Shown: one piece after another, positions 1-64,000 of the stretch
How positions within the stretch are numbered: the first letter of the stretch is position 1
Layout: the number at the start of each line of letters is the position of its first letter
Assembly (NCBI GenBank): GCA_029262675.1
Contig: JAJCYW010000010.1
Location: 129,166 to 193,165, forward strand
Direction of reading: 5' to 3'
Source of the DNA: Chloroflexota bacterium
Lineage (GTDB): Bacteria > Chloroflexota > Dehalococcoidia > DSTF01 > RBG-16-68-14
DNA: 64,000 bases
Notes under the pieces: generated by a model
Database searches by the model: none
Seen by the model: the letters and a program-made list of their open reading frames with translations, nothing else
Told to the model about the DNA's origin: nothing
Position numbers and translations under genes: made by a program

Positions 1-1
1 C

Positions 2-1057
2 TGCGACACCAACGGCGGCACGATTCCGTCCAAGCTCACAGAAGCCCTGCGGGCCGCGCGCGAAGCCGTCTCCTGCACCATCAGCATCCACTGCCACAAC
101 GATGCCGGTCTCGCCGTCGCCAACACGATGACGGCGGTGGAGGAAGGCGTCACGCAGGTCCAGGGCTGTATCAACGGCTACGGAGACAAGTGCGGCAACG
201 CCGACCTGGCCAGCGTGATTGCCAACCTGAAGCTGAAGATGGGCATCGACGTAGTTTCCGACGAACAACTGGCGCGCCTGTCCGAGGTCGCGCATTACGT
301 CAGCGAGATCGTCAACGTCGTGCCGTCGCCGTTCCAGCCGTACGTCGGCGCCAGCGCCTTCGCCCATAAGGCCGGCCTCCATACGGACGGCATGCTCAAG
401 GACGACTCCTCATACCAGCACGTCTCACCGGAGCTGGTCGGCAACAGCTACCGTTTGCTGATCTCGGAGTTGGCCGGCAGCAGGGGACTGCTGGAGAAGA
501 TGCGGGCCGCCGGCATCGATGTCGACCTGAACCGCGACGACGCCCGGCGCGTGTTGGAGCAGGTGAAGGAGCAGGAGAGTCGTGGCTACCAGTACGAAGG
601 CGCCGAAGCCTCGTTCGAGCTGCTCGTCCGCCGTTCGCTGCCGGGCTATACGCAGCCGTTCGAGCTGAAGGACTTCTGGATCGTGCAGCGCCGCGCCACA
701 CGGGCGGAGGATCATGGCCGTGAGATGCAGACCGAAGCGATGGTTAAGGTGCAGGTGGGCGAGGAGATCATCCAGACCGCGGCGGACGGCAACGGCCCGG
801 TCAACGCCCTGGACGCCGCGGTGCGGAAGGCGTTGGTTACGTTCTACCCCGAACTGGAGGCGATCAAGCTCGTCGACTACAAGGTGCGCATCATCGATAC
901 GGCGGCAGGCACCGGCGCGTCTGTGCGCGTGCTCATCGAGTCGACCGACGGCGACGCGCTCTGCAGCACGGTCGGCGCGTCGACCGATATCGTGGAGGCC
1001 TCGTGGCTCGCGCTCAACGACGCGTTAGAGTACTGGCTGCTCGCCGCGAAGGGTTAG
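2..1057 (+). CDS. 2-isopropylmalate synthase / (R)-citramalate synthase family protein (LeuA/CimA), 5'-truncated by window start
   Basis: Frame continuous from nt 2 (CDTNGGTIP...). HMGL-like motif SIHCHNDAGLAVANTM, then the C-terminal LeuA-dimerisation-like region. ATG at 128 is internal. Confidence 0.8.
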   Translation, partial: CDTNGGTIPSKLTEALRAAREAVSCTISIHCHNDAGLAVANTMTAVEEGVTQVQGCINGYGDKCGNADLASVIANLKLKMGIDVVSDEQLARLSEVAHYVSEIVNVVPSPFQPYVGASAFAHKAGLHTDGMLKDDSSYQHVSPELVGNSYRLLISELAGSRGLLEKMRAAGIDVDLNRDDARRVLEQVKEQESRGYQYEGAEASFELLVRRSLPGYTQPFELKDFWIVQRRATRAEDHGREMQTEAMVKVQVGEEIIQTAADGNGPVNALDAAVRKALVTFYPELEAIKLVDYKVRIIDTAAGTGASVRVLIESTDGDALCSTVGASTDIVEASWLALNDALEYWLLAAKG

Positions 1058-1082
1058 TGCAATTCCGCTGGCATCACGCTAG

Positions 1083-1108
1083 CCTCACACTGAAACGTCA
1101 GTGTGAGG
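1083..1108. terminator. Perfect hairpin (CCTCACACTGA-aac-GTCAGTGTGAGG) between convergent genes
   Basis: 11-bp stem, 4-nt loop, directly 3' of the synthase stop. Two further palindromes follow at 1130-1153 (GAGTGCGCGC tcta GCGCGCACTC) and 1158-1173 (CCGGTGC ttg CACCGG). Confidence 0.5.
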
Positions 1109-1175
1109 CCACAGGAGGGTCCGGGCCCTGAGTGCGCGCTCTAGCGCGCACTCAAAGCCGGTGCTTGCACCGGCC

Positions 1176-3488
1176 CTACTCCGCCATCTTGATCTCGGGC
1201 AGCCACTCCAGCCACTTCGGCAGGTACCAGTTCCACTCGCCGAGCAGCTTCATCGTCGTCGGCAGGACGAAGGCGCGGATGACGGTCGCGTCGATGAGGA
1301 CCGCGGCCGCGAGGCCGAAGCCGAACTGCTGGAGGCCGATGTTGCGCGTGAAGGCGAAGATCAGCGCCACTGCCACCATGATCGCCGCGGCGTTCGTAAT
1401 GACGCCCGCGGTACCCTTCAAGCCGCGCGAAATCGCCTCGTCAGTCGTCGCACCTTGCTCGTAGTGTTCCTTGATACGGCTCATGACGAACATCTCATAG
1501 TCGATCGATAGGCCGAAGATGATGCTAAAGAGGAACAGCGGCAACCAGGATTCGATGATGCCGGTCGCCTCGAAGTCCAGCGCCCCCTCCAGCAGGTAGC
1601 CCTCCTGGAATACGAGCACGAGCAGCCCATACGCGAACCCAACCGATAGGAGGTTCAGGATGATAGCGCTTGCCGGGATCACAACCGATCGGAAGACGAG
1701 CAGCAGGATCAAGAAAGCAAGCCCGAGAACCCAGACGAGGACGAACGGCGAGCGGAAGATAATGTTGTCGCGGAAGTCGATGTTGCCGGCGCTCGCGCCC
1801 GTGACCAGCACCCGCGCGTCGCTGTCCTCGAACGCCTGCGGGATGAGATCGTCGCGCAGATGGTTCACGGCGTCGATCGCATGCTGATCGCCGGAGTCGG
1901 CGTTAATCGGGATGAAGCCGACTTCTGTGTTGCCCGAGTCGTTGAACGCCGGTTCCTGCGCGATCTGACCAAAGAACGCATCCGGATTGGTTGTGACGCT
2001 CTCCTGCTCCACTAGCGCCACAAGCTCCTCCACGGCTGCCTGGATCCCCGGTACGAAGACGTTGCCCTTCTCCCCGGCGTCGATCACTACCACGGCGGGC
2101 TGAACGAGTCCAAGCGTGAAGTTCTCCTCCAGCGCGATCATTGCTTTCTTGCCCTCAGCGTCATCGTGGAAGCTCCGCACTCCATTGAAGCCCAGGTTCA
2201 GCGTCAGGATCGGAGCCGTAATAGCCAGCAGGGCCACGATCGTTACGGCTGCGAAGATCACCGGTCGTTGCAGCACGCGGTCGATAATGGTGGCCCAAAT
2301 GCCCGTGCCTTCGTCGTGACTGCGGCTCAAGAAGGGAACGCCGAAGCGATCGATGTTGTCGCCGAGGAAGGCGATCAACGCCGGCAGCAGCGTCATCGCG
2401 CTGACGACAGCGATGAGGACGATAACGATTGCGGCCAAACCCAGGCTGCTGAAGATGCTATCGCGGACGAGGAACATGCCGCCCACGGCGAACACCGTCG
2501 TCGAGCCGGCGAAGACCACGGCCTTGCCCGATGTACCCGTGGCCACCCGCAGCGCGTCGTCCTTGGAGCGTCCGTCGCGGCGTTCGTTGCGGTAGCGTGT
2601 GATGACGAACAGCGCGTAATCGATGCCAGTCGCCAATCCCATCAGCAGCACGATCTGCTCGTAGCTCTGGTCCAGCGGAAAGAACTGGCTGATGACAGTG
2701 AGCACGGCCACCGCGACGAAGACGGCGCTGAACGCAAGGATCAGCGGCACAAGCGCGGCCAGCACCGCGCCGAAGGCGAGCACGAGGATGATGAACGTAA
2801 TTGGCAGGTTGAGCAAGCCGGCCCGGGCGAAATCTTCTTCGACGATGTCTGTAACCTGCTTCGTCAGCGACGCCTCGCCGCCGATCAAGATCGCGTCGTC
2901 GCCGGCCCCTTCCAGAAACGCCCCCGCAGGCTCGTACGCAGCGACCGCGTCCAGGACGACACCGATGTTGTCTACCGCCTCCTCAGAGTCGCCCTCCATC
3001 TCTACCAGGATGAACGAGACGTCGCCAGATGCTTCGCGTGTTGCCACGAACGGGGAGAGTTCGCGCGGCGCGCCAATGTCGTAGTGGGTCGTAATGTCGG
3101 AGATAACCCTGGTGTCGCTGACGACCGTTGTGGAGCCCTTTGCGGCTGTCTTCTCTGCGACGAGGCCCGTAAGCACGTCGCGCAGTCCTTGCACCGCTTC
3201 CTCGTATGCCTGGTCGTCAACCGTGAGCGAAGTGTGGGAGAAGACGATGAACTCGGTCAATCCGCTCTCGCTCTCGCCGAAGCGATCGTCAAACAGATTC
3301 GCCGCTTCGCCAGCTTCGCCGGGCGCCTCACCTTCGACGCTCGTGTCCGCCTCGATGACGGAGCAGGCCGCGAATGCTGCGATAACCAGCACGAGCCACG
3401 CTAGCACGACGACACGTCGATTGCGGGCGCTCCACATAGAGATGCGGGCCGTGAAGGATTGGGCTTCCTTGGACGCAGCGTCGTTCAC
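1176..3488 (-). CDS. MMPL-family (RND superfamily) membrane transporter
   Basis: 770 aa with two blocks of TM helices separated by soluble loops, and the MMPL-type motif ALFVITRYRNERRDGRSKDDAL...GKAVVFAGSTTVFAVGGMFL. Confidence 0.85.
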   Translation of the reverse strand: MNDAASKEAQSFTARISMWSARNRRVVVLAWLVLVIAAFAACSVIEADTSVEGEAPGEAGEAANLFDDRFGESESGLTEFIVFSHTSLTVDDQAYEEAVQGLRDVLTGLVAEKTAAKGSTTVVSDTRVISDITTHYDIGAPRELSPFVATREASGDVSFILVEMEGDSEEAVDNIGVVLDAVAAYEPAGAFLEGAGDDAILIGGEASLTKQVTDIVEEDFARAGLLNLPITFIILVLAFGAVLAALVPLILAFSAVFVAVAVLTVISQFFPLDQSYEQIVLLMGLATGIDYALFVITRYRNERRDGRSKDDALRVATGTSGKAVVFAGSTTVFAVGGMFLVRDSIFSSLGLAAIVIVLIAVVSAMTLLPALIAFLGDNIDRFGVPFLSRSHDEGTGIWATIIDRVLQRPVIFAAVTIVALLAITAPILTLNLGFNGVRSFHDDAEGKKAMIALEENFTLGLVQPAVVVIDAGEKGNVFVPGIQAAVEELVALVEQESVTTNPDAFFGQIAQEPAFNDSGNTEVGFIPINADSGDQHAIDAVNHLRDDLIPQAFEDSDARVLVTGASAGNIDFRDNIIFRSPFVLVWVLGLAFLILLLVFRSVVIPASAIILNLLSVGFAYGLLVLVFQEGYLLEGALDFEATGIIESWLPLFLFSIIFGLSIDYEMFVMSRIKEHYEQGATTDEAISRGLKGTAGVITNAAAIMVAVALIFAFTRNIGLQQFGFGLAAAVLIDATVIRAFVLPTTMKLLGEWNWYLPKWLEWLPEIKMAE

Positions 3489-3592
3489 GTCATCCTCCTA
3501 GACTGAGCTTGAGCCAGAGGCGCGATTGGCCGTATAGTAGGCGCAATCACGCTGCTCAGTCAACCACTGCTGCGAGAAGTGAGGGGACGGAT

Positions 3593-4969
3593 ATGCTGCG
3601 ATCGATGAATTTCCCGAAGGCCATGATCCTCGTGGTTGGGCTTGTTTCCTTACTCTGCATAGCGGCTGCCTGTGGCGACGGTGACGATGATGGCGACTCG
3701 CCTCCGGTGGACGTCGAGCCCATCGAGCGCGGCGTCAACATCCCCATCGTGATCCCCGCTGGTGAGCCGATCATCATCGGCGTCTCGACTGCACTAACCG
3801 GCGGGCCCGCAGGCGACCGCGGGGCAGAGTATCGGGACGCCGCCATCGTCGCCGTCGAGCGCTGGAAGCAGCAGAACGGCGCGCTCATCGGCGGTCACGA
3901 GATCGTCGTGCATGCCGAGGACGATGGCTGCTCCAACACCGCGATCACTACCCGCGCCGCAGGCCACCTCCTGCGCGGCGAGGACGGACACCGGCAACTT
4001 CCGGGTCTCGTCGGCGTGATCGGGCCGCAGTGCAGCGGCGGCGTGCGCGCCGTGATCGACGACTACGCCAACGCAGGCATCGTCATGATCTCCGGCTCTG
4101 CCACGACGACAACGCTTACCGACGACCAGGGGGATGACGGCTTCTTCTTCCGCACGGCCTATCGCAACGACCTGGAGGGTACGCTGATCGGGCTGTTCGC
4201 AGCTACTAGAGAAGATCTCGGGATCGACAGTGCCGTGATCGTGGATAACAGCGAGACGTATGGCGAGGACCTGGCAAGCAACGCGGCGCGCATCTCTGAG
4301 GAAGTTGGCCTGACCATCGATCGCCTGAGCATTACCGAAGGGACCGTCGACTTCGGCCCGACGGTTCAGGAGATCACAGCTCTGGACCCGGCCTTCGTCG
4401 CCTTCACAGGCTTCAACCCGGAAGCGGCATTGCTCTACCGGCAACTCCGCGATGCCGGATACGATGGCATCTTCGGGGCAGGGGACGGGGCGGCTTCCGT
4501 CACAGGCTTTGTAGAGCCGGTCGGTGTCGCTGAGGCCGAGGGCGTCCTATTCTCAGGCTGCACGCTGCTGCTTCCCTCGGTGTTCCTGGACGACTTCGTA
4601 GACTTGCACGGCTACACACCCAGAGCTTCCTTCCCGACCCAGTACGCTGACGCCGCTACGGTCCTGCTTAGCGCGGTAGTCGCAGTGGCCGAGGCCCAAG
4701 ACGACGGCTCCCTCATCATCGAACCGACAGCGCTGCGTGACCGCGTGCGCGATACCGTCATCAGTGGCCTCTCAGGGGGCATTGCGTTCGATGAGAACGG
4801 CGATCGCCTGCCACCGGGCGTCAACAGCCTTGAGGACTTCGTTGCCACAGCGTTGGCAGAGGAGGATGCGACCGCGTTCGTGGACCTAGGCCTCGTGCCT
4901 TGCCAGGTCCAGGATGGCGTGCTAGTCAACTTGATGGGGCCGGGTGCCGGCGACATCATCTTTCCGTAA
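3593..4969 (+). CDS. ABC-type substrate-binding lipoprotein, Leu/Ile/Val-binding-like (periplasmic binding protein type 1); no ABC partners adjacent
   Basis: ATG 3593 preceded by GAGGGGACGG. Signal peptide with lipobox LLCIAAAC. IIGVSTALTGGPAGDRG...VGVIGPQCSGG...ISGSATT matches LivJ-like SBPs. ORF track start 3509 is an upstream over-extension. Confidence 0.75.
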   Translation: MLRSMNFPKAMILVVGLVSLLCIAAACGDGDDDGDSPPVDVEPIERGVNIPIVIPAGEPIIIGVSTALTGGPAGDRGAEYRDAAIVAVERWKQQNGALIGGHEIVVHAEDDGCSNTAITTRAAGHLLRGEDGHRQLPGLVGVIGPQCSGGVRAVIDDYANAGIVMISGSATTTTLTDDQGDDGFFFRTAYRNDLEGTLIGLFAATREDLGIDSAVIVDNSETYGEDLASNAARISEEVGLTIDRLSITEGTVDFGPTVQEITALDPAFVAFTGFNPEAALLYRQLRDAGYDGIFGAGDGAASVTGFVEPVGVAEAEGVLFSGCTLLLPSVFLDDFVDLHGYTPRASFPTQYADAATVLLSAVVAVAEAQDDGSLIIEPTALRDRVRDTVISGLSGGIAFDENGDRLPPGVNSLEDFVATALAEEDATAFVDLGLVPCQVQDGVLVNLMGPGAGDIIFP

Positions 4970-5006
4970 TAGTGGCGACGTACCGCCGATACCGGGATCG
5001 TCGGCA

Positions 5007-5519
5007 TTGAGCCAGCTCGCCCAGGTCACGTCGCTCTACGCCTACAACGAATGGGCGAACGGCCACGTTATCGATGCCGCCTCTGCGCTGACCGAGGACG
5101 ACTACGGCCGCGACCTCGGCGCCAGCTTCGGGAGCGTACGCGGCAACCTGGCCCACATCGTCGGAGCGCAGACGCTCTGGCTGGGCCGCTTTAACTCCGC
5201 CGGTGGTGGCAAGCTGCCGGAAGCGGACGGAAGCCTGGGCGGCGTGCGCCGCCTCAACGCCACGTTCCATACCCGCCTGCGCGACTTCTTAGCGTTCCTG
5301 GGCGAGAGCGATCTGGCGTCCGCCGTTTCCTACGTGGACACGCGCGGGAGCGCGCACGAACATCCGCTGGGGCCGCTGCTGGTTCACGTAGTCAACCATG
5401 GCACGCACCACCGGGCGGAAGCGGCCATGCTGCTGACGTCGCTTGGGCACGGGCCCAGGCAGTTGGATTACGTGTTCTTCGAGCTAGAACGAACGGGCGT
5501 GGAGCCGCGGCTGACGTAG
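5007..5519 (+). CDS. DinB-family (DinB_2 / damage-inducible, metal-dependent hydrolase-like) protein
   Basis: LYAYNEWANGHVIDAA...NLAHIVGAQTLWLGRF...VNHGTHHRAEAAMLLTSLG. In-frame TTG at 5007 gives ~170 aa; upstream ATG 4944 overlaps the SBP gene. Start uncertain. Confidence 0.65.
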   Translation: MSQLAQVTSLYAYNEWANGHVIDAASALTEDDYGRDLGASFGSVRGNLAHIVGAQTLWLGRFNSAGGGKLPEADGSLGGVRRLNATFHTRLRDFLAFLGESDLASAVSYVDTRGSAHEHPLGPLLVHVVNHGTHHRAEAAMLLTSLGHGPRQLDYVFFELERTGVEPRLT

Positions 5520-5627
5520 CTGATGGGGCCAGCGGTCGCCTGCATAGCAGGCGACCGCTGGCTGCCCGACCAAAGACGGGCAGCCGCGGACAGGCGGCGA
5601 ACCGCGGCTTACGTAACCCGCCTGACG

Positions 5628-7187
5628 CTAGACGGGCGGCCGCGCGCCGCCATTCGGCGTTGCGGCCAACGCAAGCGTGACCACGAACTCGGTGCCGTCT
5701 TCGCGGCTGCTGTTGGCGTGCGCGCTGCCGCCGTGGGCCTGCACGACCTCGCGGACGATGGCGAGGCCGAGGCCGGCGCCGTCGGTGCTGCGGTTGCGGT
5801 CCATCTGGAAGAAGCGCTCGAAGACGCGTGGCAGCTCGGCTGGCGGAATGTAGGAGCCGGTGTTGTGGACTGCGACGCGCACGTGGCCGTCTTCCCGCCG
5901 TGCGCTGACCGTGATCCTTCCGCCTGCCGGCGCGTGCCGCACGGCGTTGTCGATGAGGTTCGTGAACGCCTGCTCCAGACGCCGCTCGTCACCCGTAATG
6001 GCCGGCACGTCGTCGAGCTCCAGCCGCAGCTCCGCGCCGGACTCCTGTAGCTGCCAGTCGAAGCGGCCCGCGGAGGCTTCGAGGAGGTGGGCGACGTCGA
6101 TGAGCTCCCGCTGGACGACGGCCTGGCCGGATTCCAGACGCGACAGCTCGATCAGGTCATCCACCAAGCTGCGCATTCGCTGCGCTTCCTGGTTGATGAT
6201 CTTACCCGCCTGCTCCTGCTCTTCCGGCGTGGATATCGCACGCTCCTCCATCGCCTGGGAGAAGCCCTGGATGGAGGTGAGCGGCGTCTTCAACTCGTGA
6301 GAGACGTTGGCCAGCAGGTCGCGCATCATCTGCTGGGAGCGGCTGACCTGCAAGGCCATCTCGTTGAACGCGCGCGCCAGCCTGCCCACCTCGTCTTCGC
6401 CCCGCGGATCGAGCTGCTGGTCGTAGTCGCCCTGGGCCATGTTCTGGGCCGCCTGCGTTACCAGGCCCAGCCGTCTCGACACTGAGCGTGAGATCAGCAG
6501 CGCCGCGATGGCCGACGCGACGAGCGCGATGCCGCCGGCGATCGCGAGCTGCGGGATCAGGTCGGGCCAGGCGGAAGCGACTCGCTCCTCCGGCACGGCG
6601 ACTAAGGGCCGCAGGCTGGGCAGCGGAATGGTGCGGGATCCTTCAGCGCGGTTAACGAGGTCTTCCAACAGCCTATCGACCGCGTCCGGCGCTAGTCCCG
6701 CAGCGCTGAGTTCGTAGAACGCGGTCTGAAGCTGGAGCAGCCCGCTGCTGGAGACGCGCAGCGTTTCGTTGGCCGGCGCGAAGAGTAGCAGGGTTTCGCC
6801 GTCCACGTCGTAGCGCGCGCTGCGGAAGCGCGCGCCGTCGCGCACCGTGACTTTCGGCCCTAGCGCGAGGAAGACGTCAACCGTTTGCCCTGACATACTC
6901 GACTCCGTGTCAGTCGCGACAAGGCCGCGTTCGTCGACAAGGAGAACGCGCACGTCGAAGGCGCTGGCGTAGCCGTTGATCGTGTTCTGGATCTCCGCCT
7001 GGCTGACGCCGGCCTCTTCCAGGAGCGCCACCGCCAGCGTCATCGGTTCTGCCAGCCGGCCCACGCGCGCCTCCTCGGCCTCGCGCTCCTGGTCTCGCAG
7101 CAGGACAAGGGTGCCCGCCGCGGAGACCGCCAGCGTCAGGACGATGACGAACGCGAATGCCAGGAGGAGGCGCGACCTAAGACTCAT
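5628..7187 (-). CDS. Sensor histidine kinase (TM + HAMP + HisKA + HATPase_c)
   Basis: HisKA box LANVSHELKTPLTSIQGFSQAM; HATPase motifs NLIDNAVRHA, GAGLGLAIVRE. ATG at 7187 (MSLRSRLLLAFAF...) overlaps the response-regulator stop by 11 nt. Confidence 0.85.
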   Translation of the reverse strand: MSLRSRLLLAFAFVIVLTLAVSAAGTLVLLRDQEREAEEARVGRLAEPMTLAVALLEEAGVSQAEIQNTINGYASAFDVRVLLVDERGLVATDTESSMSGQTVDVFLALGPKVTVRDGARFRSARYDVDGETLLLFAPANETLRVSSSGLLQLQTAFYELSAAGLAPDAVDRLLEDLVNRAEGSRTIPLPSLRPLVAVPEERVASAWPDLIPQLAIAGGIALVASAIAALLISRSVSRRLGLVTQAAQNMAQGDYDQQLDPRGEDEVGRLARAFNEMALQVSRSQQMMRDLLANVSHELKTPLTSIQGFSQAMEERAISTPEEQEQAGKIINQEAQRMRSLVDDLIELSRLESGQAVVQRELIDVAHLLEASAGRFDWQLQESGAELRLELDDVPAITGDERRLEQAFTNLIDNAVRHAPAGGRITVSARREDGHVRVAVHNTGSYIPPAELPRVFERFFQMDRNRSTDGAGLGLAIVREVVQAHGGSAHANSSREDGTEFVVTLALAATPNGGARPPV

Positions 7188-7866
7188 CGGTGCTGACCAC
7201 CAACTTGTAGCCAACGCCCCACACCGTCTGGATCTTGGCGTGCTTGGCCCCCGCCAGCTTTTCGCGCAGCCAGGCGACGTGGACGTCGATTGTCCGCGTA
7301 TCGCCGTAGTAATCGCTGCCCCAGACCAATTGGAGTAGCCGCTCTCGGTCGAGGACCGTGCCGGTGTGGTTCATGAACGCGGCCAGTAGGTCGAACTCCT
7401 TTGCCCGCAGCGTCACCTGCTTCCCTTCGACCGTTACCTCGCGGCTGGCGGAGTCCAGCCGAAGTCCGTCGGCCTCCAGCACCGCCTGCGGGGGTGCCGC
7501 GCTGGACGTTCGCCGCAGCACGGCCTTCACGCGCGCGACGAGCTCCCTGGGGTTGAAGGGCTTGGTGACGTAATCGTCCGCGCCGAGCTCGAGGCCGACG
7601 ACGCGGTCGATGTCGTCGTCGCGCGCCGTGAGCAAGATGATGGGCACGTTGCTCGTCTTGCGCAGCTCCTGGCAGACGGCCAGACCGTCCATCTCCGGCA
7701 TCATGATGTCCAGGATGATCAGATCGGGCCGCAGGGACTTGGCCTTCTCCAAGGCTTCAGCCCCGTTGTAGGCGGCCTCCACCTGGTAGCCGTCCTTGTT
7801 CAGGTAGAGCCGCGCTAGCTTGACGATGTTCTGCTCGTCGTCGACGACGAGGATCGTGCTGGCCAT
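7177..7866 (-). CDS. OmpR-family response regulator (REC + winged-helix)
   Basis: ILVVDDEQNIVKLARLYL...DLIILDIMMPEMDG...GADDYVTKPF; C-terminal trans_reg_C-like (TIDVHVAWLREKL). Confidence 0.9.
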   Translation of the reverse strand: MASTILVVDDEQNIVKLARLYLNKDGYQVEAAYNGAEALEKAKSLRPDLIILDIMMPEMDGLAVCQELRKTSNVPIILLTARDDDIDRVVGLELGADDYVTKPFNPRELVARVKAVLRRTSSAAPPQAVLEADGLRLDSASREVTVEGKQVTLRAKEFDLLAAFMNHTGTVLDRERLLQLVWGSDYYGDTRTIDVHVAWLREKLAGAKHAKIQTVWGVGYKLVVSTDES

Positions 7867-8125
7867 TGTTTCCCGTTCCTGGCTTTGGCGTTCGATCGCG
7901 TCTACTAACTATAACGCGGGACGGGGAGGATCGTACGCAGCCAGAGGGGCGGACCGCTCATCTGCCCTGCCTCCAAGCATTGCAGAACGCACGCCTTGCG
8001 ATGCACGCGGGCGGTTCGCCCCTGCCCATGCTGAGGCATCGACGATAAGGCGGTGCTAAGCGACTGTAAACACTGCGTTAACTCTTTTTGGGCGGGCCGT
8101 GCCGACCTTTTATGCGGCCGTACCA

Positions 8126-8134
8126 TGGTATAAT
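8126..8134 (+). promoter_or_regulatory. Candidate extended -10 element TGGTATAAT
   Basis: Perfect TATAAT with upstream TGn, ~75 nt upstream of the Zn-ribbon gene. No convincing -35. Confidence 0.3.
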
Positions 8135-8210
8135 CCGCCCGTGTCCTGCAGCGAACGGGGCTGTTTGCGGGCCTCGGCGCAGGAGAGTTGGACTGAGGAG
8201 GTGGCTTGTG

Positions 8211-8420
8211 ATGGCCAACGGATTGCCGGTTTGTCAGAAATGCAAGGCGGGGGACCTGGTTCCGCTTTCGGACTTTGGAAGCCAGGGGGCGGCGATTCAC
8301 TACAAGGCCTGGGCCTGTACCAACCCGGACTGCGGGTTCAACCTCAAGATCCGCAACGGCGACCTCTACGTTGACGAACCGATCAGCAGCGGGACTTCCC
8401 ACGTTCCGCGCAGCCGCTGA
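8211..8420 (+). CDS. Small zinc-ribbon protein (CxxC...CxxxxC), hypothetical
   Basis: ATG 8211 (or GTG 8208) with GAGGAGG 9 nt upstream. MANGLPVCQKCKAGDL...WACTNPDCGFNL. ORF-track start 8088 is an over-extension. Confidence 0.5.
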   Translation: MANGLPVCQKCKAGDLVPLSDFGSQGAAIHYKAWACTNPDCGFNLKIRNGDLYVDEPISSGTSHVPRSR

Positions 8421-8449
8421 TCCGCGCCGCTAGAGGTCTCTTAGTGCCC

Positions 8450-8514
8450 GCTAGCACCAGCTAGCGCCTAGCGCCTAGCGCCAAGCGCCAAGCGCCAAGC
8501 GATCGCTAGCGCCC
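8450..8514. repeat. Heptanucleotide microsatellite (CTAGCGC)x3-(CAAGCGC)x3 between convergent gene ends
   Basis: gctagcaccag ctagcgc ctagcgc ctagcgc caagcgc caagcgc caagcg atcgctagcgcc, read directly. Confidence 0.7.
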
Positions 8515-9759
8515 GATGCCCACGTATTGCATGCCTGCCGCCTCGACGGCGGAGCGGTTCAGCACGTTCCGTCCGTCGAGCAGCGCACGGCATCCGGCGA
8601 ACGACGTGAAGTCGAGGTCTCGGTACTCGCTGTGCCAGGCCTGCACGATGATGGCGTCGACGCCAGGCTGCGGCAAGCTCGCCACCGGCTGCAGCCCCAG
8701 GCCGCGCAGCTCGTCGCCTGAGAAGAGCGGGTCGTGGACGAGCGCCTTCGCGCCGCGTGCCCGCAGCGCTTCCACTAGCAGCAGCGCGCTGGAGTGGGCC
8801 GCCTCCTTCACGTTGGAGCGGTAGGACACCCCCAGGACGAGCACCGTCGCGTCGCGGAGAGAACCGAGCGCCCGCTCTAGTCGCGCGACGCCGTAGGCCG
8901 CCATCGCGTCGTTTGCGGCGCGGGCGGCGGCCGGCAACACCAAGCCCGCCTCGCGTGGCAGAAAGTGTGGGTAGACGGGGAGGCAGTGGCCGCCGACGCC
9001 GACGCCCGGCTGGTGCAGGTGCGCGTAGGGTTGGCTGTTTGCGGCACGGATCACCTCCGCCACGTCGACGCCGACAGTATCGGCGTAGCGCGCCAGCTCG
9101 CCGGCCAGCGCGATGTTGACGTCGCGGTAGATGCCCTCCGCCAGCTTCGCGAACTCTGCCGTCTCCGGATCCGGGACGCGCATGATGGCCGGCGCTTCGA
9201 GCGCCGCCTTGTAGAATGCCTCAGCCTGCGCCCAGCTCGGTTCGTCCAGCGCGCCGACGATCTTCGGGTACGACGTTAAGTCCTGGAAGATGCGGCCCGT
9301 CGTCAGCCGCTCCGGGCTCGCCGCGAGCCGTACGTCATCGACGCCGGCCAGCGCCGCGCCGACGCGGCCCCGCGTGGTCCCGACGGGGACTGTCGTTTCG
9401 ACGATAATGAGAGTGCCCGGCCGCAACCCCTGCCGAATCGACTCGACCGCCGCGTCCAGATTCGTGAAGTCGGGTGCGCGGTCGTCCGTGAGGCCGACCG
9501 GCACGATGATGACGGCCACGTCGCTGGCCGCCACGGCGGCGGCTGTGTCGGTCGTCGCGCGCAGCGTCCCGGCCGCGATGGCGGAAGCCAACCCCTCCTC
9601 CAGGCCGGCCTCGCCCGCTATCGGGCAGACGCCGGCGTTGATCTGCGCGACGCGGTCCGCGTTCGCGTCGCAGCCGGCGACCGTCAGGCCGCGTGATGCA
9701 TACTGCACCGCGAGCGGCAGGCCAACTTTGCCCAGGCCGACGACGCAGACGTTCATCAT
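8506..9759 (-). CDS. UDP-N-acetyl-D-glucosamine/mannosamine 6-dehydrogenase (WbpA/WecC-like nucleotide-sugar dehydrogenase)
   Basis: N-terminal Rossmann VCVVGLGKVGLPLA; catalytic region GVGVGGHCLPVYP; C-terminal UDP-binding domain. ATGA overlap with the upstream gene. Confidence 0.8.
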   Translation of the reverse strand: MMNVCVVGLGKVGLPLAVQYASRGLTVAGCDANADRVAQINAGVCPIAGEAGLEEGLASAIAAGTLRATTDTAAAVAASDVAVIIVPVGLTDDRAPDFTNLDAAVESIRQGLRPGTLIIVETTVPVGTTRGRVGAALAGVDDVRLAASPERLTTGRIFQDLTSYPKIVGALDEPSWAQAEAFYKAALEAPAIMRVPDPETAEFAKLAEGIYRDVNIALAGELARYADTVGVDVAEVIRAANSQPYAHLHQPGVGVGGHCLPVYPHFLPREAGLVLPAAARAANDAMAAYGVARLERALGSLRDATVLVLGVSYRSNVKEAAHSSALLLVEALRARGAKALVHDPLFSGDELRGLGLQPVASLPQPGVDAIIVQAWHSEYRDLDFTSFAGCRALLDGRNVLNRSAVEAAGMQYVGIGR

Positions 9760-10748
9760 GCCAGCCGCCCGCCGGCCACCGCGACGGGCTCGCCGCGCGC
9801 GGCCGACTCCACCAGCGCGTCCGCAACCCTCATCGCGGCGATTGCGTCGTCCGCGCCGACGAGAGGCGGCATATTGCGATGTGCCGCCTGGAGAAACGCG
9901 CTCAGCTCGACGCGCAGCGGTTCGTCTCGCTCGATTTCGATGACAACCGCGGCGGACGGTTCGGCGGCATCTGCCGTTTCGAAGAAACGCAACTCCTGCC
10001 TGATGTAGTCGGCCACGAACATCCCGTGCTCGCCGACGACCGTCAGCTCTCGCCGCTTCTCGGGCGTCAGCCAGTTTACGTCCAGCGCGCCGGTCACGCC
10101 GCCTTCAAAGCGCAGCACGCCCAGTACCGCGTCGTCCTGTTCGGTGCGGACGCCGCGCTGCGTCTCCGCGCGCGCCCGCGTGACCTCCTGGCCGGAGAGG
10201 TGGCGCATGACGTCGATATCGTGCGTCGCCAGGTCGTGGACGACGCCGACGTCGCGCTGCCGGTCGTGGAACGGCCCGACGCGCGTCGCCCGCATCTGCA
10301 GCAGCCGTCCCAACTCGCCGGCGTCGAGCCGCCGCTTTAGCTCCACGATCGCCGGGTTACAGCGTTCGATATGCCCAACAGCGAGCGGCGTCCCGCGGGC
10401 GTCCGCGGCGTCGCGCAGACGTGTCCCCTCGTCTACTGTCGCGGCCAGTGGTTTCTCCACGAGCACGGGTACCCGCCGCTCGATGCAGGCCAGCGCCGCG
10501 TCGTAGTGACTGAGCGTCGGGACTGCGATCGATACGGCGTCCGGGTGCGCCTCGTCCAGCATCTGCTCGTAGTCGGTGTAACCGGCCACCCTGGAGCCGT
10601 CGAGACGGTCTGCATCGTTATCGGCGACGGCGACGAGTTCGGCCTGAGGCAATTCACCGTAGACGCGCGCGTGGTTGCTGCCCATCGCGCCCAGCCCGAT
10701 CACGGCCACGCGGAGCCGCTCCGCCTCGGTGGAGCGGCCGTCAGGCAC
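9756..10748 (-). CDS. Gfo/Idh/MocA-family oxidoreductase (WbpB-like UDP-GlcNAcA 3-dehydrogenase)
   Basis: VAVIGLGAMGSNHARVY Rossmann; Gfo/Idh/MocA C-terminal. Position between the dehydrogenase and the aminotransferase. Confidence 0.75.
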   Translation of the reverse strand: MPDGRSTEAERLRVAVIGLGAMGSNHARVYGELPQAELVAVADNDADRLDGSRVAGYTDYEQMLDEAHPDAVSIAVPTLSHYDAALACIERRVPVLVEKPLAATVDEGTRLRDAADARGTPLAVGHIERCNPAIVELKRRLDAGELGRLLQMRATRVGPFHDRQRDVGVVHDLATHDIDVMRHLSGQEVTRARAETQRGVRTEQDDAVLGVLRFEGGVTGALDVNWLTPEKRRELTVVGEHGMFVADYIRQELRFFETADAAEPSAAVVIEIERDEPLRVELSAFLQAAHRNMPPLVGADDAIAAMRVADALVESAARGEPVAVAGGRLA

Positions 10749-11835
10749 GTCGCGCTCCAGAGGTCGATAGCGCAGCGTTCAACTGTGCCGCGACTGCCTC
10801 CAACTCCTCGTCCGTCAGGGCTGGGTGCACGGGCAGCGACAGCACCTCTTCGGCCGCGCGCTCCGCTTCCGGGAAGGAGCCGCCGATGCCGAGTTCTTGG
10901 TACAGCGGTTGCTGGTGCAGGCAGCGTTCGTAGTACGCGACCGACTCGATGTCATGGTCGCGCAGGTGCTGTTGGACCGCGTCGCGGCGACCGTCCGCCA
11001 CGCGCACCGTGTACTGCTGGTACACGTGCACGGCGTCCGCGTGCTCCTGCGGCGTCCGTACGCCCTCCAACAGTTCGTTTAGCCGGGCTGCGTTCTCGCG
11101 GCGGTTGGCGTTCCAGCCGTCCAGCTTCGCAAGCTGAACCTTGCCCAGCGCGGCCGCGATCTCCGTCATCCGGTAGTTGCCGCTCAGGATCTCCGTCACG
11201 TAACGCTCGTGCTCGCCTTGATTTCGCAGCACGCGGGCGCGCGCCGCGACATTTTCGTCGTCCGTGACGACCATGCCGCCCTCGCCCGTCGTAATACTCT
11301 TCGTGGCGTAGAAAGAAAAGCAGGCCGTGCCCGACGACCCGACCGTATTCCCGAGCCAGCTCGCGCCGATCGCCTGGCAGGCGTCTTCGATCACGAGTAG
11401 CCCGCATGTCTCGGCGAGGCGGTGTATCGCCGTCAGGTCGCATGGATGGCCGTAGAGGTGGACGGGCAGCAGCGCCCGCGTCTGCGGAGTCACAGCGGCC
11501 TCGGCCCGCTCGGCGTCCAGCGTGAAGTAGTCAGGCTCGATGTCGGCGAGGACGGGCCGCGCGCCCGCGAGCAGCACCGCGTTGGCGCTGGCCGCGAATG
11601 TGAACGCTGGCACGATCACCTCGTCGCCGGGGCCGATGCTGTGCGCGTGCAGTGCGACGACGAGCGCGGCGGTGCCGGACGACACCGCGACGGCGTGTCG
11701 CGCGCCCAGATGGTTCGCGAACGCGGCTTCGAACTCGGCCACGCGCGGGCCCTGCGCCAGGCGGCCGGAGCGGAGCGCCGCCAGCACGGCGCGCTCCTCC
11801 TCTTCGCCGATCTGCGGCTGGGCGATACGGATCAC
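10741..11835 (-). CDS. DegT/DnrJ/EryC1-family PLP aminotransferase (WbpE-like)
   Basis: GTG at 11835 ([13 protein letters not shown]...) forms a GTGA overlap with the upstream acetyltransferase stop. ...[18 protein letters not shown]...[14 protein letters not shown] (PLP-Lys region). ORF-track 428-aa version is over-extended. Confidence 0.8.
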
Positions 11836-12410
11836 GGCTGCGTCACGGCTGCCGGATCGAACGTGTAGCGACGGTCGCAGGCCGCGCAACGCCAATCGCC
11901 GTTGGTCCCGGCCAGCGGCCGGCCGCAGGAACAGACGTAGCCAGCCTGGCGGGCGGGCGTGCCAAGGACGAGCGCTTGGTCCGCCACGTTCCGCGTGACG
12001 ACTGCGCCCGCGCCGACCATCGCCCAACGCCCAATCACTACGCCGGGCAGAATCACGGCGCCCGCACCTATCGATGCGCCATAGGCGACCAGCGTCGGCT
12101 CAACCTGCCAGTCATCGTCGCCCAGCGGCTCGCCGTCCGGGTCGACGGCGCGGGGGTAGTGGTCGTTGCTGAAGCTGACGTGGGGGCCGATGAAGACGCC
12201 GTCCTCTATCGTGACGCCGCGGTAGAGCGAGGCGCGGTTCTGGATCTTGACGCGATTGCCGACAACGACGCCGCGGTCGACGTAGACGCCTTTGCCGATC
12301 ACGCATTCCGCGCCGATGACGGCGTCTTCGCGCACCTGCGCCTCGTGCCAGACTCGCGTGTCTGCACCGATCTGTGCGCTATCCGCGACGTTCGCCGTGG
12401 GATGGATCAT
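11832..12410 (-). CDS. Hexapeptide-repeat N-acetyltransferase (WbpD-like) with C-terminal Cys4 ribbon
   Basis: LbH repeats ([13 protein letters not shown]..., [25 protein letters not shown]); C-terminus CSCGRPL...CAACDRRY. Confidence 0.8.
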
Positions 12411-13458
12411 CGCGCAGAAACTCTACCATGCACTCGGCCGCGCGGCCATCGCCGAACACGGATGGTGGCTCGCCCGCCGGGGCTGTGCGCTTCGCCGCTT
12501 CGACGATGCGGTCGCTGTCGCTGCCGGCCAGCACGTTCCAGCCGCCGGCCGCCGTCTCCGGCCATTCAGTCTCCTCGCGCAGCGTCACGCAGGGCACGCC
12601 CAGCAGGAAGGCCTCTTTTTGGACGCCGCCGGAGTCCGTGAGGACGACGCGCGCGCTGCGTTCCAGCGCTAGCATCTCCACGTAGCCGACAGGATCGATT
12701 ACCCGCACGTTCTCGGCGACCGTCAGCCCCGCCGACTGCATGGCGGCGCGAACACGGGGGTGCGCCGGAAAGACTACTGTTTCGTCTAGCCGGCTAAATG
12801 CAGCCAGGATACGGCCCAACGCATCGGCGTCGTCGGTGTTCGCGGCGCGATGAACGGTGGCCAGCGCGTATTGGCCGGCTGTCAACTCCAGTCGCGAGAC
12901 GATGTCCGACTGCTCGGCCTGCGGCAGCTGTTCGCGGAGGGCGTCATACATGATGTCGCCGGTGAGGCGCGCCCTGTCGCCCAGGCCTTCCTTTGCGAGC
13001 TGGTCGACGGCCGTCTGCGTCGGGCAGAAGAGCAGGTCGGCGGCGTGGTCCGTCAGCACGCGGTTCAGCTCTTCGGGCATCGACCTGTCGAAGCTGCGCA
13101 GCCCGGCCTCCACGTGCGCCAGCGGCATACCGAGCTTCGCGGCGGCCAACGCGCCGGCCAGCGTCGAGTTCGTGTCGCCGAAGACGACGACCCAGTCGGG
13201 CGCTTCCTCTTGCAGCGCAGGCTCCAGCAGTTCCAGCATGCGGCCGGTCTGCTGTCCGTGCGGAGCGGAGCCGACGCCGAGTTGGTGGGCCGGGCGAGGC
13301 AGCGTCAGCGACTCGAAGAACACGTCTGACAGCTCGCGGTCGTAGTGCTGGCCGGTGTGGATCAGGACTTCGCTGATCTGCTGTGCCGCTAGCGCGCGGC
13401 TGAACACGGCGGCCTTGATGAACTGCGGCCGGGCCCCGACGACGGTGACGACCTTCAC
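12379..13458 (-). CDS. UDP-N-acetylglucosamine 2-epimerase (WecB/WbpI-like, non-hydrolysing)
   Basis: [19 protein letters not shown]...HTGQHYD...HVEAGLRS...DSGGVQKEA, the classic epimerase_2 family. Confidence 0.85.
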
Positions 13459-13467
13459 GAGATGGGG

Positions 13468-15372
13468 CTAGTTGTCGGAGAACGTGGGCGCCGCGTGGAC
13501 GTCACGCTGGTCGATGCGGGCGAGCGCGTGGATGCGCGCGGCCAGCTCGTCCCGGTCCTCGGGCAGGTCACGCTGCAGCTCCTCGATCTTGCCCATGATC
13601 TCATCAGAGGCGGTGGCCGGCGTGTCGGGGGCGAGAAAGATCTTGGGGTGCTCCGTCGCGAGGAACTTACCGCGCCTCTGCAACGGTTCTTCGCCAAGCT
13701 GCTCTCCGGGCCGCAGACCGGTGTAGACGATCTCGATATCTTTGCCGGGCTGGAAACCGCGGAGACGGATCAGCTTCTCCGCCAGGTCGCCGATCTTCAC
13801 TTCTTCGCCGAGGTCCATCACGAACACGGCGCTATCGCTCTGGAACGCCGCGGCCTGGACCAGCAGGCGGACGGCCTGCGGCGGAGACATGAAGTAGCGC
13901 ATAGCGCGGGCATCGGTGAGCATCACGGGCCCGCCGCGCTCGATCTGGCGGAGGAAGAGCGGGACGACGCTGCCTCGGCTGCCCATGACGTTGTGCAGGC
14001 GGACGGCGTTGAAGTGGGTCTTGCTGCGGCCCGCGAGCGCCGTCGCGACGAGCTCACCGATGCGCTTCGTCGCTCCGTAGACGCTGTCCAGGTCCGCTGC
14101 CTTGTTGCTGGAGACGAAGACGAACTGGTCCGCGCCGGCGGCGTCTGCCGCGCGGCAGAGGTTCATGGTGCCGACGACGTTGACGTGGAACGCCGCCTCC
14201 GGGTGCGCCTCGATGACGGGAATGTGCTTGTAAGCCGCGGTGTGGAAGATCACGTCCGGCCGCGCCGAGCGGAACGTGCGCTCAACCTGATCGCGATCGA
14301 CGATGTTGGTGATCCAGATGCGCGCTTCCAGGCCTTCGGCTGCCAGGTCGCGCTGCAGGTCGTAGAGGCCGGTCTCGTTGGTGTCCAGCAGGTGTACGAC
14401 GGCCGGTTCCAGAGCCAGCAACTGGTGTGCCAGCTCCTGGCCCAGATAGCCCGCGGCACCCGTGATCAGCACGCCCCGGTCGTGGACTAGCGCAGCGCAG
14501 GCGGCGAGATCGATCTTCGCCTCCTCCCGTCCGAGAAGGTCGTCGACGGTGATCTCGCGGAGCTGCGCGGCCGCGTCCGCGTGTACCATCTCCGGCACGC
14601 CGGGAACGGTTCTCACGCTGACGTCGGCCTGCTGGCAGAAGCCGACAAATTCCCGGATCGTGGCGCCGCTGGCTGACGACATCGCCAGCGCGACCATGTC
14701 CACTCCGCGTGTCGCGGCCAGCCGTGGGATGTCCTGTCGCGTGCCGAGGACGGGAAGCCCGTGGATCCGCTGCCCGCGCTTCTTCGGGTCGTCGTCCACA
14801 AAGCCGATCGGCTTGTACTGCCACTCTGGGTGCTGGAGGAACTCGCGCGCCAGCATCTGGCCGGTGTGGCCGGCCCCGGCGACGAGCACTTGCTGCGCCG
14901 GACCACCCCAGCCCGTGAAGGGCGTCTGGGAGCGCAGGCGCGGCCAGAGCTTCGCGACGCCCATCGAGAGGAAGATCAGTGCCGGGGCCATGCCCGTGAC
15001 GGTGAGCGGTATGTGTCGCGGCGTCAGGAAGACATTGATGCCGATCAGCAGGATCGACACGAGCCCGACGGCCGACGCCAGGCTCACTGCGTCTGCCAGG
15101 CTGGCGTACTGCCAGGCGGTGCGGTAGATGCCGAAGAAGTAGTTCCCCGCGATGTAGGCTAGGACGATCAGCGCGATCACCTGGCCGAAGAAGACCATCG
15201 AATCCCGCGGCACCGACCCGTCGAACTTCAACCCCAGCGCGGCCGCGTAGCAGGCGATGACGAGCAGCGCATCCAAGACCAGAACAGGCAGCAGACGCAG
15301 CCCGCGCTGCAGAACCGATGTGGAGGCGGCAGGTATCTGGCCTTCGTCGTCGTGTTGGGGTTGATCGGGCAT
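13468..15372 (-). CDS. Membrane-bound polysaccharide biosynthesis protein CapD/PglF/WbpM-like (UDP-GlcNAc 4,6-dehydratase)
   Basis: 634 aa: 4 N-terminal TM helices, then two Rossmann-like halves (VLVAGAGHTGQMLAREF; VLITGAAGYLGQELAHQLL); ...YGATKRIGE (YxxxK). Confidence 0.8.
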   Translation of the reverse strand: MPDQPQHDDEGQIPAASTSVLQRGLRLLPVLVLDALLVIACYAAALGLKFDGSVPRDSMVFFGQVIALIVLAYIAGNYFFGIYRTAWQYASLADAVSLASAVGLVSILLIGINVFLTPRHIPLTVTGMAPALIFLSMGVAKLWPRLRSQTPFTGWGGPAQQVLVAGAGHTGQMLAREFLQHPEWQYKPIGFVDDDPKKRGQRIHGLPVLGTRQDIPRLAATRGVDMVALAMSSASGATIREFVGFCQQADVSVRTVPGVPEMVHADAAAQLREITVDDLLGREEAKIDLAACAALVHDRGVLITGAAGYLGQELAHQLLALEPAVVHLLDTNETGLYDLQRDLAAEGLEARIWITNIVDRDQVERTFRSARPDVIFHTAAYKHIPVIEAHPEAAFHVNVVGTMNLCRAADAAGADQFVFVSSNKAADLDSVYGATKRIGELVATALAGRSKTHFNAVRLHNVMGSRGSVVPLFLRQIERGGPVMLTDARAMRYFMSPPQAVRLLVQAAAFQSDSAVFVMDLGEEVKIGDLAEKLIRLRGFQPGKDIEIVYTGLRPGEQLGEEPLQRRGKFLATEHPKIFLAPDTPATASDEIMGKIEELQRDLPEDRDELAARIHALARIDQRDVHAAPTFSDN

Positions 15373-15398
15373 CTGCGGGGTGGGCGTCCCTTCCGCGT

Positions 15399-15992
15399 TC
15401 AGCGTGCGCCGCGCCGGCTCAGGACGGCCGGCAGCGTCTTCGCCAGGATCACCACGTCACCGAGCAACGAGTGGCGGTCCACATACTCGAGATCGTAGAG
15501 CATGGTCTCTTCGTACGTCAAACTGGCGCGGCCGTTCACCTGCGCCAGTCCCGTGATGCCGGGCCGCACGGTGTGGCGGCGGTGGAACTCCGGCTCGTAT
15601 TGCTCTACTAGCTCTGGCACGTCCGGCCGCGGTCCCACGACGGACATGTCTCCGCGCAGGACGTTGATGAGGTTCGGTAGCTCGTCCAGGCTCGTCGAAC
15701 GGAGCAGGAGGCCGATGCGCGTGTAGGTCTTGCCACCGTAGAGCGGGTCGAAGACGTAACTGCCGAAGTCGGTCACGTCCGGTACCTGCATCGATTGGTC
15801 GCCGTCAGGGCCCACCGTCATCGTGCGGAACTTGAGGACGTCGAAGACCGCGCCGTCCTTGCCGACCCGCGGCTGCTTGAAGATCAGCGGCCCGCGTGAC
15901 TCCAGCCTGACGGCTATCGAGACGGCGATGATGACGGGCGATAGCGCGATAAGGGTCGCGCCTGCCACCAGGATGTCGAACGCGCGCTTCAC
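15399..15992 (-). CDS. Small PglC/WbaP-C-terminal-type undecaprenyl-phosphate sugar phosphotransferase (initiating)
   Basis: 197 aa. MKRAFDILVAGATLIALSPVIIAVSIAV...LIFKQPRVGKDGAVFDVLKFRTM...PGITGLAQV bacterial sugar-transferase signature. Confidence 0.85.
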   Translation of the reverse strand: MKRAFDILVAGATLIALSPVIIAVSIAVRLESRGPLIFKQPRVGKDGAVFDVLKFRTMTVGPDGDQSMQVPDVTDFGSYVFDPLYGGKTYTRIGLLLRSTSLDELPNLINVLRGDMSVVGPRPDVPELVEQYEPEFHRRHTVRPGITGLAQVNGRASLTYEETMLYDLEYVDRHSLLGDVVILAKTLPAVLSRRGAR

Positions 15993-17185
15993 TAGCCGCG
16001 CCCGGCGCGGCCGTGTGCGGTGACGATCTCGCGGACGGCGGTGGCGACACGCTCGACGGCGTCGTCGTCCATGCGCGGGTAGATCGGCAGGGAGATCAGG
16101 TTCTCGTAGACCTTCTCCGCGACCGGGAAGTCGCCAGGGCCAAGCGAGAGCGCGTCTCGATAGTATGGGTGGAGGTGGATCGGGATGAAGTGAACGGAGG
16201 TGCCGATGCCGCGCTCGCGCAGCTCGTCGATGAACTGCGCCCGGCTGATCGTCACGCGGTCGAGGTGGAAGCGGATCGGGTAGAGGTGCCAGGCGTGGAC
16301 GATCTCCTCTCGCACCGGCGGCCGGATCAGCTCTGGCACGTCCGCGAAGAGCGCGTCGTACTGACCGGCGATCTCCGTCCGTCGCGCCTGGAACGCGTCC
16401 AGCTTCCGTAGCTGGTGGATGCCCAGCGCCGCCTGGATGTCCGTCATCGCATAGTTGAATCCCGGCGCCAGCACTTGGTACTCGGCGCTGCCGCCCTTCG
16501 AATAGCGATTCCAGGCGTTCTTGCTCAGACCGTGCAGGCTGAGCAGCCGCACCTGGTCCGCTAGCTCCGCATCGTTGGTCGTGAGCATGCCGCCCTGACC
16601 GGTCGTAATCGGTTTGATCGGGTAGAAGCTGAAGACCGACGCGTCTGACAGCGTGCCGATGGGCCGGCCGCGGTAGCGAGCGCCGATGGCGTGCGCGGCG
16701 TCCTCGACCACGCGCAGGCCGTGCTTGTCGGCGAGCGACTGCAACTCGTCCATGCGACAGGGCTGCCCGCCGTAGTGCATTGGCATCACGGCCTTCGTCC
16801 TGGGCGTGATCAACCGCTCGATCTCGGCGATGTCGATGTTGTAGTCGTCCTCTCGCACGTCGGCCAGCACCGGCGTCGCGCCGGCATGGAGAATGACGTT
16901 GACCGTCGCCGCGAAGGTCAGCGGCGTCGTGATCACCTCGTCTCCGGGGCCGATGCCGGCCGCAAGCAGCGCTAGATGCATGCCTGCGGTGCAGGAAGAC
17001 AGCGCGACAGCGTGCGTCGCGCCGGTGACCTCGCGGAACGCCGCCTCAAACGCTTGGACTTTGGGTCCGCCTGTCAGCCAGCCAGAGCGAAGCGTATCGA
17101 CGACCTCATCGATCTCCTCCTGGCCGATCTCCGGCAGCGCGAACGGCAGGAACGGCTCGACAGCCGCCGGCGTTGGCTTGCTCAT
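15992..17185 (-). CDS. DegT/DnrJ/EryC1-family aminotransferase (PglE-like UDP-4-keto-6-deoxy-HexNAc aminotransferase)
   Basis: ATG 17185 (MSKPTPAAVEPF...) with GAGGAAGG RBS; ATGA overlap with the methyltransferase stop. ORF-track 537-aa version is over-extended. Confidence 0.8.
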   Translation of the reverse strand: MSKPTPAAVEPFLPFALPEIGQEEIDEVVDTLRSGWLTGGPKVQAFEAAFREVTGATHAVALSSCTAGMHLALLAAGIGPGDEVITTPLTFAATVNVILHAGATPVLADVREDDYNIDIAEIERLITPRTKAVMPMHYGGQPCRMDELQSLADKHGLRVVEDAAHAIGARYRGRPIGTLSDASVFSFYPIKPITTGQGGMLTTNDAELADQVRLLSLHGLSKNAWNRYSKGGSAEYQVLAPGFNYAMTDIQAALGIHQLRKLDAFQARRTEIAGQYDALFADVPELIRPPVREEIVHAWHLYPIRFHLDRVTISRAQFIDELRERGIGTSVHFIPIHLHPYYRDALSLGPGDFPVAEKVYENLISLPIYPRMDDDAVERVATAVREIVTAHGRAGRG

Positions 17186-17862
17186 CAGTTTGTCGCCTTC
17201 CTCACGGTTGCTAGCAGATGAGTGCGTAGCGCCGGCAGTCGTTCCAGCACGTGGCACAGACCTGGATTCCCTCCCAGCGCGCGTGTTATCGGCGGCGCCA
17301 GCGTGACGCGTTCGATTTCGACCGTCGTATCTGCGAACAACCGCCGCAACTCGGCGGCGGAGACGGGGCGCGTGCGGCGGTTGAATGGGTTGATCCAGAA
17401 GTCGTAGACGACCAAGAGGCCACCCGGCCGCAGTACGCGCAGCACCTCGGCCGCCGCAGCGCGGCGCACCTCGGCGTCCAGCATCGAACTGAGCGACGTG
17501 AACGCGAACGCCAGGTCGAACGTCTCGTTGCGGTAGGGCAGGGCGGCGGCGTCCGCGACGGCCACGGCCACACCGGCCGCCGACTGGCCTGCCCCGCCCA
17601 CCCACGCGGCGTCGATGTCGATGCCGGTCAGACGCTCGGCGTCCGCGCCGTGGCCGAGCAGCGTCCGGAGCAACGAGCCGCTGCCGCAGCCTACCTCCAC
17701 GACGCGCAGGCCGGAGAGGCCAGTGATACCGTTGTTCCGCAGCAGCGCGAGGAAGGCTGTGTCGCGAGATTCATGGATGTAACGCTCCGCGGCGCTCAGG
17801 TGCGCGTATAGGCCGGGAGATGGCCTGGCTGTTTCTAAATCAAGCGTGGCTGCGAGCGTCAC
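17185..17862 (-). CDS. Class I SAM-dependent methyltransferase
   Basis: VVEVGCGSGSLLRTLL...LPYRNETFDLAFAF...LRPGGLLVV (Methyltransf_11-like motifs I and post-I). GTG 17862 overlaps the GT2 stop (GTGA). Start uncertain. Confidence 0.65.
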   Translation of the reverse strand: MTLAATLDLETARPSPGLYAHLSAAERYIHESRDTAFLALLRNNGITGLSGLRVVEVGCGSGSLLRTLLGHGADAERLTGIDIDAAWVGGAGQSAAGVAVAVADAAALPYRNETFDLAFAFTSLSSMLDAEVRRAAAAEVLRVLRPGGLLVVYDFWINPFNRRTRPVSAAELRRLFADTTVEIERVTLAPPITRALGGNPGLCHVLERLPALRTHLLATVRKATN

Positions 17863-18887
17863 GGCGCCTCCGCCTCTCTTGGTTTTGCCACTGGCTGTCC
17901 GAGTAGGCGTCTCAGTGTCCCGTTGATGAAACCCAGACCGTAGGCGACGTGGATCGTCGCGAAGATGAAGGGAAGTCGAACCATGTGCCGCCAGCCGTGG
18001 CGTCGCGCGAGCAATAGCGAGCCGGCTGCGACGGTTGCCCCGTAGGCAGTCGCAAGCACCGCCAGCGGGAGGGCCAACAGGCCGCCGAATGCGGCCAGTA
18101 TCCCCGTTGCCAGCAGCGCCAGCACGAACGCCGCAGGCACCAGTTGGCGCACGCGCGTCTGGCGCGGATGGCGGCCGAGCACGACGACCTTGGCTTGGCC
18201 GTAGCCGAGGTACTGCCGCGCCAGCTCCCAGATCGACGTCCGGGCGTAGTAGGTGGAATGAATCGCCGGCGTCAGCAGGATGCGGCCGCCGGCGTCGCGG
18301 AGGCGGTAGTGCAGCTCGTCGTCCTCGCCGCCCTCGATCTCCGCGAACGGCCCGATACGGTCGAAAACGTCGCGGCGGTAGGCCGGGAACGCGACCGTGT
18401 CGGTCCACTGCTCGTCGTTGCTGTAGCGGAACACGGCGTTGCCGACGCCGAACGGCGACGAGATCGCTCGCGCGATCGATTCCCCTGTTGCTCCCTCGCC
18501 GACCGTGCTGATGGCACCGCCGACGACGTCGGCGCCCGTTCGTTGGAGGGCGGCGATGCACTGGCTGATGTAGCCCTCCGCAACCGTGGCGTGGGCGTCT
18601 ACGCGCGCGATGACGTCTCCCTGCGCGAACGCCAGGCCGATGTTGAGGCCGCGCGCCGTGTGCCGCCCGCGGTTCGCGACGACCTGCAGCAGAGGCAGCT
18701 TTTCGTGGAATCCGTTCGCGACCTCGCGCGAGCCGTCCTCCGACGCGCCATCCACGACGATCACCTCGAAAAGGTCCCCGGGGTAGTCCTGCGCGGCCAG
18801 GCTCTCCAGGCAGCGCGCGATGTGGCGCTCCTCGTTGCGCATGGGAACGATCACGGAGACGAAAGGAAGGTCGGTCGGATCAGACAT
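17859..18887 (-). CDS. Family 2 glycosyltransferase (GT2) with C-terminal TM helices
   Basis: VSVIVPMRNEERHIARCLESLAAQDYP...EVIVVDGASEDGS...DAH; C-terminal hydrophobic segment. Confidence 0.85.
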   Translation of the reverse strand: MSDPTDLPFVSVIVPMRNEERHIARCLESLAAQDYPGDLFEVIVVDGASEDGSREVANGFHEKLPLLQVVANRGRHTARGLNIGLAFAQGDVIARVDAHATVAEGYISQCIAALQRTGADVVGGAISTVGEGATGESIARAISSPFGVGNAVFRYSNDEQWTDTVAFPAYRRDVFDRIGPFAEIEGGEDDELHYRLRDAGGRILLTPAIHSTYYARTSIWELARQYLGYGQAKVVVLGRHPRQTRVRQLVPAAFVLALLATGILAAFGGLLALPLAVLATAYGATVAAGSLLLARRHGWRHMVRLPFIFATIHVAYGLGFINGTLRRLLGQPVAKPREAEAP

Positions 18888-18912
18888 GGATCACAGGTTG
18901 TAGCGTGTGGCG

Positions 18913-20013
18913 TCAGCCCTTCGTTACGGTAGCACGGGCGGTCTCTTCTGTAAACGACTCCACCAGTTGCGCGTAGATCCGCTCCATCTGTGCGGCGTTC
19001 TCCTCCCAGCGATAGCGCTCCTCCACCAGAGCTCGGCCGGCCGCGCCCAACGTCGCGCGCAGCTCCGCGTTCCCCACCAGCGTGAGGATCGATGCCGCCA
19101 GCGCGCCCGCGTCGCCCGGCGGCGTGAGGATGCCGGTGCGGCCGTCCGTGACGACGTCCGGGATGCCGTGGACGTCTGAGCCCACGACTGGCAGTGTCAT
19201 CGCCGCCGCTTCGATTGCGGCGACTCCGAAGCCTTCTGCCGTGGAGGGGATTGCGAAAATGTCTAACCCGGCCAGCGTCGACGGCACGTCGGCGTGTTCG
19301 ATTTCGCCCAGGAAGCCGACTGCCTCCACTATGCCGAGCTCTCCGGCGAGCCGCGTCAGCTTCTCGCGCTCGGGCCCGTCCCCGGCCAGCACGATGCGAA
19401 TCGGGACGCCGTCGCCGACTAGGCTGGCTGCCGCGCGCAGCAGTACGTCGAAGCCTTTCTCGGGAGATAGCCGACCGACGGAGCCGACGACAATCGGCCC
19501 ACCTGTCGTCTCGCGCGGCTGCGGACGGAACCGGTCGAGGTCGACGCCGTACGGCACGACGGTCACCGGCGTCGCTTCCGGCGCGTAGGGCAGCGTCGCG
19601 TTGGCCAGCCGCAGGCCGGTGGCAGTTATCTGGTCGGCCTTGGCCAGTGCGTGGCGAGTTATGCGGCCGTGGAGGGGTGAAATGCCGGGCGCTTCGAGGA
19701 TATCCGTCCCCCAGACCGACGTCAGCAGTGGCCTGCGGCCACAGAGCGTAGCCAGGAAGCCGTAGCTCGTCAGGTGCATCGCGTGGAGCAGGTCGGGCTG
19801 GAGTTGCCGCACCAGCCGCCGCACCCGCCGGGCGTGCGCCAGATACCGCAGCTTGCCCAGCCGTTCCAGGCCGTGGATGTGGTGGACCTCCGCGCCCTCG
19901 ATCGCCGCCGGCCGGAACGAGACGACGTGCGCCTCCCAGCCCGCGCTGGCGAAGTGCTCTACCCAGCGGCGGGTGTGGATGTAGGGTGCATCAGCCAGGT
20001 AGACGACGCGCAT
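18913..20013 (-). CDS. Family 4 glycosyltransferase (GT4, Glycos_transf_1)
   Basis: MRVVYLADAPYIHTRRWVEHF...; C-terminal EX7E-like region (GRLSPEKG..., EGFGVAAIEAAAMTLPVVGS). Confidence 0.8.
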   Translation of the reverse strand: MRVVYLADAPYIHTRRWVEHFASAGWEAHVVSFRPAAIEGAEVHHIHGLERLGKLRYLAHARRVRRLVRQLQPDLLHAMHLTSYGFLATLCGRRPLLTSVWGTDILEAPGISPLHGRITRHALAKADQITATGLRLANATLPYAPEATPVTVVPYGVDLDRFRPQPRETTGGPIVVGSVGRLSPEKGFDVLLRAAASLVGDGVPIRIVLAGDGPEREKLTRLAGELGIVEAVGFLGEIEHADVPSTLAGLDIFAIPSTAEGFGVAAIEAAAMTLPVVGSDVHGIPDVVTDGRTGILTPPGDAGALAASILTLVGNAELRATLGAAGRALVEERYRWEENAAQMERIYAQLVESFTEETARATVTKG

Positions 20014-20073
20014 CGTAGTTGGAGTGTACGCCGCGGGCGCTGGCCTGCCAACTGGGGCTACGGCGCTACGCCG

Positions 20074-21288
20074 CTATGCCTCGCTTGCCCGTCCCGCCAG
20101 TCTGTAATACCAGGCCTCCATCCGTGCCATGTTCGTCTCGTTGACGCCGTACTCCTCGACGAACGGCCGGTTGGCTTCCGCCGCGCTACGGCGCAGACCG
20201 TCGTCGCCCAGCGCGCGGCTGATCGCGTCTGCCAACGCCCCTTCGTCTCGGGGCGGCACGCGCAGACCGGTCACGCCGTCGTCGACCAGCTCCTGCTGGC
20301 TCGGCAGGTCGCTAACGATGGGGAAGCAGCCGGCCGCCTGCGCCTGCAGCAGCGCGACGGACGTACCATCTGACGACGGCACCGAGACGAAGACGTGGGC
20401 TTCGGCCAGACGGCTGCGGAACTCGTCCTGCCCCAGCGTGCCGGTGAAATCCGCCGCGCCGCCCAGGCCCAGCCGCTCCGCCTCCCGCTCCAGTCCCGCG
20501 CGCAAGCGGCCGTCTCCCGCCACGACGAGGCGCACGCGCGGCATCCGGTCGCGGACGCGTACCATGGCGCGAAGGATCACGTCGATGTTGTAGAGCGGCG
20601 TATCGAGCGAGCGCGTGCTGATCACGGTTGGCGGCCGGGCCGGGTCGGGCGGGTGCGCGTTCACTGACAGTGGGGCGCCTTCAACAAACGCGCGGTCGAC
20701 GCCTAAGACGATCTGCTGCACGCGCGCGCGGTCGATGCCCAGGCGTGTCACCATCTCTCGCGCCATGTGGCGGTTGTTCGCGGTCGCTAGGTCGCAGCGG
20801 CGCAGGACGAATCGCGCCAGCGCGCGGTTGAGCGGCGAGTTCGCCGCCTCGACGAGCACATCCGACCCCCAGGCCGACACGACGTAAGGACGGAAGTTGG
20901 CCGCCGTCGCGTAGAGGCCGTGCTCGACGACGAAGTGCGCGTGCAGCACCTCGGGCGCGATTGACCGGACGGTGGCCTCGATGCCCGCGCGGCGGTAGCG
21001 CACCAGGTTCGCGATGCGCTGTACGCCGGGCGGTAACAGCGCGGCCAGTCGAGACGCGCTGGCGTTTGGGCCACCCGCACGACGATCGCCGCCGCCGGAC
21101 GGTCGCAGTACGTGGACGGTCACGCCTTCCGGTGGCCGCGCCGGCGTGTAGAACGAGACGCCGTGCATCTCGTGGCCGCGCGCGACGAAGTAGCGCATCC
21201 AGCTCTGCGTATGCACGCCGTCCAGGTCGCCAGCGACGCAGATGCGCAGGCGGCGGTCAGGTTCCAGCGGTTCGATGTCCGACTTCAC
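20074..21288 (-). CDS. Family 4 glycosyltransferase (GT4)
   Basis: GTG 21288 (VKSDIEPLEPDRRLRICVAGDLDGVHTQSWMRYFVARGHEMHGVSF...) forms a GTGA overlap with the flippase stop. Upstream part of the 667-aa ORF is a shadow of the flippase gene. Confidence 0.75.
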   Translation of the reverse strand: MKSDIEPLEPDRRLRICVAGDLDGVHTQSWMRYFVARGHEMHGVSFYTPARPPEGVTVHVLRPSGGGDRRAGGPNASASRLAALLPPGVQRIANLVRYRRAGIEATVRSIAPEVLHAHFVVEHGLYATAANFRPYVVSAWGSDVLVEAANSPLNRALARFVLRRCDLATANNRHMAREMVTRLGIDRARVQQIVLGVDRAFVEGAPLSVNAHPPDPARPPTVISTRSLDTPLYNIDVILRAMVRVRDRMPRVRLVVAGDGRLRAGLEREAERLGLGGAADFTGTLGQDEFRSRLAEAHVFVSVPSSDGTSVALLQAQAAGCFPIVSDLPSQQELVDDGVTGLRVPPRDEGALADAISRALGDDGLRRSAAEANRPFVEEYGVNETNMARMEAWYYRLAGRASEA

Positions 21289-22634
21289 GATTGCTTCCCG
21301 GCCAGGCGGCGCTGCGCCGCCTCGACGTAGCGGCGCAGGTCGTCGCCGCGGACGACGAGCGCGCCGGCCATCGGGTTGCCGGAGAGCCGCCCGTATGCCA
21401 CCAGCGACAGCGCGAAGTGGACGCCGTAGGCGATAGTCGACGCGATCGCCGCGCCGGTGACGTCGAACGCCGGGATCAGGAGGAAGTCGGCGATCAGCGT
21501 CACCGCCAGCGCCACCACAGTTATCAGGCTGTTCGTCAGCGGCTTTCCCTGGCTGAAGATGTAGCTGCTGAGGATCTTCGAGCCCGCCAGCGCCACTGTC
21601 CCCGGCAACAGCCACAGCAGCGGGACAACCGACTCCTCGAACTCCGCGCCGAACAGCCTTTCCACCAGCCACGGCGAAACGGCGGCGAGCGCTAGCGCCC
21701 CGAGGGCGCTGATGAAGAGCGTATTCCGGCAGACGATGGGCGTCGTGCGCGCGGCCTCGTCCACTGGGGCGGCCGTGAGGCGCGGCAACAGCACGACCGC
21801 CACGGCGTTGGCGAGGAACCAGACGCTCTGGCTGAGCGTGACGCTGACCGCGTAGACGCCGACGCCCGCCGTGCTCACAAAGAGCAGGACGATGTACTGG
21901 TCGATACGGTAGTTCAGCAACTGCACCAGGTTGCCCACCTGGCCCTGCATCCCGAATCGCACCTGTCGCGCCAGCGACGCCACGTCGACTCGCAGCAGCG
22001 CAGCCGGCTGCATCCCCCGGGCGCCTAGCAGCGCGAACGCAAGCAGCGTCGCCACGAGCGAACCGCCGCTCCAGCACAGCACGGCCGACGTCGTATCGAT
22101 TTCGCCGAACGCGGCGACGACGCCCAGCAGGCCTAGCAGCGTCACGGGCTGCGCCAGCACCACGGCATTCATTGCGCCGAAGCGGTTTTCGCCCTGCAGG
22201 ATGTTGGTGAGGATATAGAAGTTGACGAAGAGCGGCACCGCAAATGCGAACGCCCAGATCGGCGCGTCGTTGTCGAGCAGCTCGTCGCCGAACAGTGGCC
22301 AGGCGATCAGCACCAGCGCGCCGCTCACCAGCGCCGCAAGCAGTGTGACGTGCTGGCCGTTAGCGACGACGCGCGGCAGCGGCATCGTGCCCTTGCCAAG
22401 CTCGTAGATCGCGCTGACGCCGAGGCCGAGGCCGAGCACTGCCTGCGCGATCGACGCAGACAGCAGGAAGAGCGCGTACGTGCCGCGTCCCTCCGCGCCC
22501 AGCGCCCGCGCGATGATGACGCCAATAACGAACGCCAGCGCCGCGTTGGCGACGGTGGCGATGAAGACGAAGTTGACGTTGGTGAGAAAACCGCTGTCGC
22601 CTCGCGGCGTCGCTTGCGGTGCGGCGGCGGTCAC
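21285..22634 (-). CDS. wzx: Oligosaccharide/polysaccharide flippase (Wzx-like, MOP/MATE superfamily)
   Basis: 449 aa, ~12 predicted TM helices, polysaccharide_biosynth-type N-terminus (FLTNVNFVFIATVANAALAFVIGVIIARALG). Confidence 0.75.
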   Translation of the reverse strand: MTAAAPQATPRGDSGFLTNVNFVFIATVANAALAFVIGVIIARALGAEGRGTYALFLLSASIAQAVLGLGLGVSAIYELGKGTMPLPRVVANGQHVTLLAALVSGALVLIAWPLFGDELLDNDAPIWAFAFAVPLFVNFYILTNILQGENRFGAMNAVVLAQPVTLLGLLGVVAAFGEIDTTSAVLCWSGGSLVATLLAFALLGARGMQPAALLRVDVASLARQVRFGMQGQVGNLVQLLNYRIDQYIVLLFVSTAGVGVYAVSVTLSQSVWFLANAVAVVLLPRLTAAPVDEAARTTPIVCRNTLFISALGALALAAVSPWLVERLFGAEFEESVVPLLWLLPGTVALAGSKILSSYIFSQGKPLTNSLITVVALAVTLIADFLLIPAFDVTGAAIASTIAYGVHFALSLVAYGRLSGNPMAGALVVRGDDLRRYVEAAQRRLAGKQS

Positions 22635-22635
22635 G

Positions 22636-23904
22636 CTACCGGCTCCCCGCGGCGGCCGACGCCGCCGGCGCGGCGAGCGCTTCGATGGCGTCCAGTTCCG
22701 CCGCCATGCGTTCGTCCCAGGTCCAGAACTCGCGCTCCGCGTAGGCCCGTGCCGCCGCGCCGAGGCGCTGCCGCGAATCGCTGTCGCCCGCCAGAGCGAC
22801 CACGGCCTGCGCGATTGCCGGCGGATCGCCGGAGGGCAGCAGCCGTCCCGTTTCGCCGTCGCGGATCAGCTCGCCAGTCGCGCCGGCATCGACTGTCACG
22901 ATAGCCATGCCGCAGGTCATTGCCTCCAACAGCGGGTTGCCGACGTTGGAGAGGTCGGCGGGCGCGAGGAAGACGTCGCTGGCGTGCGTGTAGTCGAGGA
23001 CGGCCTCCTGCGGCACGGCTCCGGCGAATCGCACGCGCTCCGCGACGCCTAGGTCACGCCCCTGGCGTTCCAGGCGTTCACGCTCTTCCCCGTCGCCGAC
23101 GATCAGCAGAAGCGCGTGCGGGATTTCGCGAAGGATCGCGGGCATCGCGGCGATCGCGCGGTCGACGCGCTTCCAGGCGGCCAGGCGCGAGGCGGTCAGC
23201 AGTACAAACGCCTCGTCTGGCAGTCCAAGTTGCGCGCGCCGCTCCGCGCGTTCGGCCGGCGTCGCGGGTCGCAACCTGCCGAGGTCGAGACCGTTGCGCC
23301 AGAAGCGCAGCTTGTCGCCGAGGCCACCGTTCACGCGGCGCAGCACGTCGTCGCCGCGGGTGCCGTCGTTCGTCATTACGTAGAGGTCGGCCGGTAGCCG
23401 CAGGGCGCGAAACTCTTCGCACTTCCGTATCCGGCCGATAAGGCTATCGAGCACGGGATGCAGCACTGTGCCCTGGAATCGGGCAATTCTTGGCAACGCC
23501 GCGTTCAGCTTCCCGACAGCCAGCGCGCCGTGCACCTCGTACGCGTAGAGCAGGTCGACGTGCTCCCGTTCTAGCACTTGCCTCGCGCGTCGGGCGGCTA
23601 ACAGGGGAAACAGCAACGCGAAGCGCAGCTTCTGGTCGACTGTGACGAGGGGGCCAGGCAGCGGCAGGCCGGCGTTGCGGAGGCTGGGGAGGTGGAACCG
23701 CTCGAACGTGACGCCGGGTATCTGCGGCGCCTCCGAGGCCGGGTCTGGATGAGGAGTGAACGCGTTCGCGCCGACGGTTGTAGTGATATACGTCACGCGA
23801 TGACCGCGTTCACCGTATGCGCGGAGCGTGCGATACAGTGTAGGAGCGCCGCCGCGGCCCGGAAGGGTCCACACCTCCAGGGCGCTCACCATCAGTACGT
23901 GCAT
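22636..23904 (-). CDS. Family 4 glycosyltransferase (GT4)
   Basis: ATG 23904 (MHVLMVSALEVW...) with GGAGGCG RBS. Glyco_trans_4-like N-terminus and Glycos_transf_1 C-terminus (GDGEERERLE..., EAMTCGMAIVTVDAGATGELI). Confidence 0.75.
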   Translation of the reverse strand: MHVLMVSALEVWTLPGRGGAPTLYRTLRAYGERGHRVTYITTTVGANAFTPHPDPASEAPQIPGVTFERFHLPSLRNAGLPLPGPLVTVDQKLRFALLFPLLAARRARQVLEREHVDLLYAYEVHGALAVGKLNAALPRIARFQGTVLHPVLDSLIGRIRKCEEFRALRLPADLYVMTNDGTRGDDVLRRVNGGLGDKLRFWRNGLDLGRLRPATPAERAERRAQLGLPDEAFVLLTASRLAAWKRVDRAIAAMPAILREIPHALLLIVGDGEERERLERQGRDLGVAERVRFAGAVPQEAVLDYTHASDVFLAPADLSNVGNPLLEAMTCGMAIVTVDAGATGELIRDGETGRLLPSGDPPAIAQAVVALAGDSDSRQRLGAAARAYAEREFWTWDERMAAELDAIEALAAPAASAAAGSR

Positions 23905-24001
23905 CGTTCGCCTCCAGCGCAGTGTAGCCGCAGGATGGTAGGGGGGCAACGGTCTCGACACTGTGCGGAGCGGTCTGTTACCATTCGGCGTACTCCTAGG
24001 T

Positions 24002-24079
24002 CGGGGTGTAGCTCAGCCAGGCTAGAGTGCACGCTTCGGGAGCGTGAGGCCGGCAGTTCGAATCTGCCCACCCCGACCA
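24002..24079 (+). tRNA. tRNA-Pro (anticodon CGG)
   Basis: Cloverleaf read by hand: acceptor CGGGGTG/CACCCCG, D-arm GCTC..GAGT, anticodon stem CACGC/GCGTG with loop TTCGGGA, T-arm GGCAG-TTCGAAT-CTGCC, discriminator A, encoded CCA. Confidence 0.85.
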
Positions 24080-24207
24080 CTCTTTTCCTCCTGCCAAGAT
24101 CCCGCATCCGCGCCCTCCGGCGTTGGGGTTTCCCCCACTGTTTGCGACTCCAGACTCGCCCGAGACAGACTGTGGAAAACTTTTCACACTTTATGTGCGC
24201 TCACGTC

Positions 24208-24236
24208 TTGCACGGCCACAATAGCGGAGTTACAAT
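24208..24236 (+). promoter_or_regulatory. Sigma70-like promoter: TTGCAC, 17-nt spacer, TACAAT
   Basis: Read directly, ~40 nt upstream of the TPR gene start. Confidence 0.45.
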
Positions 24237-24273
24237 CCGTCGGAAATTCGGCTCCACTAAGGCACGATAGCGG

Positions 24274-25140
24274 GTGATCAGCATGTTTCAGGAAGAAGAC
24301 CACGACCAGGTACGCCGGCGTCAGGCGGAGCACGCCATCCAGCTCGCGATGGCGACTCGCTGGGAAGACGCGGTCACGGCCAACCGCTCGATCATCAAGC
24401 TGTTCCCGAACGACGCCGATTCCTACAACCGACTGGGCAAGGCGCTGATGGAATTGAACCGGTTCCCTGCGGCCAAGAGGGCCTATAAGCGCGCGCTGGA
24501 GTTAGACGGTGGCAACCAGATCGCCAAGAAGAACCTGGAGCGCATGAACTTGAAGGCCAAGGTCGGCGGCCCGGCTGAAGCGATGAAATTGGACCCCAGT
24601 CTCTTCATCGAGGAGATGGGCAAGACGGCCACGACCGTGGTGGAGAAGACCACACCGGAAGGCATCGCGAAGCTTGACGCCGGGGACCTCGTGGAGCTGC
24701 GACAGGACGGCAATGCGCTCCTCGTCGAGCTACCTGGGGGCGAGGTCATCGGTGAGGTCGAGCCTCGGCTGCGGCAGCGAGTGATCAAGCTGCTTGAGAG
24801 CGGCAACCGTTACACGGCCGCCGTGACAAAGGTCACTGACAACGAATGCCACGTCTTAATCAAGGAGACGTATAAGGACCCGAGTCAGGTCGGCCGGCCA
24901 TCGTTCCCGACTGCGGTCGTCAAGGACACGACGCGGCCGTATACGAAGAGCAAGGTACTCGACTACGGCACCGGCGACGACGAAGAGAGCACGGTCGGAG
25001 ATGCGGACGACTCAGAAGGCGCTGACGACGATTCGGACTCACCGGAGCAGGGAGGAGAGGTCGTCGCGCAGGGACGCAACGTCAGTCTGCACGCGGTCGT
25101 CGCTGCGGAGGAAGCCGCGCAGGAGGAGTTGGAAGAGTAG
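24274..25140 (+). CDS. TPR-repeat protein with acidic C-terminal tail, hypothetical
   Basis: TPR-like helices (AIQLAMATRWEDAVTANRSIIKLFPNDADSYNRLGKALMELNRFPAAKRAYKRALELD); D/E-rich C-terminus. Confidence 0.6.
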   Translation: MISMFQEEDHDQVRRRQAEHAIQLAMATRWEDAVTANRSIIKLFPNDADSYNRLGKALMELNRFPAAKRAYKRALELDGGNQIAKKNLERMNLKAKVGGPAEAMKLDPSLFIEEMGKTATTVVEKTTPEGIAKLDAGDLVELRQDGNALLVELPGGEVIGEVEPRLRQRVIKLLESGNRYTAAVTKVTDNECHVLIKETYKDPSQVGRPSFPTAVVKDTTRPYTKSKVLDYGTGDDEESTVGDADDSEGADDDSDSPEQGGEVVAQGRNVSLHAVVAAEEAAQEELEE

Positions 25141-25274
25141 CGACCACGTTCGCGCCTCGCTCGGAGTCACTCCTGACGCGTCGCTGTCAGGAGTGCTTTG
25201 TATATTAGATCAGCCGCGGCTTCAGAACGGGGCGAAGCGGACTGCCTGTCACAGCCGGGAGAACCCATATCACC

Positions 25275-26201
25275 ATGACTGAGATTGTTCGCGCGCGCGG
25301 ACTGGTCAAACGCTTCGACGGCTTGCTGGCCGTCGATGGGATCGACTTCTCGATCCGGGAAGGTGAGTGTTTCGGCCTGTTGGGGCCGAACGGCGCCGGC
25401 AAGACGAGCACGATCCGCATGATCACGTGCGTCTCTCCGGTTACGGCCGGTCAACTGCGGGTCAACGGCATGGACGTCACAACGGACCGCCGCCGCATCA
25501 AGGCGACGCTCGGCGTCGTGCCGCAGGACGAGAACCTGGACCCGGATCTGAGCGTCGCGCAGAACCTGGCAGTCTACGCCCGCTACTTCGACATACCGGC
25601 CGCCGTCGCGCGCGCCCGCAGCGACGAGATCTTGGAGCTATTCCAGCTCACGGAGAAGCGCGACGAGACCGTCGACAACCTTTCCGGTGGCATGAAGCGT
25701 CGGCTGATCGTCGCCCGCGCGCTGATCAACGAGCCAAAGATCCTCGTGCTCGACGAGCCGACGACGGGGCTCGACCCGCAGGCCCGGCACCTGGTCTGGC
25801 GCAAGCTGCGAAAGCTGCGTGAGCAAGGCATCACGACGCTGTTGACCACGCACTACATGGAAGAGGCCGCCCACCTCTGCGACCGCTTGGTGGTGATGCA
25901 CCTGGGCCACATCCTCGCCGAAGGCAGCCCCCAAGACCTGATAGAAAGGCACGTGGGCGGCCAGGTGCTGGAGCTCCGCATAGAGAGCGATGGCGACCAC
26001 GCGGATGCGCTGGCCGCGCTCCGCGATCGCGCCGATCTGCGGCTGGAGGACGTGGACGAGGCTGTCTACGCCTACAGCACTGACCAGAACTGGGATCCCG
26101 TGATGCGGGACGTCGCCTCGTTCGGCAAGGCAGCGCGGCTGCGGGAATCGACGTTGGAGGATGTCTTCCTGCAGTTGACGGGCCGGGGGCTTGACGAGTG
26201 A
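25275..26201 (+). CDS. ABC transporter ATP-binding protein (ABC-2/DrrA-like exporter)
   Basis: Walker A GPNGAGKTST, signature LSGGMKRR, Walker B ILVLDEPTTGLD. Confidence 0.9.
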   Translation: MTEIVRARGLVKRFDGLLAVDGIDFSIREGECFGLLGPNGAGKTSTIRMITCVSPVTAGQLRVNGMDVTTDRRRIKATLGVVPQDENLDPDLSVAQNLAVYARYFDIPAAVARARSDEILELFQLTEKRDETVDNLSGGMKRRLIVARALINEPKILVLDEPTTGLDPQARHLVWRKLRKLREQGITTLLTTHYMEEAAHLCDRLVVMHLGHILAEGSPQDLIERHVGGQVLELRIESDGDHADALAALRDRADLRLEDVDEAVYAYSTDQNWDPVMRDVASFGKAARLRESTLEDVFLQLTGRGLDE

Positions 26202-26980
26202 GCGTGATGGGCGTCTCCTACCGCAGCCTGCGCGTCTGGCAGCGCAACAGGGACGTAGTCCTCAAGCTTTGGTTCGCCGAGCTGGCGCCGCCCGTACTGG
26301 GCCCGATCATGGTCATCACGGCGCTCGGACTCGGCCTCGGCGTCTTTGTCGAGCTCGACGGCGAACAGGACTACATTGAGTTCCTCACGCCCGGCCTCCT
26401 CGCGCTCTTTCCCATGCTCTGGGCGATGTTGGACTGCGGCTGGGGCGCCTATGGCCGGATGAACATGCAGGGCATCTACGACGCCGTTGTGGCGACGCCG
26501 CTCAACGTGGAAGACGTGATCGCGGGGGAGATCTTCTGGGGCGCGACGCGCGGCGCGTTTCAGGCGCTGCATATCCTGATCGCGGCGCTGCTGTTCACGC
26601 CGGCCTACGGGCTGATCGATTCGCCGTTAGTGATCCTCGTCCTGCCGTTCTCGCTGCTCTACGGCATGCTCTTCGGCGCCATGGCGATGTCCTACACGTC
26701 GGTCGCGCCGTCGATGAGCTCGTATAACTTCCTCTGGGCGTTCGTGATCAACCCGATGTTCTGGTTCGGCGGCGCGTTCTACCCCACGGACCGGTTGCCC
26801 CCGTGGGCCGAGACGCTGGCGCAGTTCGTTCCCCTCACGCACGTCGTGGAGATCAACCGCGGTCTCGTGGAGGGCGAGCTGCAGTGGTCGCACCTTGGCA
26901 ACCTCGCCGTTATCGTTGCCCTGACGGCGGCGTTCTTTTCGCTCGCGCTGTGGAGTATGCGTCGGAGGCTGGTGAAGTAG
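26198..26980 (+). CDS. ABC-2 family transporter permease
   Basis: 260 aa, 6 predicted TM helices, ATGA-type coupling with the ATPase gene. Confidence 0.8.
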   Translation: MSVMGVSYRSLRVWQRNRDVVLKLWFAELAPPVLGPIMVITALGLGLGVFVELDGEQDYIEFLTPGLLALFPMLWAMLDCGWGAYGRMNMQGIYDAVVATPLNVEDVIAGEIFWGATRGAFQALHILIAALLFTPAYGLIDSPLVILVLPFSLLYGMLFGAMAMSYTSVAPSMSSYNFLWAFVINPMFWFGGAFYPTDRLPPWAETLAQFVPLTHVVEINRGLVEGELQWSHLGNLAVIVALTAAFFSLALWSMRRRLVK

Positions 26981-27205
26981 CAGGCCACCGGAGGCGGCCC
27001 GCCCGCTGACGGATGCCGCCAACACAGCGCGCCCGCTGCTGGAGTATGCGGCGGAGGCTGGTGAAGTAGCAGGCCACCGGAGGCGGCCCGCCCGCTGACG
27101 GATGCCGCCAACACAGCGCGCCCGCTGTGGAGCATGCGACGTCGGCTGGTGAAGTAGAAGGCGGGCGGAGGCGGCCCGCGCGCTAGCGGATGCCGCTGTC
27201 GTACT
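26940..27205. repeat. ~89-bp direct tandem repeat, ~2.7-3 copies, duplicating the 3' ends of two convergent genes
   Basis: Unit gc(t)gtggag(t/c)atgcg(t/g)cggaggctggtgaagtagcaggccaccggaggcggcccgcccgctgacggatgccgccaacacagcgcgccc begins near 26947, 27037 and 27124. The third copy is diverged and carries the genuine stop of the minus-strand gene (ctagcggatgccg). Confidence 0.8.
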
Positions 27206-28109
27206 GAACCAGCACCTCTGTGAACGCTGCTGGTTCGACCGATACGGTTTGCTCGTCGGCGAACGGCGGCGCGCCCGGATTGGGCGACTGCGGTTGCAGC
27301 ACGTAGCTACCCGGCAGCAGTTCGGTGTGGAATCTGCCCAGCGTGTCCGATGTCACGCTTCGGACGAGACGGCTCGCATCGTCCAGAAATGAGATCTTCG
27401 CCACAAACGGCTGATCAGGGCACGGCATGTCCTCGCGTTCGACCGGACAGATGGGGCCGATAAGCACCAGGCCGGAAATGCCGGACGGCGGCGGCAATCG
27501 CGCGATAAGGCCCGCGACGAACTGCAAGATCAACTGCGCATCGCGCGCGTCGACCGCGCCGTCCGCGTTGGCGTCGCTGCGGTCGCCGCAGGCCAGGCCA
27601 ACCAGCAGACCTGCGCCGTGTTGCAGCACGAGCGCGCTGTCGATGCTTGTGACCGCGCCGTCGCAGTCGGCGTCGCCGATGGGCGGCATTGGCAGGTCGC
27701 TTGCAGTGCCGGAGGCGACGTTGGAGTAGATGCCAGTCGCGGTGGCGAGGACGGCCGCGACGCGATACCAGTACGTTACGCCATCCTCCAGTCCGCTGTC
27801 CTCGTGCCGCGCCGTGTTAGCTGGCAGATTGGTGACCGGCACCCATGCTCCGTCCGGCCCGGACTCCGAACGCTCGACGACCCAGCCGGTCTCGCCGGCC
27901 ACGTTGTCGTCCCAGACCAACGCGATGGTCAGTCTATCGTGGACGACGTTGGCGGTGAGGTTCGTGGGCCCTATGGGCGCAGGATCGGCGAGGCCCGCCG
28001 GTCCGCCCGGGGCGGCGAACGCCAGAGAGGCGAATAGCAGCAGCGATCCGCCGACGAGCGCCGCGGCGAGTCGAATCGAGCGGCTTACTAGAGGTCGTGC
28101 GTGTGTCAT
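27183..28109 (-). CDS. Secreted FN3 + dockerin-like (tandem Ca-binding repeats) + carboxypeptidase-regulatory-like domain protein
   Basis: Signal peptide; FN3 (GVTYWYRV); dockerin-type duplicated loops DADCDGAVTSIDSALVLQ / DANADGAVDARDAQLILQ; C-terminal GSYVLQP beta-sandwich. Confidence 0.65.
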   Translation of the reverse strand: MTHARPLVSRSIRLAAALVGGSLLLFASLAFAAPGGPAGLADPAPIGPTNLTANVVHDRLTIALVWDDNVAGETGWVVERSESGPDGAWVPVTNLPANTARHEDSGLEDGVTYWYRVAAVLATATGIYSNVASGTASDLPMPPIGDADCDGAVTSIDSALVLQHGAGLLVGLACGDRSDANADGAVDARDAQLILQFVAGLIARLPPPSGISGLVLIGPICPVEREDMPCPDQPFVAKISFLDDASRLVRSVTSDTLGRFHTELLPGSYVLQPQSPNPGAPPFADEQTVSVEPAAFTEVLVQYDSGIR

Positions 28110-28256
28110 TGTATCCTCCTCATCATCAATTTGAGCTTACGTTAGTCTAGACGCCCATGGCTGGCGCGGTGTTCCCGTTCCAGCAGGTGGCTTGGCAGTT
28201 TGAGACTGCCCGCCTGTGGTATCCCTCGTGGTATCCTGTGGGCAGGAGTACGATTC

Positions 28257-28973
28257 GTGTCTGTTTCACGACCTCGCATCGGTGTCACACGTTGGGAAGA
28301 CGTGCCGGGCGAACGCATCGAAGATTACTGGGAGCGCATTGAAGAAGCCGGCGGCAAAGCGCTCGACCTGCGCGACGCCAAGGTCACTGTCACAGAGCTC
28401 AACGGCCTCGTGCTGACGGGCGGCCTCGATATCGACCCCGCGCGTTACTTTAACGCTCCCCACGAGCGCACCCGTTGTGCTGAAGCCGCCCGCGACGACT
28501 ACGAGTTCGGACTGCTGCAAGAAGCGCTCGCGGCAGACCTGCCGGTTTTGGCCATCTGCCGCGGCCACCAGGTGCTGAACGTAGCCTTCGGCGGGTCGCT
28601 GCTGCAAAACATCGAAACGTCGAATCACCGCGCGGACTACAAATCGGAGGGCGCGCCGTCCCGCTGGCACGAAGTCACGATCGCGCTTGGCAGCCGATTG
28701 CACGGCGCGATCGGCGCCGGACGGGTCGAAGTCAACTCGCGCCACCACCAGGGTGTGGTCGCGGACGGCGTCGCGCCCGGCCTGAAAGCAGTCGCCACGT
28801 CGCCGGACGGCATCGTCGAGGCGCTGGAGAGCGAATCTCACCGCTGGGTGGTGGGCGTCCAGTGGCACGCGGAGCGGCCGGAGCCGGAGCATCCGCAGTT
28901 CGCGCCACTTTCGCAGCCGCTGTTCCAGGCATTCCTCGCTGCTGCCATGAGGCAGCCGGAAGAGGTGCACTAA
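28257..28973 (+). CDS. Class I glutamine amidotransferase-like / peptidase C26 (gamma-glutamyl hydrolase family)
   Basis: GTG 28257 with GGAG 9 nt upstream. ...LVLTGGLDIDP...PVLAICRGHQVLNVAFGGSLLQ...WHAERPE (Cys-His catalytic region). Confidence 0.75.
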   Translation: MSVSRPRIGVTRWEDVPGERIEDYWERIEEAGGKALDLRDAKVTVTELNGLVLTGGLDIDPARYFNAPHERTRCAEAARDDYEFGLLQEALAADLPVLAICRGHQVLNVAFGGSLLQNIETSNHRADYKSEGAPSRWHEVTIALGSRLHGAIGAGRVEVNSRHHQGVVADGVAPGLKAVATSPDGIVEALESESHRWVVGVQWHAERPEPEHPQFAPLSQPLFQAFLAAAMRQPEEVH

Positions 28974-28974
28974 G

Positions 28975-30360
28975 ATGACCACGGCCCCGAACATCCAGTT
29001 CGTGACGACCGAAGACGGCGTGACTATCGCCTACACCGTTGCGGGAGAAGGGCCGCCGTTGGTCTGCACGCCCGACTGGGTGAGCCATCAGGAGCTGGAG
29101 TGGCAGGGTGACAACGGGGACTTCGTCCGGCGGCTGGCACGCGCCTGCACGCTGGTGAGGTTCGACGGCCGCGGCAGCGGGCTGTCAGATCGTGACGTGG
29201 ACGATCTCTCCGTCGACGCCCGGTTGCACGACCTGGAGGCCGTCGTCGATCACCTGGGGCTGGAGACGTTCGCCCTCTTCGGATTCAGCCAGTGGTCGCC
29301 GGTGGCCATCATGTACGCGGCGAAACACCCGGAAAAGCTCACTCACTTCATACTGTACGCCGGCTTCTGTGAAGGCTTCATCACCGCTGAAGGGCGGGAT
29401 CAACGAGGCGAGCTAGGCCGCGCCCTGCTGGGGCTGATCCGCGCTGAGTGGGGCGTGGGAGCGCGGGCGATAACCGGCTTCATTCACCCGGACGCGGATC
29501 TGAAGGAGCAGCGCGAGATCCTGCAGTTCCTGCGTCAGGCCAGCTCCGGCGACGTTGCGGCGCGCATCCTCGAAGAAGGCATGTTCGATGTCGATGTCGC
29601 GCACCTCGTCCCGCAGATCCAGGCGCCCAGCCTCGTTATCCATCGCCGCGACGACAACGCGGTCGGTCTCGATTGCGGCCGGCGCGTCGCTTCGCTGCTC
29701 CCCAACGCACGCTTCCAGCCCCTGGACGGCGACCACCACATGCCTTCGGGGGGCGACTCGCTCGCGATCGTGCGCGCCGTCGAAGCCCACCTGGGCATCG
29801 ATGCGGCACCTGCGGAGGCCGCGTCGGAGGCGCCGAGAACGCACGCGCAGGCCAACGCTCCCATTGCGTTGCTCTTCACCGACTTGGAGGGTTCGACGAC
29901 GCTGACCGAGCGGCTCGGCGACGAACGGGCGCAGGAGCTGCTCCGCGAGCACAACCTGATCGTACGGGAAGCGCTGGCCGGTCACGGCGGCAGCGAGGTG
30001 AAGCACACGGGCGATGGCATCATGGCGTCCTATCCCTCGGCTTCCAGCGCGTTGGACGGCGCCGTCCAGATCCAGCGGGCGCTGGCGAAGCGCAACGAGG
30101 AGCGTGACGGCGATCCGCTCAATGTGCGCATCGGCATCAACGCCGGAGAGCCGATGCACGAACAGGACGACCTTTTCGGCACGGCGGTGCAACTGGCGCG
30201 CCGCATCTGCGACCTGGCGGCGCCCGGCCAGGTTCTCGTGTCGAACGTCGTACGGGAGCTGGTGGCCGGCAAGGGTTTCCTCTTCGCGGACATGGGCGAA
30301 ACGGCCCTGCGCGGATTCGAGGATCCCATGCGGATCTACGAGGTCCGCTGGGCCGAATAG
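28975..30360 (+). CDS. alpha/beta-hydrolase - class III adenylyl/guanylyl cyclase fusion (LipJ/Rv1900c-like architecture)
   Basis: N-terminal AB-hydrolase fold (FGFSQWSPVAIMYAAKHPEKL). C-terminal cyclase: IALLFTDLEGSTTLTERLGD...KHTGDGIMASYP...VRIGINAGEP. Confidence 0.8.
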   Translation: MTTAPNIQFVTTEDGVTIAYTVAGEGPPLVCTPDWVSHQELEWQGDNGDFVRRLARACTLVRFDGRGSGLSDRDVDDLSVDARLHDLEAVVDHLGLETFALFGFSQWSPVAIMYAAKHPEKLTHFILYAGFCEGFITAEGRDQRGELGRALLGLIRAEWGVGARAITGFIHPDADLKEQREILQFLRQASSGDVAARILEEGMFDVDVAHLVPQIQAPSLVIHRRDDNAVGLDCGRRVASLLPNARFQPLDGDHHMPSGGDSLAIVRAVEAHLGIDAAPAEAASEAPRTHAQANAPIALLFTDLEGSTTLTERLGDERAQELLREHNLIVREALAGHGGSEVKHTGDGIMASYPSASSALDGAVQIQRALAKRNEERDGDPLNVRIGINAGEPMHEQDDLFGTAVQLARRICDLAAPGQVLVSNVVRELVAGKGFLFADMGETALRGFEDPMRIYEVRWAE

Positions 30361-30475
30361 GCCCGAATATCGCCTCTTCTCCACATAACACGGAAGATAA
30401 CGCCCCAGAATCGGCGCAGATACGTGTCCGTAGCTGCGTGGTTGGGTAGAATGAGGCCAGGAGCGTGATACTTCT

Positions 30476-33298
30476 ATGACCACCGACAGCAATATCGGCG
30501 CCGTCCGTCCGATCAAGATCGAGGACGAGATGCGCGCCTCGTACCTCGATTACGCGATGAGCGTGATCGTCCAGCGCGCGCTGCCGGACGTCCGCGACGG
30601 GCTGAAGCCAGTACAGCGCCGCATCCTCTACGCTTGCTACGAGCAGGGCATCCGCTCCGCCTCTCGTTACAAGAAGAGCGCCGGTATCATCGGCGAGGTG
30701 CTGAAGAGCTACCACCCCCACGGCGACTCCCCGGTCTACGAAGCGATGGTGCGCATGGCGCAGGACTTCTCCCTGCGTTACCCGCTGATCGATGGCCAGG
30801 GCAACTACGGCAGCGTCGACAACGACCCGGCCGCCGCTATGCGGTACACGGAGGCCCGCCTGTCGGCGATCGCCGAAGAGCTCCTCCTCGATATCGACAA
30901 GGACACCGTCGACTTCACGCCGAACTATGACGACAGCACGACCGAGCCGCGGGTGCTGCCGGCGCGGCTGCCCAACCTGCTGATCAACGGTGCCAGCGGC
31001 ATCGCCGTCGGCATGGCGACGAACATTCCGCCCCACAACCTGGGCGAGGTCTGCGACGCGATCTCGAAACTGCTCGACGAGCCGGAAACGACCACGGACG
31101 AGCTGGCGGAGATCGTCAAGGGGCCGGATTTCCCCACCGGCGGCATCATCTTCCGCATGCGCCGCGAGACCGAGTACGACGCCGAGGGCAAGCGCATCGA
31201 GGTGATGAGGGACGCGGTCAAACAGACCTACGGCGACGGCCGCGGCCGCATTGTGATGCGGGCCTGCACCGACGTGGAGTACATGGGCCGCGGCGACCGC
31301 ATGCAGATCATCGTAACGGAGCTGCCGTTCCAGGTGAATAAGGCGGCGCTCGTCGAGCGGATCGCCATCCTCGTCCGCAACAAGAAGATCGAAGGCATCA
31401 GCGACCTGCGCGACGAGTCCGACCGCCACGGCATGCGCATCGTCATGGAGTTGAGCCGGAACGCCAACCCGCAGCAGGTGCGCAACGCCCTCTTCAAGCA
31501 CACGGCGATGCAGAGCACGTATCCCGTCAACCTGCTGGCCCTCGTCGATAACCAGCCGCGAGTCATCAACCTCAAGACAGCGCTGGAGCAGCACATCATC
31601 TTCCGGCGAGTTGTCATCCGCCGCCGCACGGAGTTTGACCTCGGCAAGGCGCGCGAGAGGGAGCACATCCTTCAGGGCCTGATCAAGGCGCTGGAGCACC
31701 TGGACGAAGTGATCAAGACCATCCGCGCCGCCGACTCCGCCGACGACGCGAAGACGAAGCTGCAAGCAGCACCGTTCGATCTAACCGAGATCCAGGCCCA
31801 GGCGGTGCTGGACATGCAGCTTCGCCGGCTGGCTGCGCTGGAACGCAAGAAGATTGAGGATGAGTACGCCGAAATCATCAAGCTGATCGCGGAGCTAGAG
31901 GATCTGCTGGCGAATCCGAAGAAGATCGACTTCTTGATCCAAGAGGACGTCGCGGAGCTCAAGGAGACGTACGGAGACGAACGGCGCACGCAGATCGTGG
32001 CCCAGGAGGCGGAGCAGTTCTCCGACGAAGACCTCGTCGCGCATCAGGAAGTCGTCATCACGCTCAGCCAGCGCGGCTATATCAAGCGCCTGCCGTTGGA
32101 CACCTACCGCCCGCAGCAGCGCGGTGGCCGCGGTATCGCCGGCATGGGGACGCGAGAGGAGGACGCCGTCCACCGCCTCGTCGTCGCCGATACGCACGAT
32201 AGCCTGCTCTTCTTCACAGACCGCGGCCGTGTCTTCCAACTGCGCGCGTTCGATGTGCCGGACGCCTCGCGTCAGGCCAAGGGCATCCCCCTAATCAACC
32301 TGATCGAGATCGAACAGCGTGAGCAGGTCACGGCCGTCGTGGCGGCGCGCGATTTCGACAAGGACGCGATGGTCCTGGCGACGCGCATGGGCGAAGTGAA
32401 GAAGACGCCGCTCAAGGAGTTCGCTTCCGTGCGCCGCGCCGGACTGATCGCGATGGACTTCGAGCCAAACGACGTGCTGATCTCCGCCAAGCTGGCTCAC
32501 AACGACGACGACGTCGTCTTCGTCACCTCCGACGGCCAGTCCGTCCGCTTCCCCGTCTCCGAGCTGCGCTCCGCCTCGCGCGCTAGCGGCGGTGTTCGCG
32601 GCGTCAAGCTCGCCAAGGGGGCGACGGCAGTCAGCATGGAGGTCGCGTCGGCCGGCGACGAACTGCTCATCATTAGCGAGAACGGTTTCGGTAAGCGCAC
32701 GCTGATAGACGAGTACCCGCAGCACCACCGCGGTGGCATGGGCGTTCGCACATTCAAGGTGCTCGACAAGACTGGGCCCGTTGTCGCCGCGCGGATGGTG
32801 ACCGGTACACAAGAACTGATAGTCATCTCTCGCGATGGCGTCGTGCTGCGTACGCGCACGGAAACTATCTCGGTCCAGGGCCGCTCGACGCAGGGCGTTG
32901 CCGTCATCGGCGTCGGGCCCGGCGACGCGGTCGGATCGCTCGCCGCTATCGATATGGAGAGTCTGCAGGCCGCGGCAACGGCCGAAGGGCCGGAGCCGGA
33001 CGAGCCCGTCGAGCCCGGCACGAACCCCACGAACGGCACGCCCGTCACGGGCCAGACGCCAGCCGGGCAGACTGCCTCGCGCGGCAAGAAAGCGGCGCCT
33101 AAGTCGGAACCTGCCCCGGAGGCGAAGGCGGCGCGTAAGACGAACCCCGTCCGAGAAAAGAAGGCGCTGAGCAAGGCTGACGAGGCGCTGGAGAAGGCTG
33201 AACGCGCCAATGCCAAGGCGAAGGCTGCCAAGTCGAACGGCAAAGGGCCGGGCGGCAAGAGTCCGGACGAACCTAAGCCGAAGCGCCGCGGCAAGTAG
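30476..33298 (+). CDS. gyrA: DNA gyrase subunit A with ~110-aa Lys/Ala/Pro-rich C-terminal tail
   Basis: [39 protein letters not shown], active-site Tyr region, beta-pinwheel CTD. Tail ...[70 protein letters not shown]. Confidence 0.9.
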
Positions 33299-33307
33299 CG
33301 TCCGGGC

Positions 33308-33793
33308 GTGGCGGGCTCACCTCACCTTCAGCCGAATCCCGAGACGAACATCCGCGACGCCCGCGTGGCCGACCTGCCGCGCATTGTGGAGCTGTTAGCC
33401 CAACTATCGATCAGCGCACCGCGTGAGCAGCCGGACGAACCGCTGCCGGACGCCTACGCCGCCGCGTTCGCCGATATCAGCGCCGACCCACGGCAGCGGC
33501 TGCTCGTCGTCGAGGCGGCAGGAGAGATCGTTGCCAGCGCTGCTCTGATCATCGTCCCCAACCTGTCGCATCAGGGCCGCCCGTACGCGCTGATCGAAAA
33601 CATCGTCGTCGATGAGGCGCGACGCGGCGGGGGTGCCGGCGAGGCGCTCGTGCGCTATGCGATAGCCGAGGCGCGTGCCGCTTCCTGCTACAAGCTCTCG
33701 CTCACCAGCAACAAGCGCCGCCCGGACGCCCACCGCTTCTACGAACATCTCGGGTTCAACGCGACGCATGAGGGGTTCCGCGTCGAGCTCTAG
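33308..33793 (+). CDS. GNAT-family N-acetyltransferase
   Basis: Acetyl-CoA motif A region RRGGGAGEALV...; C-terminal HRFYEHLGF. Confidence 0.7.
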   Translation: MAGSPHLQPNPETNIRDARVADLPRIVELLAQLSISAPREQPDEPLPDAYAAAFADISADPRQRLLVVEAAGEIVASAALIIVPNLSHQGRPYALIENIVVDEARRGGGAGEALVRYAIAEARAASCYKLSLTSNKRRPDAHRFYEHLGFNATHEGFRVEL

Positions 33794-33820
33794 TAAAGGT
33801 CGCTGACTAGCGACCGCGGC

Positions 33821-34237
33821 CTAACGCCCGGCGCGGCCGTTGAACGTGACTGTCCGATCCGGCCGTAGCCGGATCGTGATCGAGTCGCCGCCCGCCGTGC
33901 TCTCCGTGTAGGCCTTGCCCATCTCCTCGCCCAGATAGCGCGTCGCCAGCTCCAACCGGCGGTCGTCCGTCAGCGCTGCTTCGATCTGCGCCTTGCCGCT
34001 AACGGTCGCCGAGAAGTAGGGGAGTTCTCGGCTGTCGATGACGAGTGCGATCTCCGGGTTGCGCTCGATATTGCGGTGCTTCTGCGAGCCTTCGCCGGTG
34101 GACACCAGCAGGTCGCCGCCGTCGTAGAGGTACCAGACCGGCGCGGCGTGCGGCCGCCCTTTTCCGTCGACCGTTGCCAGCACAGCAATGTTCGCTTCCT
34201 TGAGAAACTCCTGCAGGTCCGTCTCGTCGCTCATCAT
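33821..34237 (-). CDS. Pyridoxamine 5'-phosphate oxidase-family (PPOX class, possibly F420/FMN-binding split-barrel) protein
   Basis: ATG 34237 (MMSDETDLQEFLKEANIAVLATVDGKGRPHAAPVWY...) with GAAGGAG RBS; ATGA overlap with the upstream MBL gene stop. The 241-aa ORF is over-extended. Confidence 0.7.
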   Translation of the reverse strand: MMSDETDLQEFLKEANIAVLATVDGKGRPHAAPVWYLYDGGDLLVSTGEGSQKHRNIERNPEIALVIDSRELPYFSATVSGKAQIEAALTDDRRLELATRYLGEEMGKAYTESTAGGDSITIRLRPDRTVTFNGRAGR

Positions 34238-34911
34238 CACTCCTTCGTCCAGATTGTGTCGTCGTGGCTGAAGTATACGCGCTGCGGCGACAGCGCCCGC
34301 AGCAGCGTCAGCGAACGCGCGTATGCCGCGTCGTCCCATTCGCCGCTCATCGGGTGCGCTGCGCCGGTCCACTCGGCGGCATCGTACGCGGCCTGCCCGG
34401 CAAGGACAGTGAGGCCGTTGTCCGTCTCTACCAGCATGCTCTGGTGGCCCGCCGTGTGGCCCGGCGTCGGAAACAGCCGCACGCCGCGAGCGATCTCGGT
34501 TTCGCCGTCGATCTGTACGTACGCAGCGCCGTCGAACTGCGCCCACTCGGCGATCGTATAGAGCGGTGCCCGCGACGTTTCGAGTTCCGCAGTCTGTACG
34601 TAGATTGGAGCGCCGGGGAAGAGGCTGTTTTCGCCGCAGTGGTCGAAGTGGAGGTGGCAGTTGACGACTCCGACCACGTCACCTACCGCTACGCCCGCGT
34701 TCGCCAGCGCATTCGCGAGTTCGATGCGCTCAGGGCTGTACAGCTTTTCGATGCCCGGATGGCCGCCGCCGACGCCGGTGTCGAAGAGAATCGCGCCGTC
34801 CGGGTGTCGTATCAGCGACGCTTGGATTGGGATCGGCGCTGGGCTTCGCGGATGCCAGTCCGGGGGCGTCACATGGCCTAGCGCCAGTGGCATGATGTCG
34901 ATGCCGCCCAC
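34237..34911 (-). CDS. MBL-fold metallo-hydrolase (N-acyl-homoserine-lactonase-like)
   Basis: Metal-binding motif NCHLHFDHCGEN; downstream PTPGHTAGH. Confidence 0.75.
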   Translation of the reverse strand: MGGIDIMPLALGHVTPPDWHPRSPAPIPIQASLIRHPDGAILFDTGVGGGHPGIEKLYSPERIELANALANAGVAVGDVVGVVNCHLHFDHCGENSLFPGAPIYVQTAELETSRAPLYTIAEWAQFDGAAYVQIDGETEIARGVRLFPTPGHTAGHQSMLVETDNGLTVLAGQAAYDAAEWTGAAHPMSGEWDDAAYARSLTLLRALSPQRVYFSHDDTIWTKE

Positions 34912-34914
34912 AGC

Positions 34915-35964
34915 CTAGTATCCCCGTTCGGGATCCGCCAGGTTCATCAGCCGTTCACCGGCCAGGTAGCGGCGCAGGTTGTCGCAGAAGATGCCGACGG
35001 CGCGCTGGTTGTAGATCTCCGTCCCGCCCGAGATGTGCGGGCTCATAATCACGTTCTCCATGCCCCACAGCTCGCTGTCTTCTGCCAACGGCTCCTGGTC
35101 GAAGACGTCCAGGCCGGCGCCGGCGATCTCTCCGTCCTTCAAAGCGCGGATCAGCGCTTCCTGGTCGACGACGGCCCCGCGCGCGATGTTGATCAGCACC
35201 GCGCTGGCCTTCATCTGCCGCAGCTCAGCCTCCCCGATCAGGCCGCGCGTCTCCTCTGTGAGCGGCACGGCGAGCACGACGAAGTCGCTCTCGGCCAGCA
35301 GCGCCGGCAGCTCGCCGGGCGGCAGCAGCGTGCCGATGTCGCTGTCGGCGCGCTCGGTCACGCTGCGGCGCGTCGCGAGCACGCGGCACCCGAACGCCTT
35401 CGACAGCCGCGCCACCTCTTCGCCGATGTGGCCGAGGCCGACGACGCCGACCGTCTTCCCGTAGAGCTCCTGCGGCATGTAGCGGACCCACTCGCCGCGG
35501 TCCTGCGCTCGGACGAAGCGATGCCCGCCCTTGCAGAACATCAGCATCGACAGCAGCACGTACTCGCCGATCGGCGTGGCATGGAGGCCGCTGGCGTTGG
35601 TCACCATCAGGTCGCTCTCGATCAGGCCGCTGCGCGCAGCGCGGTCCAGCCCGGCGCTGGTCAGTTGCAGCCAGCGTAACTGCGGCGCGGCCTCTGCGAG
35701 AGCCTGGGGATTCGGGTATAGCTCGATCAGGCCGGGTCCCCAAAACCCGAAGAGGACCTCCGCCGCCGACATCGCCTCCTCGAATTCCTTGCGGGCGGTC
35801 TGCGCCTCCAGTTCGCTGGGGTACTTCGACTGCCCCCGGAAGAGCCGGCGCGCATCCTGGCCGAGCACGACGATCTCGATGCGCGGGTTGATGTCCGCGA
35901 TCTGCTGCACCAACTCCGGCTCCAGGGCGAAGCTGACAAGCACGCGCACCTTCTTCTCCGTCAT
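34915..35964 (-). CDS. D-isomer-specific 2-hydroxyacid dehydrogenase-family protein (NAD-binding)
   Basis: GKTVGVVGLGHIGEEVARLSKAFGCRVLATRRS...; catalytic His near SPHISGGT. Confidence 0.8.
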   Translation of the reverse strand: MTEKKVRVLVSFALEPELVQQIADINPRIEIVVLGQDARRLFRGQSKYPSELEAQTARKEFEEAMSAAEVLFGFWGPGLIELYPNPQALAEAAPQLRWLQLTSAGLDRAARSGLIESDLMVTNASGLHATPIGEYVLLSMLMFCKGGHRFVRAQDRGEWVRYMPQELYGKTVGVVGLGHIGEEVARLSKAFGCRVLATRRSVTERADSDIGTLLPPGELPALLAESDFVVLAVPLTEETRGLIGEAELRQMKASAVLINIARGAVVDQEALIRALKDGEIAGAGLDVFDQEPLAEDSELWGMENVIMSPHISGGTEIYNQRAVGIFCDNLRRYLAGERLMNLADPERGY

Positions 35965-36003
35965 CGCCTCGCGTCCTCCTCTTCGGTTACAGGCCGTCGG
36001 CGG

Positions 36004-36738
36004 CTAGAGGCCGTCGCTGAGCCGTTCGATCAGCCAGCGCGGCAGTGCGGCCTTCCGCATCGCCAACTGCGTTTCCTCGATATCATACTCAACCCGCGCG
36101 AACGTGACGCTGCGATCCTCGTCGTCGTAGAGCGCGTATCCGGCTCGCGGGTCGCCGTCGCGCGGCTGGCCCGCGCCGCCCGGGTTCAGGATCAGGCGCT
36201 GTTCGTCAAGCTGGACGCAGTCGCCGTCCTGCGCGCGCTCCAGGGTTGGCGGCGCGGCGGCGTCCTCCCGGCAGACGAACGCCAGGTGTGAGTGGCCAAC
36301 GATGCTGTAGCGCGTCTCCTGCAGCGCGAACTGGGCCGCCGCCTGCGTCGTCGAGAGCAGGTACTCCCACTCCGGGTCGCGCAGGCTGCCGTGGACGAGC
36401 GTGAAGTCACCCTCCTGCACGACGAACGGCAGCTCCTCCAGGTAGGTGCGCGACCGTGGTGTGAGCTGTGTTGCTGTCCAGCGCGCGGCGGCTGCTGCGG
36501 CGTTGTTGAACTCCTCGACGCCCATCTTGCCGCAGGCGGCGAGGTCGTGGTTGCCGGCGACGGCGACGTGGTCGAACTCGCGCAGCAGCTCGACGCATTC
36601 GTTTGGCTGCGGCCCGTAGCCGACGGTGTCGCCCAGGCACCAGACCGCGTCGACCGGCCCTTGTTCGACTGCGTGACCGAGCACGGCGCGGAACGCGGAG
36701 AAGTTTGCGTGAACGTCGGCTACGATCGCGATTCGCAT
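36004..36738 (-). CDS. Calcineurin-like metallophosphoesterase
   Basis: ATG 36738 (MRIAIVADVHANFSAF...). Motifs DVHAN, GDTVGYG, GNHD. Confidence 0.75.
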   Translation of the reverse strand: MRIAIVADVHANFSAFRAVLGHAVEQGPVDAVWCLGDTVGYGPQPNECVELLREFDHVAVAGNHDLAACGKMGVEEFNNAAAAAARWTATQLTPRSRTYLEELPFVVQEGDFTLVHGSLRDPEWEYLLSTTQAAAQFALQETRYSIVGHSHLAFVCREDAAAPPTLERAQDGDCVQLDEQRLILNPGGAGQPRDGDPRAGYALYDDEDRSVTFARVEYDIEETQLAMRKAALPRWLIERLSDGL

Positions 36739-36835
36739 GGGGTGGGCAGCCTCCAGTCCGTGGATCTTAGCACGCAAGGCGCAGTCGGTACGCCTGCAAG
36801 ACACCCGTTCGTCATACTCGCGTTATACTCGACGC

Positions 36836-37882
36836 GTGAAAGTTTCCGAACTGGGTGAATTCGGGCTGATCGAGCGCCTGCATCGCGTGCTCGACGTGCG
36901 GCCACGTGCCGCGCAGCCCGGCAGGCTGGCGATTGGCATCGGTGATGACGGCGCGGTGTGGGTGGACGGCGAAGGGCCGGTTCCTGGCACCGGCGCTCGT
37001 TCCGCGACCATTGCCACCACCGACACGCTCGTCGCCGGCGTCCACTTCCTCCCGGATGCCGCACCGTGGGCCGACGTTGGCTGGAAGGCGATCGCCGTCA
37101 ACGTCAGCGATGTCGCCGCCATGGGCGGGACGCCGGAGTTCGCGCTGGTCACGCTCGGCCTGCCGGCGGACGCCGACTGCGAAGACATCGATCGGCTGTA
37201 CACCGGCATCGCGGAGGCCTGCGGGGCCTACGACATGTCCATCGCCGGCGGCGACATCGTCCGCGCGGACCAGTTCTTCATCACGGTCGCGCTCTATGGG
37301 CGGGCAGACGTCGACGCGGACGACAGCCTGTTGGTGCTGCGCAGAGATGCCGCGGCCACGGGCGACATCGTCGCCGTCACCGGCTGCCTCGGCGGCTCCG
37401 CTGGCGGCCTACGCGCGCTTCAAGATACGAGTCCGGACTCGGACGCGAAACGCGCCCTCATCGCCCGCCACCTGCGGCCGCAGCCTCGCGCTGCAGTCGG
37501 CCCGGTCGCGGTTGCTGCCGGCCTGCGCTGCGCTATCGATGTCAGCGACGGCCTTTTGCAGGACATCGGTCACGTCTGCGAAGCTAGTGGACTCGGCGCA
37601 GTGATCCACCAGGCTGCCGTGCCAATCGAACCTGCGCTCATAGAACTCTACGGCCACGAAGAAGCGCTGCGGATGGCCGATTCAGGCGGCGAGGACTACG
37701 AGCTGCTGCTCATCGGCGGGCGCGATGCGCTGGATAGCCTGCGCGAGCAGATCGACGTGTCGCTCACGGAGATCGGCGAGATGGTCGCAGACGATGCCGG
37801 CCGGGTGCGATTGCTGGACGCCGCGGGCCGCGATCTCGTTGTCGGCGCGGCCGGGTTCGACCACCTGCGGGGAGCACGCTAG
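36836..37882 (+). CDS. thiL: Thiamine-monophosphate kinase
   Basis: GTG 36836 (VKVSELGEFGLIERL...); AIR-synthase-related N and C domains (ATTDTLVAGVHF, AVNVSDVAAMGG, DMSIAGGD). Confidence 0.8.
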   Translation: MKVSELGEFGLIERLHRVLDVRPRAAQPGRLAIGIGDDGAVWVDGEGPVPGTGARSATIATTDTLVAGVHFLPDAAPWADVGWKAIAVNVSDVAAMGGTPEFALVTLGLPADADCEDIDRLYTGIAEACGAYDMSIAGGDIVRADQFFITVALYGRADVDADDSLLVLRRDAAATGDIVAVTGCLGGSAGGLRALQDTSPDSDAKRALIARHLRPQPRAAVGPVAVAAGLRCAIDVSDGLLQDIGHVCEASGLGAVIHQAAVPIEPALIELYGHEEALRMADSGGEDYELLLIGGRDALDSLREQIDVSLTEIGEMVADDAGRVRLLDAAGRDLVVGAAGFDHLRGAR

Positions 37883-38359
37883 GTGCAGGTCGAGACCGAG
37901 ACTCACGAAGAGACCCACGCGCTCGGCGTGCGCCTCGGCAATCTGCTGCGCCCCGGCGACGTGCTGCTGCTCCACGGCGAGCTGGGCAGCGGCAAGACGG
38001 TGCTGGCCCAAGGAATCGGACAGGGACTAGAGGTTGCCGAGCCCGTCACCAGCTCGTCCTACGTGCTGATGACGGAGTACGCGGGACGGCTGGACCTTTT
38101 TCACGCCGACTTGTTCCGGCTGGACGACCCCGCACAGGTCGCCGACCTGGCGTTGGAAGAGGTAGCCGCCGCCGGCGTTCTCATCGTCGAGTGGCCGGAG
38201 CGCGCCTGGGAGGAGCTGCCCTCCCGTCACCTGCTCGTGTCGATAGACGAGATCGGCCAGGGCCGCCGTCTCACACTCACGCCCCGCGGCGAGCGCTATG
38301 ACGAGCTGCTGGCGGCGCTCGGGACGCCGCCGGTGGAATCCGGGGCCGGCCGTGACTGA
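37883..38359 (+). CDS. tsaE: tRNA t6A37 biosynthesis ATPase TsaE (YjeE)
   Basis: P-loop LHGELGSGKT; ...SSYVLMTEY...DLFRL. Confidence 0.8.
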   Translation: MQVETETHEETHALGVRLGNLLRPGDVLLLHGELGSGKTVLAQGIGQGLEVAEPVTSSSYVLMTEYAGRLDLFHADLFRLDDPAQVADLALEEVAAAGVLIVEWPERAWEELPSRHLLVSIDEIGQGRRLTLTPRGERYDELLAALGTPPVESGAGRD

Positions 38360-39023
38360 GGGACTAGAACTATCAATTGACACGGCGTCGCAGCTTGCGT
38401 CTATCGCGCTTACGCGGGAGGGCACGCCTCTCGCGGAGCTTACGTGGCGGATCGACCGCGACCACTCCAAGCAGTTGCTGCCCGCCGTCGAGAGTCTCCT
38501 CGAGCGTCAGGGTGTCTCGCGGCACGACCTGACCGCGATCTTCGTATGCACCGGCCCCGGCGGTTACGCGGGCGTCCGGGTGGGCGTCAGCACGGCCAAG
38601 GGACTGGCCTTCGCGCTGGAGCGGCCTCTCGCGGGCGTTGGCCGGCTGGAGATCGAGGCCTACGCCCACGCTGGGGCGGGCGGGCCTGTCGTCGCAGTCC
38701 ACGCCGCCGGCCGCGCCGAACTGGCCTGGGCGGCCTACGCCGCCGGCCCAAACTGGCACGAGATGTCCCCGCCGCAACTCGCCGGAGCCGCCGCGGTCGT
38801 CGCCGCGCTGCCGGAAGGCGCCCTCGTCACCGGCGACGTAAACGCCGAGCTCGCGGCCGTACTCTCCGAACGCGGCCATCGTATCGTGCGCGGCGCGGCG
38901 GCCGTGCGGCGGGCGTCGTTGCTCGGGGAGTTGGGCTGGGCGCGATTGCAGGCTGGGCGGCCGGATGACCCTAAGTCGCTGGTGCCCCTATACTTACGCG
39001 AGCCCGCCATTGGGCCGCAGTAG
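38352..39023 (+). CDS. tsaB: tRNA t6A37 biosynthesis protein TsaB (YeaZ)
   Basis: GTG 38352 overlaps the tsaE stop by 8 nt. LSIDTASQLASIAL...IFVCTGPGGYAGVRVGVSTAKGLAFAL. Confidence 0.75.
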   Translation: MTEGLELSIDTASQLASIALTREGTPLAELTWRIDRDHSKQLLPAVESLLERQGVSRHDLTAIFVCTGPGGYAGVRVGVSTAKGLAFALERPLAGVGRLEIEAYAHAGAGGPVVAVHAAGRAELAWAAYAAGPNWHEMSPPQLAGAAAVVAALPEGALVTGDVNAELAAVLSERGHRIVRGAAAVRRASLLGELGWARLQAGRPDDPKSLVPLYLREPAIGPQ

Positions 39024-39042
39024 TTAATCGAGGTCTCACAGC

Positions 39043-39492
39043 ATGGAACGAACGCTGATTCTGATCAAACCAGACGCGGTTCAGCGCGGGCTGGTTGGGG
39101 AAATCATCTCGCGTCTGGAGCGCCGCGGCCTCAAATTCGTGGCGTTGAAGCTGACGAAGGTAGACGATTCGCTGGCCCGCCGCCACTACGCGGAGCACGA
39201 AGGCAAGCCGTTCTTGGAGTCGCTCGTCGGCTTCATCACGTCCAGCCCGCTGATTGCCGCCGTCCTGACAGGGCCCAACGCGGTTGAAGCCGCCCGCACC
39301 ATGATGGGAGCGACCGACCCGCAAAAGGCCGCGCCGGGGACAATCCGCGGCGACTTCGCAGTCTATGTCCAGCACAACCTGATCCACGGCTCGGACTCGC
39401 TCGAGTCCGCGAAGCGGGAGATCGCGCTCTTCTTCGACGAAGCGGAGATCGTGTCGTGGGAGCGCAGCACGGACGTCTGGCTCCACGAATAG
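39043..39492 (+). CDS. ndk: Nucleoside-diphosphate kinase
   Basis: [24 protein letters not shown]...NLIHGSDS (active-site His). Confidence 0.9.
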
Positions 39493-39512
39493 GCCTGGCC
39501 GCCAGCCATTCC

Positions 39513-40025
39513 GTGATCATTCGCCCCGAGACGCCCGACGACATCGACGAGATCGACGCCGTCGTTGAGGCCGCCTTCGGCCAGCCTGACGAGGCCAAGC
39601 TGGTGCGGCTGCTGCGCGCGTCCGACGTCTTCGTGCCGGAGCTCAGCCTGGTGGCGGAGGAAGAGGGCGCGGTCGTTGGTCACGTCATGATCAGCTACGC
39701 CATGCTGGTGTCGGAAGAAGACGAGCGCCGCGTGCTGTCGCTGGCGCCGCTGGCCGTGCGGCCGGACCGCCAGCGGGACGGCATCGGCGGTGCGCTTACG
39801 CTGGCCGCGCTCTCAATCGCTGACGAACGTGGCGAGCCCCTAGTCATCGTGCTCGGCCACCCGGCGTACTATCCGCGCTTTGGTTTCGAGCGCGCCAGCC
39901 TCCACGGCATCTCGCCGCCGTCGCAAGCCTTGTTGGAGGAGGCCTTCATGGTGAAGCGGCTCTCTGCGTATGACCCATCGTACACCGGCCGCTTCGTCTA
40001 CCCGCCCGCGTTCGACGAGACCTAG
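39513..40025 (+). CDS. GNAT-family N-acetyltransferase (YhbS-like)
   Basis: GTG 39513; ...RPDRQRDGIGGALTLAAL...; ORF-track start 39456 overlaps ndk. Confidence 0.65.
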   Translation: MIIRPETPDDIDEIDAVVEAAFGQPDEAKLVRLLRASDVFVPELSLVAEEEGAVVGHVMISYAMLVSEEDERRVLSLAPLAVRPDRQRDGIGGALTLAALSIADERGEPLVIVLGHPAYYPRFGFERASLHGISPPSQALLEEAFMVKRLSAYDPSYTGRFVYPPAFDET

Positions 40026-40033
40026 CAGCGCGA

Positions 40034-40456
40034 CTACTGCACCCGCACGACTTCTTTCGCGTCGCTCCAGAGCTCTTCCAGGTTGTAGCGCGCTCGCAGC
40101 TCCGGCGAGAAGACGTGGACGATAATCGAGCCGTAATCGAGCAGTACCCATCCCGAGTCGGCCTCACCCTCCTGGTGGCGAGGCTTCACGCCTTCCTCGC
40201 GCAGCTCCTTGGTCAGGGTGGTGACGATCGCCCGCATCTGACGCGGGTTGGACGCGCTGGCGATCACGAAGAAGTCGGCGAAAGAGGCGACCTCGCTGAT
40301 GTCCAGCAAAGCGATCTCCTCCGCCTGCCTGTCGGTGAGTAGGTCGACGATTCGGCGCGCGGTGTCTGGCGTTTCCGTTGCTACTGACTCCCGTCTCGAT
40401 CCACGTCTGTCCGGCGTGCCCGCCAGTATATCATTCCTCGTTCCCCGAGACGGCAA
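40034..40456 (-). CDS. rsfS: Ribosome silencing factor RsfS (Iojap family)
   Basis: ...IALLDISEVASFADFFVIASASNPRQMRAIV...GWVLLDYGSIIVHVF. Only in-frame start found is TTG at 40456; start uncertain. Confidence 0.75.
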   Translation of the reverse strand: MPSRGTRNDILAGTPDRRGSRRESVATETPDTARRIVDLLTDRQAEEIALLDISEVASFADFFVIASASNPRQMRAIVTTLTKELREEGVKPRHQEGEADSGWVLLDYGSIIVHVFSPELRARYNLEELWSDAKEVVRVQ

Positions 40457-40537
40457 AGCCCGTCTCGGGGCGTGTTTGCCGAGGACGGTGCAGAAATGCG
40501 AAGGCCCGCTCTGGCCGTTGCGTTACACTGAGTCGTT

Positions 40538-41611
40538 ATGGCAAAACCACGCGTGGTTGTCGCAATGAGCGGCGGCGTCGAGTCCGCCGTTACTGCGGGT
40601 CTGCTCGTCCAGCAGGGCTATGACGTCGTCGGCCTGACGATGCGACTGTGGGCGCAGGAAGACCCGAACGCTCCGCGACTGCACCGGCGCTGCTGCCCGG
40701 CGGAAGACATGGACGATGCCCGTGCGGCGGCCGATCTGTTGGGCTTTCCGCACTACGTCTTGAACATGGAAGAGGCGTTCAGCACCCACGTCGTCGATTA
40801 CTTCGTGAGCGAGTACGGTCGCGGCCGCACGCCGAACCCCTGTTTGCCCTGCAACGAGCACGTCAAGTTCCGCGCCCTGATGGCGCACGCAGAGGCGCTG
40901 GACGCGGCCTACCTGGCAACTGGCCACTACGCCCGTATCGAAGGCGAAAACGGCGCGTATCGCCTTCTCAGCGCTGCTGATGGCGAAAAGGACCAGTCGT
41001 ACGTTCTGTACATGCTGGGACAGCGCGAGTTAGGCCGGTTGCTGTTCCCTCTGGGCGGCCTGCGCAAGGAGCGGGTACGGGAATTGGCCGTAGACATGGG
41101 CCTGCCGCTGGCCGAAAAGCCGGACAGCGTGGACATCTGCTTCCTGCCCACGGAGGACTACCGCGACTTTATCGCGGAGCGGGTGCCGCAGAGCCCGGGC
41201 CAAGTGATTGACGGCACCGGCAACGTCGTCGGCCGTCACGCGGGCGTCGCCGGCTTCACGATCGGCCAGCGCCGAGGGCTCGGTGTCGCCGTAGGAGAGA
41301 AGCGTTTCGTGACCGCCATCGACCCGCAGCTCAACGTCATTACGATCGGCGACGAGGACGACCTTCTCGCCGACACGCTTGTCGTGGAAGACGTGCGATG
41401 GGTGGCCGGAACGCCGCCTGCGGAGCCCTTCGCGGCGGACGTTCGCATCCGCTACCGCAGCGCGACCGGCCGCGCCCACGTGCAGGTAACTGAAGACGGG
41501 GCGCGCGTGCGATTCGAGCGGCCGCAGCGGGCGATCGCGGCCGGCCAGGCGGCCGTCTTCTATCGCGGCGACGACGTGCTGGGCGGAGGCATCATCGCCG
41601 CGGCTGGGTGA
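40538..41611 (+). CDS. mnmA: tRNA-specific 2-thiouridylase MnmA
   Basis: PP-loop VVVAMSGGVESAV; ...NPCLPCNEHVKF... Confidence 0.9.
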   Translation: MAKPRVVVAMSGGVESAVTAGLLVQQGYDVVGLTMRLWAQEDPNAPRLHRRCCPAEDMDDARAAADLLGFPHYVLNMEEAFSTHVVDYFVSEYGRGRTPNPCLPCNEHVKFRALMAHAEALDAAYLATGHYARIEGENGAYRLLSAADGEKDQSYVLYMLGQRELGRLLFPLGGLRKERVRELAVDMGLPLAEKPDSVDICFLPTEDYRDFIAERVPQSPGQVIDGTGNVVGRHAGVAGFTIGQRRGLGVAVGEKRFVTAIDPQLNVITIGDEDDLLADTLVVEDVRWVAGTPPAEPFAADVRIRYRSATGRAHVQVTEDGARVRFERPQRAIAAGQAAVFYRGDDVLGGGIIAAAG

Positions 41612-41763
41612 CAGTCGCGCTGCGATTATTAGACAGGTGCACCCCGACCGCTTGACAGTTGATTGTCGAAGTGACTATGGTGCGCGGGCCGGCCGCGACA
41701 CGGTCTGTTTACGCACAGCAAGCCGCGCGGAGCCATGTTCATAGCATTACGAATGGAGTCGAG

Positions 41764-42501
41764 ATGGTCGAACAGGCAGTCGTACTAGCAGCAGGGGAGG
41801 GACGCCGCCTGCGTGCGCTGGCCAACGGCAGGCCCAAATGCCTCGTTCCGGTCGCCGGCCGGGCCCTTATCGACCGCGTGCTGCAATCGATCGCGGACGC
41901 GGGCATCCGGCAGGTGCTCGTCGTAGTCGGCTACCGCGGCGGGGAGATCGAACGCCACGTCGGTAGCGGCGTGGCGCATGGCCTGGACGTTCGTTACGCC
42001 GCCAATCCTGACTACGAACGCGGCAACGCCAGCTCGTTCCGCTGCGCCCTCCGCGCTGTCAGCGCCCGTCCGTTTCTGTTGACGATGGCCGACCACATTT
42101 GCGACCCGTCGCTCCTGCGGGCGTTCCTCGCGGGCTGCGACGAGCAGATCGCCGTCGCCGTCGACCGCTCTCGGATGGATGCAACGCGAGAAGAGGAAGC
42201 GACAAAGGTCTCGCTGCGGGACGGCCGCATTTTCGATATCGGCAAGGGGCTGCTGCGCTGGGACGGCGTCGACACCGGGTTCTCGTACTGGCCGTCGCAA
42301 GCGAGTGAACTCGTTGACGATTCGATGTGCGGCGGCGAGCTGGCGGCGCTGATGGCAGAGCTGGCGCAACGAGACCCGGGCGTGGCCGCGCGGGACGTCA
42401 GCGGGCATCTCTGGTTCGACGTCGATACTGTGGCTGACGTGGCGTCCGCGGAGCGGCTGCTGCAGGCCGCGGCAGGCGAATTCGCATTGTCGTTAGATTA
42501 G
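41764..42501 (+). CDS. NTP-transferase-domain protein (sugar/alcohol-phosphate nucleotidyltransferase, LicC/MobA-like fold)
   Basis: ATG 41764 with GGAG RBS. AVVLAAGEGRRLRALANGRPKCLVPVAGRALIDRVL (G-x-G-x-R-L signature). Confidence 0.65.
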   Translation: MVEQAVVLAAGEGRRLRALANGRPKCLVPVAGRALIDRVLQSIADAGIRQVLVVVGYRGGEIERHVGSGVAHGLDVRYAANPDYERGNASSFRCALRAVSARPFLLTMADHICDPSLLRAFLAGCDEQIAVAVDRSRMDATREEEATKVSLRDGRIFDIGKGLLRWDGVDTGFSYWPSQASELVDDSMCGGELAALMAELAQRDPGVAARDVSGHLWFDVDTVADVASAERLLQAAAGEFALSLD

Positions 42502-42628
42502 GGCGCTGGGTTAGGAGTCAGGACGGCCGATTGCCGAAACGTAGGTTGATGAGGTGGCCGCGACTGCGGGATGGGGCGTTCCGTGCGCGCACCTGCCGTG
42601 CGGGCATGTCCCATGATTTGGCGTCTCG

Positions 42629-42637
42629 TGGTATGAT
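42629..42637 (+). promoter_or_regulatory. Candidate extended -10 (TGGTATGAT) upstream of the small membrane protein gene
   Basis: Read directly. Followed by RBS GGAGAGGTGG and ATG 42662. Confidence 0.3.
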
Positions 42638-42661
42638 GCGCGGTACGGAGAGGTGGTGTCT

Positions 42662-42985
42662 ATGAGCCTTGACAATACGCGCGATGTCGTTATTATCGTT
42701 GCCGGTTCGCTGACTGTAGCGGTTCTTCTTGCGGCGCTGATTTTCACGGTGGTGCTGGGGCTAGCCTCCAGGGCTCTGCTGAACACAGTCCGTTCGCTGT
42801 TGAAGGACGACGTTTCGCCGCTGCTGGAATCCGTCCGCCAGACGGTCCACACGGTGCGCGGCACAACCGCGTTCGTCGGCGAGACGGCTATCAGCCCCAT
42901 CGTCCGCGTCTACGGCGCCGTCGCCGGCGCGCGGAGAGCGGTGGGCGTGATCACCGGCATCGTCGGCAGGCGCGACGACGACTAG
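42662..42985 (+). CDS. Small membrane protein (DUF948-like), hypothetical
   Basis: One N-terminal TM helix then a coiled region. Start at ATG 42662 or the GTG at 42653. Confidence 0.5.
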   Translation: MSLDNTRDVVIIVAGSLTVAVLLAALIFTVVLGLASRALLNTVRSLLKDDVSPLLESVRQTVHTVRGTTAFVGETAISPIVRVYGAVAGARRAVGVITGIVGRRDDD

Positions 42986-43098
42986 GTGTAGGTGCAGACC
43001 TTTGGTCTGCACCTACTGTCGAGATCGCGGATCTGCCATCCGCGATCTCGCGGGTTTCCCGACAACACCAAGCACTGATTTGAGGAAAGGAGCCTGAC

Positions 43099-43527
43099 AT
43101 GGCGGATGACGAAGTAGTCGAAGATGAATTCGACGACGTTATTGAGGAGGACGGCGACCCGTTCGCGCCGGAAGAATCGGAGAGCGGTGGCCACGGCCCC
43201 GGCTTTATCCGAGGCGTGATCATCGGCCTGATCGCCGGCGCCGGCATGGGCGCGCTGTTGGGCGGCGACGCCGGGAAGCAGCTCCGCGACCGTATCGGCG
43301 AACAAACGACGCCTGTGCGCGGCTACGGCGAAGGCGGGGCGCCGGACGCTGCCGACACTGTGGCAGACGAAGCGCCAGTCGACGGCCTACGGGCGCTGGT
43401 GGCCAGCCTGCGCGAGCGAATCAGGGAGGCGAGGCGGCAGGCTTCGATTGCTTCGCGAGAGGCGGAAGAGCTGACGCACGCGCGCTACGCGGAGCTGACG
43501 CGCCTGAGCGGCCAGAGCGACCCCTAA
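43099..43527 (+). CDS. Hypothetical acidic/Gly-rich protein (YtxH-like?)
   Basis: Acidic N-terminus, GLIAGAGMGALLGG segment, C-terminal helical region. Confidence 0.45.
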   Translation: MADDEVVEDEFDDVIEEDGDPFAPEESESGGHGPGFIRGVIIGLIAGAGMGALLGGDAGKQLRDRIGEQTTPVRGYGEGGAPDAADTVADEAPVDGLRALVASLRERIREARRQASIASREAEELTHARYAELTRLSGQSDP

Positions 43528-43549
43528 CGTACCTTGTGTCTGACCTGAG

Positions 43550-43639
43550 TGGCGGAGAGGGTGGGATTCGAACCCACGAGGGCTTGCACCCTACACGCTT
43601 TCCAGGCGTGCCTGTTCGGCCGCTCCAGCACCTCTCCGC
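43550..43639 (-). tRNA. tRNA-Ser (anticodon GGA)
   Basis: Minus-strand read GCGGAGAGGTGCTGGAGCGGCCGAACAGGCACGCCTGGAAAGCGTGT-long variable arm-GGGTTCGAATCCCACCCTCTCCGCCA. Anticodon loop CTGGAAA, long variable arm. Confidence 0.85.
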
Positions 43640-43815
43640 GCTAGTGCCGCACTGTGTGCGGCTGGATGATCGCTCCAGTCGTTGTTCTTGCGATGGGAGC
43701 GGCCCCGCTCCAGAACCTCTCGGCAGGGGACGTATGGCCGCTCCGAGCCCGCACTAGAGCGGCTCTGCGTGAAACGCGTCCGGCGCGTTCCGGACGCCGA
43801 ACGCTCTGTAGCTCG

Positions 43816-43903
43816 TGGCGGAGAGGGTGGGATTCGAACCCACGAGGGCTTGCACCCTACTGCTTTTCGAGAGCAGCACCTTCAACCACTCGGACACCTC
43901 TCC
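43816..43903 (-). tRNA. tRNA-Ser (anticodon CGA)
   Basis: Minus-strand read GGAGAGGTGTCCGAGTGGTTGAAGGTGCTGCTCTCGAAAAGCAG-variable arm-GGGTTCGAATCCCACCCTCTCCGCCA. Anticodon loop CTCGAAA. Confidence 0.85.
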
Positions 43904-43989
43904 GAAGGACAATCAGCAGAGCGCCCCACTGGACGCTCCTGAGTATAACAGCGCGCGGATGCTTGGGCTACGTTGCGGTGGTGGCGCCG

Positions 43990-44688
43990 CTACGGCGCGG
44001 CGTGGGCGCCGACGTTGCCGTCCGCGTCGTCGTACAGGCGCTCCGCCCGGACGACGACCCGATCGTCGTACTGGCCGACGCTGGGGTCAAACGACCCGCC
44101 GCAGGTGATTAGCGTGATGATCTCGTTTGGTGTTCTGCCGACGATCTCCTGGATCGGCGCGTCGCTCGCCTTGTACTGGTCTCTGCGGAAAACGCCGTAC
44201 TCGTACACCGTTCCGTCCTGTAGCCGGACCTCTATGACGTCTCCCGGCTCCAGGTCCTTCAGGTTCCAGAATACGGCCGCGCCGTAGTTGTAGTAGTCCA
44301 CGTGGCCTGAAAACACGGCGTTGCTGCCGAACCCGGGCCGGGAGCTGAAGTCGTACCAGGCGACGTTGAGCGGGCCATCCGGCGTCTCCATGACGCCGTT
44401 GTCATCGACGCTCAGCACGACGATCGGCGCGTCGACGCCGAAGCGCGGAATCGCCAGTCCGGCTATCTGCGCCTCGCTCGGCGGCGGGGCCTCCGCCGTC
44501 GGAGTCGGCTGCGGCGTCAGTATGCGGTCAAGGCTCGTGTCAAAAGTGGTTGCCGTTTCCGGGCCAGCGTAGCCTTCATCTCCGGTCAGTTGGAAGACGA
44601 AGAGAACGGCCGCCGCTATCAACGACAGCACGCCCGCACCCATGACGATCAGGGAGAGCCGGTTCCAGTTTGCGCTATCTATCTTCAT
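43990..44688 (-). CDS. Sortase-family transpeptidase (class undetermined)
   Basis: N-terminal TM anchor; catalytic His (FSGHVDYY), TLITCGG Cys motif, downstream conserved Arg (VVVRAERL). Confidence 0.75.
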   Translation of the reverse strand: MKIDSANWNRLSLIVMGAGVLSLIAAAVLFVFQLTGDEGYAGPETATTFDTSLDRILTPQPTPTAEAPPPSEAQIAGLAIPRFGVDAPIVVLSVDDNGVMETPDGPLNVAWYDFSSRPGFGSNAVFSGHVDYYNYGAAVFWNLKDLEPGDVIEVRLQDGTVYEYGVFRRDQYKASDAPIQEIVGRTPNEIITLITCGGSFDPSVGQYDDRVVVRAERLYDDADGNVGAHAAP

Positions 44689-44861
44689 ATTGATCTACTA
44701 TTCTCCTACGTCCAGTATGTACTATATCGGCCATGAACGCACCGTACTCTAGATCACGCAATATTCGCTACGCTGTTCGGTGCTGCCACGCCATTCCACT
44801 TCGAATGTGCATATGCGTCTATACTGAGTTATCTTAGCAGCGGCCAAATGGGCGAGCAAGA

Positions 44862-45989
44862 GTGAAAACTATGCCACGTAACCGTCCCCAATCTGTCTGG
44901 CTGCCCCGGTTGATGGCCGCTGGTGCGCTGTTGGCGACTCTCAGCCTAGTCGCCGCCGTCGCCTGTGGCGATAGCGGTAATGGCGACGACGATAGCTTTA
45001 CTGCGATTCGCGAGCAGGCGCCGCCGGATTCGATCGCGTTCGGCGCGCAGGAGGGCGAGGGCGTCCCGCCGAACGGCGGGACGTACGGCCTCTACCTCGT
45101 GCGGCCGGACGGCACGTTCTTGCGTTCGATCCAGATCGAGACCGCGCCAGTCTCGTCGCCCGTCTGGGCACCCACCGGCGACCGCATCGCCTACAACTTC
45201 GGCGCGGACGCGGCGCGGCTCACCGCCACGCTTCGTATCTACGACTTCGCTTCGCAGGCCGCGACGACGGTCAGCGACAGCGCCCTCACCAGCGACGTCG
45301 GCCCGGCGATGAGCTGGTCCGCGGACGGCGGCCGCCTCGCGTTCGCCGAGGAAGGCGGCCGGATCCGCATCTACGATGCCGACCGCGCAGTGCTGGAAGA
45401 CGCCGGCGGCGCCACCGGTCTGACCCCCGCCTGGCGGCCCGGCGCAGACGAACTGGCGATCGCGCGCGTCAGCGGCAATGACTCCGGCAGCAGCCTGAGC
45501 GTCCTGGCCGCCGATGGCGACGACGAGCGAGAACTGTTGGAGCGCGAGGCCGCCGACGCCGCGCCCGTCTGGTCACCGGACGGCGAGTCGCTAGCGTTCC
45601 AGACGCTTCGTCCGGACGTGCCCGGTAGGTTTGTGCTCTCCGTGCTCCAGATCGATAACGGCTCGCTTACGGAGGTCGGCCCGGGGTCGGGCGCGGCGTG
45701 GTCACCGGACGGTGCATTCCTCACTTACTACACGCTCGTGTCGGACGCCTCACCGGACATCGATATCTTCGTCGCCCCCGCCGGCGGCGGCCCGCCGCGA
45801 GCGTTTGCCGGCCCCGCCACGCTGGACGTCGCGCCGAGCTGGTCGCCGGACGGCGGGCGTATCGTCTACCTGGCGCGGGCCGACCGCACGACGGCCTTCA
45901 TCTGCTTGGTGGCGCTCGAGGGCGAGGACCGCGATTGCTTGGACCTGCCCGGCCTGCTGCCGTCTCAGCCTGCCTGGTCGCCGCACTAG
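44862..45989 (+). CDS. TolB-like beta-propeller lipoprotein (PD40/WD40-like repeats)
   Basis: Lipobox LVAAVACGDSG; repeated (W/Y)SPDG motifs (WAPTGDRIAY, WSADGGRLAF, WSPDGESLAF, WSPDGAFLTY, WSPDGGRIVY). Confidence 0.7.
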   Translation: MKTMPRNRPQSVWLPRLMAAGALLATLSLVAAVACGDSGNGDDDSFTAIREQAPPDSIAFGAQEGEGVPPNGGTYGLYLVRPDGTFLRSIQIETAPVSSPVWAPTGDRIAYNFGADAARLTATLRIYDFASQAATTVSDSALTSDVGPAMSWSADGGRLAFAEEGGRIRIYDADRAVLEDAGGATGLTPAWRPGADELAIARVSGNDSGSSLSVLAADGDDERELLEREAADAAPVWSPDGESLAFQTLRPDVPGRFVLSVLQIDNGSLTEVGPGSGAAWSPDGAFLTYYTLVSDASPDIDIFVAPAGGGPPRAFAGPATLDVAPSWSPDGGRIVYLARADRTTAFICLVALEGEDRDCLDLPGLLPSQPAWSPH

Positions 45990-46023
45990 GGGTTGTTTCT
46001 AGCTGGTCGCCGCGCACGAGAGA

Positions 46024-46050
46024 AGAGGCGCCGGGTTTTCCGGCGCCTCT
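46024..46050. terminator. Hairpin AGAGGCGCCGG-gtttt-CCGGCGCCTCT between convergent genes
   Basis: 11-bp GC-rich stem read directly, between the TolB-like stop (45989) and gene A stop (46080). Confidence 0.5.
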
Positions 46051-46079
46051 TGACGTTGCGTATGCGTGCCTGGCCGCGG

Positions 46080-48941
46080 CTAGTTCAGCCCCAGCCAGCT
46101 CCAGAACACGCCTCCACTGGAGGCGCCTCCTCCGGAGCTCGATCCGGCCGGGAAGCCAGAGATCAGCCCGGAAGCCTTCTGCAGAATCAACAGCGAGTCG
46201 AACGGGTCGATATTGCCGTCGTCGTTGACGTCAGCCGCGGCCGGGAACGGCACGGTTGACAGGCCGATCACCTCGAACAGGACCCAGAGCGAGTCGATCG
46301 GGTTGATGACGCCGTCGCCGTTCACGTCGCCCAGCTCGGGCGTCCCGGGCAGCGGGCTTGTCGAGACGCCGAAGTTCCACGAGCTGGCCGTCGAGGTCAG
46401 CACCGTGATCTGGATGTCGCCCGCGGCGGGGCCGATCAGCAGGTTCCGCTTGGAGATGCAGGGGTCAGGCTGGGCCTTGGTCGCCGGGCCGTTGCAGTTC
46501 GGCACCAGCACGCCGCCCTTGAACACCGGCAGCGTCTGCGCCGTCGTTCCCTGCGGGATGATGGACGAATCGAGCGTGAAGACGATGATGAGCGGCAGTT
46601 GCGACGTGCCGGACGGCGCGCTGATGTTCACCTGCTGTCCGAACAGCGTGAAGCCGCTGGGGGCGGGCTGGATGATGACCTTCTCAAGGATAGTCACCAC
46701 ACCGCCGACGGGCAGCGTAACGCTCGTTTCGAGCGGGTCTTCGGGGATCGCGCCGTCGCCCTCCTTGTCGGTCGTCACCAGGCCGCCGGGCGGCACTTCC
46801 TCCGACTGCGAATCCGGCAGCGCCGGCGTGTTGGTCGGCGTCGACGTTGGCGTTTCGGTCGGCGTTGGCGTGTCCGTCGGCACGGGCGTGTTCGTGGCCG
46901 TCGGCGTGAAGGTGTTGGTCACCGTCGGGCAGACATCGGGGCAGGGCGTGTGCGTCGGCGTCGGCGACTCCAGCGGCGTGGCCGTCGGCGTCGGCGTCAC
47001 CGTCGGCGCCGGCGCGTCGATGCAGTTGATGCGCAGCAAGTCCACGTACGGGAGTGTCGCGGTGTTATCGCCGAGGATGCCGTCACCGTCGCCGTCATAG
47101 ACGTGTTCGCCCAGCGGGTCCATGACAATCAACTCGATTTCGGGCAGGACGTCCCCAGCGTTGACCGTGTCGTAGAACGCGGAACCCGTGAGCCGCTGGG
47201 TGAAGATTGGGGTGCCATCGATGGGGTTCTTCGCGTACCCCGTCAGGAGCACGGGGACTTGCTGCACGGCCGTGCAGTGGACCTGCATCCGGACGAGCGT
47301 GCCGACCCGGTTCGACGCCGGGAACGGCGGTTCGTCGTCGGTCTTGGCCACGTGCCGCCGTTCCAACGGCTGGGCGGGGGATACGGTTGTCATGTTTGTA
47401 AACGCCTCGCAGACGAAGCCCGCCACGGCATCTGGCCGCCAGACGATCTCGTCAAAGCAGGAGCGCTCCTGGTGCTTGAGTCCGTTGAAGAAGACCTCGG
47501 TTTGGAACCCGCCGTAGCCGTCCGGGATCGAGTTCGCCTCGATCAGGATCTCGAACTTGCCGGACTCCGGGTCCTCCTCGGTGAACGGCGCCGTACACTT
47601 CTGAGGCTTTTCCGCCGTATCGCACGTGATGATGCCCGGGCCGTATGCGGTGAGCGAAAGCTCCGGCGGCGGCACCTCGCAGTTGATCGTGAGCACGTCG
47701 GCGTGCGGGCTGTTGACGGCGGCCACCTCGATCGTGCCGTCGTCCTCGTCGAAGAAGGCCGCGCCGTGCAGGTTCGCGATCGATAGCCTCTTCAGCGTTA
47801 CGGTCTGCGCGCCCGCCTGCGTGCAGTGCAGGTCGAGCTCGACGATGGTGCCCCTGTGCGTGCTGTTGGGGAACGTCGGCGCGGCGGCGCTGCGCGCCGT
47901 GTGGCGGATGAACTGGCCGAAGTTTTGGCCTGTGCACTCGTCGACGCTGGAGAGTTGCGGCCAGACGACCTCATCGTCGCAGTCCGGGCGCTGATTCCAG
48001 GCCAGGCCGCTGCTGAGCTGGACCTCTGTCTGGAAGCCGCCGTAGCCGTCCGGCGTCGGGATCGTGTTGACGTTGACCGCGACCGTGAACTCCCCCTGCT
48101 TGGTCTGGCCGGGGTAGTAGTCCGCTGTGCACGTCGCCGGCTTGGGCAGCGGCGTCGGCGTTGGCGTGCCGGCGCCGGTGTCTTCGACGCAGTCGAGTTC
48201 CGGCGCGTCCAGCGACATGATCGGGTTGGGCTGCGGCGTCGGCGTCGGCGTGTCGGTTGGCGTGTTCGTCGCCGTTGCCGTATTGGTAACTGTGGGCGTG
48301 TTCGAGGCCGTTGGCGTGGCGGTGGGGGTGTTGGTCGGTTCTGGCATCGGTGTGTGGGTGGGCAAGGTTCCGCCCGCCCCGCAGTTGACGATTATAAAAC
48401 TGCCAGGAACGGCGATATTGCCCAGGGCTGCGTCCGCGTATGCGGCGCCGCTGGTACCGGCGGGCGGGTCATTGAACGACACCAAAGTGATCTTATGTGA
48501 GCTGTCGCCCGACGTGCAGTTGAATTCGAAGGTGAACAGGTCGCCCTTGTAGAAGCTCGGGGGCGGGCTGATAAGTCCGGATAGGCAGCCACGGCCAGTG
48601 GTCGTGGCCGTGGACTGAGAAACGTCTGCGGCGTTGCATTCAGGCCACACAGTGGTGGACTGCTTGAACGTCAGGCCGGTAGCGCCGAAATCCAGGAACG
48701 CTTGCGTGCCGACGTAACCGTTCGTTGTCGGAACGGCGTCGCCGGTCACGGTGACCGTGAAGGCGCCGTTGAGGGCGACATTGTTAGAGGCGACGCTCAT
48801 GCTCATCGCCGCGCCGTCCACGGTGGACTGCGCAGTGTTGACCTGCTGGGCTACGATGAGAAGGACCGCCGCGACGGCTGCCATCAAGAGGAGTCCCGCA
48901 ACCGCCATCCGTCCGGATTCCTGCTGCATTTGAGTTAGCAT
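46080..48941 (-). CDS. Secreted modular protein A: signal/TM + 3 copies of the recurring N-domain family + PT-rich linkers + C-terminal dockerin
   Basis: ATG 48941 with GAGAAGGAAGG RBS. Copy 1 (GAAMSMSV...GYVGTQAFLDFG...VWPEC...GCLSGLISPP...AGTSGAAYAD) is nearly identical to the N-domain of the gene G protein; two diverged copies (DGYGGFQTEV...VVWPQL / ...VWRPD). Linkers PTNTPTATPTASNTPT, TPTPTATPLESPTPTHTP. Dockerin GDVNGDGVINPIDSLWVLFEV...DVNDDGNIDPFDSLLILQ. Confidence 0.7.
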   Translation of the reverse strand: MLTQMQQESGRMAVAGLLLMAAVAAVLLIVAQQVNTAQSTVDGAAMSMSVASNNVALNGAFTVTVTGDAVPTTNGYVGTQAFLDFGATGLTFKQSTTVWPECNAADVSQSTATTTGRGCLSGLISPPPSFYKGDLFTFEFNCTSGDSSHKITLVSFNDPPAGTSGAAYADAALGNIAVPGSFIIVNCGAGGTLPTHTPMPEPTNTPTATPTASNTPTVTNTATATNTPTDTPTPTPQPNPIMSLDAPELDCVEDTGAGTPTPTPLPKPATCTADYYPGQTKQGEFTVAVNVNTIPTPDGYGGFQTEVQLSSGLAWNQRPDCDDEVVWPQLSSVDECTGQNFGQFIRHTARSAAAPTFPNSTHRGTIVELDLHCTQAGAQTVTLKRLSIANLHGAAFFDEDDGTIEVAAVNSPHADVLTINCEVPPPELSLTAYGPGIITCDTAEKPQKCTAPFTEEDPESGKFEILIEANSIPDGYGGFQTEVFFNGLKHQERSCFDEIVWRPDAVAGFVCEAFTNMTTVSPAQPLERRHVAKTDDEPPFPASNRVGTLVRMQVHCTAVQQVPVLLTGYAKNPIDGTPIFTQRLTGSAFYDTVNAGDVLPEIELIVMDPLGEHVYDGDGDGILGDNTATLPYVDLLRINCIDAPAPTVTPTPTATPLESPTPTHTPCPDVCPTVTNTFTPTATNTPVPTDTPTPTETPTSTPTNTPALPDSQSEEVPPGGLVTTDKEGDGAIPEDPLETSVTLPVGGVVTILEKVIIQPAPSGFTLFGQQVNISAPSGTSQLPLIIVFTLDSSIIPQGTTAQTLPVFKGGVLVPNCNGPATKAQPDPCISKRNLLIGPAAGDIQITVLTSTASSWNFGVSTSPLPGTPELGDVNGDGVINPIDSLWVLFEVIGLSTVPFPAAADVNDDGNIDPFDSLLILQKASGLISGFPAGSSSGGGASSGGVFWSWLGLN

Positions 48942-49361
48942 CTGCGGACCTTCCTTCTCTGCCCCACCCCAACTGTTGCCCGCATCGGCAGGGGAGCCGT
49001 GTCCGGCAGTTCCCTACATACGAGACGGCGGCCGGGCGCGTCAGCCACCCCCACCCGGTCTCTGCGGCGAACGCGTTGGCCCGGCGATTCCCTCGCCGGC
49101 CGGCCCGACAGTCTTACTATAGTCCTACTATCGGCATGCTGCATCGCGGGCCAATTACTCAGCCGATTCGTACCCGCAGCTTCCGGTTAGTTTACCATAC
49201 GGATTATCGTATCCCTAGGGTGTTAAATCCCTTAGGCGTGGTCCTCAAAACCCTTAGAATCTAGAGGAATCCCCCTAGTTCCGTAGCTTGCGGGAACCGC
49301 TAGGCCTGCGCGGCAGCCTCCCCGGCGGGATCCGGGCGCGGGGCGGGCTCCCTACGCCATC

Positions 49362-50366
49362 TCAGCGGCAGATGAAGAGGTTCGCCTCTATTTGAAGGAT
49401 CAGCAGCGCGTCGATCGGCCCGGTGCGGCCATCGCCGTTCAGGTCGTCGCTGAACGGAACGAAGTCGATGACGCCCGTCGTCAGCCAGAGCACCCAGAGG
49501 GCGTCCTGGCTGTTGACCAGGCCGTTGCCGTCGATATCGCCGCAGGGCCGCGGCCGAGGCGTAGCGGTTGCGGGATCGAGCGTCGGCGTCGCGGTCACGG
49601 CCGGCGTCGGCGTTGGCGTCGTAGTCGGGGTCGGCGTTGCCGTGGGCGTAGGGGTGGGCGTCAGCGTGGGGCCGCCGGGCGTAATCGTCGGCAGCGGGGT
49701 GGGCGTCGGCGGCTCGCCGCAGATGATCGTGATGTTCGTCAGCTTGGGGATAGTGTCAACTTGAGAGTCGTTGACAAAGATCGTAATCTGTGATCCGCTG
49801 GTTCCCTGAGACGTGTTCGGAGGAATGACGCCATCATACGGCAACTGCACGACATCGCTGATGGTGTCCGTGCTGGAGCAGGTCATGCTGATGTGCACGA
49901 AGTCCCCGGCGAATGTGCTGATCGGCTGCGGCGGAAGTAATCCTGAGAGGCAGCCGTGGCCCACGTTGTAGATTGGCTGACCTGGCCCCGCCAGGTTGTC
50001 GAACTCCGGCCGCTGGGCGGTTTGCCCTACACAGTCCGGCCACACGATCTCATCGGCAGCTAGGCCGGTTCTGTTGTACGTCAGGTGTTCGCCGTAGCGG
50101 ACGAACGACTGCACGGCTACATACCCGCTGCTCGGGGCAGTGACGATCTTCACGGCCAGCGTGAACGTCTCGTCGAGCTCTAGCTGGCAGGTGCCCTCGC
50201 AGTCGCCGTCGGCCGCGATCACCGTGAGCGCCATCTCCGGGCCGCCGGACGTGGCGGACGTGGACGGCAGTTGGCCGCTGAGGAAGAGCGCGGCGGCGGC
50301 CAGCGCCACCACGGCAACGCCCGCGGCGGCGATGCGTCCGGCCCGTGGCCGCGATCGCGTGCTCAT
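49362..50366 (-). CDS. Secreted protein B: signal + N-domain + PT linker + dockerin
   Basis: SGGPEMALTV...GYVAVQSFVRYG...IVWPDC...HGCLSGLLPPQP...; TPTPTPTATPTPTTTPTPTP; dockerin CGDIDGNGLVNSQDALWVLW...DLNGDGRTGPIDALLILQ. Confidence 0.7.
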   Translation of the reverse strand: MSTRSRPRAGRIAAAGVAVVALAAAALFLSGQLPSTSATSGGPEMALTVIAADGDCEGTCQLELDETFTLAVKIVTAPSSGYVAVQSFVRYGEHLTYNRTGLAADEIVWPDCVGQTAQRPEFDNLAGPGQPIYNVGHGCLSGLLPPQPISTFAGDFVHISMTCSSTDTISDVVQLPYDGVIPPNTSQGTSGSQITIFVNDSQVDTIPKLTNITIICGEPPTPTPLPTITPGGPTLTPTPTPTATPTPTTTPTPTPAVTATPTLDPATATPRPRPCGDIDGNGLVNSQDALWVLWLTTGVIDFVPFSDDLNGDGRTGPIDALLILQIEANLFICR

Positions 50367-50565
50367 CTGGTGGCGGCTCCTGAATCGGCTGCTAGTCGAG
50401 TCATCCGAATTGCAGTATATCGCGTGCGTGCCGGTTGAGTCGTCATCCGCCGCTGACAGGAGAAGGGCTCGCTAGCGGCGGATGCAGTAAGGGCGTCCCG
50501 ACCATGTCGGGACGCCCCCCTGTTTAGTGCTCGTTGTTGCGTCTACGTACCTTCCTGAGCGCCCG

Positions 50566-51534
50566 TTACGCGGGTGGCACGCAGAAATCGCTGCCGTTGC
50601 CGGCCACGATCTGGAGGATCAACGCGGCGTCGATCGAGTTGACGACTCGGTCGCCGTCGATATCTCCGATCAGATCGAGAAGGCTGTCCTGGTTGTTGTC
50701 CTTGAGCGGTAGCAACGCCTCGACGAGCCCGGCGTCGAACCACAGCACCCAGAGCGCGTCCAGCGTGCTGATTTCACCATCGCGGTTGACGTCGCCGCAG
50801 ACAAAGTCCGGAACCGGCGTCGCTGTCGGCGGTACCGGCGTGTCCGTCGCCGGAGCCGGCGTGTCTGTCGGGCCAGGCGTGGCTGTCGGGCCGGATGTCG
50901 TCGGCGTGGCCTCGACAGGCGCCGTCGTTGGCGTTTCTGGCGGCGCGCCCGCACCGCAGGTGATGGAGAGGGTGCTCACCTTGGCGGGTATGACTTCGGC
51001 TCCGGCGGAGAAACCGGTGCCGCTGGTACCGGCGACAGGGTCGCCTGCCGGCAGCAGCGCTACGTCCGTCGTACTGGGGCCCGCGGAGCACGTGATTGAT
51101 ACCTCTGCGAAGCTGCCGGTGGCGGTGCTGAGCGGCAGCGGCGGAATCAGGCCAGTGAGGCAGCCGTGGTTGACGGTGGTCGGCCCGCCCGGCTGGTCGT
51201 GCAAGGCCACCGCGTCGGTGCAGTCCGGCCAGAGGATTTCGTCAGCAGCGGCCACCGCTGCGAGGTCGTAGGACAGGTCGCTGCCGAAGTCGATGAACGA
51301 CTGGGCGCCGACGTAGCCGCCTGCCAGCCCCTCGATGATCTCGACCGTGAGCGTAAACTTCGCGCTGTTATCGAACGTGCAGTCTGCGGCGCAGCCTTCG
51401 GCCGTCAGCCGCATCTCCGGGCCGCTACTGGCGGCCGAGGTGGTCTGAATCTGGTCGGCGAGGAAGAATGCCGTCGCCACGAGGGCGAGCACAGCCGCCA
51501 GCCCGAAGCCCAGATATGTTCTCTTTAGTTGCAT
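50566..51534 (-). CDS. Secreted protein C: signal + N-domain + PT linker + dockerin
   Basis: ATG 51534 (MQLKRTYLGF...) with AAGGAGG 7 nt upstream. SSGPEMRLTA...GYVGAQSFIDFG...ILWPDC...HGCLTGLIPPLP; dockerin CGDVNRDGEISTLDALWVLW...DIDGDRVVNSIDAALILQ. Confidence 0.7.
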   Translation of the reverse strand: MQLKRTYLGFGLAAVLALVATAFFLADQIQTTSAASSGPEMRLTAEGCAADCTFDNSAKFTLTVEIIEGLAGGYVGAQSFIDFGSDLSYDLAAVAAADEILWPDCTDAVALHDQPGGPTTVNHGCLTGLIPPLPLSTATGSFAEVSITCSAGPSTTDVALLPAGDPVAGTSGTGFSAGAEVIPAKVSTLSITCGAGAPPETPTTAPVEATPTTSGPTATPGPTDTPAPATDTPVPPTATPVPDFVCGDVNRDGEISTLDALWVLWFDAGLVEALLPLKDNNQDSLLDLIGDIDGDRVVNSIDAALILQIVAGNGSDFCVPPA

Positions 51535-51570
51535 CGTGTAACCTCCTTGCATATCTCGCTTCGAGACGCG

Positions 51571-52362
51571 CTACTGTACGCGGCGGCCTGCGATTACGCG
51601 CAGGCCGAACGTGGAGAGCCCCGTCGCGCTGATCGCCAGCAGAGCTGCGATTACTGCCCACATGCCTGTTCCGAACCCGCTGTCGCCGGTGGCGCTGAAT
51701 GTACCCGTGTCCGGCAGACCAGTCGGACCAGTCGGCCCGGGCGGTGGCGCCTCGCCACAGTTGACGATTACGGAGTCCGTCTTGGTCGGCACGTCTACTT
51801 GTGTATCGCCCTCATAGAAGGCGAACGCGGCGCCGCTGGTCCGGCCGGCGGATAGCGGCATCAGGCGCACGGCCGTGTGCGAGTAGGTGTCTGAGCACTC
51901 CAGGTCGATTTCAAGCAGCGTGCCCGTGTAGCTGCTCTCAGGGAGCGGCGGGAGCAGGCCCGTGAGGCCGCCATGGGTGATCTCGCCTGCCCCTACATCG
52001 CCTCTGATGATTACATCTTCGGATACTGCGTCGGGCCACAGGAACTCATCCGCCGGTTCCGGCCGCGCGACGTAAGTCAGGTCCAGGCCGTAGTCGATGA
52101 ACGTTTGTACCAGAACGTAGCCCTCGATCGGCGCCGTGACGACGTCGACCGTGACCGTTATCTCGCCGCCCAGATCCACGTCACACTCGCCGCCGCTGCA
52201 ATCGACGCCGGGGCCGGATACGCTGATGGCCATCTCCGGACCGATGCCGGCAGCGCTCGCGGTGGGTGCGGCGGTCTGGCCCCATGCCAGCACCAGCATC
52301 GCCATGAGCGGGATACCCAACAGCGCGGTGCTGCGTAGCCCTAATCGTTTCCGCACTTCCAT
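51571..52362 (-). CDS. Surface protein D: signal + N-domain + C-terminal LPDTG sortase sorting signal, no dockerin
   Basis: ATG 52362 (MEVRKRLGL...) with GGAAGGGAG RBS. GIGPEMAISV...GYVLVQTFIDYG...FLWPDA...HGGLTGLLPPLP. C-terminus GLPDTGTFSATGDSGFGTGMWAVIAALLAISATGLSTFGLRVIAGRRVQ. Confidence 0.7.
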   Translation of the reverse strand: MEVRKRLGLRSTALLGIPLMAMLVLAWGQTAAPTASAAGIGPEMAISVSGPGVDCSGGECDVDLGGEITVTVDVVTAPIEGYVLVQTFIDYGLDLTYVARPEPADEFLWPDAVSEDVIIRGDVGAGEITHGGLTGLLPPLPESSYTGTLLEIDLECSDTYSHTAVRLMPLSAGRTSGAAFAFYEGDTQVDVPTKTDSVIVNCGEAPPPGPTGPTGLPDTGTFSATGDSGFGTGMWAVIAALLAISATGLSTFGLRVIAGRRVQ

Positions 52363-52705
52363 GTTAGCTCCCTTCCTTCTACTCTTCCCTAAGTCTCGCG
52401 GCGTCCCTGGCCGGCGCACCCCTAAGCGGGGCCGCTTCGGCTGCGATCCGAAAGGTCGTGTGGCCCCCGCCACATCTTCCCCATAAGCACTGCCCCATGC
52501 CCAAACGTACCGGCGGAAGGGGCAGTAGCTGCGCCTAGCCTAGCGTATCCGGGGAGTTAATACTAGCCCCTCCGCGCAAGCCGGCCAGACGCTTCCACGT
52601 GGCTTCGGCATTATCATACTCGATTCGCGCAACTGCGCAAGGTGCGATTCTGGCTTACATGTCCGTGCTCTCATCTGTCGCACCAATGCGTCTCATTGAT
52701 GACGG

Positions 52706-52740
52706 CCGGAGAGCCGCCCTCGATTGGCGGCTCTCCCCGG
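52706..52740. terminator. Hairpin CCGGAGAGCCGCC-ctcgatt-GGCGGCTCTCCCCGG 3' of gene E
   Basis: Read directly, 24 nt downstream of the E stop on the minus strand. No clear U-run. Confidence 0.35.
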
Positions 52741-52763
52741 CGTTTCAGATAGATCTCCGGGTG

Positions 52764-53549
52764 TTAATTCACGCACGGCACCTGATACTGCGTGATGGCG
52801 CCCAGGATGTCAAGGAGAAGGTCGATTGCGCCGTCGTCGTTGATGTCGAAGGCCGGATCGTACGGCGGGGCTCCACTAGGAGCGTAGTGCTGAATGATGC
52901 CCAGGATGTCGTTCAGCAGGTCGACGATGCCGTCTCCGTTTGTATCGGCGCAGCCCATGAACAGGAGGGTTGATGACAGGACGCTTACTCCAGGGATCTG
53001 CCCGATGTCATCGGGGTCCGCCGGCGTGTTGATCAGGTACGAACCAGTCAGGTCCAGCGCGGTTCCCGGACCCATGATCGAGCCCGGATCGAGCGTCAGC
53101 TTCGCCAGGAGGCCGGTGCCTTGCACGCCGAAGGGAGGCACGTGGTCGATGGTAACGCAGTCCACGAAGACGTGGTTGGCCTCTATCGTCGGTGAAGGAC
53201 AGGATGGGCTTCGGCCGGATCCGGCAAGCCACGTGGTGTACGGCACCCAGGTTACGGCCGTCGCCAGCGAATCGTCGAATGCGATGTCGACGCGGAAGCC
53301 GGAGGCGCCTCCGGGCTCCTTCACGCTGACGGCCCAGACATAGATGTCTCGGTCAATGCCATCCGGGGAGACGACGATAGAGGACGCGCGGACGGGACTT
53401 ACGTCGGAGTAGCTCAACAAGATCTGCGTGGTCCCCGCACTTTCCGCGGGGTTGCTATCTTGAGCGATCCCCACTGTGGCGAAGACGAGCGCTCCAACCA
53501 GCAATCCGATCTTCGCGAATCCTCGCAATGGCTTTGTCAGTCGGTTCAC
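52764..53549 (-). CDS. Secreted adaptor-like protein E: signal + cohesin-like module + dockerin
   Basis: GTG 53549 (VNRLTKPLRGFAKIGLLVGALVFATV...) with AGGAGG 7 nt upstream. Cohesin-like hallmarks GASGFRVDIAFDDSLATAVTW and GTGLLAKLTLDPG. Dockerin CADTNGDGIVDLLNDILGII...DINDDGAIDLLLDILGAI. Confidence 0.6.
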   Translation of the reverse strand: MNRLTKPLRGFAKIGLLVGALVFATVGIAQDSNPAESAGTTQILLSYSDVSPVRASSIVVSPDGIDRDIYVWAVSVKEPGGASGFRVDIAFDDSLATAVTWVPYTTWLAGSGRSPSCPSPTIEANHVFVDCVTIDHVPPFGVQGTGLLAKLTLDPGSIMGPGTALDLTGSYLINTPADPDDIGQIPGVSVLSSTLLFMGCADTNGDGIVDLLNDILGIIQHYAPSGAPPYDPAFDINDDGAIDLLLDILGAITQYQVPCVN

Positions 53550-53607
53550 GGCTTGTACCTCCTGCTTCCGAATGCGTTGCATACGGGAACTGGCTCCCCC
53601 CGAAGCT

Positions 53608-54549
53608 CTATGATTCTCCCCTGTGCATGATGCGCCGCCGCAAGAAGCCTGCCGCCAGTCCCGCTGCCGTGAGGCCGCCAAGGCCAACGAGGATCCAGAG
53701 TGTGACAGCGCCGTTTGCGTTCCCGTCGTCATCGGGGGCGCTGATGCTCGGTGTAGGTGTGCCGATTTCAGAAACGGCCGTGTCTGTCGCTGTCGGCGTG
53801 CCATCCGCCGCGGGAGTCGTCGGCGCCGGCGAGGCGCCCGCAGTCGGCGACTGCACGGTTGCCGGTTCGATTGTTGTCGTGGCGTTCGTTCCTGGCGTGT
53901 CTGTTGCGACCTGCGGCGAAGACGTAGCCGTGGGCGGTGCGTTTCCGGTCACGCGGACCAGGCCGCCGACGACGTCCAGTGGTACCGGGTCTCCCAGCGG
54001 ACCCGAGAGTTGAGACGTCAGCAACAGCGGGCTGGAGCCCGCGCCCAGCGGCGTGAACGTCACGCTGGCAAGCGTGAGTTCGCCCTGCAGCCCCGGGATC
54101 GAATCGCTGGAAGACAGGCAGCCGAAGCGGACGCTGCCCGGCTCTACGCGCGGTGGCAGGCATTGGAACGGGCGGCTACTGGCTGCCAGCCCCGGGCCGG
54201 GCTCGAGGTGGTCCACAGCGACGACGGTCTCATCGAATTCGATGATGAACTCGAACGCGGCCATGCCGATCGATTCAACTTCGCGGTCCGGAACGGTATC
54301 GCGGTTGTCGTCGTAGAAGATCGCCCCGTGGTGGTCCAGGTCCTCCAGGACGATGAAGACGCCAAACGCACCGCTGTCCGCGTCGACGCTGGAGATGGCC
54401 GGCAGCAGCCGGACCGTTCCGTCTGCGGACTGCGCGCTGGTGGACTTAACTGCGATCGTCATAGCAATCAGCATAAGCGATGCCAGAAGCATCCAGATCA
54501 AGAGCGTGCGAGGCCGCGCGCGAGGCATCAGCGGGGCGGTCCGACCCAA
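53608..54549 (-). CDS. Membrane-anchored cohesin-like protein F: signal + cohesin-like module + PT linker + C-terminal TM anchor
   Basis: TTG 54549 with GGGAGGAAAC RBS. Cohesin hallmarks GMAAFEFIIEFDETVVAV and GLQGELTLASVTFTPLGAGSSPL. C-terminus TLWILVGLGGLTAAGLAAGFLRRRIMHRGES; no LPXTG. Confidence 0.6.
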   Translation of the reverse strand: MGRTAPLMPRARPRTLLIWMLLASLMLIAMTIAVKSTSAQSADGTVRLLPAISSVDADSGAFGVFIVLEDLDHHGAIFYDDNRDTVPDREVESIGMAAFEFIIEFDETVVAVDHLEPGPGLAASSRPFQCLPPRVEPGSVRFGCLSSSDSIPGLQGELTLASVTFTPLGAGSSPLLLTSQLSGPLGDPVPLDVVGGLVRVTGNAPPTATSSPQVATDTPGTNATTTIEPATVQSPTAGASPAPTTPAADGTPTATDTAVSEIGTPTPSISAPDDDGNANGAVTLWILVGLGGLTAAGLAAGFLRRRIMHRGES

Positions 54550-54734
54550 ACGTTTCCTCCCATCTACGAAAACGATGCGGACGTGGCGAATGTAACGCCC
54601 GTGCTCCTCTTTCTAGCATGTTCCGGCCCCTGTGCAATGCCATTTCCCGCAGTCATTGCTGCGGATCTTCAGCCCTACCCCCAATTCGGCGTAGGACTCA
54701 AGGCCCAAAGCATCTGTAATCTGCGAATAGATAA

Positions 54735-54777
54735 GGGCGGGGAAGCCGGAACTATGAGTCCGGTGCTCCCCCGCCCC
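54735..54777. terminator. GC-rich hairpin GGGCGGGGAAGCCGGA...TCCGGTGCTCCCCCGCCCC 3' of gene G
   Basis: Read directly, ~90 nt downstream of the G stop on the minus strand; followed on that strand by TTATCTATT. Confidence 0.4.
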
Positions 54778-54868
54778 ATCTTGGTCACTCCGTGACCTGC
54801 TGTATTCGCTTCTTTCCCCGCAACCGCTCTAGCTGGCTACGGAAAGAACTTGATGATCTAAAACCCCC

Positions 54869-56329
54869 TTAGGCCTTCGGGTTCACCGGCGGCTGCGGCG
54901 GGTGCGGCACTGCGCATGTGCTTCCGAAGCGGCCAAAGACGAACTGCAGGTCGTTGATGTCGATGTCGGCATCTGACTGCGTTCCGGAGGGCTCCAGGTT
55001 CATGAAGTCCTTGTAGATCAGGCTACCCTTCTCAACGCCCCAACGGAACGAGATCGCCTGCGCGTCTAGCGCGTCGACCGAACAGTCGGGCTCCACGTCA
55101 CCTTCGAGGTAGCGGAACGTAATGTCCGCGTCGTCGCAGGCGAAGATCGGGATCGCCTCACCTTGCTCGTCACCCAGGTCACAGTTCACGTTGTTGATCT
55201 GGACGACGTTACCGTTTTCCTGGTTGGGCTTCATCGGAGAGTAGATCTCCGGCTGCGGATAGACATCGACGGTGGCCAGCGAGGCCAGGTTGTCGATGCG
55301 GTCTACTTCAGCCGCCTTACCCACGGTGACACAACCAATGCGGGCAACGCCCTCAAGCTGCGGCTTGCTAGCCGAGTCTTGGATGATGCAGATCGCACCC
55401 GCGGCCTGCCAGTCGGCGCCCGTGGTCAGGTCAACACAGACCTTCTTGTTGTCGTAGAGAACCTCGAACTCAAAGGCCGCGAGTACCTGGAATCCGGTCA
55501 CGCCCTTCGGGTCCGGGGAGACAACCGCCTGGCTCAGCTCTTCGCTGAGGCTACCGATGTTCGTGCCAGAGAGGCAGTCTACCGGCGGAACCTTTGAACC
55601 CTGTCGCGTCAGGAAGACGTTCTGCAGGGCCGGGATCTTGGACATTCGCGGCACCGGCGGCGGCGTGTTCGTCGGCGTCGATGTCGGAGTCGGCGTGAAT
55701 GTCGGAGTCGGCGTTGCTGTGTTCGCGTTCGTGCAGTGTACGGTTACCGAACTGCCAGGAACGGCGATGTTGCCAGTTACAGCGTCAGCAAATGCCGCGC
55801 CGCTGGTACCGGCGTTCGGGCCGCCGAGCGTCTCCAGATCAATCTGGTGGCCCTGGGACTTGCCCGTTGTGCAGGTAAAGTCGAACTGGAACAGCGCACC
55901 CTTGATAACGCTGATTGGCGGACTGATCAGTCCGGTCAGACAACCACGGCCAACGGTTGTGGCCGTCAGTGTTCCAAGGTCTGCCGCGGCGCAGTCTCCC
56001 CATATGGTGGAGGAGCCCGTTGCCGTCAGACCAGTGGCGCCAAAGAACAGGAAGGCCTGCGCACCGACGTAACCGTTCGTAATCGGAACGGCGTCACCGC
56101 TGACGGTGACGCTAAAGGCGCTACCAATTGGGACACAAACGTCGCCCGGGGCCTTTGCGCCGGGGCAGGTCTGGCCGCCGGAGACGGCCATGCTCATGGC
56201 AGCGCCGTCTGTGGCTGCCTCTGCAGTGTCGGTGCTGTGGCCCATGCTGAACACCATGACCGCTAGCGCGATCGCCAGAAGCGGCAGGCTCAGCAAGCCC
56301 AGTACCTTAATTCGTTGTGTTCTATTCAC
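54869..56329 (-). CDS. Secreted protein G: signal + N-domain + PT linker + cohesin-like module + divergent (class-2) dockerin-like module
   Basis: GTG 56329 (MNRTQRIKVLGLL...) with AGGAGG 8 nt upstream. N-domain TDGAAMSMAVSGG...GYVGAQAFLFFG...GCLTGLISPP. Cohesin-like GVTGFQVLAAFEFEVLYDNKKVCV...ARIGCVTVG. C-terminal DVEPDCSVDALDAQAISFRWGV...DADIDINDLQFVFGRFGSTC. Confidence 0.65.
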   Translation of the reverse strand: MNRTQRIKVLGLLSLPLLAIALAVMVFSMGHSTDTAEAATDGAAMSMAVSGGQTCPGAKAPGDVCVPIGSAFSVTVSGDAVPITNGYVGAQAFLFFGATGLTATGSSTIWGDCAAADLGTLTATTVGRGCLTGLISPPISVIKGALFQFDFTCTTGKSQGHQIDLETLGGPNAGTSGAAFADAVTGNIAVPGSSVTVHCTNANTATPTPTFTPTPTSTPTNTPPPVPRMSKIPALQNVFLTRQGSKVPPVDCLSGTNIGSLSEELSQAVVSPDPKGVTGFQVLAAFEFEVLYDNKKVCVDLTTGADWQAAGAICIIQDSASKPQLEGVARIGCVTVGKAAEVDRIDNLASLATVDVYPQPEIYSPMKPNQENGNVVQINNVNCDLGDEQGEAIPIFACDDADITFRYLEGDVEPDCSVDALDAQAISFRWGVEKGSLIYKDFMNLEPSGTQSDADIDINDLQFVFGRFGSTCAVPHPPQPPVNPKA

Positions 56330-56701
56330 GAAGTTGACCTCCTACCGAGAGTAGATAATATCTAGGTTACTCTGTGGTTTGCTTGTTCTGGTGTAGTACA
56401 TCCCCTCCTTTCTCGGCCCTACACGGGGTAGGAGCCAAATACAGCGGTGTAACCAAATTGGCAACCAACCGGGCGGGGGTCGGTGATTGGCATGTAATAC
56501 CGCTTGCGCGGCGGACTATGGCGGGGAACCTGTGGAATCTTCTTCCACCAGCTGATACTTGTATATCACGGTGTCCCAGCTTTGTCAAGCGTTCCGAGCG
56601 TACCTAATTTCGATCCTCTGCAGAACCGGTTGGAGCGACACCTGACGTATGGAGCGGTGCATTCCCGGCATCATGACAACGACAACGCGCGAGACTCGCG
56701 A

Positions 56702-58900
56702 TCATAACAACAGCGAGCAGTCCTGCCCGTGGTGCTGAATGACCGGCAGGACGTCGAAGAGCAGGCTGACCGTGCCGTCACCGTCGATATCGTAGAGCAC
56801 GTCGAATCCGGGATCTCCCGTTACCTCGCCGTGGTGTTGCACGACCGTCAGGATGTCGAAGAGCAGGTCGACCACGAGGTCGCCGGTAACGTCGAAGCAG
56901 GCCTTCAGGTCTGTTGTTTCGGAGGCGTCGTTGCCTACTGGGTTCTCATCCGGGTCCGAGGCAGACGCCGTGACGTTGTTCGTAATCGTTTGGTCCACCA
57001 TCAGTGTTGGCGCGCGCACATCCAGCGTGATGATCACCTGGCTGCTTACGAGGACCTCGTCGATGGTGCACTCGACCGTATCGACCGGTACCGCGACGCA
57101 AACGGCTCCCGTCGCGCCGACAAAGGTGGCCGGACGGTTGAACTTGGCGAAGTTGAAGACGGTAGCCGTCGGCAACGTGTCCGTCACGACCACGTCCAGC
57201 GCGTCGCCGAGCCCGATGTTGTCGACCGTGATCGTGTAGCTGTAGTAGCCGAGTCGCAGCACCGGATCGGCCAAATCCACCTTGGTTACGACGAGGTCCG
57301 GCGGCGGCGCCACAACCGGCGTGTACGCGATAGCCGAGTTGTTGCCGGAGTGGACAAAGAGCTCGTTGTCGGCCGAAACGACCGCAGTGTTCTTCATCAT
57401 CAGGCTCTGCGTCACCACCGGAGAGAGCATCACGATCTCGACGAATGCATCGCTGCCCGCCGGAATGTTCCCCAGGCTGCAGGTGACGACCCCGGCGACT
57501 GGCGCGCCGCAGCCGGGGCTTGCCGACACGAAGGCACCGTCCAACGGAAGCGTGTCCACAATGACGACGTTTTCTGCCTCTTGCGGACCGCTGTTTGCGG
57601 CCGTCAGCGTGTACGTGACGTTCTCGTTGCCGTTCACGAATGACGGATCGCCCACTTTGGTCAGATCCACGTCTGACCGTGGTGCGAGGACTACCGTCTC
57701 TTCGATATCCGTATTATTACCGGTGTTCGCAAAAGGCTCGTTGCTCGCGCTTACAGTGACCGTGTTCGAGACCAGCGTGTCCAATATGGGCGATGGCGCC
57801 GTCACGGTGATATCGATGACTACCTGGTCGGACGGGTTCATCGGGTTGGTGACCGTGCAGATCACGACGCCTAGATTCTCGCCGCAGTTGGCGCCCGCGG
57901 AGACCGCGGACACAAACGACGAACCGGGCGGTAACGCGTCGGACATCGTAACGTCCTCGGCCGTTTGCAGGCCCACGCTATCGATGGTGACGCGGTACGT
58001 GAAAGTGGCCGTCGCGTCGACGGGGTCCGTCAGGTCGACCTTCGTCACCTTGACGTCAGGCCGCTCGCTCGGCGGCGGCAGCGGCGTCGGGGTGTCGGTC
58101 GGCGTCGGCGAGACCGTCGGCGTGTGTGTAGCCGGAATCGGCGTCACCGTCGGTGTCGGCGTCGGGCCCAGGCAGTGGACGACGAGATCTGAAAGCTTCG
58201 GAATGACTGTTGTTGTCCCATCCTGGAACGCGGTGCCGCTGGTGCCCGCCAACGGGTCGTTTTCCGGCAGGAGCTGGACATTGGTGGTGGAAGAAGACGA
58301 GGAGCACGTGAATGATAGCTCCAAGATGGTGCCGATGAAGAAGCTCACCGGCTGCGGGGGGATTAGGCCCGTGAGTCCGCCGTGGGATACGACGTGCGGC
58401 GCGACTTGGGCCTTGAATACCACCGAAGGGTCTAGGTCTGGCCAGACCATCTCGTCGGCCGCGGCCTGGGAGTTGTAGGTGAGGTTGGTCGTGACGCAAT
58501 CGGTGTCGAAGCGGTCGGCGCCATCGCCGCCGCCGTTGTCGATTGTGTCACTGCAGGTATTGAGACCGGCGCCGTCTTCGCTCGCGGCGGGATCGTAGAT
58601 GCCGTAATCGATGAACGTCTGCACCGCAATGTACCCCGGCACTGGCGTATCGATGACATTAGCCGTCAGCGTGAAGGTGTCGCCTGCCGTGACGCAGTCG
58701 TCGTTCGGGTCATAGCCGCCCGGGCATGCTGTGCCGCCCGTAGTAACCGCCATAGAGATCTCCGGTCCGGTGCTGGCGGCCTCTGCGCGCTGCTCGCCGC
58801 CGCTATCCCAGACCAGGAAGACCGCGACGGCGATGAGCGCGATGATTGGCAGCACCAAGAGCCGTGTTGCCATCCTTGGACTAATGTTGCCGATCTTCAT
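56702..58900 (-). CDS. Secreted protein H: signal + N-domain + 3 DUF11-like conserved repeat domains + dockerin
   Basis: ATG 58900 with GGAGGAGG RBS. N-domain STGPEISMAV...GYIAVQTFIDYG...MVWPDL...HGGLTGLIPPQP. Three ~120-aa repeats (DVKVTKVDLTDPVDATATFTYRVTI.., DVDLTKVGDPSF..VTYTLTAANSGPQEAENVVIVDTLP.., DLVVTKVDLADPV..YSYTITVDNIGLGDALDVVVTDTLP). Dockerin CFDVTGDLVVDLLFDILTVV...DIDGDGTVSLLFDVLPVI. Confidence 0.7.
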   Translation of the reverse strand: MKIGNISPRMATRLLVLPIIALIAVAVFLVWDSGGEQRAEAASTGPEISMAVTTGGTACPGGYDPNDDCVTAGDTFTLTANVIDTPVPGYIAVQTFIDYGIYDPAASEDGAGLNTCSDTIDNGGGDGADRFDTDCVTTNLTYNSQAAADEMVWPDLDPSVVFKAQVAPHVVSHGGLTGLIPPQPVSFFIGTILELSFTCSSSSSTTNVQLLPENDPLAGTSGTAFQDGTTTVIPKLSDLVVHCLGPTPTPTVTPIPATHTPTVSPTPTDTPTPLPPPSERPDVKVTKVDLTDPVDATATFTYRVTIDSVGLQTAEDVTMSDALPPGSSFVSAVSAGANCGENLGVVICTVTNPMNPSDQVVIDITVTAPSPILDTLVSNTVTVSASNEPFANTGNNTDIEETVVLAPRSDVDLTKVGDPSFVNGNENVTYTLTAANSGPQEAENVVIVDTLPLDGAFVSASPGCGAPVAGVVTCSLGNIPAGSDAFVEIVMLSPVVTQSLMMKNTAVVSADNELFVHSGNNSAIAYTPVVAPPPDLVVTKVDLADPVLRLGYYSYTITVDNIGLGDALDVVVTDTLPTATVFNFAKFNRPATFVGATGAVCVAVPVDTVECTIDEVLVSSQVIITLDVRAPTLMVDQTITNNVTASASDPDENPVGNDASETTDLKACFDVTGDLVVDLLFDILTVVQHHGEVTGDPGFDVLYDIDGDGTVSLLFDVLPVIQHHGQDCSLLL

Positions 58901-58956
58901 GTTGTAGCCTCCTCCGGAAAACCACTACATCTTCATAAACGTTTGCCGGTTGCGTA

Positions 58957-60720
58957 TCATACCGGTGGCTGATCGAGTACTCCTGCTTCCAACTGCAAGA
59001 TGACGGTCGCGTCGATGCTGTTGACTGTTCCGTTCTCATCCACGTCGGCGTTCTCCGCGCAGGCCACGTTGGCCAGCAGTCCGGCGTGATACTGCAACAC
59101 CAATGTAGCATCGATGCTGTTCGTTTGGCCGTCGCAGTTCACGTCACCGCTAGCCGGACGGCTGGTGAGCGCGTCCGAACATGAGGCGGCCACGACGTCG
59201 TCGCCGGTCATCAACCCGAGTGACGACGCGGCCAGGGCAACGGTCGGGGGCGTACGCGCGACGCCGGCGGGCGTCGCGGGCCACAGCAAGTCGCCGGGGC
59301 CGGCGCCGATCGCAGCCAGCGTCGGCGATCCGGCCGTCAGTGAAAAGACAACGTGGTCTTCTGTGGCGCGATACGTTCCGTCGCCGCTCTCATGCAGGCA
59401 GAGGGCGTCAATGTCGTCTCCGGGCAGTAGGCCCAGCGCTCCGGCCGTAGCGTACGCCGCGGGTGGCGCGCCCGCCGACGTGACCAGCACATCTGCTGCC
59501 AAGACGCCGTACGCCGGGAGCGACGGGGACGCGCCGTCGAGCGAAAAGTACACGCTCCGCTCCGGGACGCCGTCGTGGTTGGCATCGACAACGTCCGCGT
59601 GCGGCTGCGTTAGCGCGTTGAGGTTGGGGCGAGCGCTGATCGACTCGACAAGGCCGAGCGGGAACGCGGCTGCGCAGGCGCCGATCGGTCCGTTGCCGTC
59701 CAGCGTGAGCTGGTTCGTTCCGTCGCCGGTGGACGAGAACACGTCCGATTCGGCCTCGGGCGAGAGCCCCGGCTCGGCCGGGGGGCAGGCGCGCTGCTCG
59801 GCGACCGCCGTGCCCGGCATTCCGTCTGCCGTGGGGCCGACCGAGAAGTAGCTGACGTTGGCGGCCAGGTCGTTACCGAACGACAGGGCGTCGATGTCGT
59901 CCCGCGGGGCGCCTTCTGCTCCGCAGCCGGTGAGCCCCAGGCCGGGGCAGGCGATGCGAACAAACGGGGCTTGGCCTGCGCCCGTCGTGGCTGCGAGCGG
60001 CGTCAGCGCTAGCACACTCGCGGGGGGTAGGCCGTCCGCGTTGCCGCGCTCGACGGAGTACGCGGGTAACAGCGGAGCGACTGCGATAGTGAGGCTATTG
60101 ATGCACAGTTCGAGGTCGGTATGCGTGTTCGCCTCGTTTACCAGCGCGATGCAGTGTTCTGGCGTGCCTGCTGCTGGCGCTGGCCACTGGTACGTGAGAC
60201 CGAGCGGCGGCCACGCCGCAAGGAAGGCCTGTTGGCCGGACGCTGCGGGCGTCAGGTGGATGGGCGTCTCGTTGTGGATCTGAAGCGGGCCGATTACGGT
60301 GCTCGGCAGTTCAAGATCGAGAGATAGCTCGAAGAAGCTGGACGCCGGAAACGGGATGCCGGGCTGCGTGCTGCGGATCTCGCCCGTCGAGTGGTAGGAC
60401 GCGCCCTGGTCGGGCCGCTCCGTGACATCCACCAGACCGAGACGGCTTGCTCCTCGTAGCTCTAGGTTGACGATCGCTAGCTCCTGAACCAGGGTTCCGC
60501 CGTCGTCGCGCGGATCCGACCGCTCTACCTCAATCCATCCAGGGAGGATCGCCGTGTCGCCGCCCAGAAGGCTCGTCACTTCCGCGATCGCGACTACCGG
60601 TAGCGTGTCCGTTCCAGGTGGGTACGTAGGCATCCCGGCCCTCGTTAACTGCGTCGCATTCATCATCACCAAGCCGAAGAAGAGTAACGCGCCTGTCAGC
60701 CCTAATCCGACGAAACGCAT
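58957..60720 (-). CDS. Secreted protein I: signal + unrecognised ~480-aa N-terminal region with internal repeats + canonical dockerin
   Basis: ATG 60720 with GAGGAG RBS. Internal repeats (GAPRDDIDALSFG / LPGDDIDALCLHESGDG / MTGDDVVAASCSD). Dockerin SGDVNCDGQTNSIDATLVLQYHAGLL...DVDENGTVNSIDATVILQ. Confidence 0.65.
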   Translation of the reverse strand: MRFVGLGLTGALLFFGLVMMNATQLTRAGMPTYPPGTDTLPVVAIAEVTSLLGGDTAILPGWIEVERSDPRDDGGTLVQELAIVNLELRGASRLGLVDVTERPDQGASYHSTGEIRSTQPGIPFPASSFFELSLDLELPSTVIGPLQIHNETPIHLTPAASGQQAFLAAWPPLGLTYQWPAPAAGTPEHCIALVNEANTHTDLELCINSLTIAVAPLLPAYSVERGNADGLPPASVLALTPLAATTGAGQAPFVRIACPGLGLTGCGAEGAPRDDIDALSFGNDLAANVSYFSVGPTADGMPGTAVAEQRACPPAEPGLSPEAESDVFSSTGDGTNQLTLDGNGPIGACAAAFPLGLVESISARPNLNALTQPHADVVDANHDGVPERSVYFSLDGASPSLPAYGVLAADVLVTSAGAPPAAYATAGALGLLPGDDIDALCLHESGDGTYRATEDHVVFSLTAGSPTLAAIGAGPGDLLWPATPAGVARTPPTVALAASSLGLMTGDDVVAASCSDALTSRPASGDVNCDGQTNSIDATLVLQYHAGLLANVACAENADVDENGTVNSIDATVILQLEAGVLDQPPV

Positions 60721-60860
60721 CTTCTCCTCATTAACACGCAGCGCTTGCGCACGCAGCGCATATCTCCCGGCATGCGGGGCAAGCGGCTTGGAGGCGGGGA
60801 TGTCCGGCTAGTATACGTCTCTCGCGCCCACGCTGGCAACCGGCAGACGCGGGAGGACGC

Positions 60861-63800
60861 CTATCGCGGGCCATCTGTGTCCTCTTGACGACGCGACGGC
60901 GCAGGCCTGAAGCGCGGCTGGAACGGTGCCGGCGTCACGCCCTGCCGTCTGCGCCACCACAGCAGTTGCGACCAGGCGAGCAGCACCGCGCCGCCCGCTA
61001 ATCCAGCGATCGCGAGCGTGGTTGGCAGTACGTCGCCCGATGACCCGTCAGCCCCTCCCGTATCGGGGAGACCTGCGACCGGAGTCTTTAGGATAGGCCC
61101 ACTGTCGCGGACCAGTGTTGGTGTTGAGGTTGGCACAGGCGCCTGGATGGGCGTGGCCGATCCCGTGGGTGATGCGGGCGTTGCGGTGCTGGGCGGCGCC
61201 CCGGGGGCCGGCGTGTCCGTCGGCGGGATGAATGCGGGCGTTGCGGTGCTGGGCGGCGCACCGGGGGCCGGCGTGTCCGTCGGCGGGATGGCGGGAACTG
61301 GTGTGGCGGTGTTTGCGGGTGCCGGCGTCGATGTGGGCGGCACAGCGGGCGTCCCGAATGTCGGTAGCGGGATCACCGTCGCCGTTGGTGGTGGCGGAGT
61401 CGTCGGTGTGGGCGTTGGAATCGCCGCTATCGCCGGTGTCCACGTCGGCTCGGCGGTCCACGTCGGTACTGGTGTCCAAGTCGGCTCCTGCGTCCACGTT
61501 GGCTGGGGCGTCCAGGTGTGCGTCGCTGTCGGCGAGGCGTCAGACGTTGGCACAGGCGTACCAGAGCCGTCAGGCGTCGCGGAGGGTTCTGGAGTCGTAC
61601 TCGGTGCCGGCGTGTCTGTAGCTGTAAGAGCCGGCGTGGCTGTCGCCGTCGATGTTACCGTTGGGTCCGGCGTCGGCGAGCCGGCCCCGGCGCCTCCCGG
61701 CGTGGCAGTTGCCGTCGCTGTCGCTGCGGCCGTCGCTGTCGCTGGCGCAGTCGTTACCGTCGCGGTTGGTTGCGGCGAAGGTGATGCGGTCGGAGTGCTT
61801 GACGGCGTTTCGCCGGTCGGCCCAGGGGTCGCGGTAGCCTCGGGCGTGACGCTCGGCGTTGGGGTTTCCGTTGACTTGGATGGCGGATCCTGTATGCCCC
61901 ACGGTTGCGCACAGGTGCTGCCCGTGCGGCCGTAGACTGTCTGCAGGTCGCTGATGTCGATGTCGCCGTCCGGCCGGATGGCTGGCTCGAGATCGTACCT
62001 CTCCTGATATAGGGTAGAGCCTTCGGAAACGCCGAAGCGTCCGGCTACCATTTGGTGATCGATGACGTTGACGGCGCAGTCGACGTTGATGTCGGACTCC
62101 AGCGCGCGAACGATGACCTTGGCGTCGCCGACGAACGAAACCGGAATGCCGTCCTCCAGCGCGCCGACGAGTCTGGTGTTCGCCGTGACGTCATCCAGAA
62201 TCACTTCTATCCCGTTATTTGGCGCCGGCCGAATCGGAATCCTCGCCAGCGGTGTTACCGTGATCCTGGCGAAAGCGAACGTGCCGCTCGGGCCGGGGTC
62301 GACGCCGGTCGTCACGCAGCCGAAGCGCACCGCTCCCTCCGTCCTGTTCTCCAGACATGTCGCCGTTCGGTCTGTGCCTTCCAACTCCTGGAGGAACGGC
62401 GAGGCGTCGATATCGAGCGATACGGTGTTGTTGTCGTAGGCCACGTGCAGCTCAAAACCACCGAGGCCGGATCCCTCCGGAACGTTCTGCGCCCGTTCGT
62501 ACAGCACAAGCGAGCCATTGCCCAAGAATAGGTTGGATTCCGCCGGCTCCTTGATCACACTGACGATATCCTGTTCCGATTGAACGCCCGCCGGCCCCGT
62601 GACGCCTGGATACGCGACTGACTTGTGGGCCGTAATCGCCACCGTCCGCAGCGTCGTGGTGAGCGAGCTGCTGTTGAGGCTCGGTATGCCTGGCGTTGCT
62701 GTTGGAGTCACCGTCGGTGTCGGGGTGGGCGTAGCGACAGGTGTCGGAGTCGCCGGCGGGATGACGATGACGACGCCGTCCTGCGTCACGATAGGTAGCT
62801 GGGCCGCGCCTGGGACGTCGACGATAATCGGGCCTGAGAGATGGAGCGGTGACAGTCCTTCGGCGAGGGCGAAGAATGTGGCCGTGGCGATCACGCCTGA
62901 ACCGTTGGCGCCAGGCGGCGTGGTGCCGATGGTGTTGCAGGAGAACTCGACGTCGCTAACGCCTACGATGGGCGGCAAGCAGACGACGTTGCGTCCCGTA
63001 CTGCCGAGAAAGGGGCCGACGACGAGCGACTGGGACAAGATCACAGACGGGCTGTAGCTGAGCATGAACTGGAACGCGCCGAGGTCGGCTACGTTATCGA
63101 CAACAATGTCCGCCGTGACGATGGTACCGACTGGCGCGTTCTGGCTGACCGGATCTATGCGTATGGTGACTGGCCCAGCGGGCGTCGTTGACGTTGGCGT
63201 AGGTGTGAACGTCGCTGTCGGCGGCGGGATCGGCGTGTCGGTGGGGGTTGGGGTGATCGTCGGCGTTGGTGTCACCGTCGGCGTCGGGCAGATGCCGCCC
63301 GGGCACGGGGTTGGTGTCACCGTCGGCGTCGGGCTGAGCGTGGCAGTTGGCGAGAGCGTCGGCGTCGGCGTCGCCCCCTCGACGACCGTGATCTCGCCGA
63401 CTCCGAGTGCCGCCGTCGGGTAGGCGAGTCCAGGGACGTCTGTGAAAATGACGTCCTCAAACGTCAGCAAGCTGATGCCGGCAGCCTCTCCCCGCAGCGT
63501 GATGAATGCTAACACGCCGGTGCCTGTTGGCCCCGCCGGTGTTGGTTCAATCGACACGCAGGTGTACTGGATGAAACCCGGCCCGGCGGTGGGCACTAGG
63601 CACGTGACGATGCGTGATGTGCTGGAGAGGAACGGCCCGGGTGATACGCTGGGCGCGGAAACGACGAGCGGATCATACCGAAGCGTGAACTGGAAGGCGC
63701 CCAGCTCCGGCGCGTTTGCCACAGCGACCTCAAGGATCGTTTCGCTGCTCAGATTCACAGTCTGGCTCTGCGGCTGCGGGCAGAGGATGAAGACGACCGC

Positions 63801-63995
63801 CGCGCCGCACGTGATCGGCGTTGGTGTAGCCGTGGGCGTTGACGTTGGCCCGCCAGGCGTCGGCGTTGAGGTCGGTGTCAATGTCGGGCATGTAGTCGTG
63901 CCCAAGACGGTCGCGGTGCCATTGTGCAGCGAGCGCGGGATCGGCGTGCCGAGCGTATCGGCGATGTCTGCGTTTGCCAGGATCAGCGTGCTCAC
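60861..63995 (-). CDS. Scaffoldin-like surface protein J (N-terminus beyond window end): >=3 cohesin-like modules + class-2 dockerin-like module + long PT-rich region + LPDTG sortase signal
   Basis: Three cohesin hallmarks (LGAFQFTLRYDPLVVSA..GVLAFITLRGEAAGISLLTF; LGAFQFMLSYSPSVILS..GVIATATFFALAEGLSPLHL; LGGFELHVAYDNNTVSL..GTFAFARITVTP) separated by PTPT linkers. DINVDCAVNVIDHQMVAGRFGV...DGDIDISDLQTVYGRTGSTC. C-terminus GLPDTGGADGSSGDVLPTTLAIAGLAGGAVLLAWSQLLWWRRRQG. ORF still open at 63995. Confidence 0.65.
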   Translation of the reverse strand: MSTLILANADIADTLGTPIPRSLHNGTATVLGTTTCPTLTPTSTPTPGGPTSTPTATPTPITCGAAVVFILCPQPQSQTVNLSSETILEVAVANAPELGAFQFTLRYDPLVVSAPSVSPGPFLSSTSRIVTCLVPTAGPGFIQYTCVSIEPTPAGPTGTGVLAFITLRGEAAGISLLTFEDVIFTDVPGLAYPTAALGVGEITVVEGATPTPTLSPTATLSPTPTVTPTPCPGGICPTPTVTPTPTITPTPTDTPIPPPTATFTPTPTSTTPAGPVTIRIDPVSQNAPVGTIVTADIVVDNVADLGAFQFMLSYSPSVILSQSLVVGPFLGSTGRNVVCLPPIVGVSDVEFSCNTIGTTPPGANGSGVIATATFFALAEGLSPLHLSGPIIVDVPGAAQLPIVTQDGVVIVIPPATPTPVATPTPTPTVTPTATPGIPSLNSSSLTTTLRTVAITAHKSVAYPGVTGPAGVQSEQDIVSVIKEPAESNLFLGNGSLVLYERAQNVPEGSGLGGFELHVAYDNNTVSLDIDASPFLQELEGTDRTATCLENRTEGAVRFGCVTTGVDPGPSGTFAFARITVTPLARIPIRPAPNNGIEVILDDVTANTRLVGALEDGIPVSFVGDAKVIVRALESDINVDCAVNVIDHQMVAGRFGVSEGSTLYQERYDLEPAIRPDGDIDISDLQTVYGRTGSTCAQPWGIQDPPSKSTETPTPSVTPEATATPGPTGETPSSTPTASPSPQPTATVTTAPATATAAATATATATPGGAGAGSPTPDPTVTSTATATPALTATDTPAPSTTPEPSATPDGSGTPVPTSDASPTATHTWTPQPTWTQEPTWTPVPTWTAEPTWTPAIAAIPTPTPTTPPPPTATVIPLPTFGTPAVPPTSTPAPANTATPVPAIPPTDTPAPGAPPSTATPAFIPPTDTPAPGAPPSTATPASPTGSATPIQAPVPTSTPTLVRDSGPILKTPVAGLPDTGGADGSSGDVLPTTLAIAGLAGGAVLLAWSQLLWWRRRQGVTPAPFQPRFRPAPSRRQEDTDGPR

Positions 63996-64000
63996 GCCGC

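Follow-up and report, generated by a model that had tools for sequence, protein, structure and literature searches.

A scaffoldin-like protein with an LPDTG signal heads a conserved cluster of dockerin and predicted cohesin-fold genes in Chloroflexota

To our knowledge, cohesin–dockerin assemblies are known in molecular detail almost solely as the plant-fibre- or starch-degrading machineries of Bacillota. The scaffoldin CipA of Clostridium (Acetivibrio) thermocellum carries a CBM3 and eight or nine Pro/Thr-linked cohesins, which are near-identical copies, and ends in a dockerin that follows a tightly attached beta-sandwich module; it is held at the cell through SLH-bearing anchor proteins. The assembly of Ruminococcus flavefaciens is multi-tier: the multi-cohesin ScaB, with its C-terminal module-plus-dockerin unit, and the anchor ScaE, attached to the wall through LPXTG, are separate proteins joined via an X-dockerin and a cohesin, while ScaC adaptors combine cohesin and dockerin (PMC11557425 and general knowledge). 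Non-cellulose use is exemplified by the Ruminococcus bromii amylosome, a cohesin–dockerin complex on a cell-bound scaffold (PMC12663171) whose dockerins sit on amylases. Further, cohesins and dockerins occur in archaea not known as cellulose degraders, such as Archaeoglobus fulgidus and ANME; in ANME, scaffoldin-like proteins combine a dockerin with as many as five cohesins, and cellulases are absent from their partners (10.1101/2021.09.25.461819).

Modular architecture of the scaffold

The window (the whole 64,000-nt stretch of Chloroflexota DNA analysed) ends inside a scaffoldin-like gene. An earlier note on this DNA had described the product as a giant, scaffoldin-like protein cut off at the window edge, and this is correct. 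The ORF occupies 60861..63998 on the minus strand (60861..63995 in the ORF list, which counts from the first GTG), runs for 3138 nt without interruption, and encodes a 1045-aa C-terminal fragment plus stop codon; its frame is still open at the last full codon that the window contains (base 63998). The modules of the fragment, described below on the minus strand, are three full cohesins with part of a fourth, and then a dockerin, a Pro/Thr stalk and an LPDTG signal. Searches of metagenome contigs with an exact 81-nt and a wobble-degenerate 41-nt query from the window edge gave no match. The sole exact-protein match of the neighbouring gene was a 4.9-kb Logan contig, identical to the window at 4920/4920 nt up to 60930 and ending 70 nt inside the scaffold ORF; short-read contigs end at the 3' end of the scaffold gene in two independent assemblies.

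The upstream missing part can be predicted from two relatives, whose modules were counted with profiles built for this analysis. L002, a complete ortholog in a Chloroflexota MAG, is 2022 aa long; its signal peptide is followed by nine cohesins and a dockerin, and then by a Pro/Thr stalk and LPDTG. The metagenomic relative P0006 (1837 aa; Cohesin is the only domain on record for it) follows the same plan with eight cohesins. In both, the part that lies upstream of the window edge has a signal peptide and some five further cohesins, in line with the suggestion that more cohesins would be found there. The full scaffold is thus predicted to be a secreted surface protein of about 1,850 aa, of which the ORF is the C-terminal ~55%. 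Its predicted order is a signal peptide, seven Pro/Thr-linked cohesins, a divergent eighth cohesin fused to the dockerin, and then a ~280-aa Pro/Thr/Ala/Ser stalk, LPDTG, a membrane helix and a basic tail.

The note had counted at least three cohesin-like modules, and Pfam, predicted fold and ortholog comparison together give three plus the remnant. Two of these are detectable by Pfam, the third is divergent and recognised by its predicted fold only, and the remnant is the last 33 aa of another (aa 1-33, 63900..63998), which equals cohesin 5 of L002 with 70% identity to its end. A Cys-flanked Pro/Thr linker, evident from translation and composition (linker 1, 63810..63899), leads to cohesin A (aa 64-207, 63378..63809), which is the ortholog of module 6 in L002 and P0006 and 80% identical to the former. 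Linker 2 (aa 208-274, 63177..63377), delimited by translation, composition and ortholog alignment, carries a CPGGIC motif and precedes cohesin B (aa 275-416, 62751..63176), the ortholog of module 7 in both relatives. Against the Pfam Cohesin profile (PF00963), A and B alone score 21.0 and 27.5 bits and the whole fragment 40.4 bits, with a cut-off of 24.1. Alignment and AlphaFold2 place linker 3, together with a low-confidence N-terminal extension of cohesin C, at aa 417-476 (62571..62750); this is where L002 carries its extra cohesin. Each scaffold cohesin has two invariant cysteines. A word-indexed homolog search of 5.8 billion sequences with a single 142-aa cohesin query returned nothing significant, because the query is too short for a database of that size.

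Cohesin C (aa 477-632, 62103..62570) has no Pfam match and is assigned by fold prediction. In an AlphaFold2 model of cohesin C plus dockerin, built from a four-sequence alignment, cohesin C has a pLDDT of 80-93, all of its 50 best Foldseek matches in the PDB are cohesins, and the best of them, 1g1k, reaches a target-normalised TM-score of 0.81. These structural matches include the non-cellulosomal cohesin 2xdh. By this fold test, which covered module C only, the module resembles solved cohesins, whose fold is a nine-stranded jelly roll.

The dockerin-like module described by the note is present and follows cohesin C without a linker. It spans aa 633-697 (61908..62102), has a conserved Cys at both ends, and belongs by its family profile to a class here called 'gamma', in which the dockerin directly abuts a cohesin, without a linker, in 92 of 99 cases. 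The scaffold dockerin stays below the cut-off of Pfam Dockerin_1 (PF00404; 13.7 bits, E 0.076; cut-off 22.9). An eight-sequence dockerin profile (A2) matches solved dockerins over positions 6-69 of its 73, namely 2y3n_B (E 4.7e-8), 2b59_B (5.2e-7), 3kcp_A (2e-6) and 5k39_B (2.3e-5), where 2b59_B and 3kcp_A are the type II X-dockerin of CipA. The first calcium loop is canonical (DINVDCAVNVID). The second, DLEPAIRPDGDIDISD, is atypical with an insertion of 4-6 residues; if the insertion is ignored, neither loop position 1 nor 3 is acidic. AlphaFold2 models the dockerin with a pLDDT below 40, from the same four-sequence alignment.

Beyond the dockerin lies a stalk rich in Pro, Thr, Ala and Ser (aa 698-975, 61074..61907), delimited by composition and ortholog alignment. 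The four residues make up 70-84% of it. The note had recognised this region; its length is 278 aa rather than the ~300 aa given. The description of its DNA as highly repetitive was overstated, and the stalk DNA is better called low in complexity. In Tandem Repeats Finder it shows a single duplication of 60 bp (x2, 98%), an array of 18-bp units (x3.8, 72%) and some short 6- and 18-bp runs; identity within the direct-repeat families is 60-85%, and Pro and Thr codons are mixed. The only near-exact repeat is the 60-bp tandem duplication (61172..61290), which encodes IPPTDTPAPGAPPSTATPA twice and is not found in the ortholog. A degenerate 18-bp repeat encoding TWTxxP (61438..61514) has five units here and four in the ortholog. 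A shadow ORF placed opposite this region at 62599-63423 resolves into two (62599-63057 and 63064-63423), and what they face is not the long stalk but linker 2, cohesin B and linker 3. The expectation of length variation held: compared with the ortholog, the window copy differs by whole TWTxxP and 20-aa repeat units, and it lacks one whole cohesin that L002 has. The stalk is otherwise colinear with this independently assembled ortholog, all differences being in-frame indels of whole repeat units.

The LPDTG sorting signal, also noted earlier, lies at 61056..61070 by motif search and is kept in L002 and P0006 although the flanks differ. The order is that of an LPXTG signal: LPDTG, a 13-aa spacer, a 26-aa hydrophobic membrane segment (60954..61031, by hydrophobicity) and basic RRRQ, which opens an unusually long 30-aa tail before the stop codon (60861..60953, from translation and alignment). 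The spacer before the helix and the long tail make the signal atypical. PF00746 (Gram_pos_anchor) and TIGR01167 gave no match on the scaffold at E<=10 (Pfam) and E<=1 (NCBIfam). On sequence grounds, the scaffold is probably wall-anchored.

The dockerin and cohesin-fold gene cluster

The overall interpretation given by the note is supported apart from the repetitiveness, and it missed the main context: the scaffold heads a conserved dockerin and cohesin-fold cluster that ends in a sortase gene. The scaffold gene is followed by eight genes whose secreted products have dockerins and/or cohesin folds, by one gene for another LPDTG protein, and by the sortase gene, all on the minus strand. The immediate neighbour, w587 (58957..60720), is a secreted protein of 587 aa with a C-terminal type-I-like dockerin (Dockerin_1, 37.9 bits); this dockerin alone is matched when w587 is compared with the PDB by sequence. 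It is followed by w732 (56702..58900), which joins a cohesin-fold N-domain to three DUF11/CLIPPER repeats and a Cys-flanked, 'flexitail'-like dockerin, and by w486 (54869..56329), where a cohesin-fold N-domain precedes a pair of cohesin C and gamma dockerin like that of the scaffold. In w313 (53608..54549), a signal peptide and a single cohesin are followed by a Pro/Thr region and, at the C-terminus, by a membrane helix without LPXTG. A cohesin-like module and a flexitail-like dockerin make up w346 (52764..53804), whose true start is probably an internal ATG near 53582. The second LPDTG sorting signal is that of w300 (51571..52473), behind a cohesin-fold N-domain. Finally, type-I-like dockerins are combined with one cohesin-fold N-domain in w328 (50566..51552) and w334 (49362..50366), and with three in w953 (46080..48941). 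The sortase (43990..44688; Pfam Sortase, 83.8 bits) is class-F-like, its best NCBIfam class being class_F_sortase at 114.8 bits, below the cut-off of 166.

Seven genes next to the scaffold gene therefore encode dockerins, and with that of the scaffold there are eight dockerins of three sequence classes within 17 kb. The N-domain of the partners, modelled in w328, is predicted to be a cohesin on its fold alone; hhalign against cohesins gives a probability of 4%. No enzyme domain was detected in the cluster proteins with Pfam and NCBIfam. The gene order is shared with three other metagenome contigs (L003, L004 and L005), where w587 has orthologs and the neighbours are the same enzyme-free proteins. 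A further dockerin protein is encoded at 27183-28109, outside the cluster, so that dockerin genes are scattered in this genome.

Cohesins pair by position between relatives, 1-1 to 7-7 and C with C, at 54-63% identity, and copies inside one protein are 39-59% identical. Because relatives keep every module in its place, these cohesins are not interchangeable copies. An exhaustive search yielded 153 family representatives (50%-identity clusters) at E<=1e-30, rising to 1266 at E<=1e-10. Named members are Dehalococcoidia or Chloroflexota MAG proteins, and the family is, judging by these sequences, common in metagenomes of this group. Some relatives fuse a papain-like peptidase domain with dockerin and cohesin modules. 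Literature searches on cohesins or dockerins in Chloroflexi or Dehalococcoidia, and on 'flexitail', gave nothing relevant, and the family appears undescribed.

A surface assembly and its alternatives

From the module identities and motifs, the conserved neighbourhood and the family distribution, we infer how these proteins may bind, how the sortase may process them and what their role could be. It is fairly likely that the scaffold is the anchor of a non-cellulosomal, multi-tier cohesin–dockerin surface assembly; it is read as non-cellulosomal because its context is conserved dockerin and cohesin-fold genes plus a sortase, without enzyme domains. The sortase from the far end of the cluster would cut at LPDTG and join the scaffold to the cell wall, and the extended stalk would keep the cohesin array off the wall. 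Each cohesin would take one particular dockerin-tagged protein. As the neighbouring genes encode partners that have dockerins, of three classes, as well as predicted cohesin-fold domains of their own, the complex could branch into a multi-tier network. The scaffold's own dockerin may tie it to another cohesin, be it in membrane-anchored w313, in wall-anchored w300 or in a neighbouring scaffold. Since the searches detected no catalytic domain among the cluster proteins, a structural or adhesive assembly is most likely, ahead of a cellulosome that degrades polysaccharides.

The alternative that survives best, and is still improbable, is a fibrillar LPXTG adhesin whose cohesin-fold repeats form a passive stalk or bind host or substrate directly, without dockerin-mediated assembly. 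Against it, there is a dockerin on the scaffold itself, the cluster encodes eight dockerins, of three classes, within 17 kb in conserved order, and the position-specific conservation of the cohesins suits specific partners better than a generic stalk.

Less probable again is a true cellulosome-type scaffoldin that collects dockerin-tagged, polysaccharide-degrading enzymes whose genes lie in other parts of the genome. In its favour, the protein has a multi-cohesin plan similar to that of CipA or ScaB, the dockerin protein at 27183-28109 lies outside the cluster, and known cellulosome producers have many of their enzyme genes unlinked to that of the scaffoldin; genes for enzymes with dockerins could lie beyond the visible 64 kb. 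However, glycoside hydrolase, carbohydrate-binding and esterase domains were detected by Pfam and NCBIfam in 0/10 of the dockerin- or cohesin-bearing window proteins, Pfam finds no CBM on the scaffold fragment, and the same enzyme-free neighbours are conserved at three other loci. Further, the cellulosome-displaying bacteria surveyed in PMC11557425 are Bacillota plus one borderline member of the PVC superphylum, and a text search of that survey gives no mention of Chloroflexota. For want of carbohydrate-active domains among the dockerin proteins of the window, the cellulosome was set aside as the best explanation.

An assembly artefact or decaying pseudogene with a collapsed or chimeric Pro/Thr region, to which the low complexity and the contig ends in two assemblies might point, is very improbable and was ruled out because the ortholog is colinear through that region with whole-unit, in-frame indels, and it is opposed as well by the uninterrupted 3138-nt ORF, the same architecture in P0006 and the identical Logan contig.

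The anchored, non-cellulosomal assembly can be taken one speculative step further, which we hold to be possible and less than probable: the cluster would build an enzyme-free, self-assembling exoskeleton in which position-specific cohesins recruit cohesin-fold and dockerin units of three specificity classes. If so, a branched, ordered lattice (an envelope layer, sheath or adhesive coat) would be held solely by cohesin–dockerin pairs, a new bacterial way to make a cell-surface layer and one widespread in Chloroflexota/Dehalococcoidia. If the pairings hold, the locus would also offer a natural set of several orthogonal cohesin–dockerin pairs for protein-assembly engineering, and a concrete, testable cell-surface model for uncultured Chloroflexota/Dehalococcoidia, whose envelope is poorly understood.

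Comparison with known cohesin–dockerin systems

Among the closest described systems is that of R. flavefaciens, with which the locus shares many cohesins, a C-terminal module-plus-dockerin unit, an LPXTG-type signal and proteins that combine cohesin with dockerin. In contrast to the separate ScaB and ScaE, a single polypeptide here carries cohesins, dockerin and LPDTG, the dockerin is preceded by a cohesin and not by an X module, the cluster has no detected carbohydrate-active enzymes, and the phylum is Chloroflexota, not Bacillota. The Pro/Thr-linked cohesin array and the C-terminal dockerin after a tightly attached module recall CipA. Unlike CipA, the scaffold fragment shows no CBM3, its cohesins are heterogeneous, conserved by position and marked by two invariant cysteines each, and its anchor is its own LPDTG in place of SLH-bearing proteins. 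The amylosome of R. bromii shares a use of cohesin–dockerin pairing beyond cellulose, but the dockerins of this cluster sit on proteins in which no enzyme was detected. Similarly, the archaeal systems share occurrence outside known cellulose degraders, whereas the present one is bacterial, is larger (8-9 cohesins), carries a sortase-anchor signal and belongs to a conserved ten-gene cluster of cohesin-fold and dockerin proteins. Collectively, the locus is distinct in its large, conserved scaffold of 8-9 cohesins with a sortase-type anchor signal in Chloroflexota, in the conservation of its cohesins by position, in the three dockerin classes encoded next to it, and in partners predicted to be cohesin-fold proteins with no detectable enzyme.

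Architecture of the scaffold protein

The scaffold ORF lies on the minus strand, running from its stop codon (60861-60863) to the window edge; its first GTG is listed at 63995, and the frame stays open up to 63998, the window's last complete codon. The 1045-aa fragment thus bears out the earlier note's reading of a scaffoldin-like protein truncated by the edge. It begins with the C-terminal end of a cohesin (aa 1-33, from module comparison with relatives) and a Pro/Thr linker (aa 34-63, by composition), followed by cohesin A (aa 64-207), a Pro/Thr linker containing CPGGIC (aa 208-274), cohesin B (aa 275-416), a third linker with a lead-in predicted to be unstructured (aa 417-476), and a divergent cohesin C (aa 477-632). 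Pfam Cohesin matches the whole fragment at 40.4 bits (cut-off 24.1), and modules A and B singly at 21.0 and 27.5 bits; cohesin C alone gave no Pfam Cohesin match and was assigned from its predicted structure and Foldseek. The claim of at least three cohesin-like modules therefore holds, with the 33-aa end of another in addition. The predicted dockerin (aa 633-697) and sorting signal are likewise present: LPDTG (aa 977-981, 61056-61070) is followed by a hydrophobic segment (aa 990-1015) and RRRQ with the 30-aa tail (aa 1016-1045). The expected Pro/Thr/Ala-rich region of about 300 aa exists as a stalk (Pro+Thr+Ala+Ser 70-84% by composition), its size being 278 aa (aa 698-975).

The structure of cohesin C with its dockerin was predicted from an alignment of the window sequence and three metagenomic homologs. 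In the cohesin part (model residues 41-197) pLDDT was 64-93, mostly 80-93, and in the dockerin part below 40. All 50 best Foldseek matches of the cohesin C model in the PDB were cohesins (lowest E-value 8.9e-8), with the highest target-normalised TM-score, 0.81, to 1g1k. The dockerin scored below threshold against Pfam Dockerin_1 (13.7 bits), and an eight-sequence profile matched solved dockerins over their full length, including 2y3n_B (E 4.7e-8) and the CipA type II X-dockerin 2b59_B (E 5.2e-7). In this gamma dockerin, the class fused to cohesin C, the first calcium loop is canonical and the second has an insertion. In homolog alignments the module shows conserved cysteines at either end, which may form a disulfide clasp. 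The gamma dockerin adjoins a cohesin with no linker in 92 of 99 occurrences, a sample biased by a query that holds both modules.

Relatives, repeats and assembly

Scanning the GTDB genome collection yielded one relative, in the Chloroflexota MAG contig JADFKB010000060.1 (L002), with 70% identity over cohesin C and dockerin. Its scaffold gene is complete, and the 2022-aa product has a signal peptide, nine cohesins and a dockerin, then a Pro/Thr stalk and LPDTG. The window fragment is colinear with the last ~1180 aa of this protein and all differences are in frame. The earlier note's expectation of length variation was borne out: the window protein is missing L002 module 8, a whole cohesin, has five TWTxxP units to four in L002, and alone duplicates the 20-aa unit IPPTDTPAPGAPPSTATPA. 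A more distant full-length metagenomic relative, P0006 (1837 aa, 48% identity), shares its plan with the window protein: seven cohesins plus cohesin C. From these sequences we infer that the full window protein is about 1,850 aa long and would have a signal peptide and five cohesins ahead of the part inside the window. Searches of metagenome contigs with the sequence of the window edge found none that carries it further. Upstream of the scaffold gene in three relatives (L002 3873-5594; L003, the contig carrying P0006, 1774-4268; metagenome contig L004 2106-3683), genes for a Ni-superoxide dismutase and a NuoB-like Oxidored_q6 protein are conserved on the opposite strand, with the S26 peptidase of Ni-superoxide dismutase also present in L003 and L004, where gene calls existed. 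The group probably sits just past the window edge too.

In an all-against-all comparison, nearly every cohesin found its best match at the same ordinal position in other species. Between L002 and P0006 the first seven modules correspond one to one in order, as do the two C cohesins, all at 54-63% identity, and paired modules of the window and L002 share 72-80%; the sole exception is L002 module 5, which by a narrow margin best matches its own neighbour, module 4. With identity among copies inside one protein at only 39-59%, each position has been kept distinct since the lineages split. The modules are thus not interchangeable, a pattern that fits differing binding specificities. Two invariant cysteines, 14 residues apart, occur in all nine aligned modules.

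The coding DNA proved less repetitive than had been claimed. Apart from one near-exact duplication (60 bp x 2, 61172-61290, 98%), Tandem Repeats Finder returned an array of 3.8 units of 18 bp (72%) and short runs with 6- and 18-bp units. Identity in the direct-repeat families is 60-85%, and Pro and Thr codon usage is mixed. The two reported shadow ORFs exist on the plus strand as Gly/Val-rich antisense of the Pro/Thr codons, the second being in fact two ORFs. Logan contig SRR15505513_496351, from an independent public assembly, matches window 56011-60930 without a mismatch over 4920 nt and reaches only 70 nt into the scaffold ORF from its 3' end, and the L002 contig stops 17 nt past the ortholog's stop codon. 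This gene tends to interrupt short-read assemblies, as the earlier note had warned; the stalk itself is colinear with that of L002.

The surrounding gene cluster

The cluster extends from 43990 to the window edge; outside it, the window carries ordinary chromosomal genes such as gyrA and mnmA. All genes of the cluster are on the minus strand except 44862-45989, which separates w953 from the sortase gene and encodes PD40 beta-propeller repeats (proteins are named by length in aa). Between 43990 and 60720 lie eight genes for secreted dockerin and/or cohesin-fold proteins and one for an LPDTG protein, then a class-F-like sortase. A ~520-aa region without known domains and a type-I-like dockerin (37.9 bits) make up w587 (58957-60720); the region contains three repeats, each ending in a GDDIDAL-like motif, before the clear dockerin. 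Several members share an N-domain of predicted cohesin fold: w732 (56702-58900) adds three DUF11/CLIPPER repeats and a Cys-flanked flexitail-like dockerin, w486 (54869-56329) a cohesin C and gamma dockerin, w300 (51571-52473) a second LPDTG signal, and w328 (50566-51552) and w334 (49362-50366) type-I-like dockerins, while w953 (46080-48941) carries three N-domains and a type-I-like dockerin. The remaining two are w313 (53608-54549), with a cohesin, Pro/Thr region and C-terminal membrane helix, and w346 (52764-53804), with a cohesin-like module and flexitail-like dockerin (NCBIfam 36.6 bits, cut-off 40). Their longest ORFs overlap by ~200 nt, and w346 probably starts at an internal ATG near 53582 (MQRIRKQ...), followed by a signal-peptide-like segment. 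The sortase (43990-44688) scores 83.8 bits with Pfam Sortase, its top NCBIfam match being class F (114.8 bits, below cut-off). The cluster's dockerins thus fall into three sequence classes: type-I-like, flexitail-like and gamma.

The 140-nt gap between the scaffold stop codon and the w587 start holds a sigma-70-like promoter match on the minus strand (60810-60839; TTGCCA, 18-nt spacer, TATACT; 10/12), and a GAGGAG ribosome-binding site precedes the ATG; no terminator-like site was seen after the scaffold gene. Outside the cluster, 16 kb away, a 308-aa protein (27183-28109, minus strand) has a mid-protein Dockerin_1 match (26.5 bits) and a weak CarboxypepD_reg-like domain, so dockerin genes are scattered in the genome.

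Gene order is conserved in metagenome contigs. L003 has a w587 ortholog (50% identity) immediately downstream of the scaffold gene, and L004 and L005 share the order scaffold, w587, w732, w486, w313, w346, w300, w328 at 27-48% identity, the L004 gene at the w300 position having no recorded match to w300. Their head proteins (L004 4120-6945; L005 919-3696) have only four cohesins and a C-terminal flexitail-like dockerin, and lack the run from cohesin C through gamma dockerin and stalk to LPDTG. This makes the head gene modular, with cohesin number (4 to 9) and attachment mode both varying; since a flexitail-like dockerin replaces LPDTG, the attachment mode has been swapped within one conserved locus.

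With an E-value limit of 1e-3, an exhaustive HMMER search recovered 4133 cluster representatives; tightening the limit to 1e-10 left 1266, and a limit of 1e-30 left 153. Among 155 sequences analysed, 62 have at least three cohesins, 92 a gamma dockerin and 28 an LPxTG-like motif with a membrane helix at the end. Those with names are annotated as hypothetical or 'cohesin domain-containing' and come from Dehalococcoidia/Chloroflexota MAGs, apart from one from Planctomycetes. In P0233, P0236 and P0238, cohesin relatives occur alongside a papain-like peptidase (PF00112), a dockerin and a chagasin-like inhibitor domain (PF09394), a hint that certain Chloroflexota-type cohesin-dockerin systems display proteases.

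A probable surface assembly and its nearest counterparts

Most likely, the scaffold is the anchor of a non-cellulosomal, multi-tier cohesin-dockerin surface assembly, a function that we infer entirely. The Sec pathway would secrete the scaffold, and the sortase would cut at LPDTG and join it to the wall, the extended stalk holding the cohesin array outward. Dockerin-tagged partners would be captured in a position-specific manner, their own cohesin-fold domains would allow branching, and the scaffold's own dockerin could attach it a second time, to w313, w300 or another scaffold. Less likely readings are a real cellulosome, whose enzymes would be encoded elsewhere in the genome, and a passive fibrillar adhesin; domain-model searches detected no enzyme domain in any cluster protein. 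An artefact is countered by the colinearity of the Pro/Thr region with L002, with differences in frame.

A literature search found no paper on such a cohesin-dockerin system in Chloroflexota. The nearest systems to the proposed surface assembly are ScaB/ScaE of R. flavefaciens, CipA of C. thermocellum, and the non-cellulosomal cohesin-dockerin proteins of Archaeoglobus and ANME archaea, the genomes of the latter encoding scaffoldin-like proteins with up to five cohesins (10.1101/2021.09.25.461819). Unlike all of these, the window protein comes from Chloroflexota and unites cohesins, dockerin and sortase signal in a single polypeptide, its dockerin directly follows a cohesin in place of an X module, its cohesins are conserved by position, and its cluster is enzyme-free, with cohesin-fold proteins as the partners.
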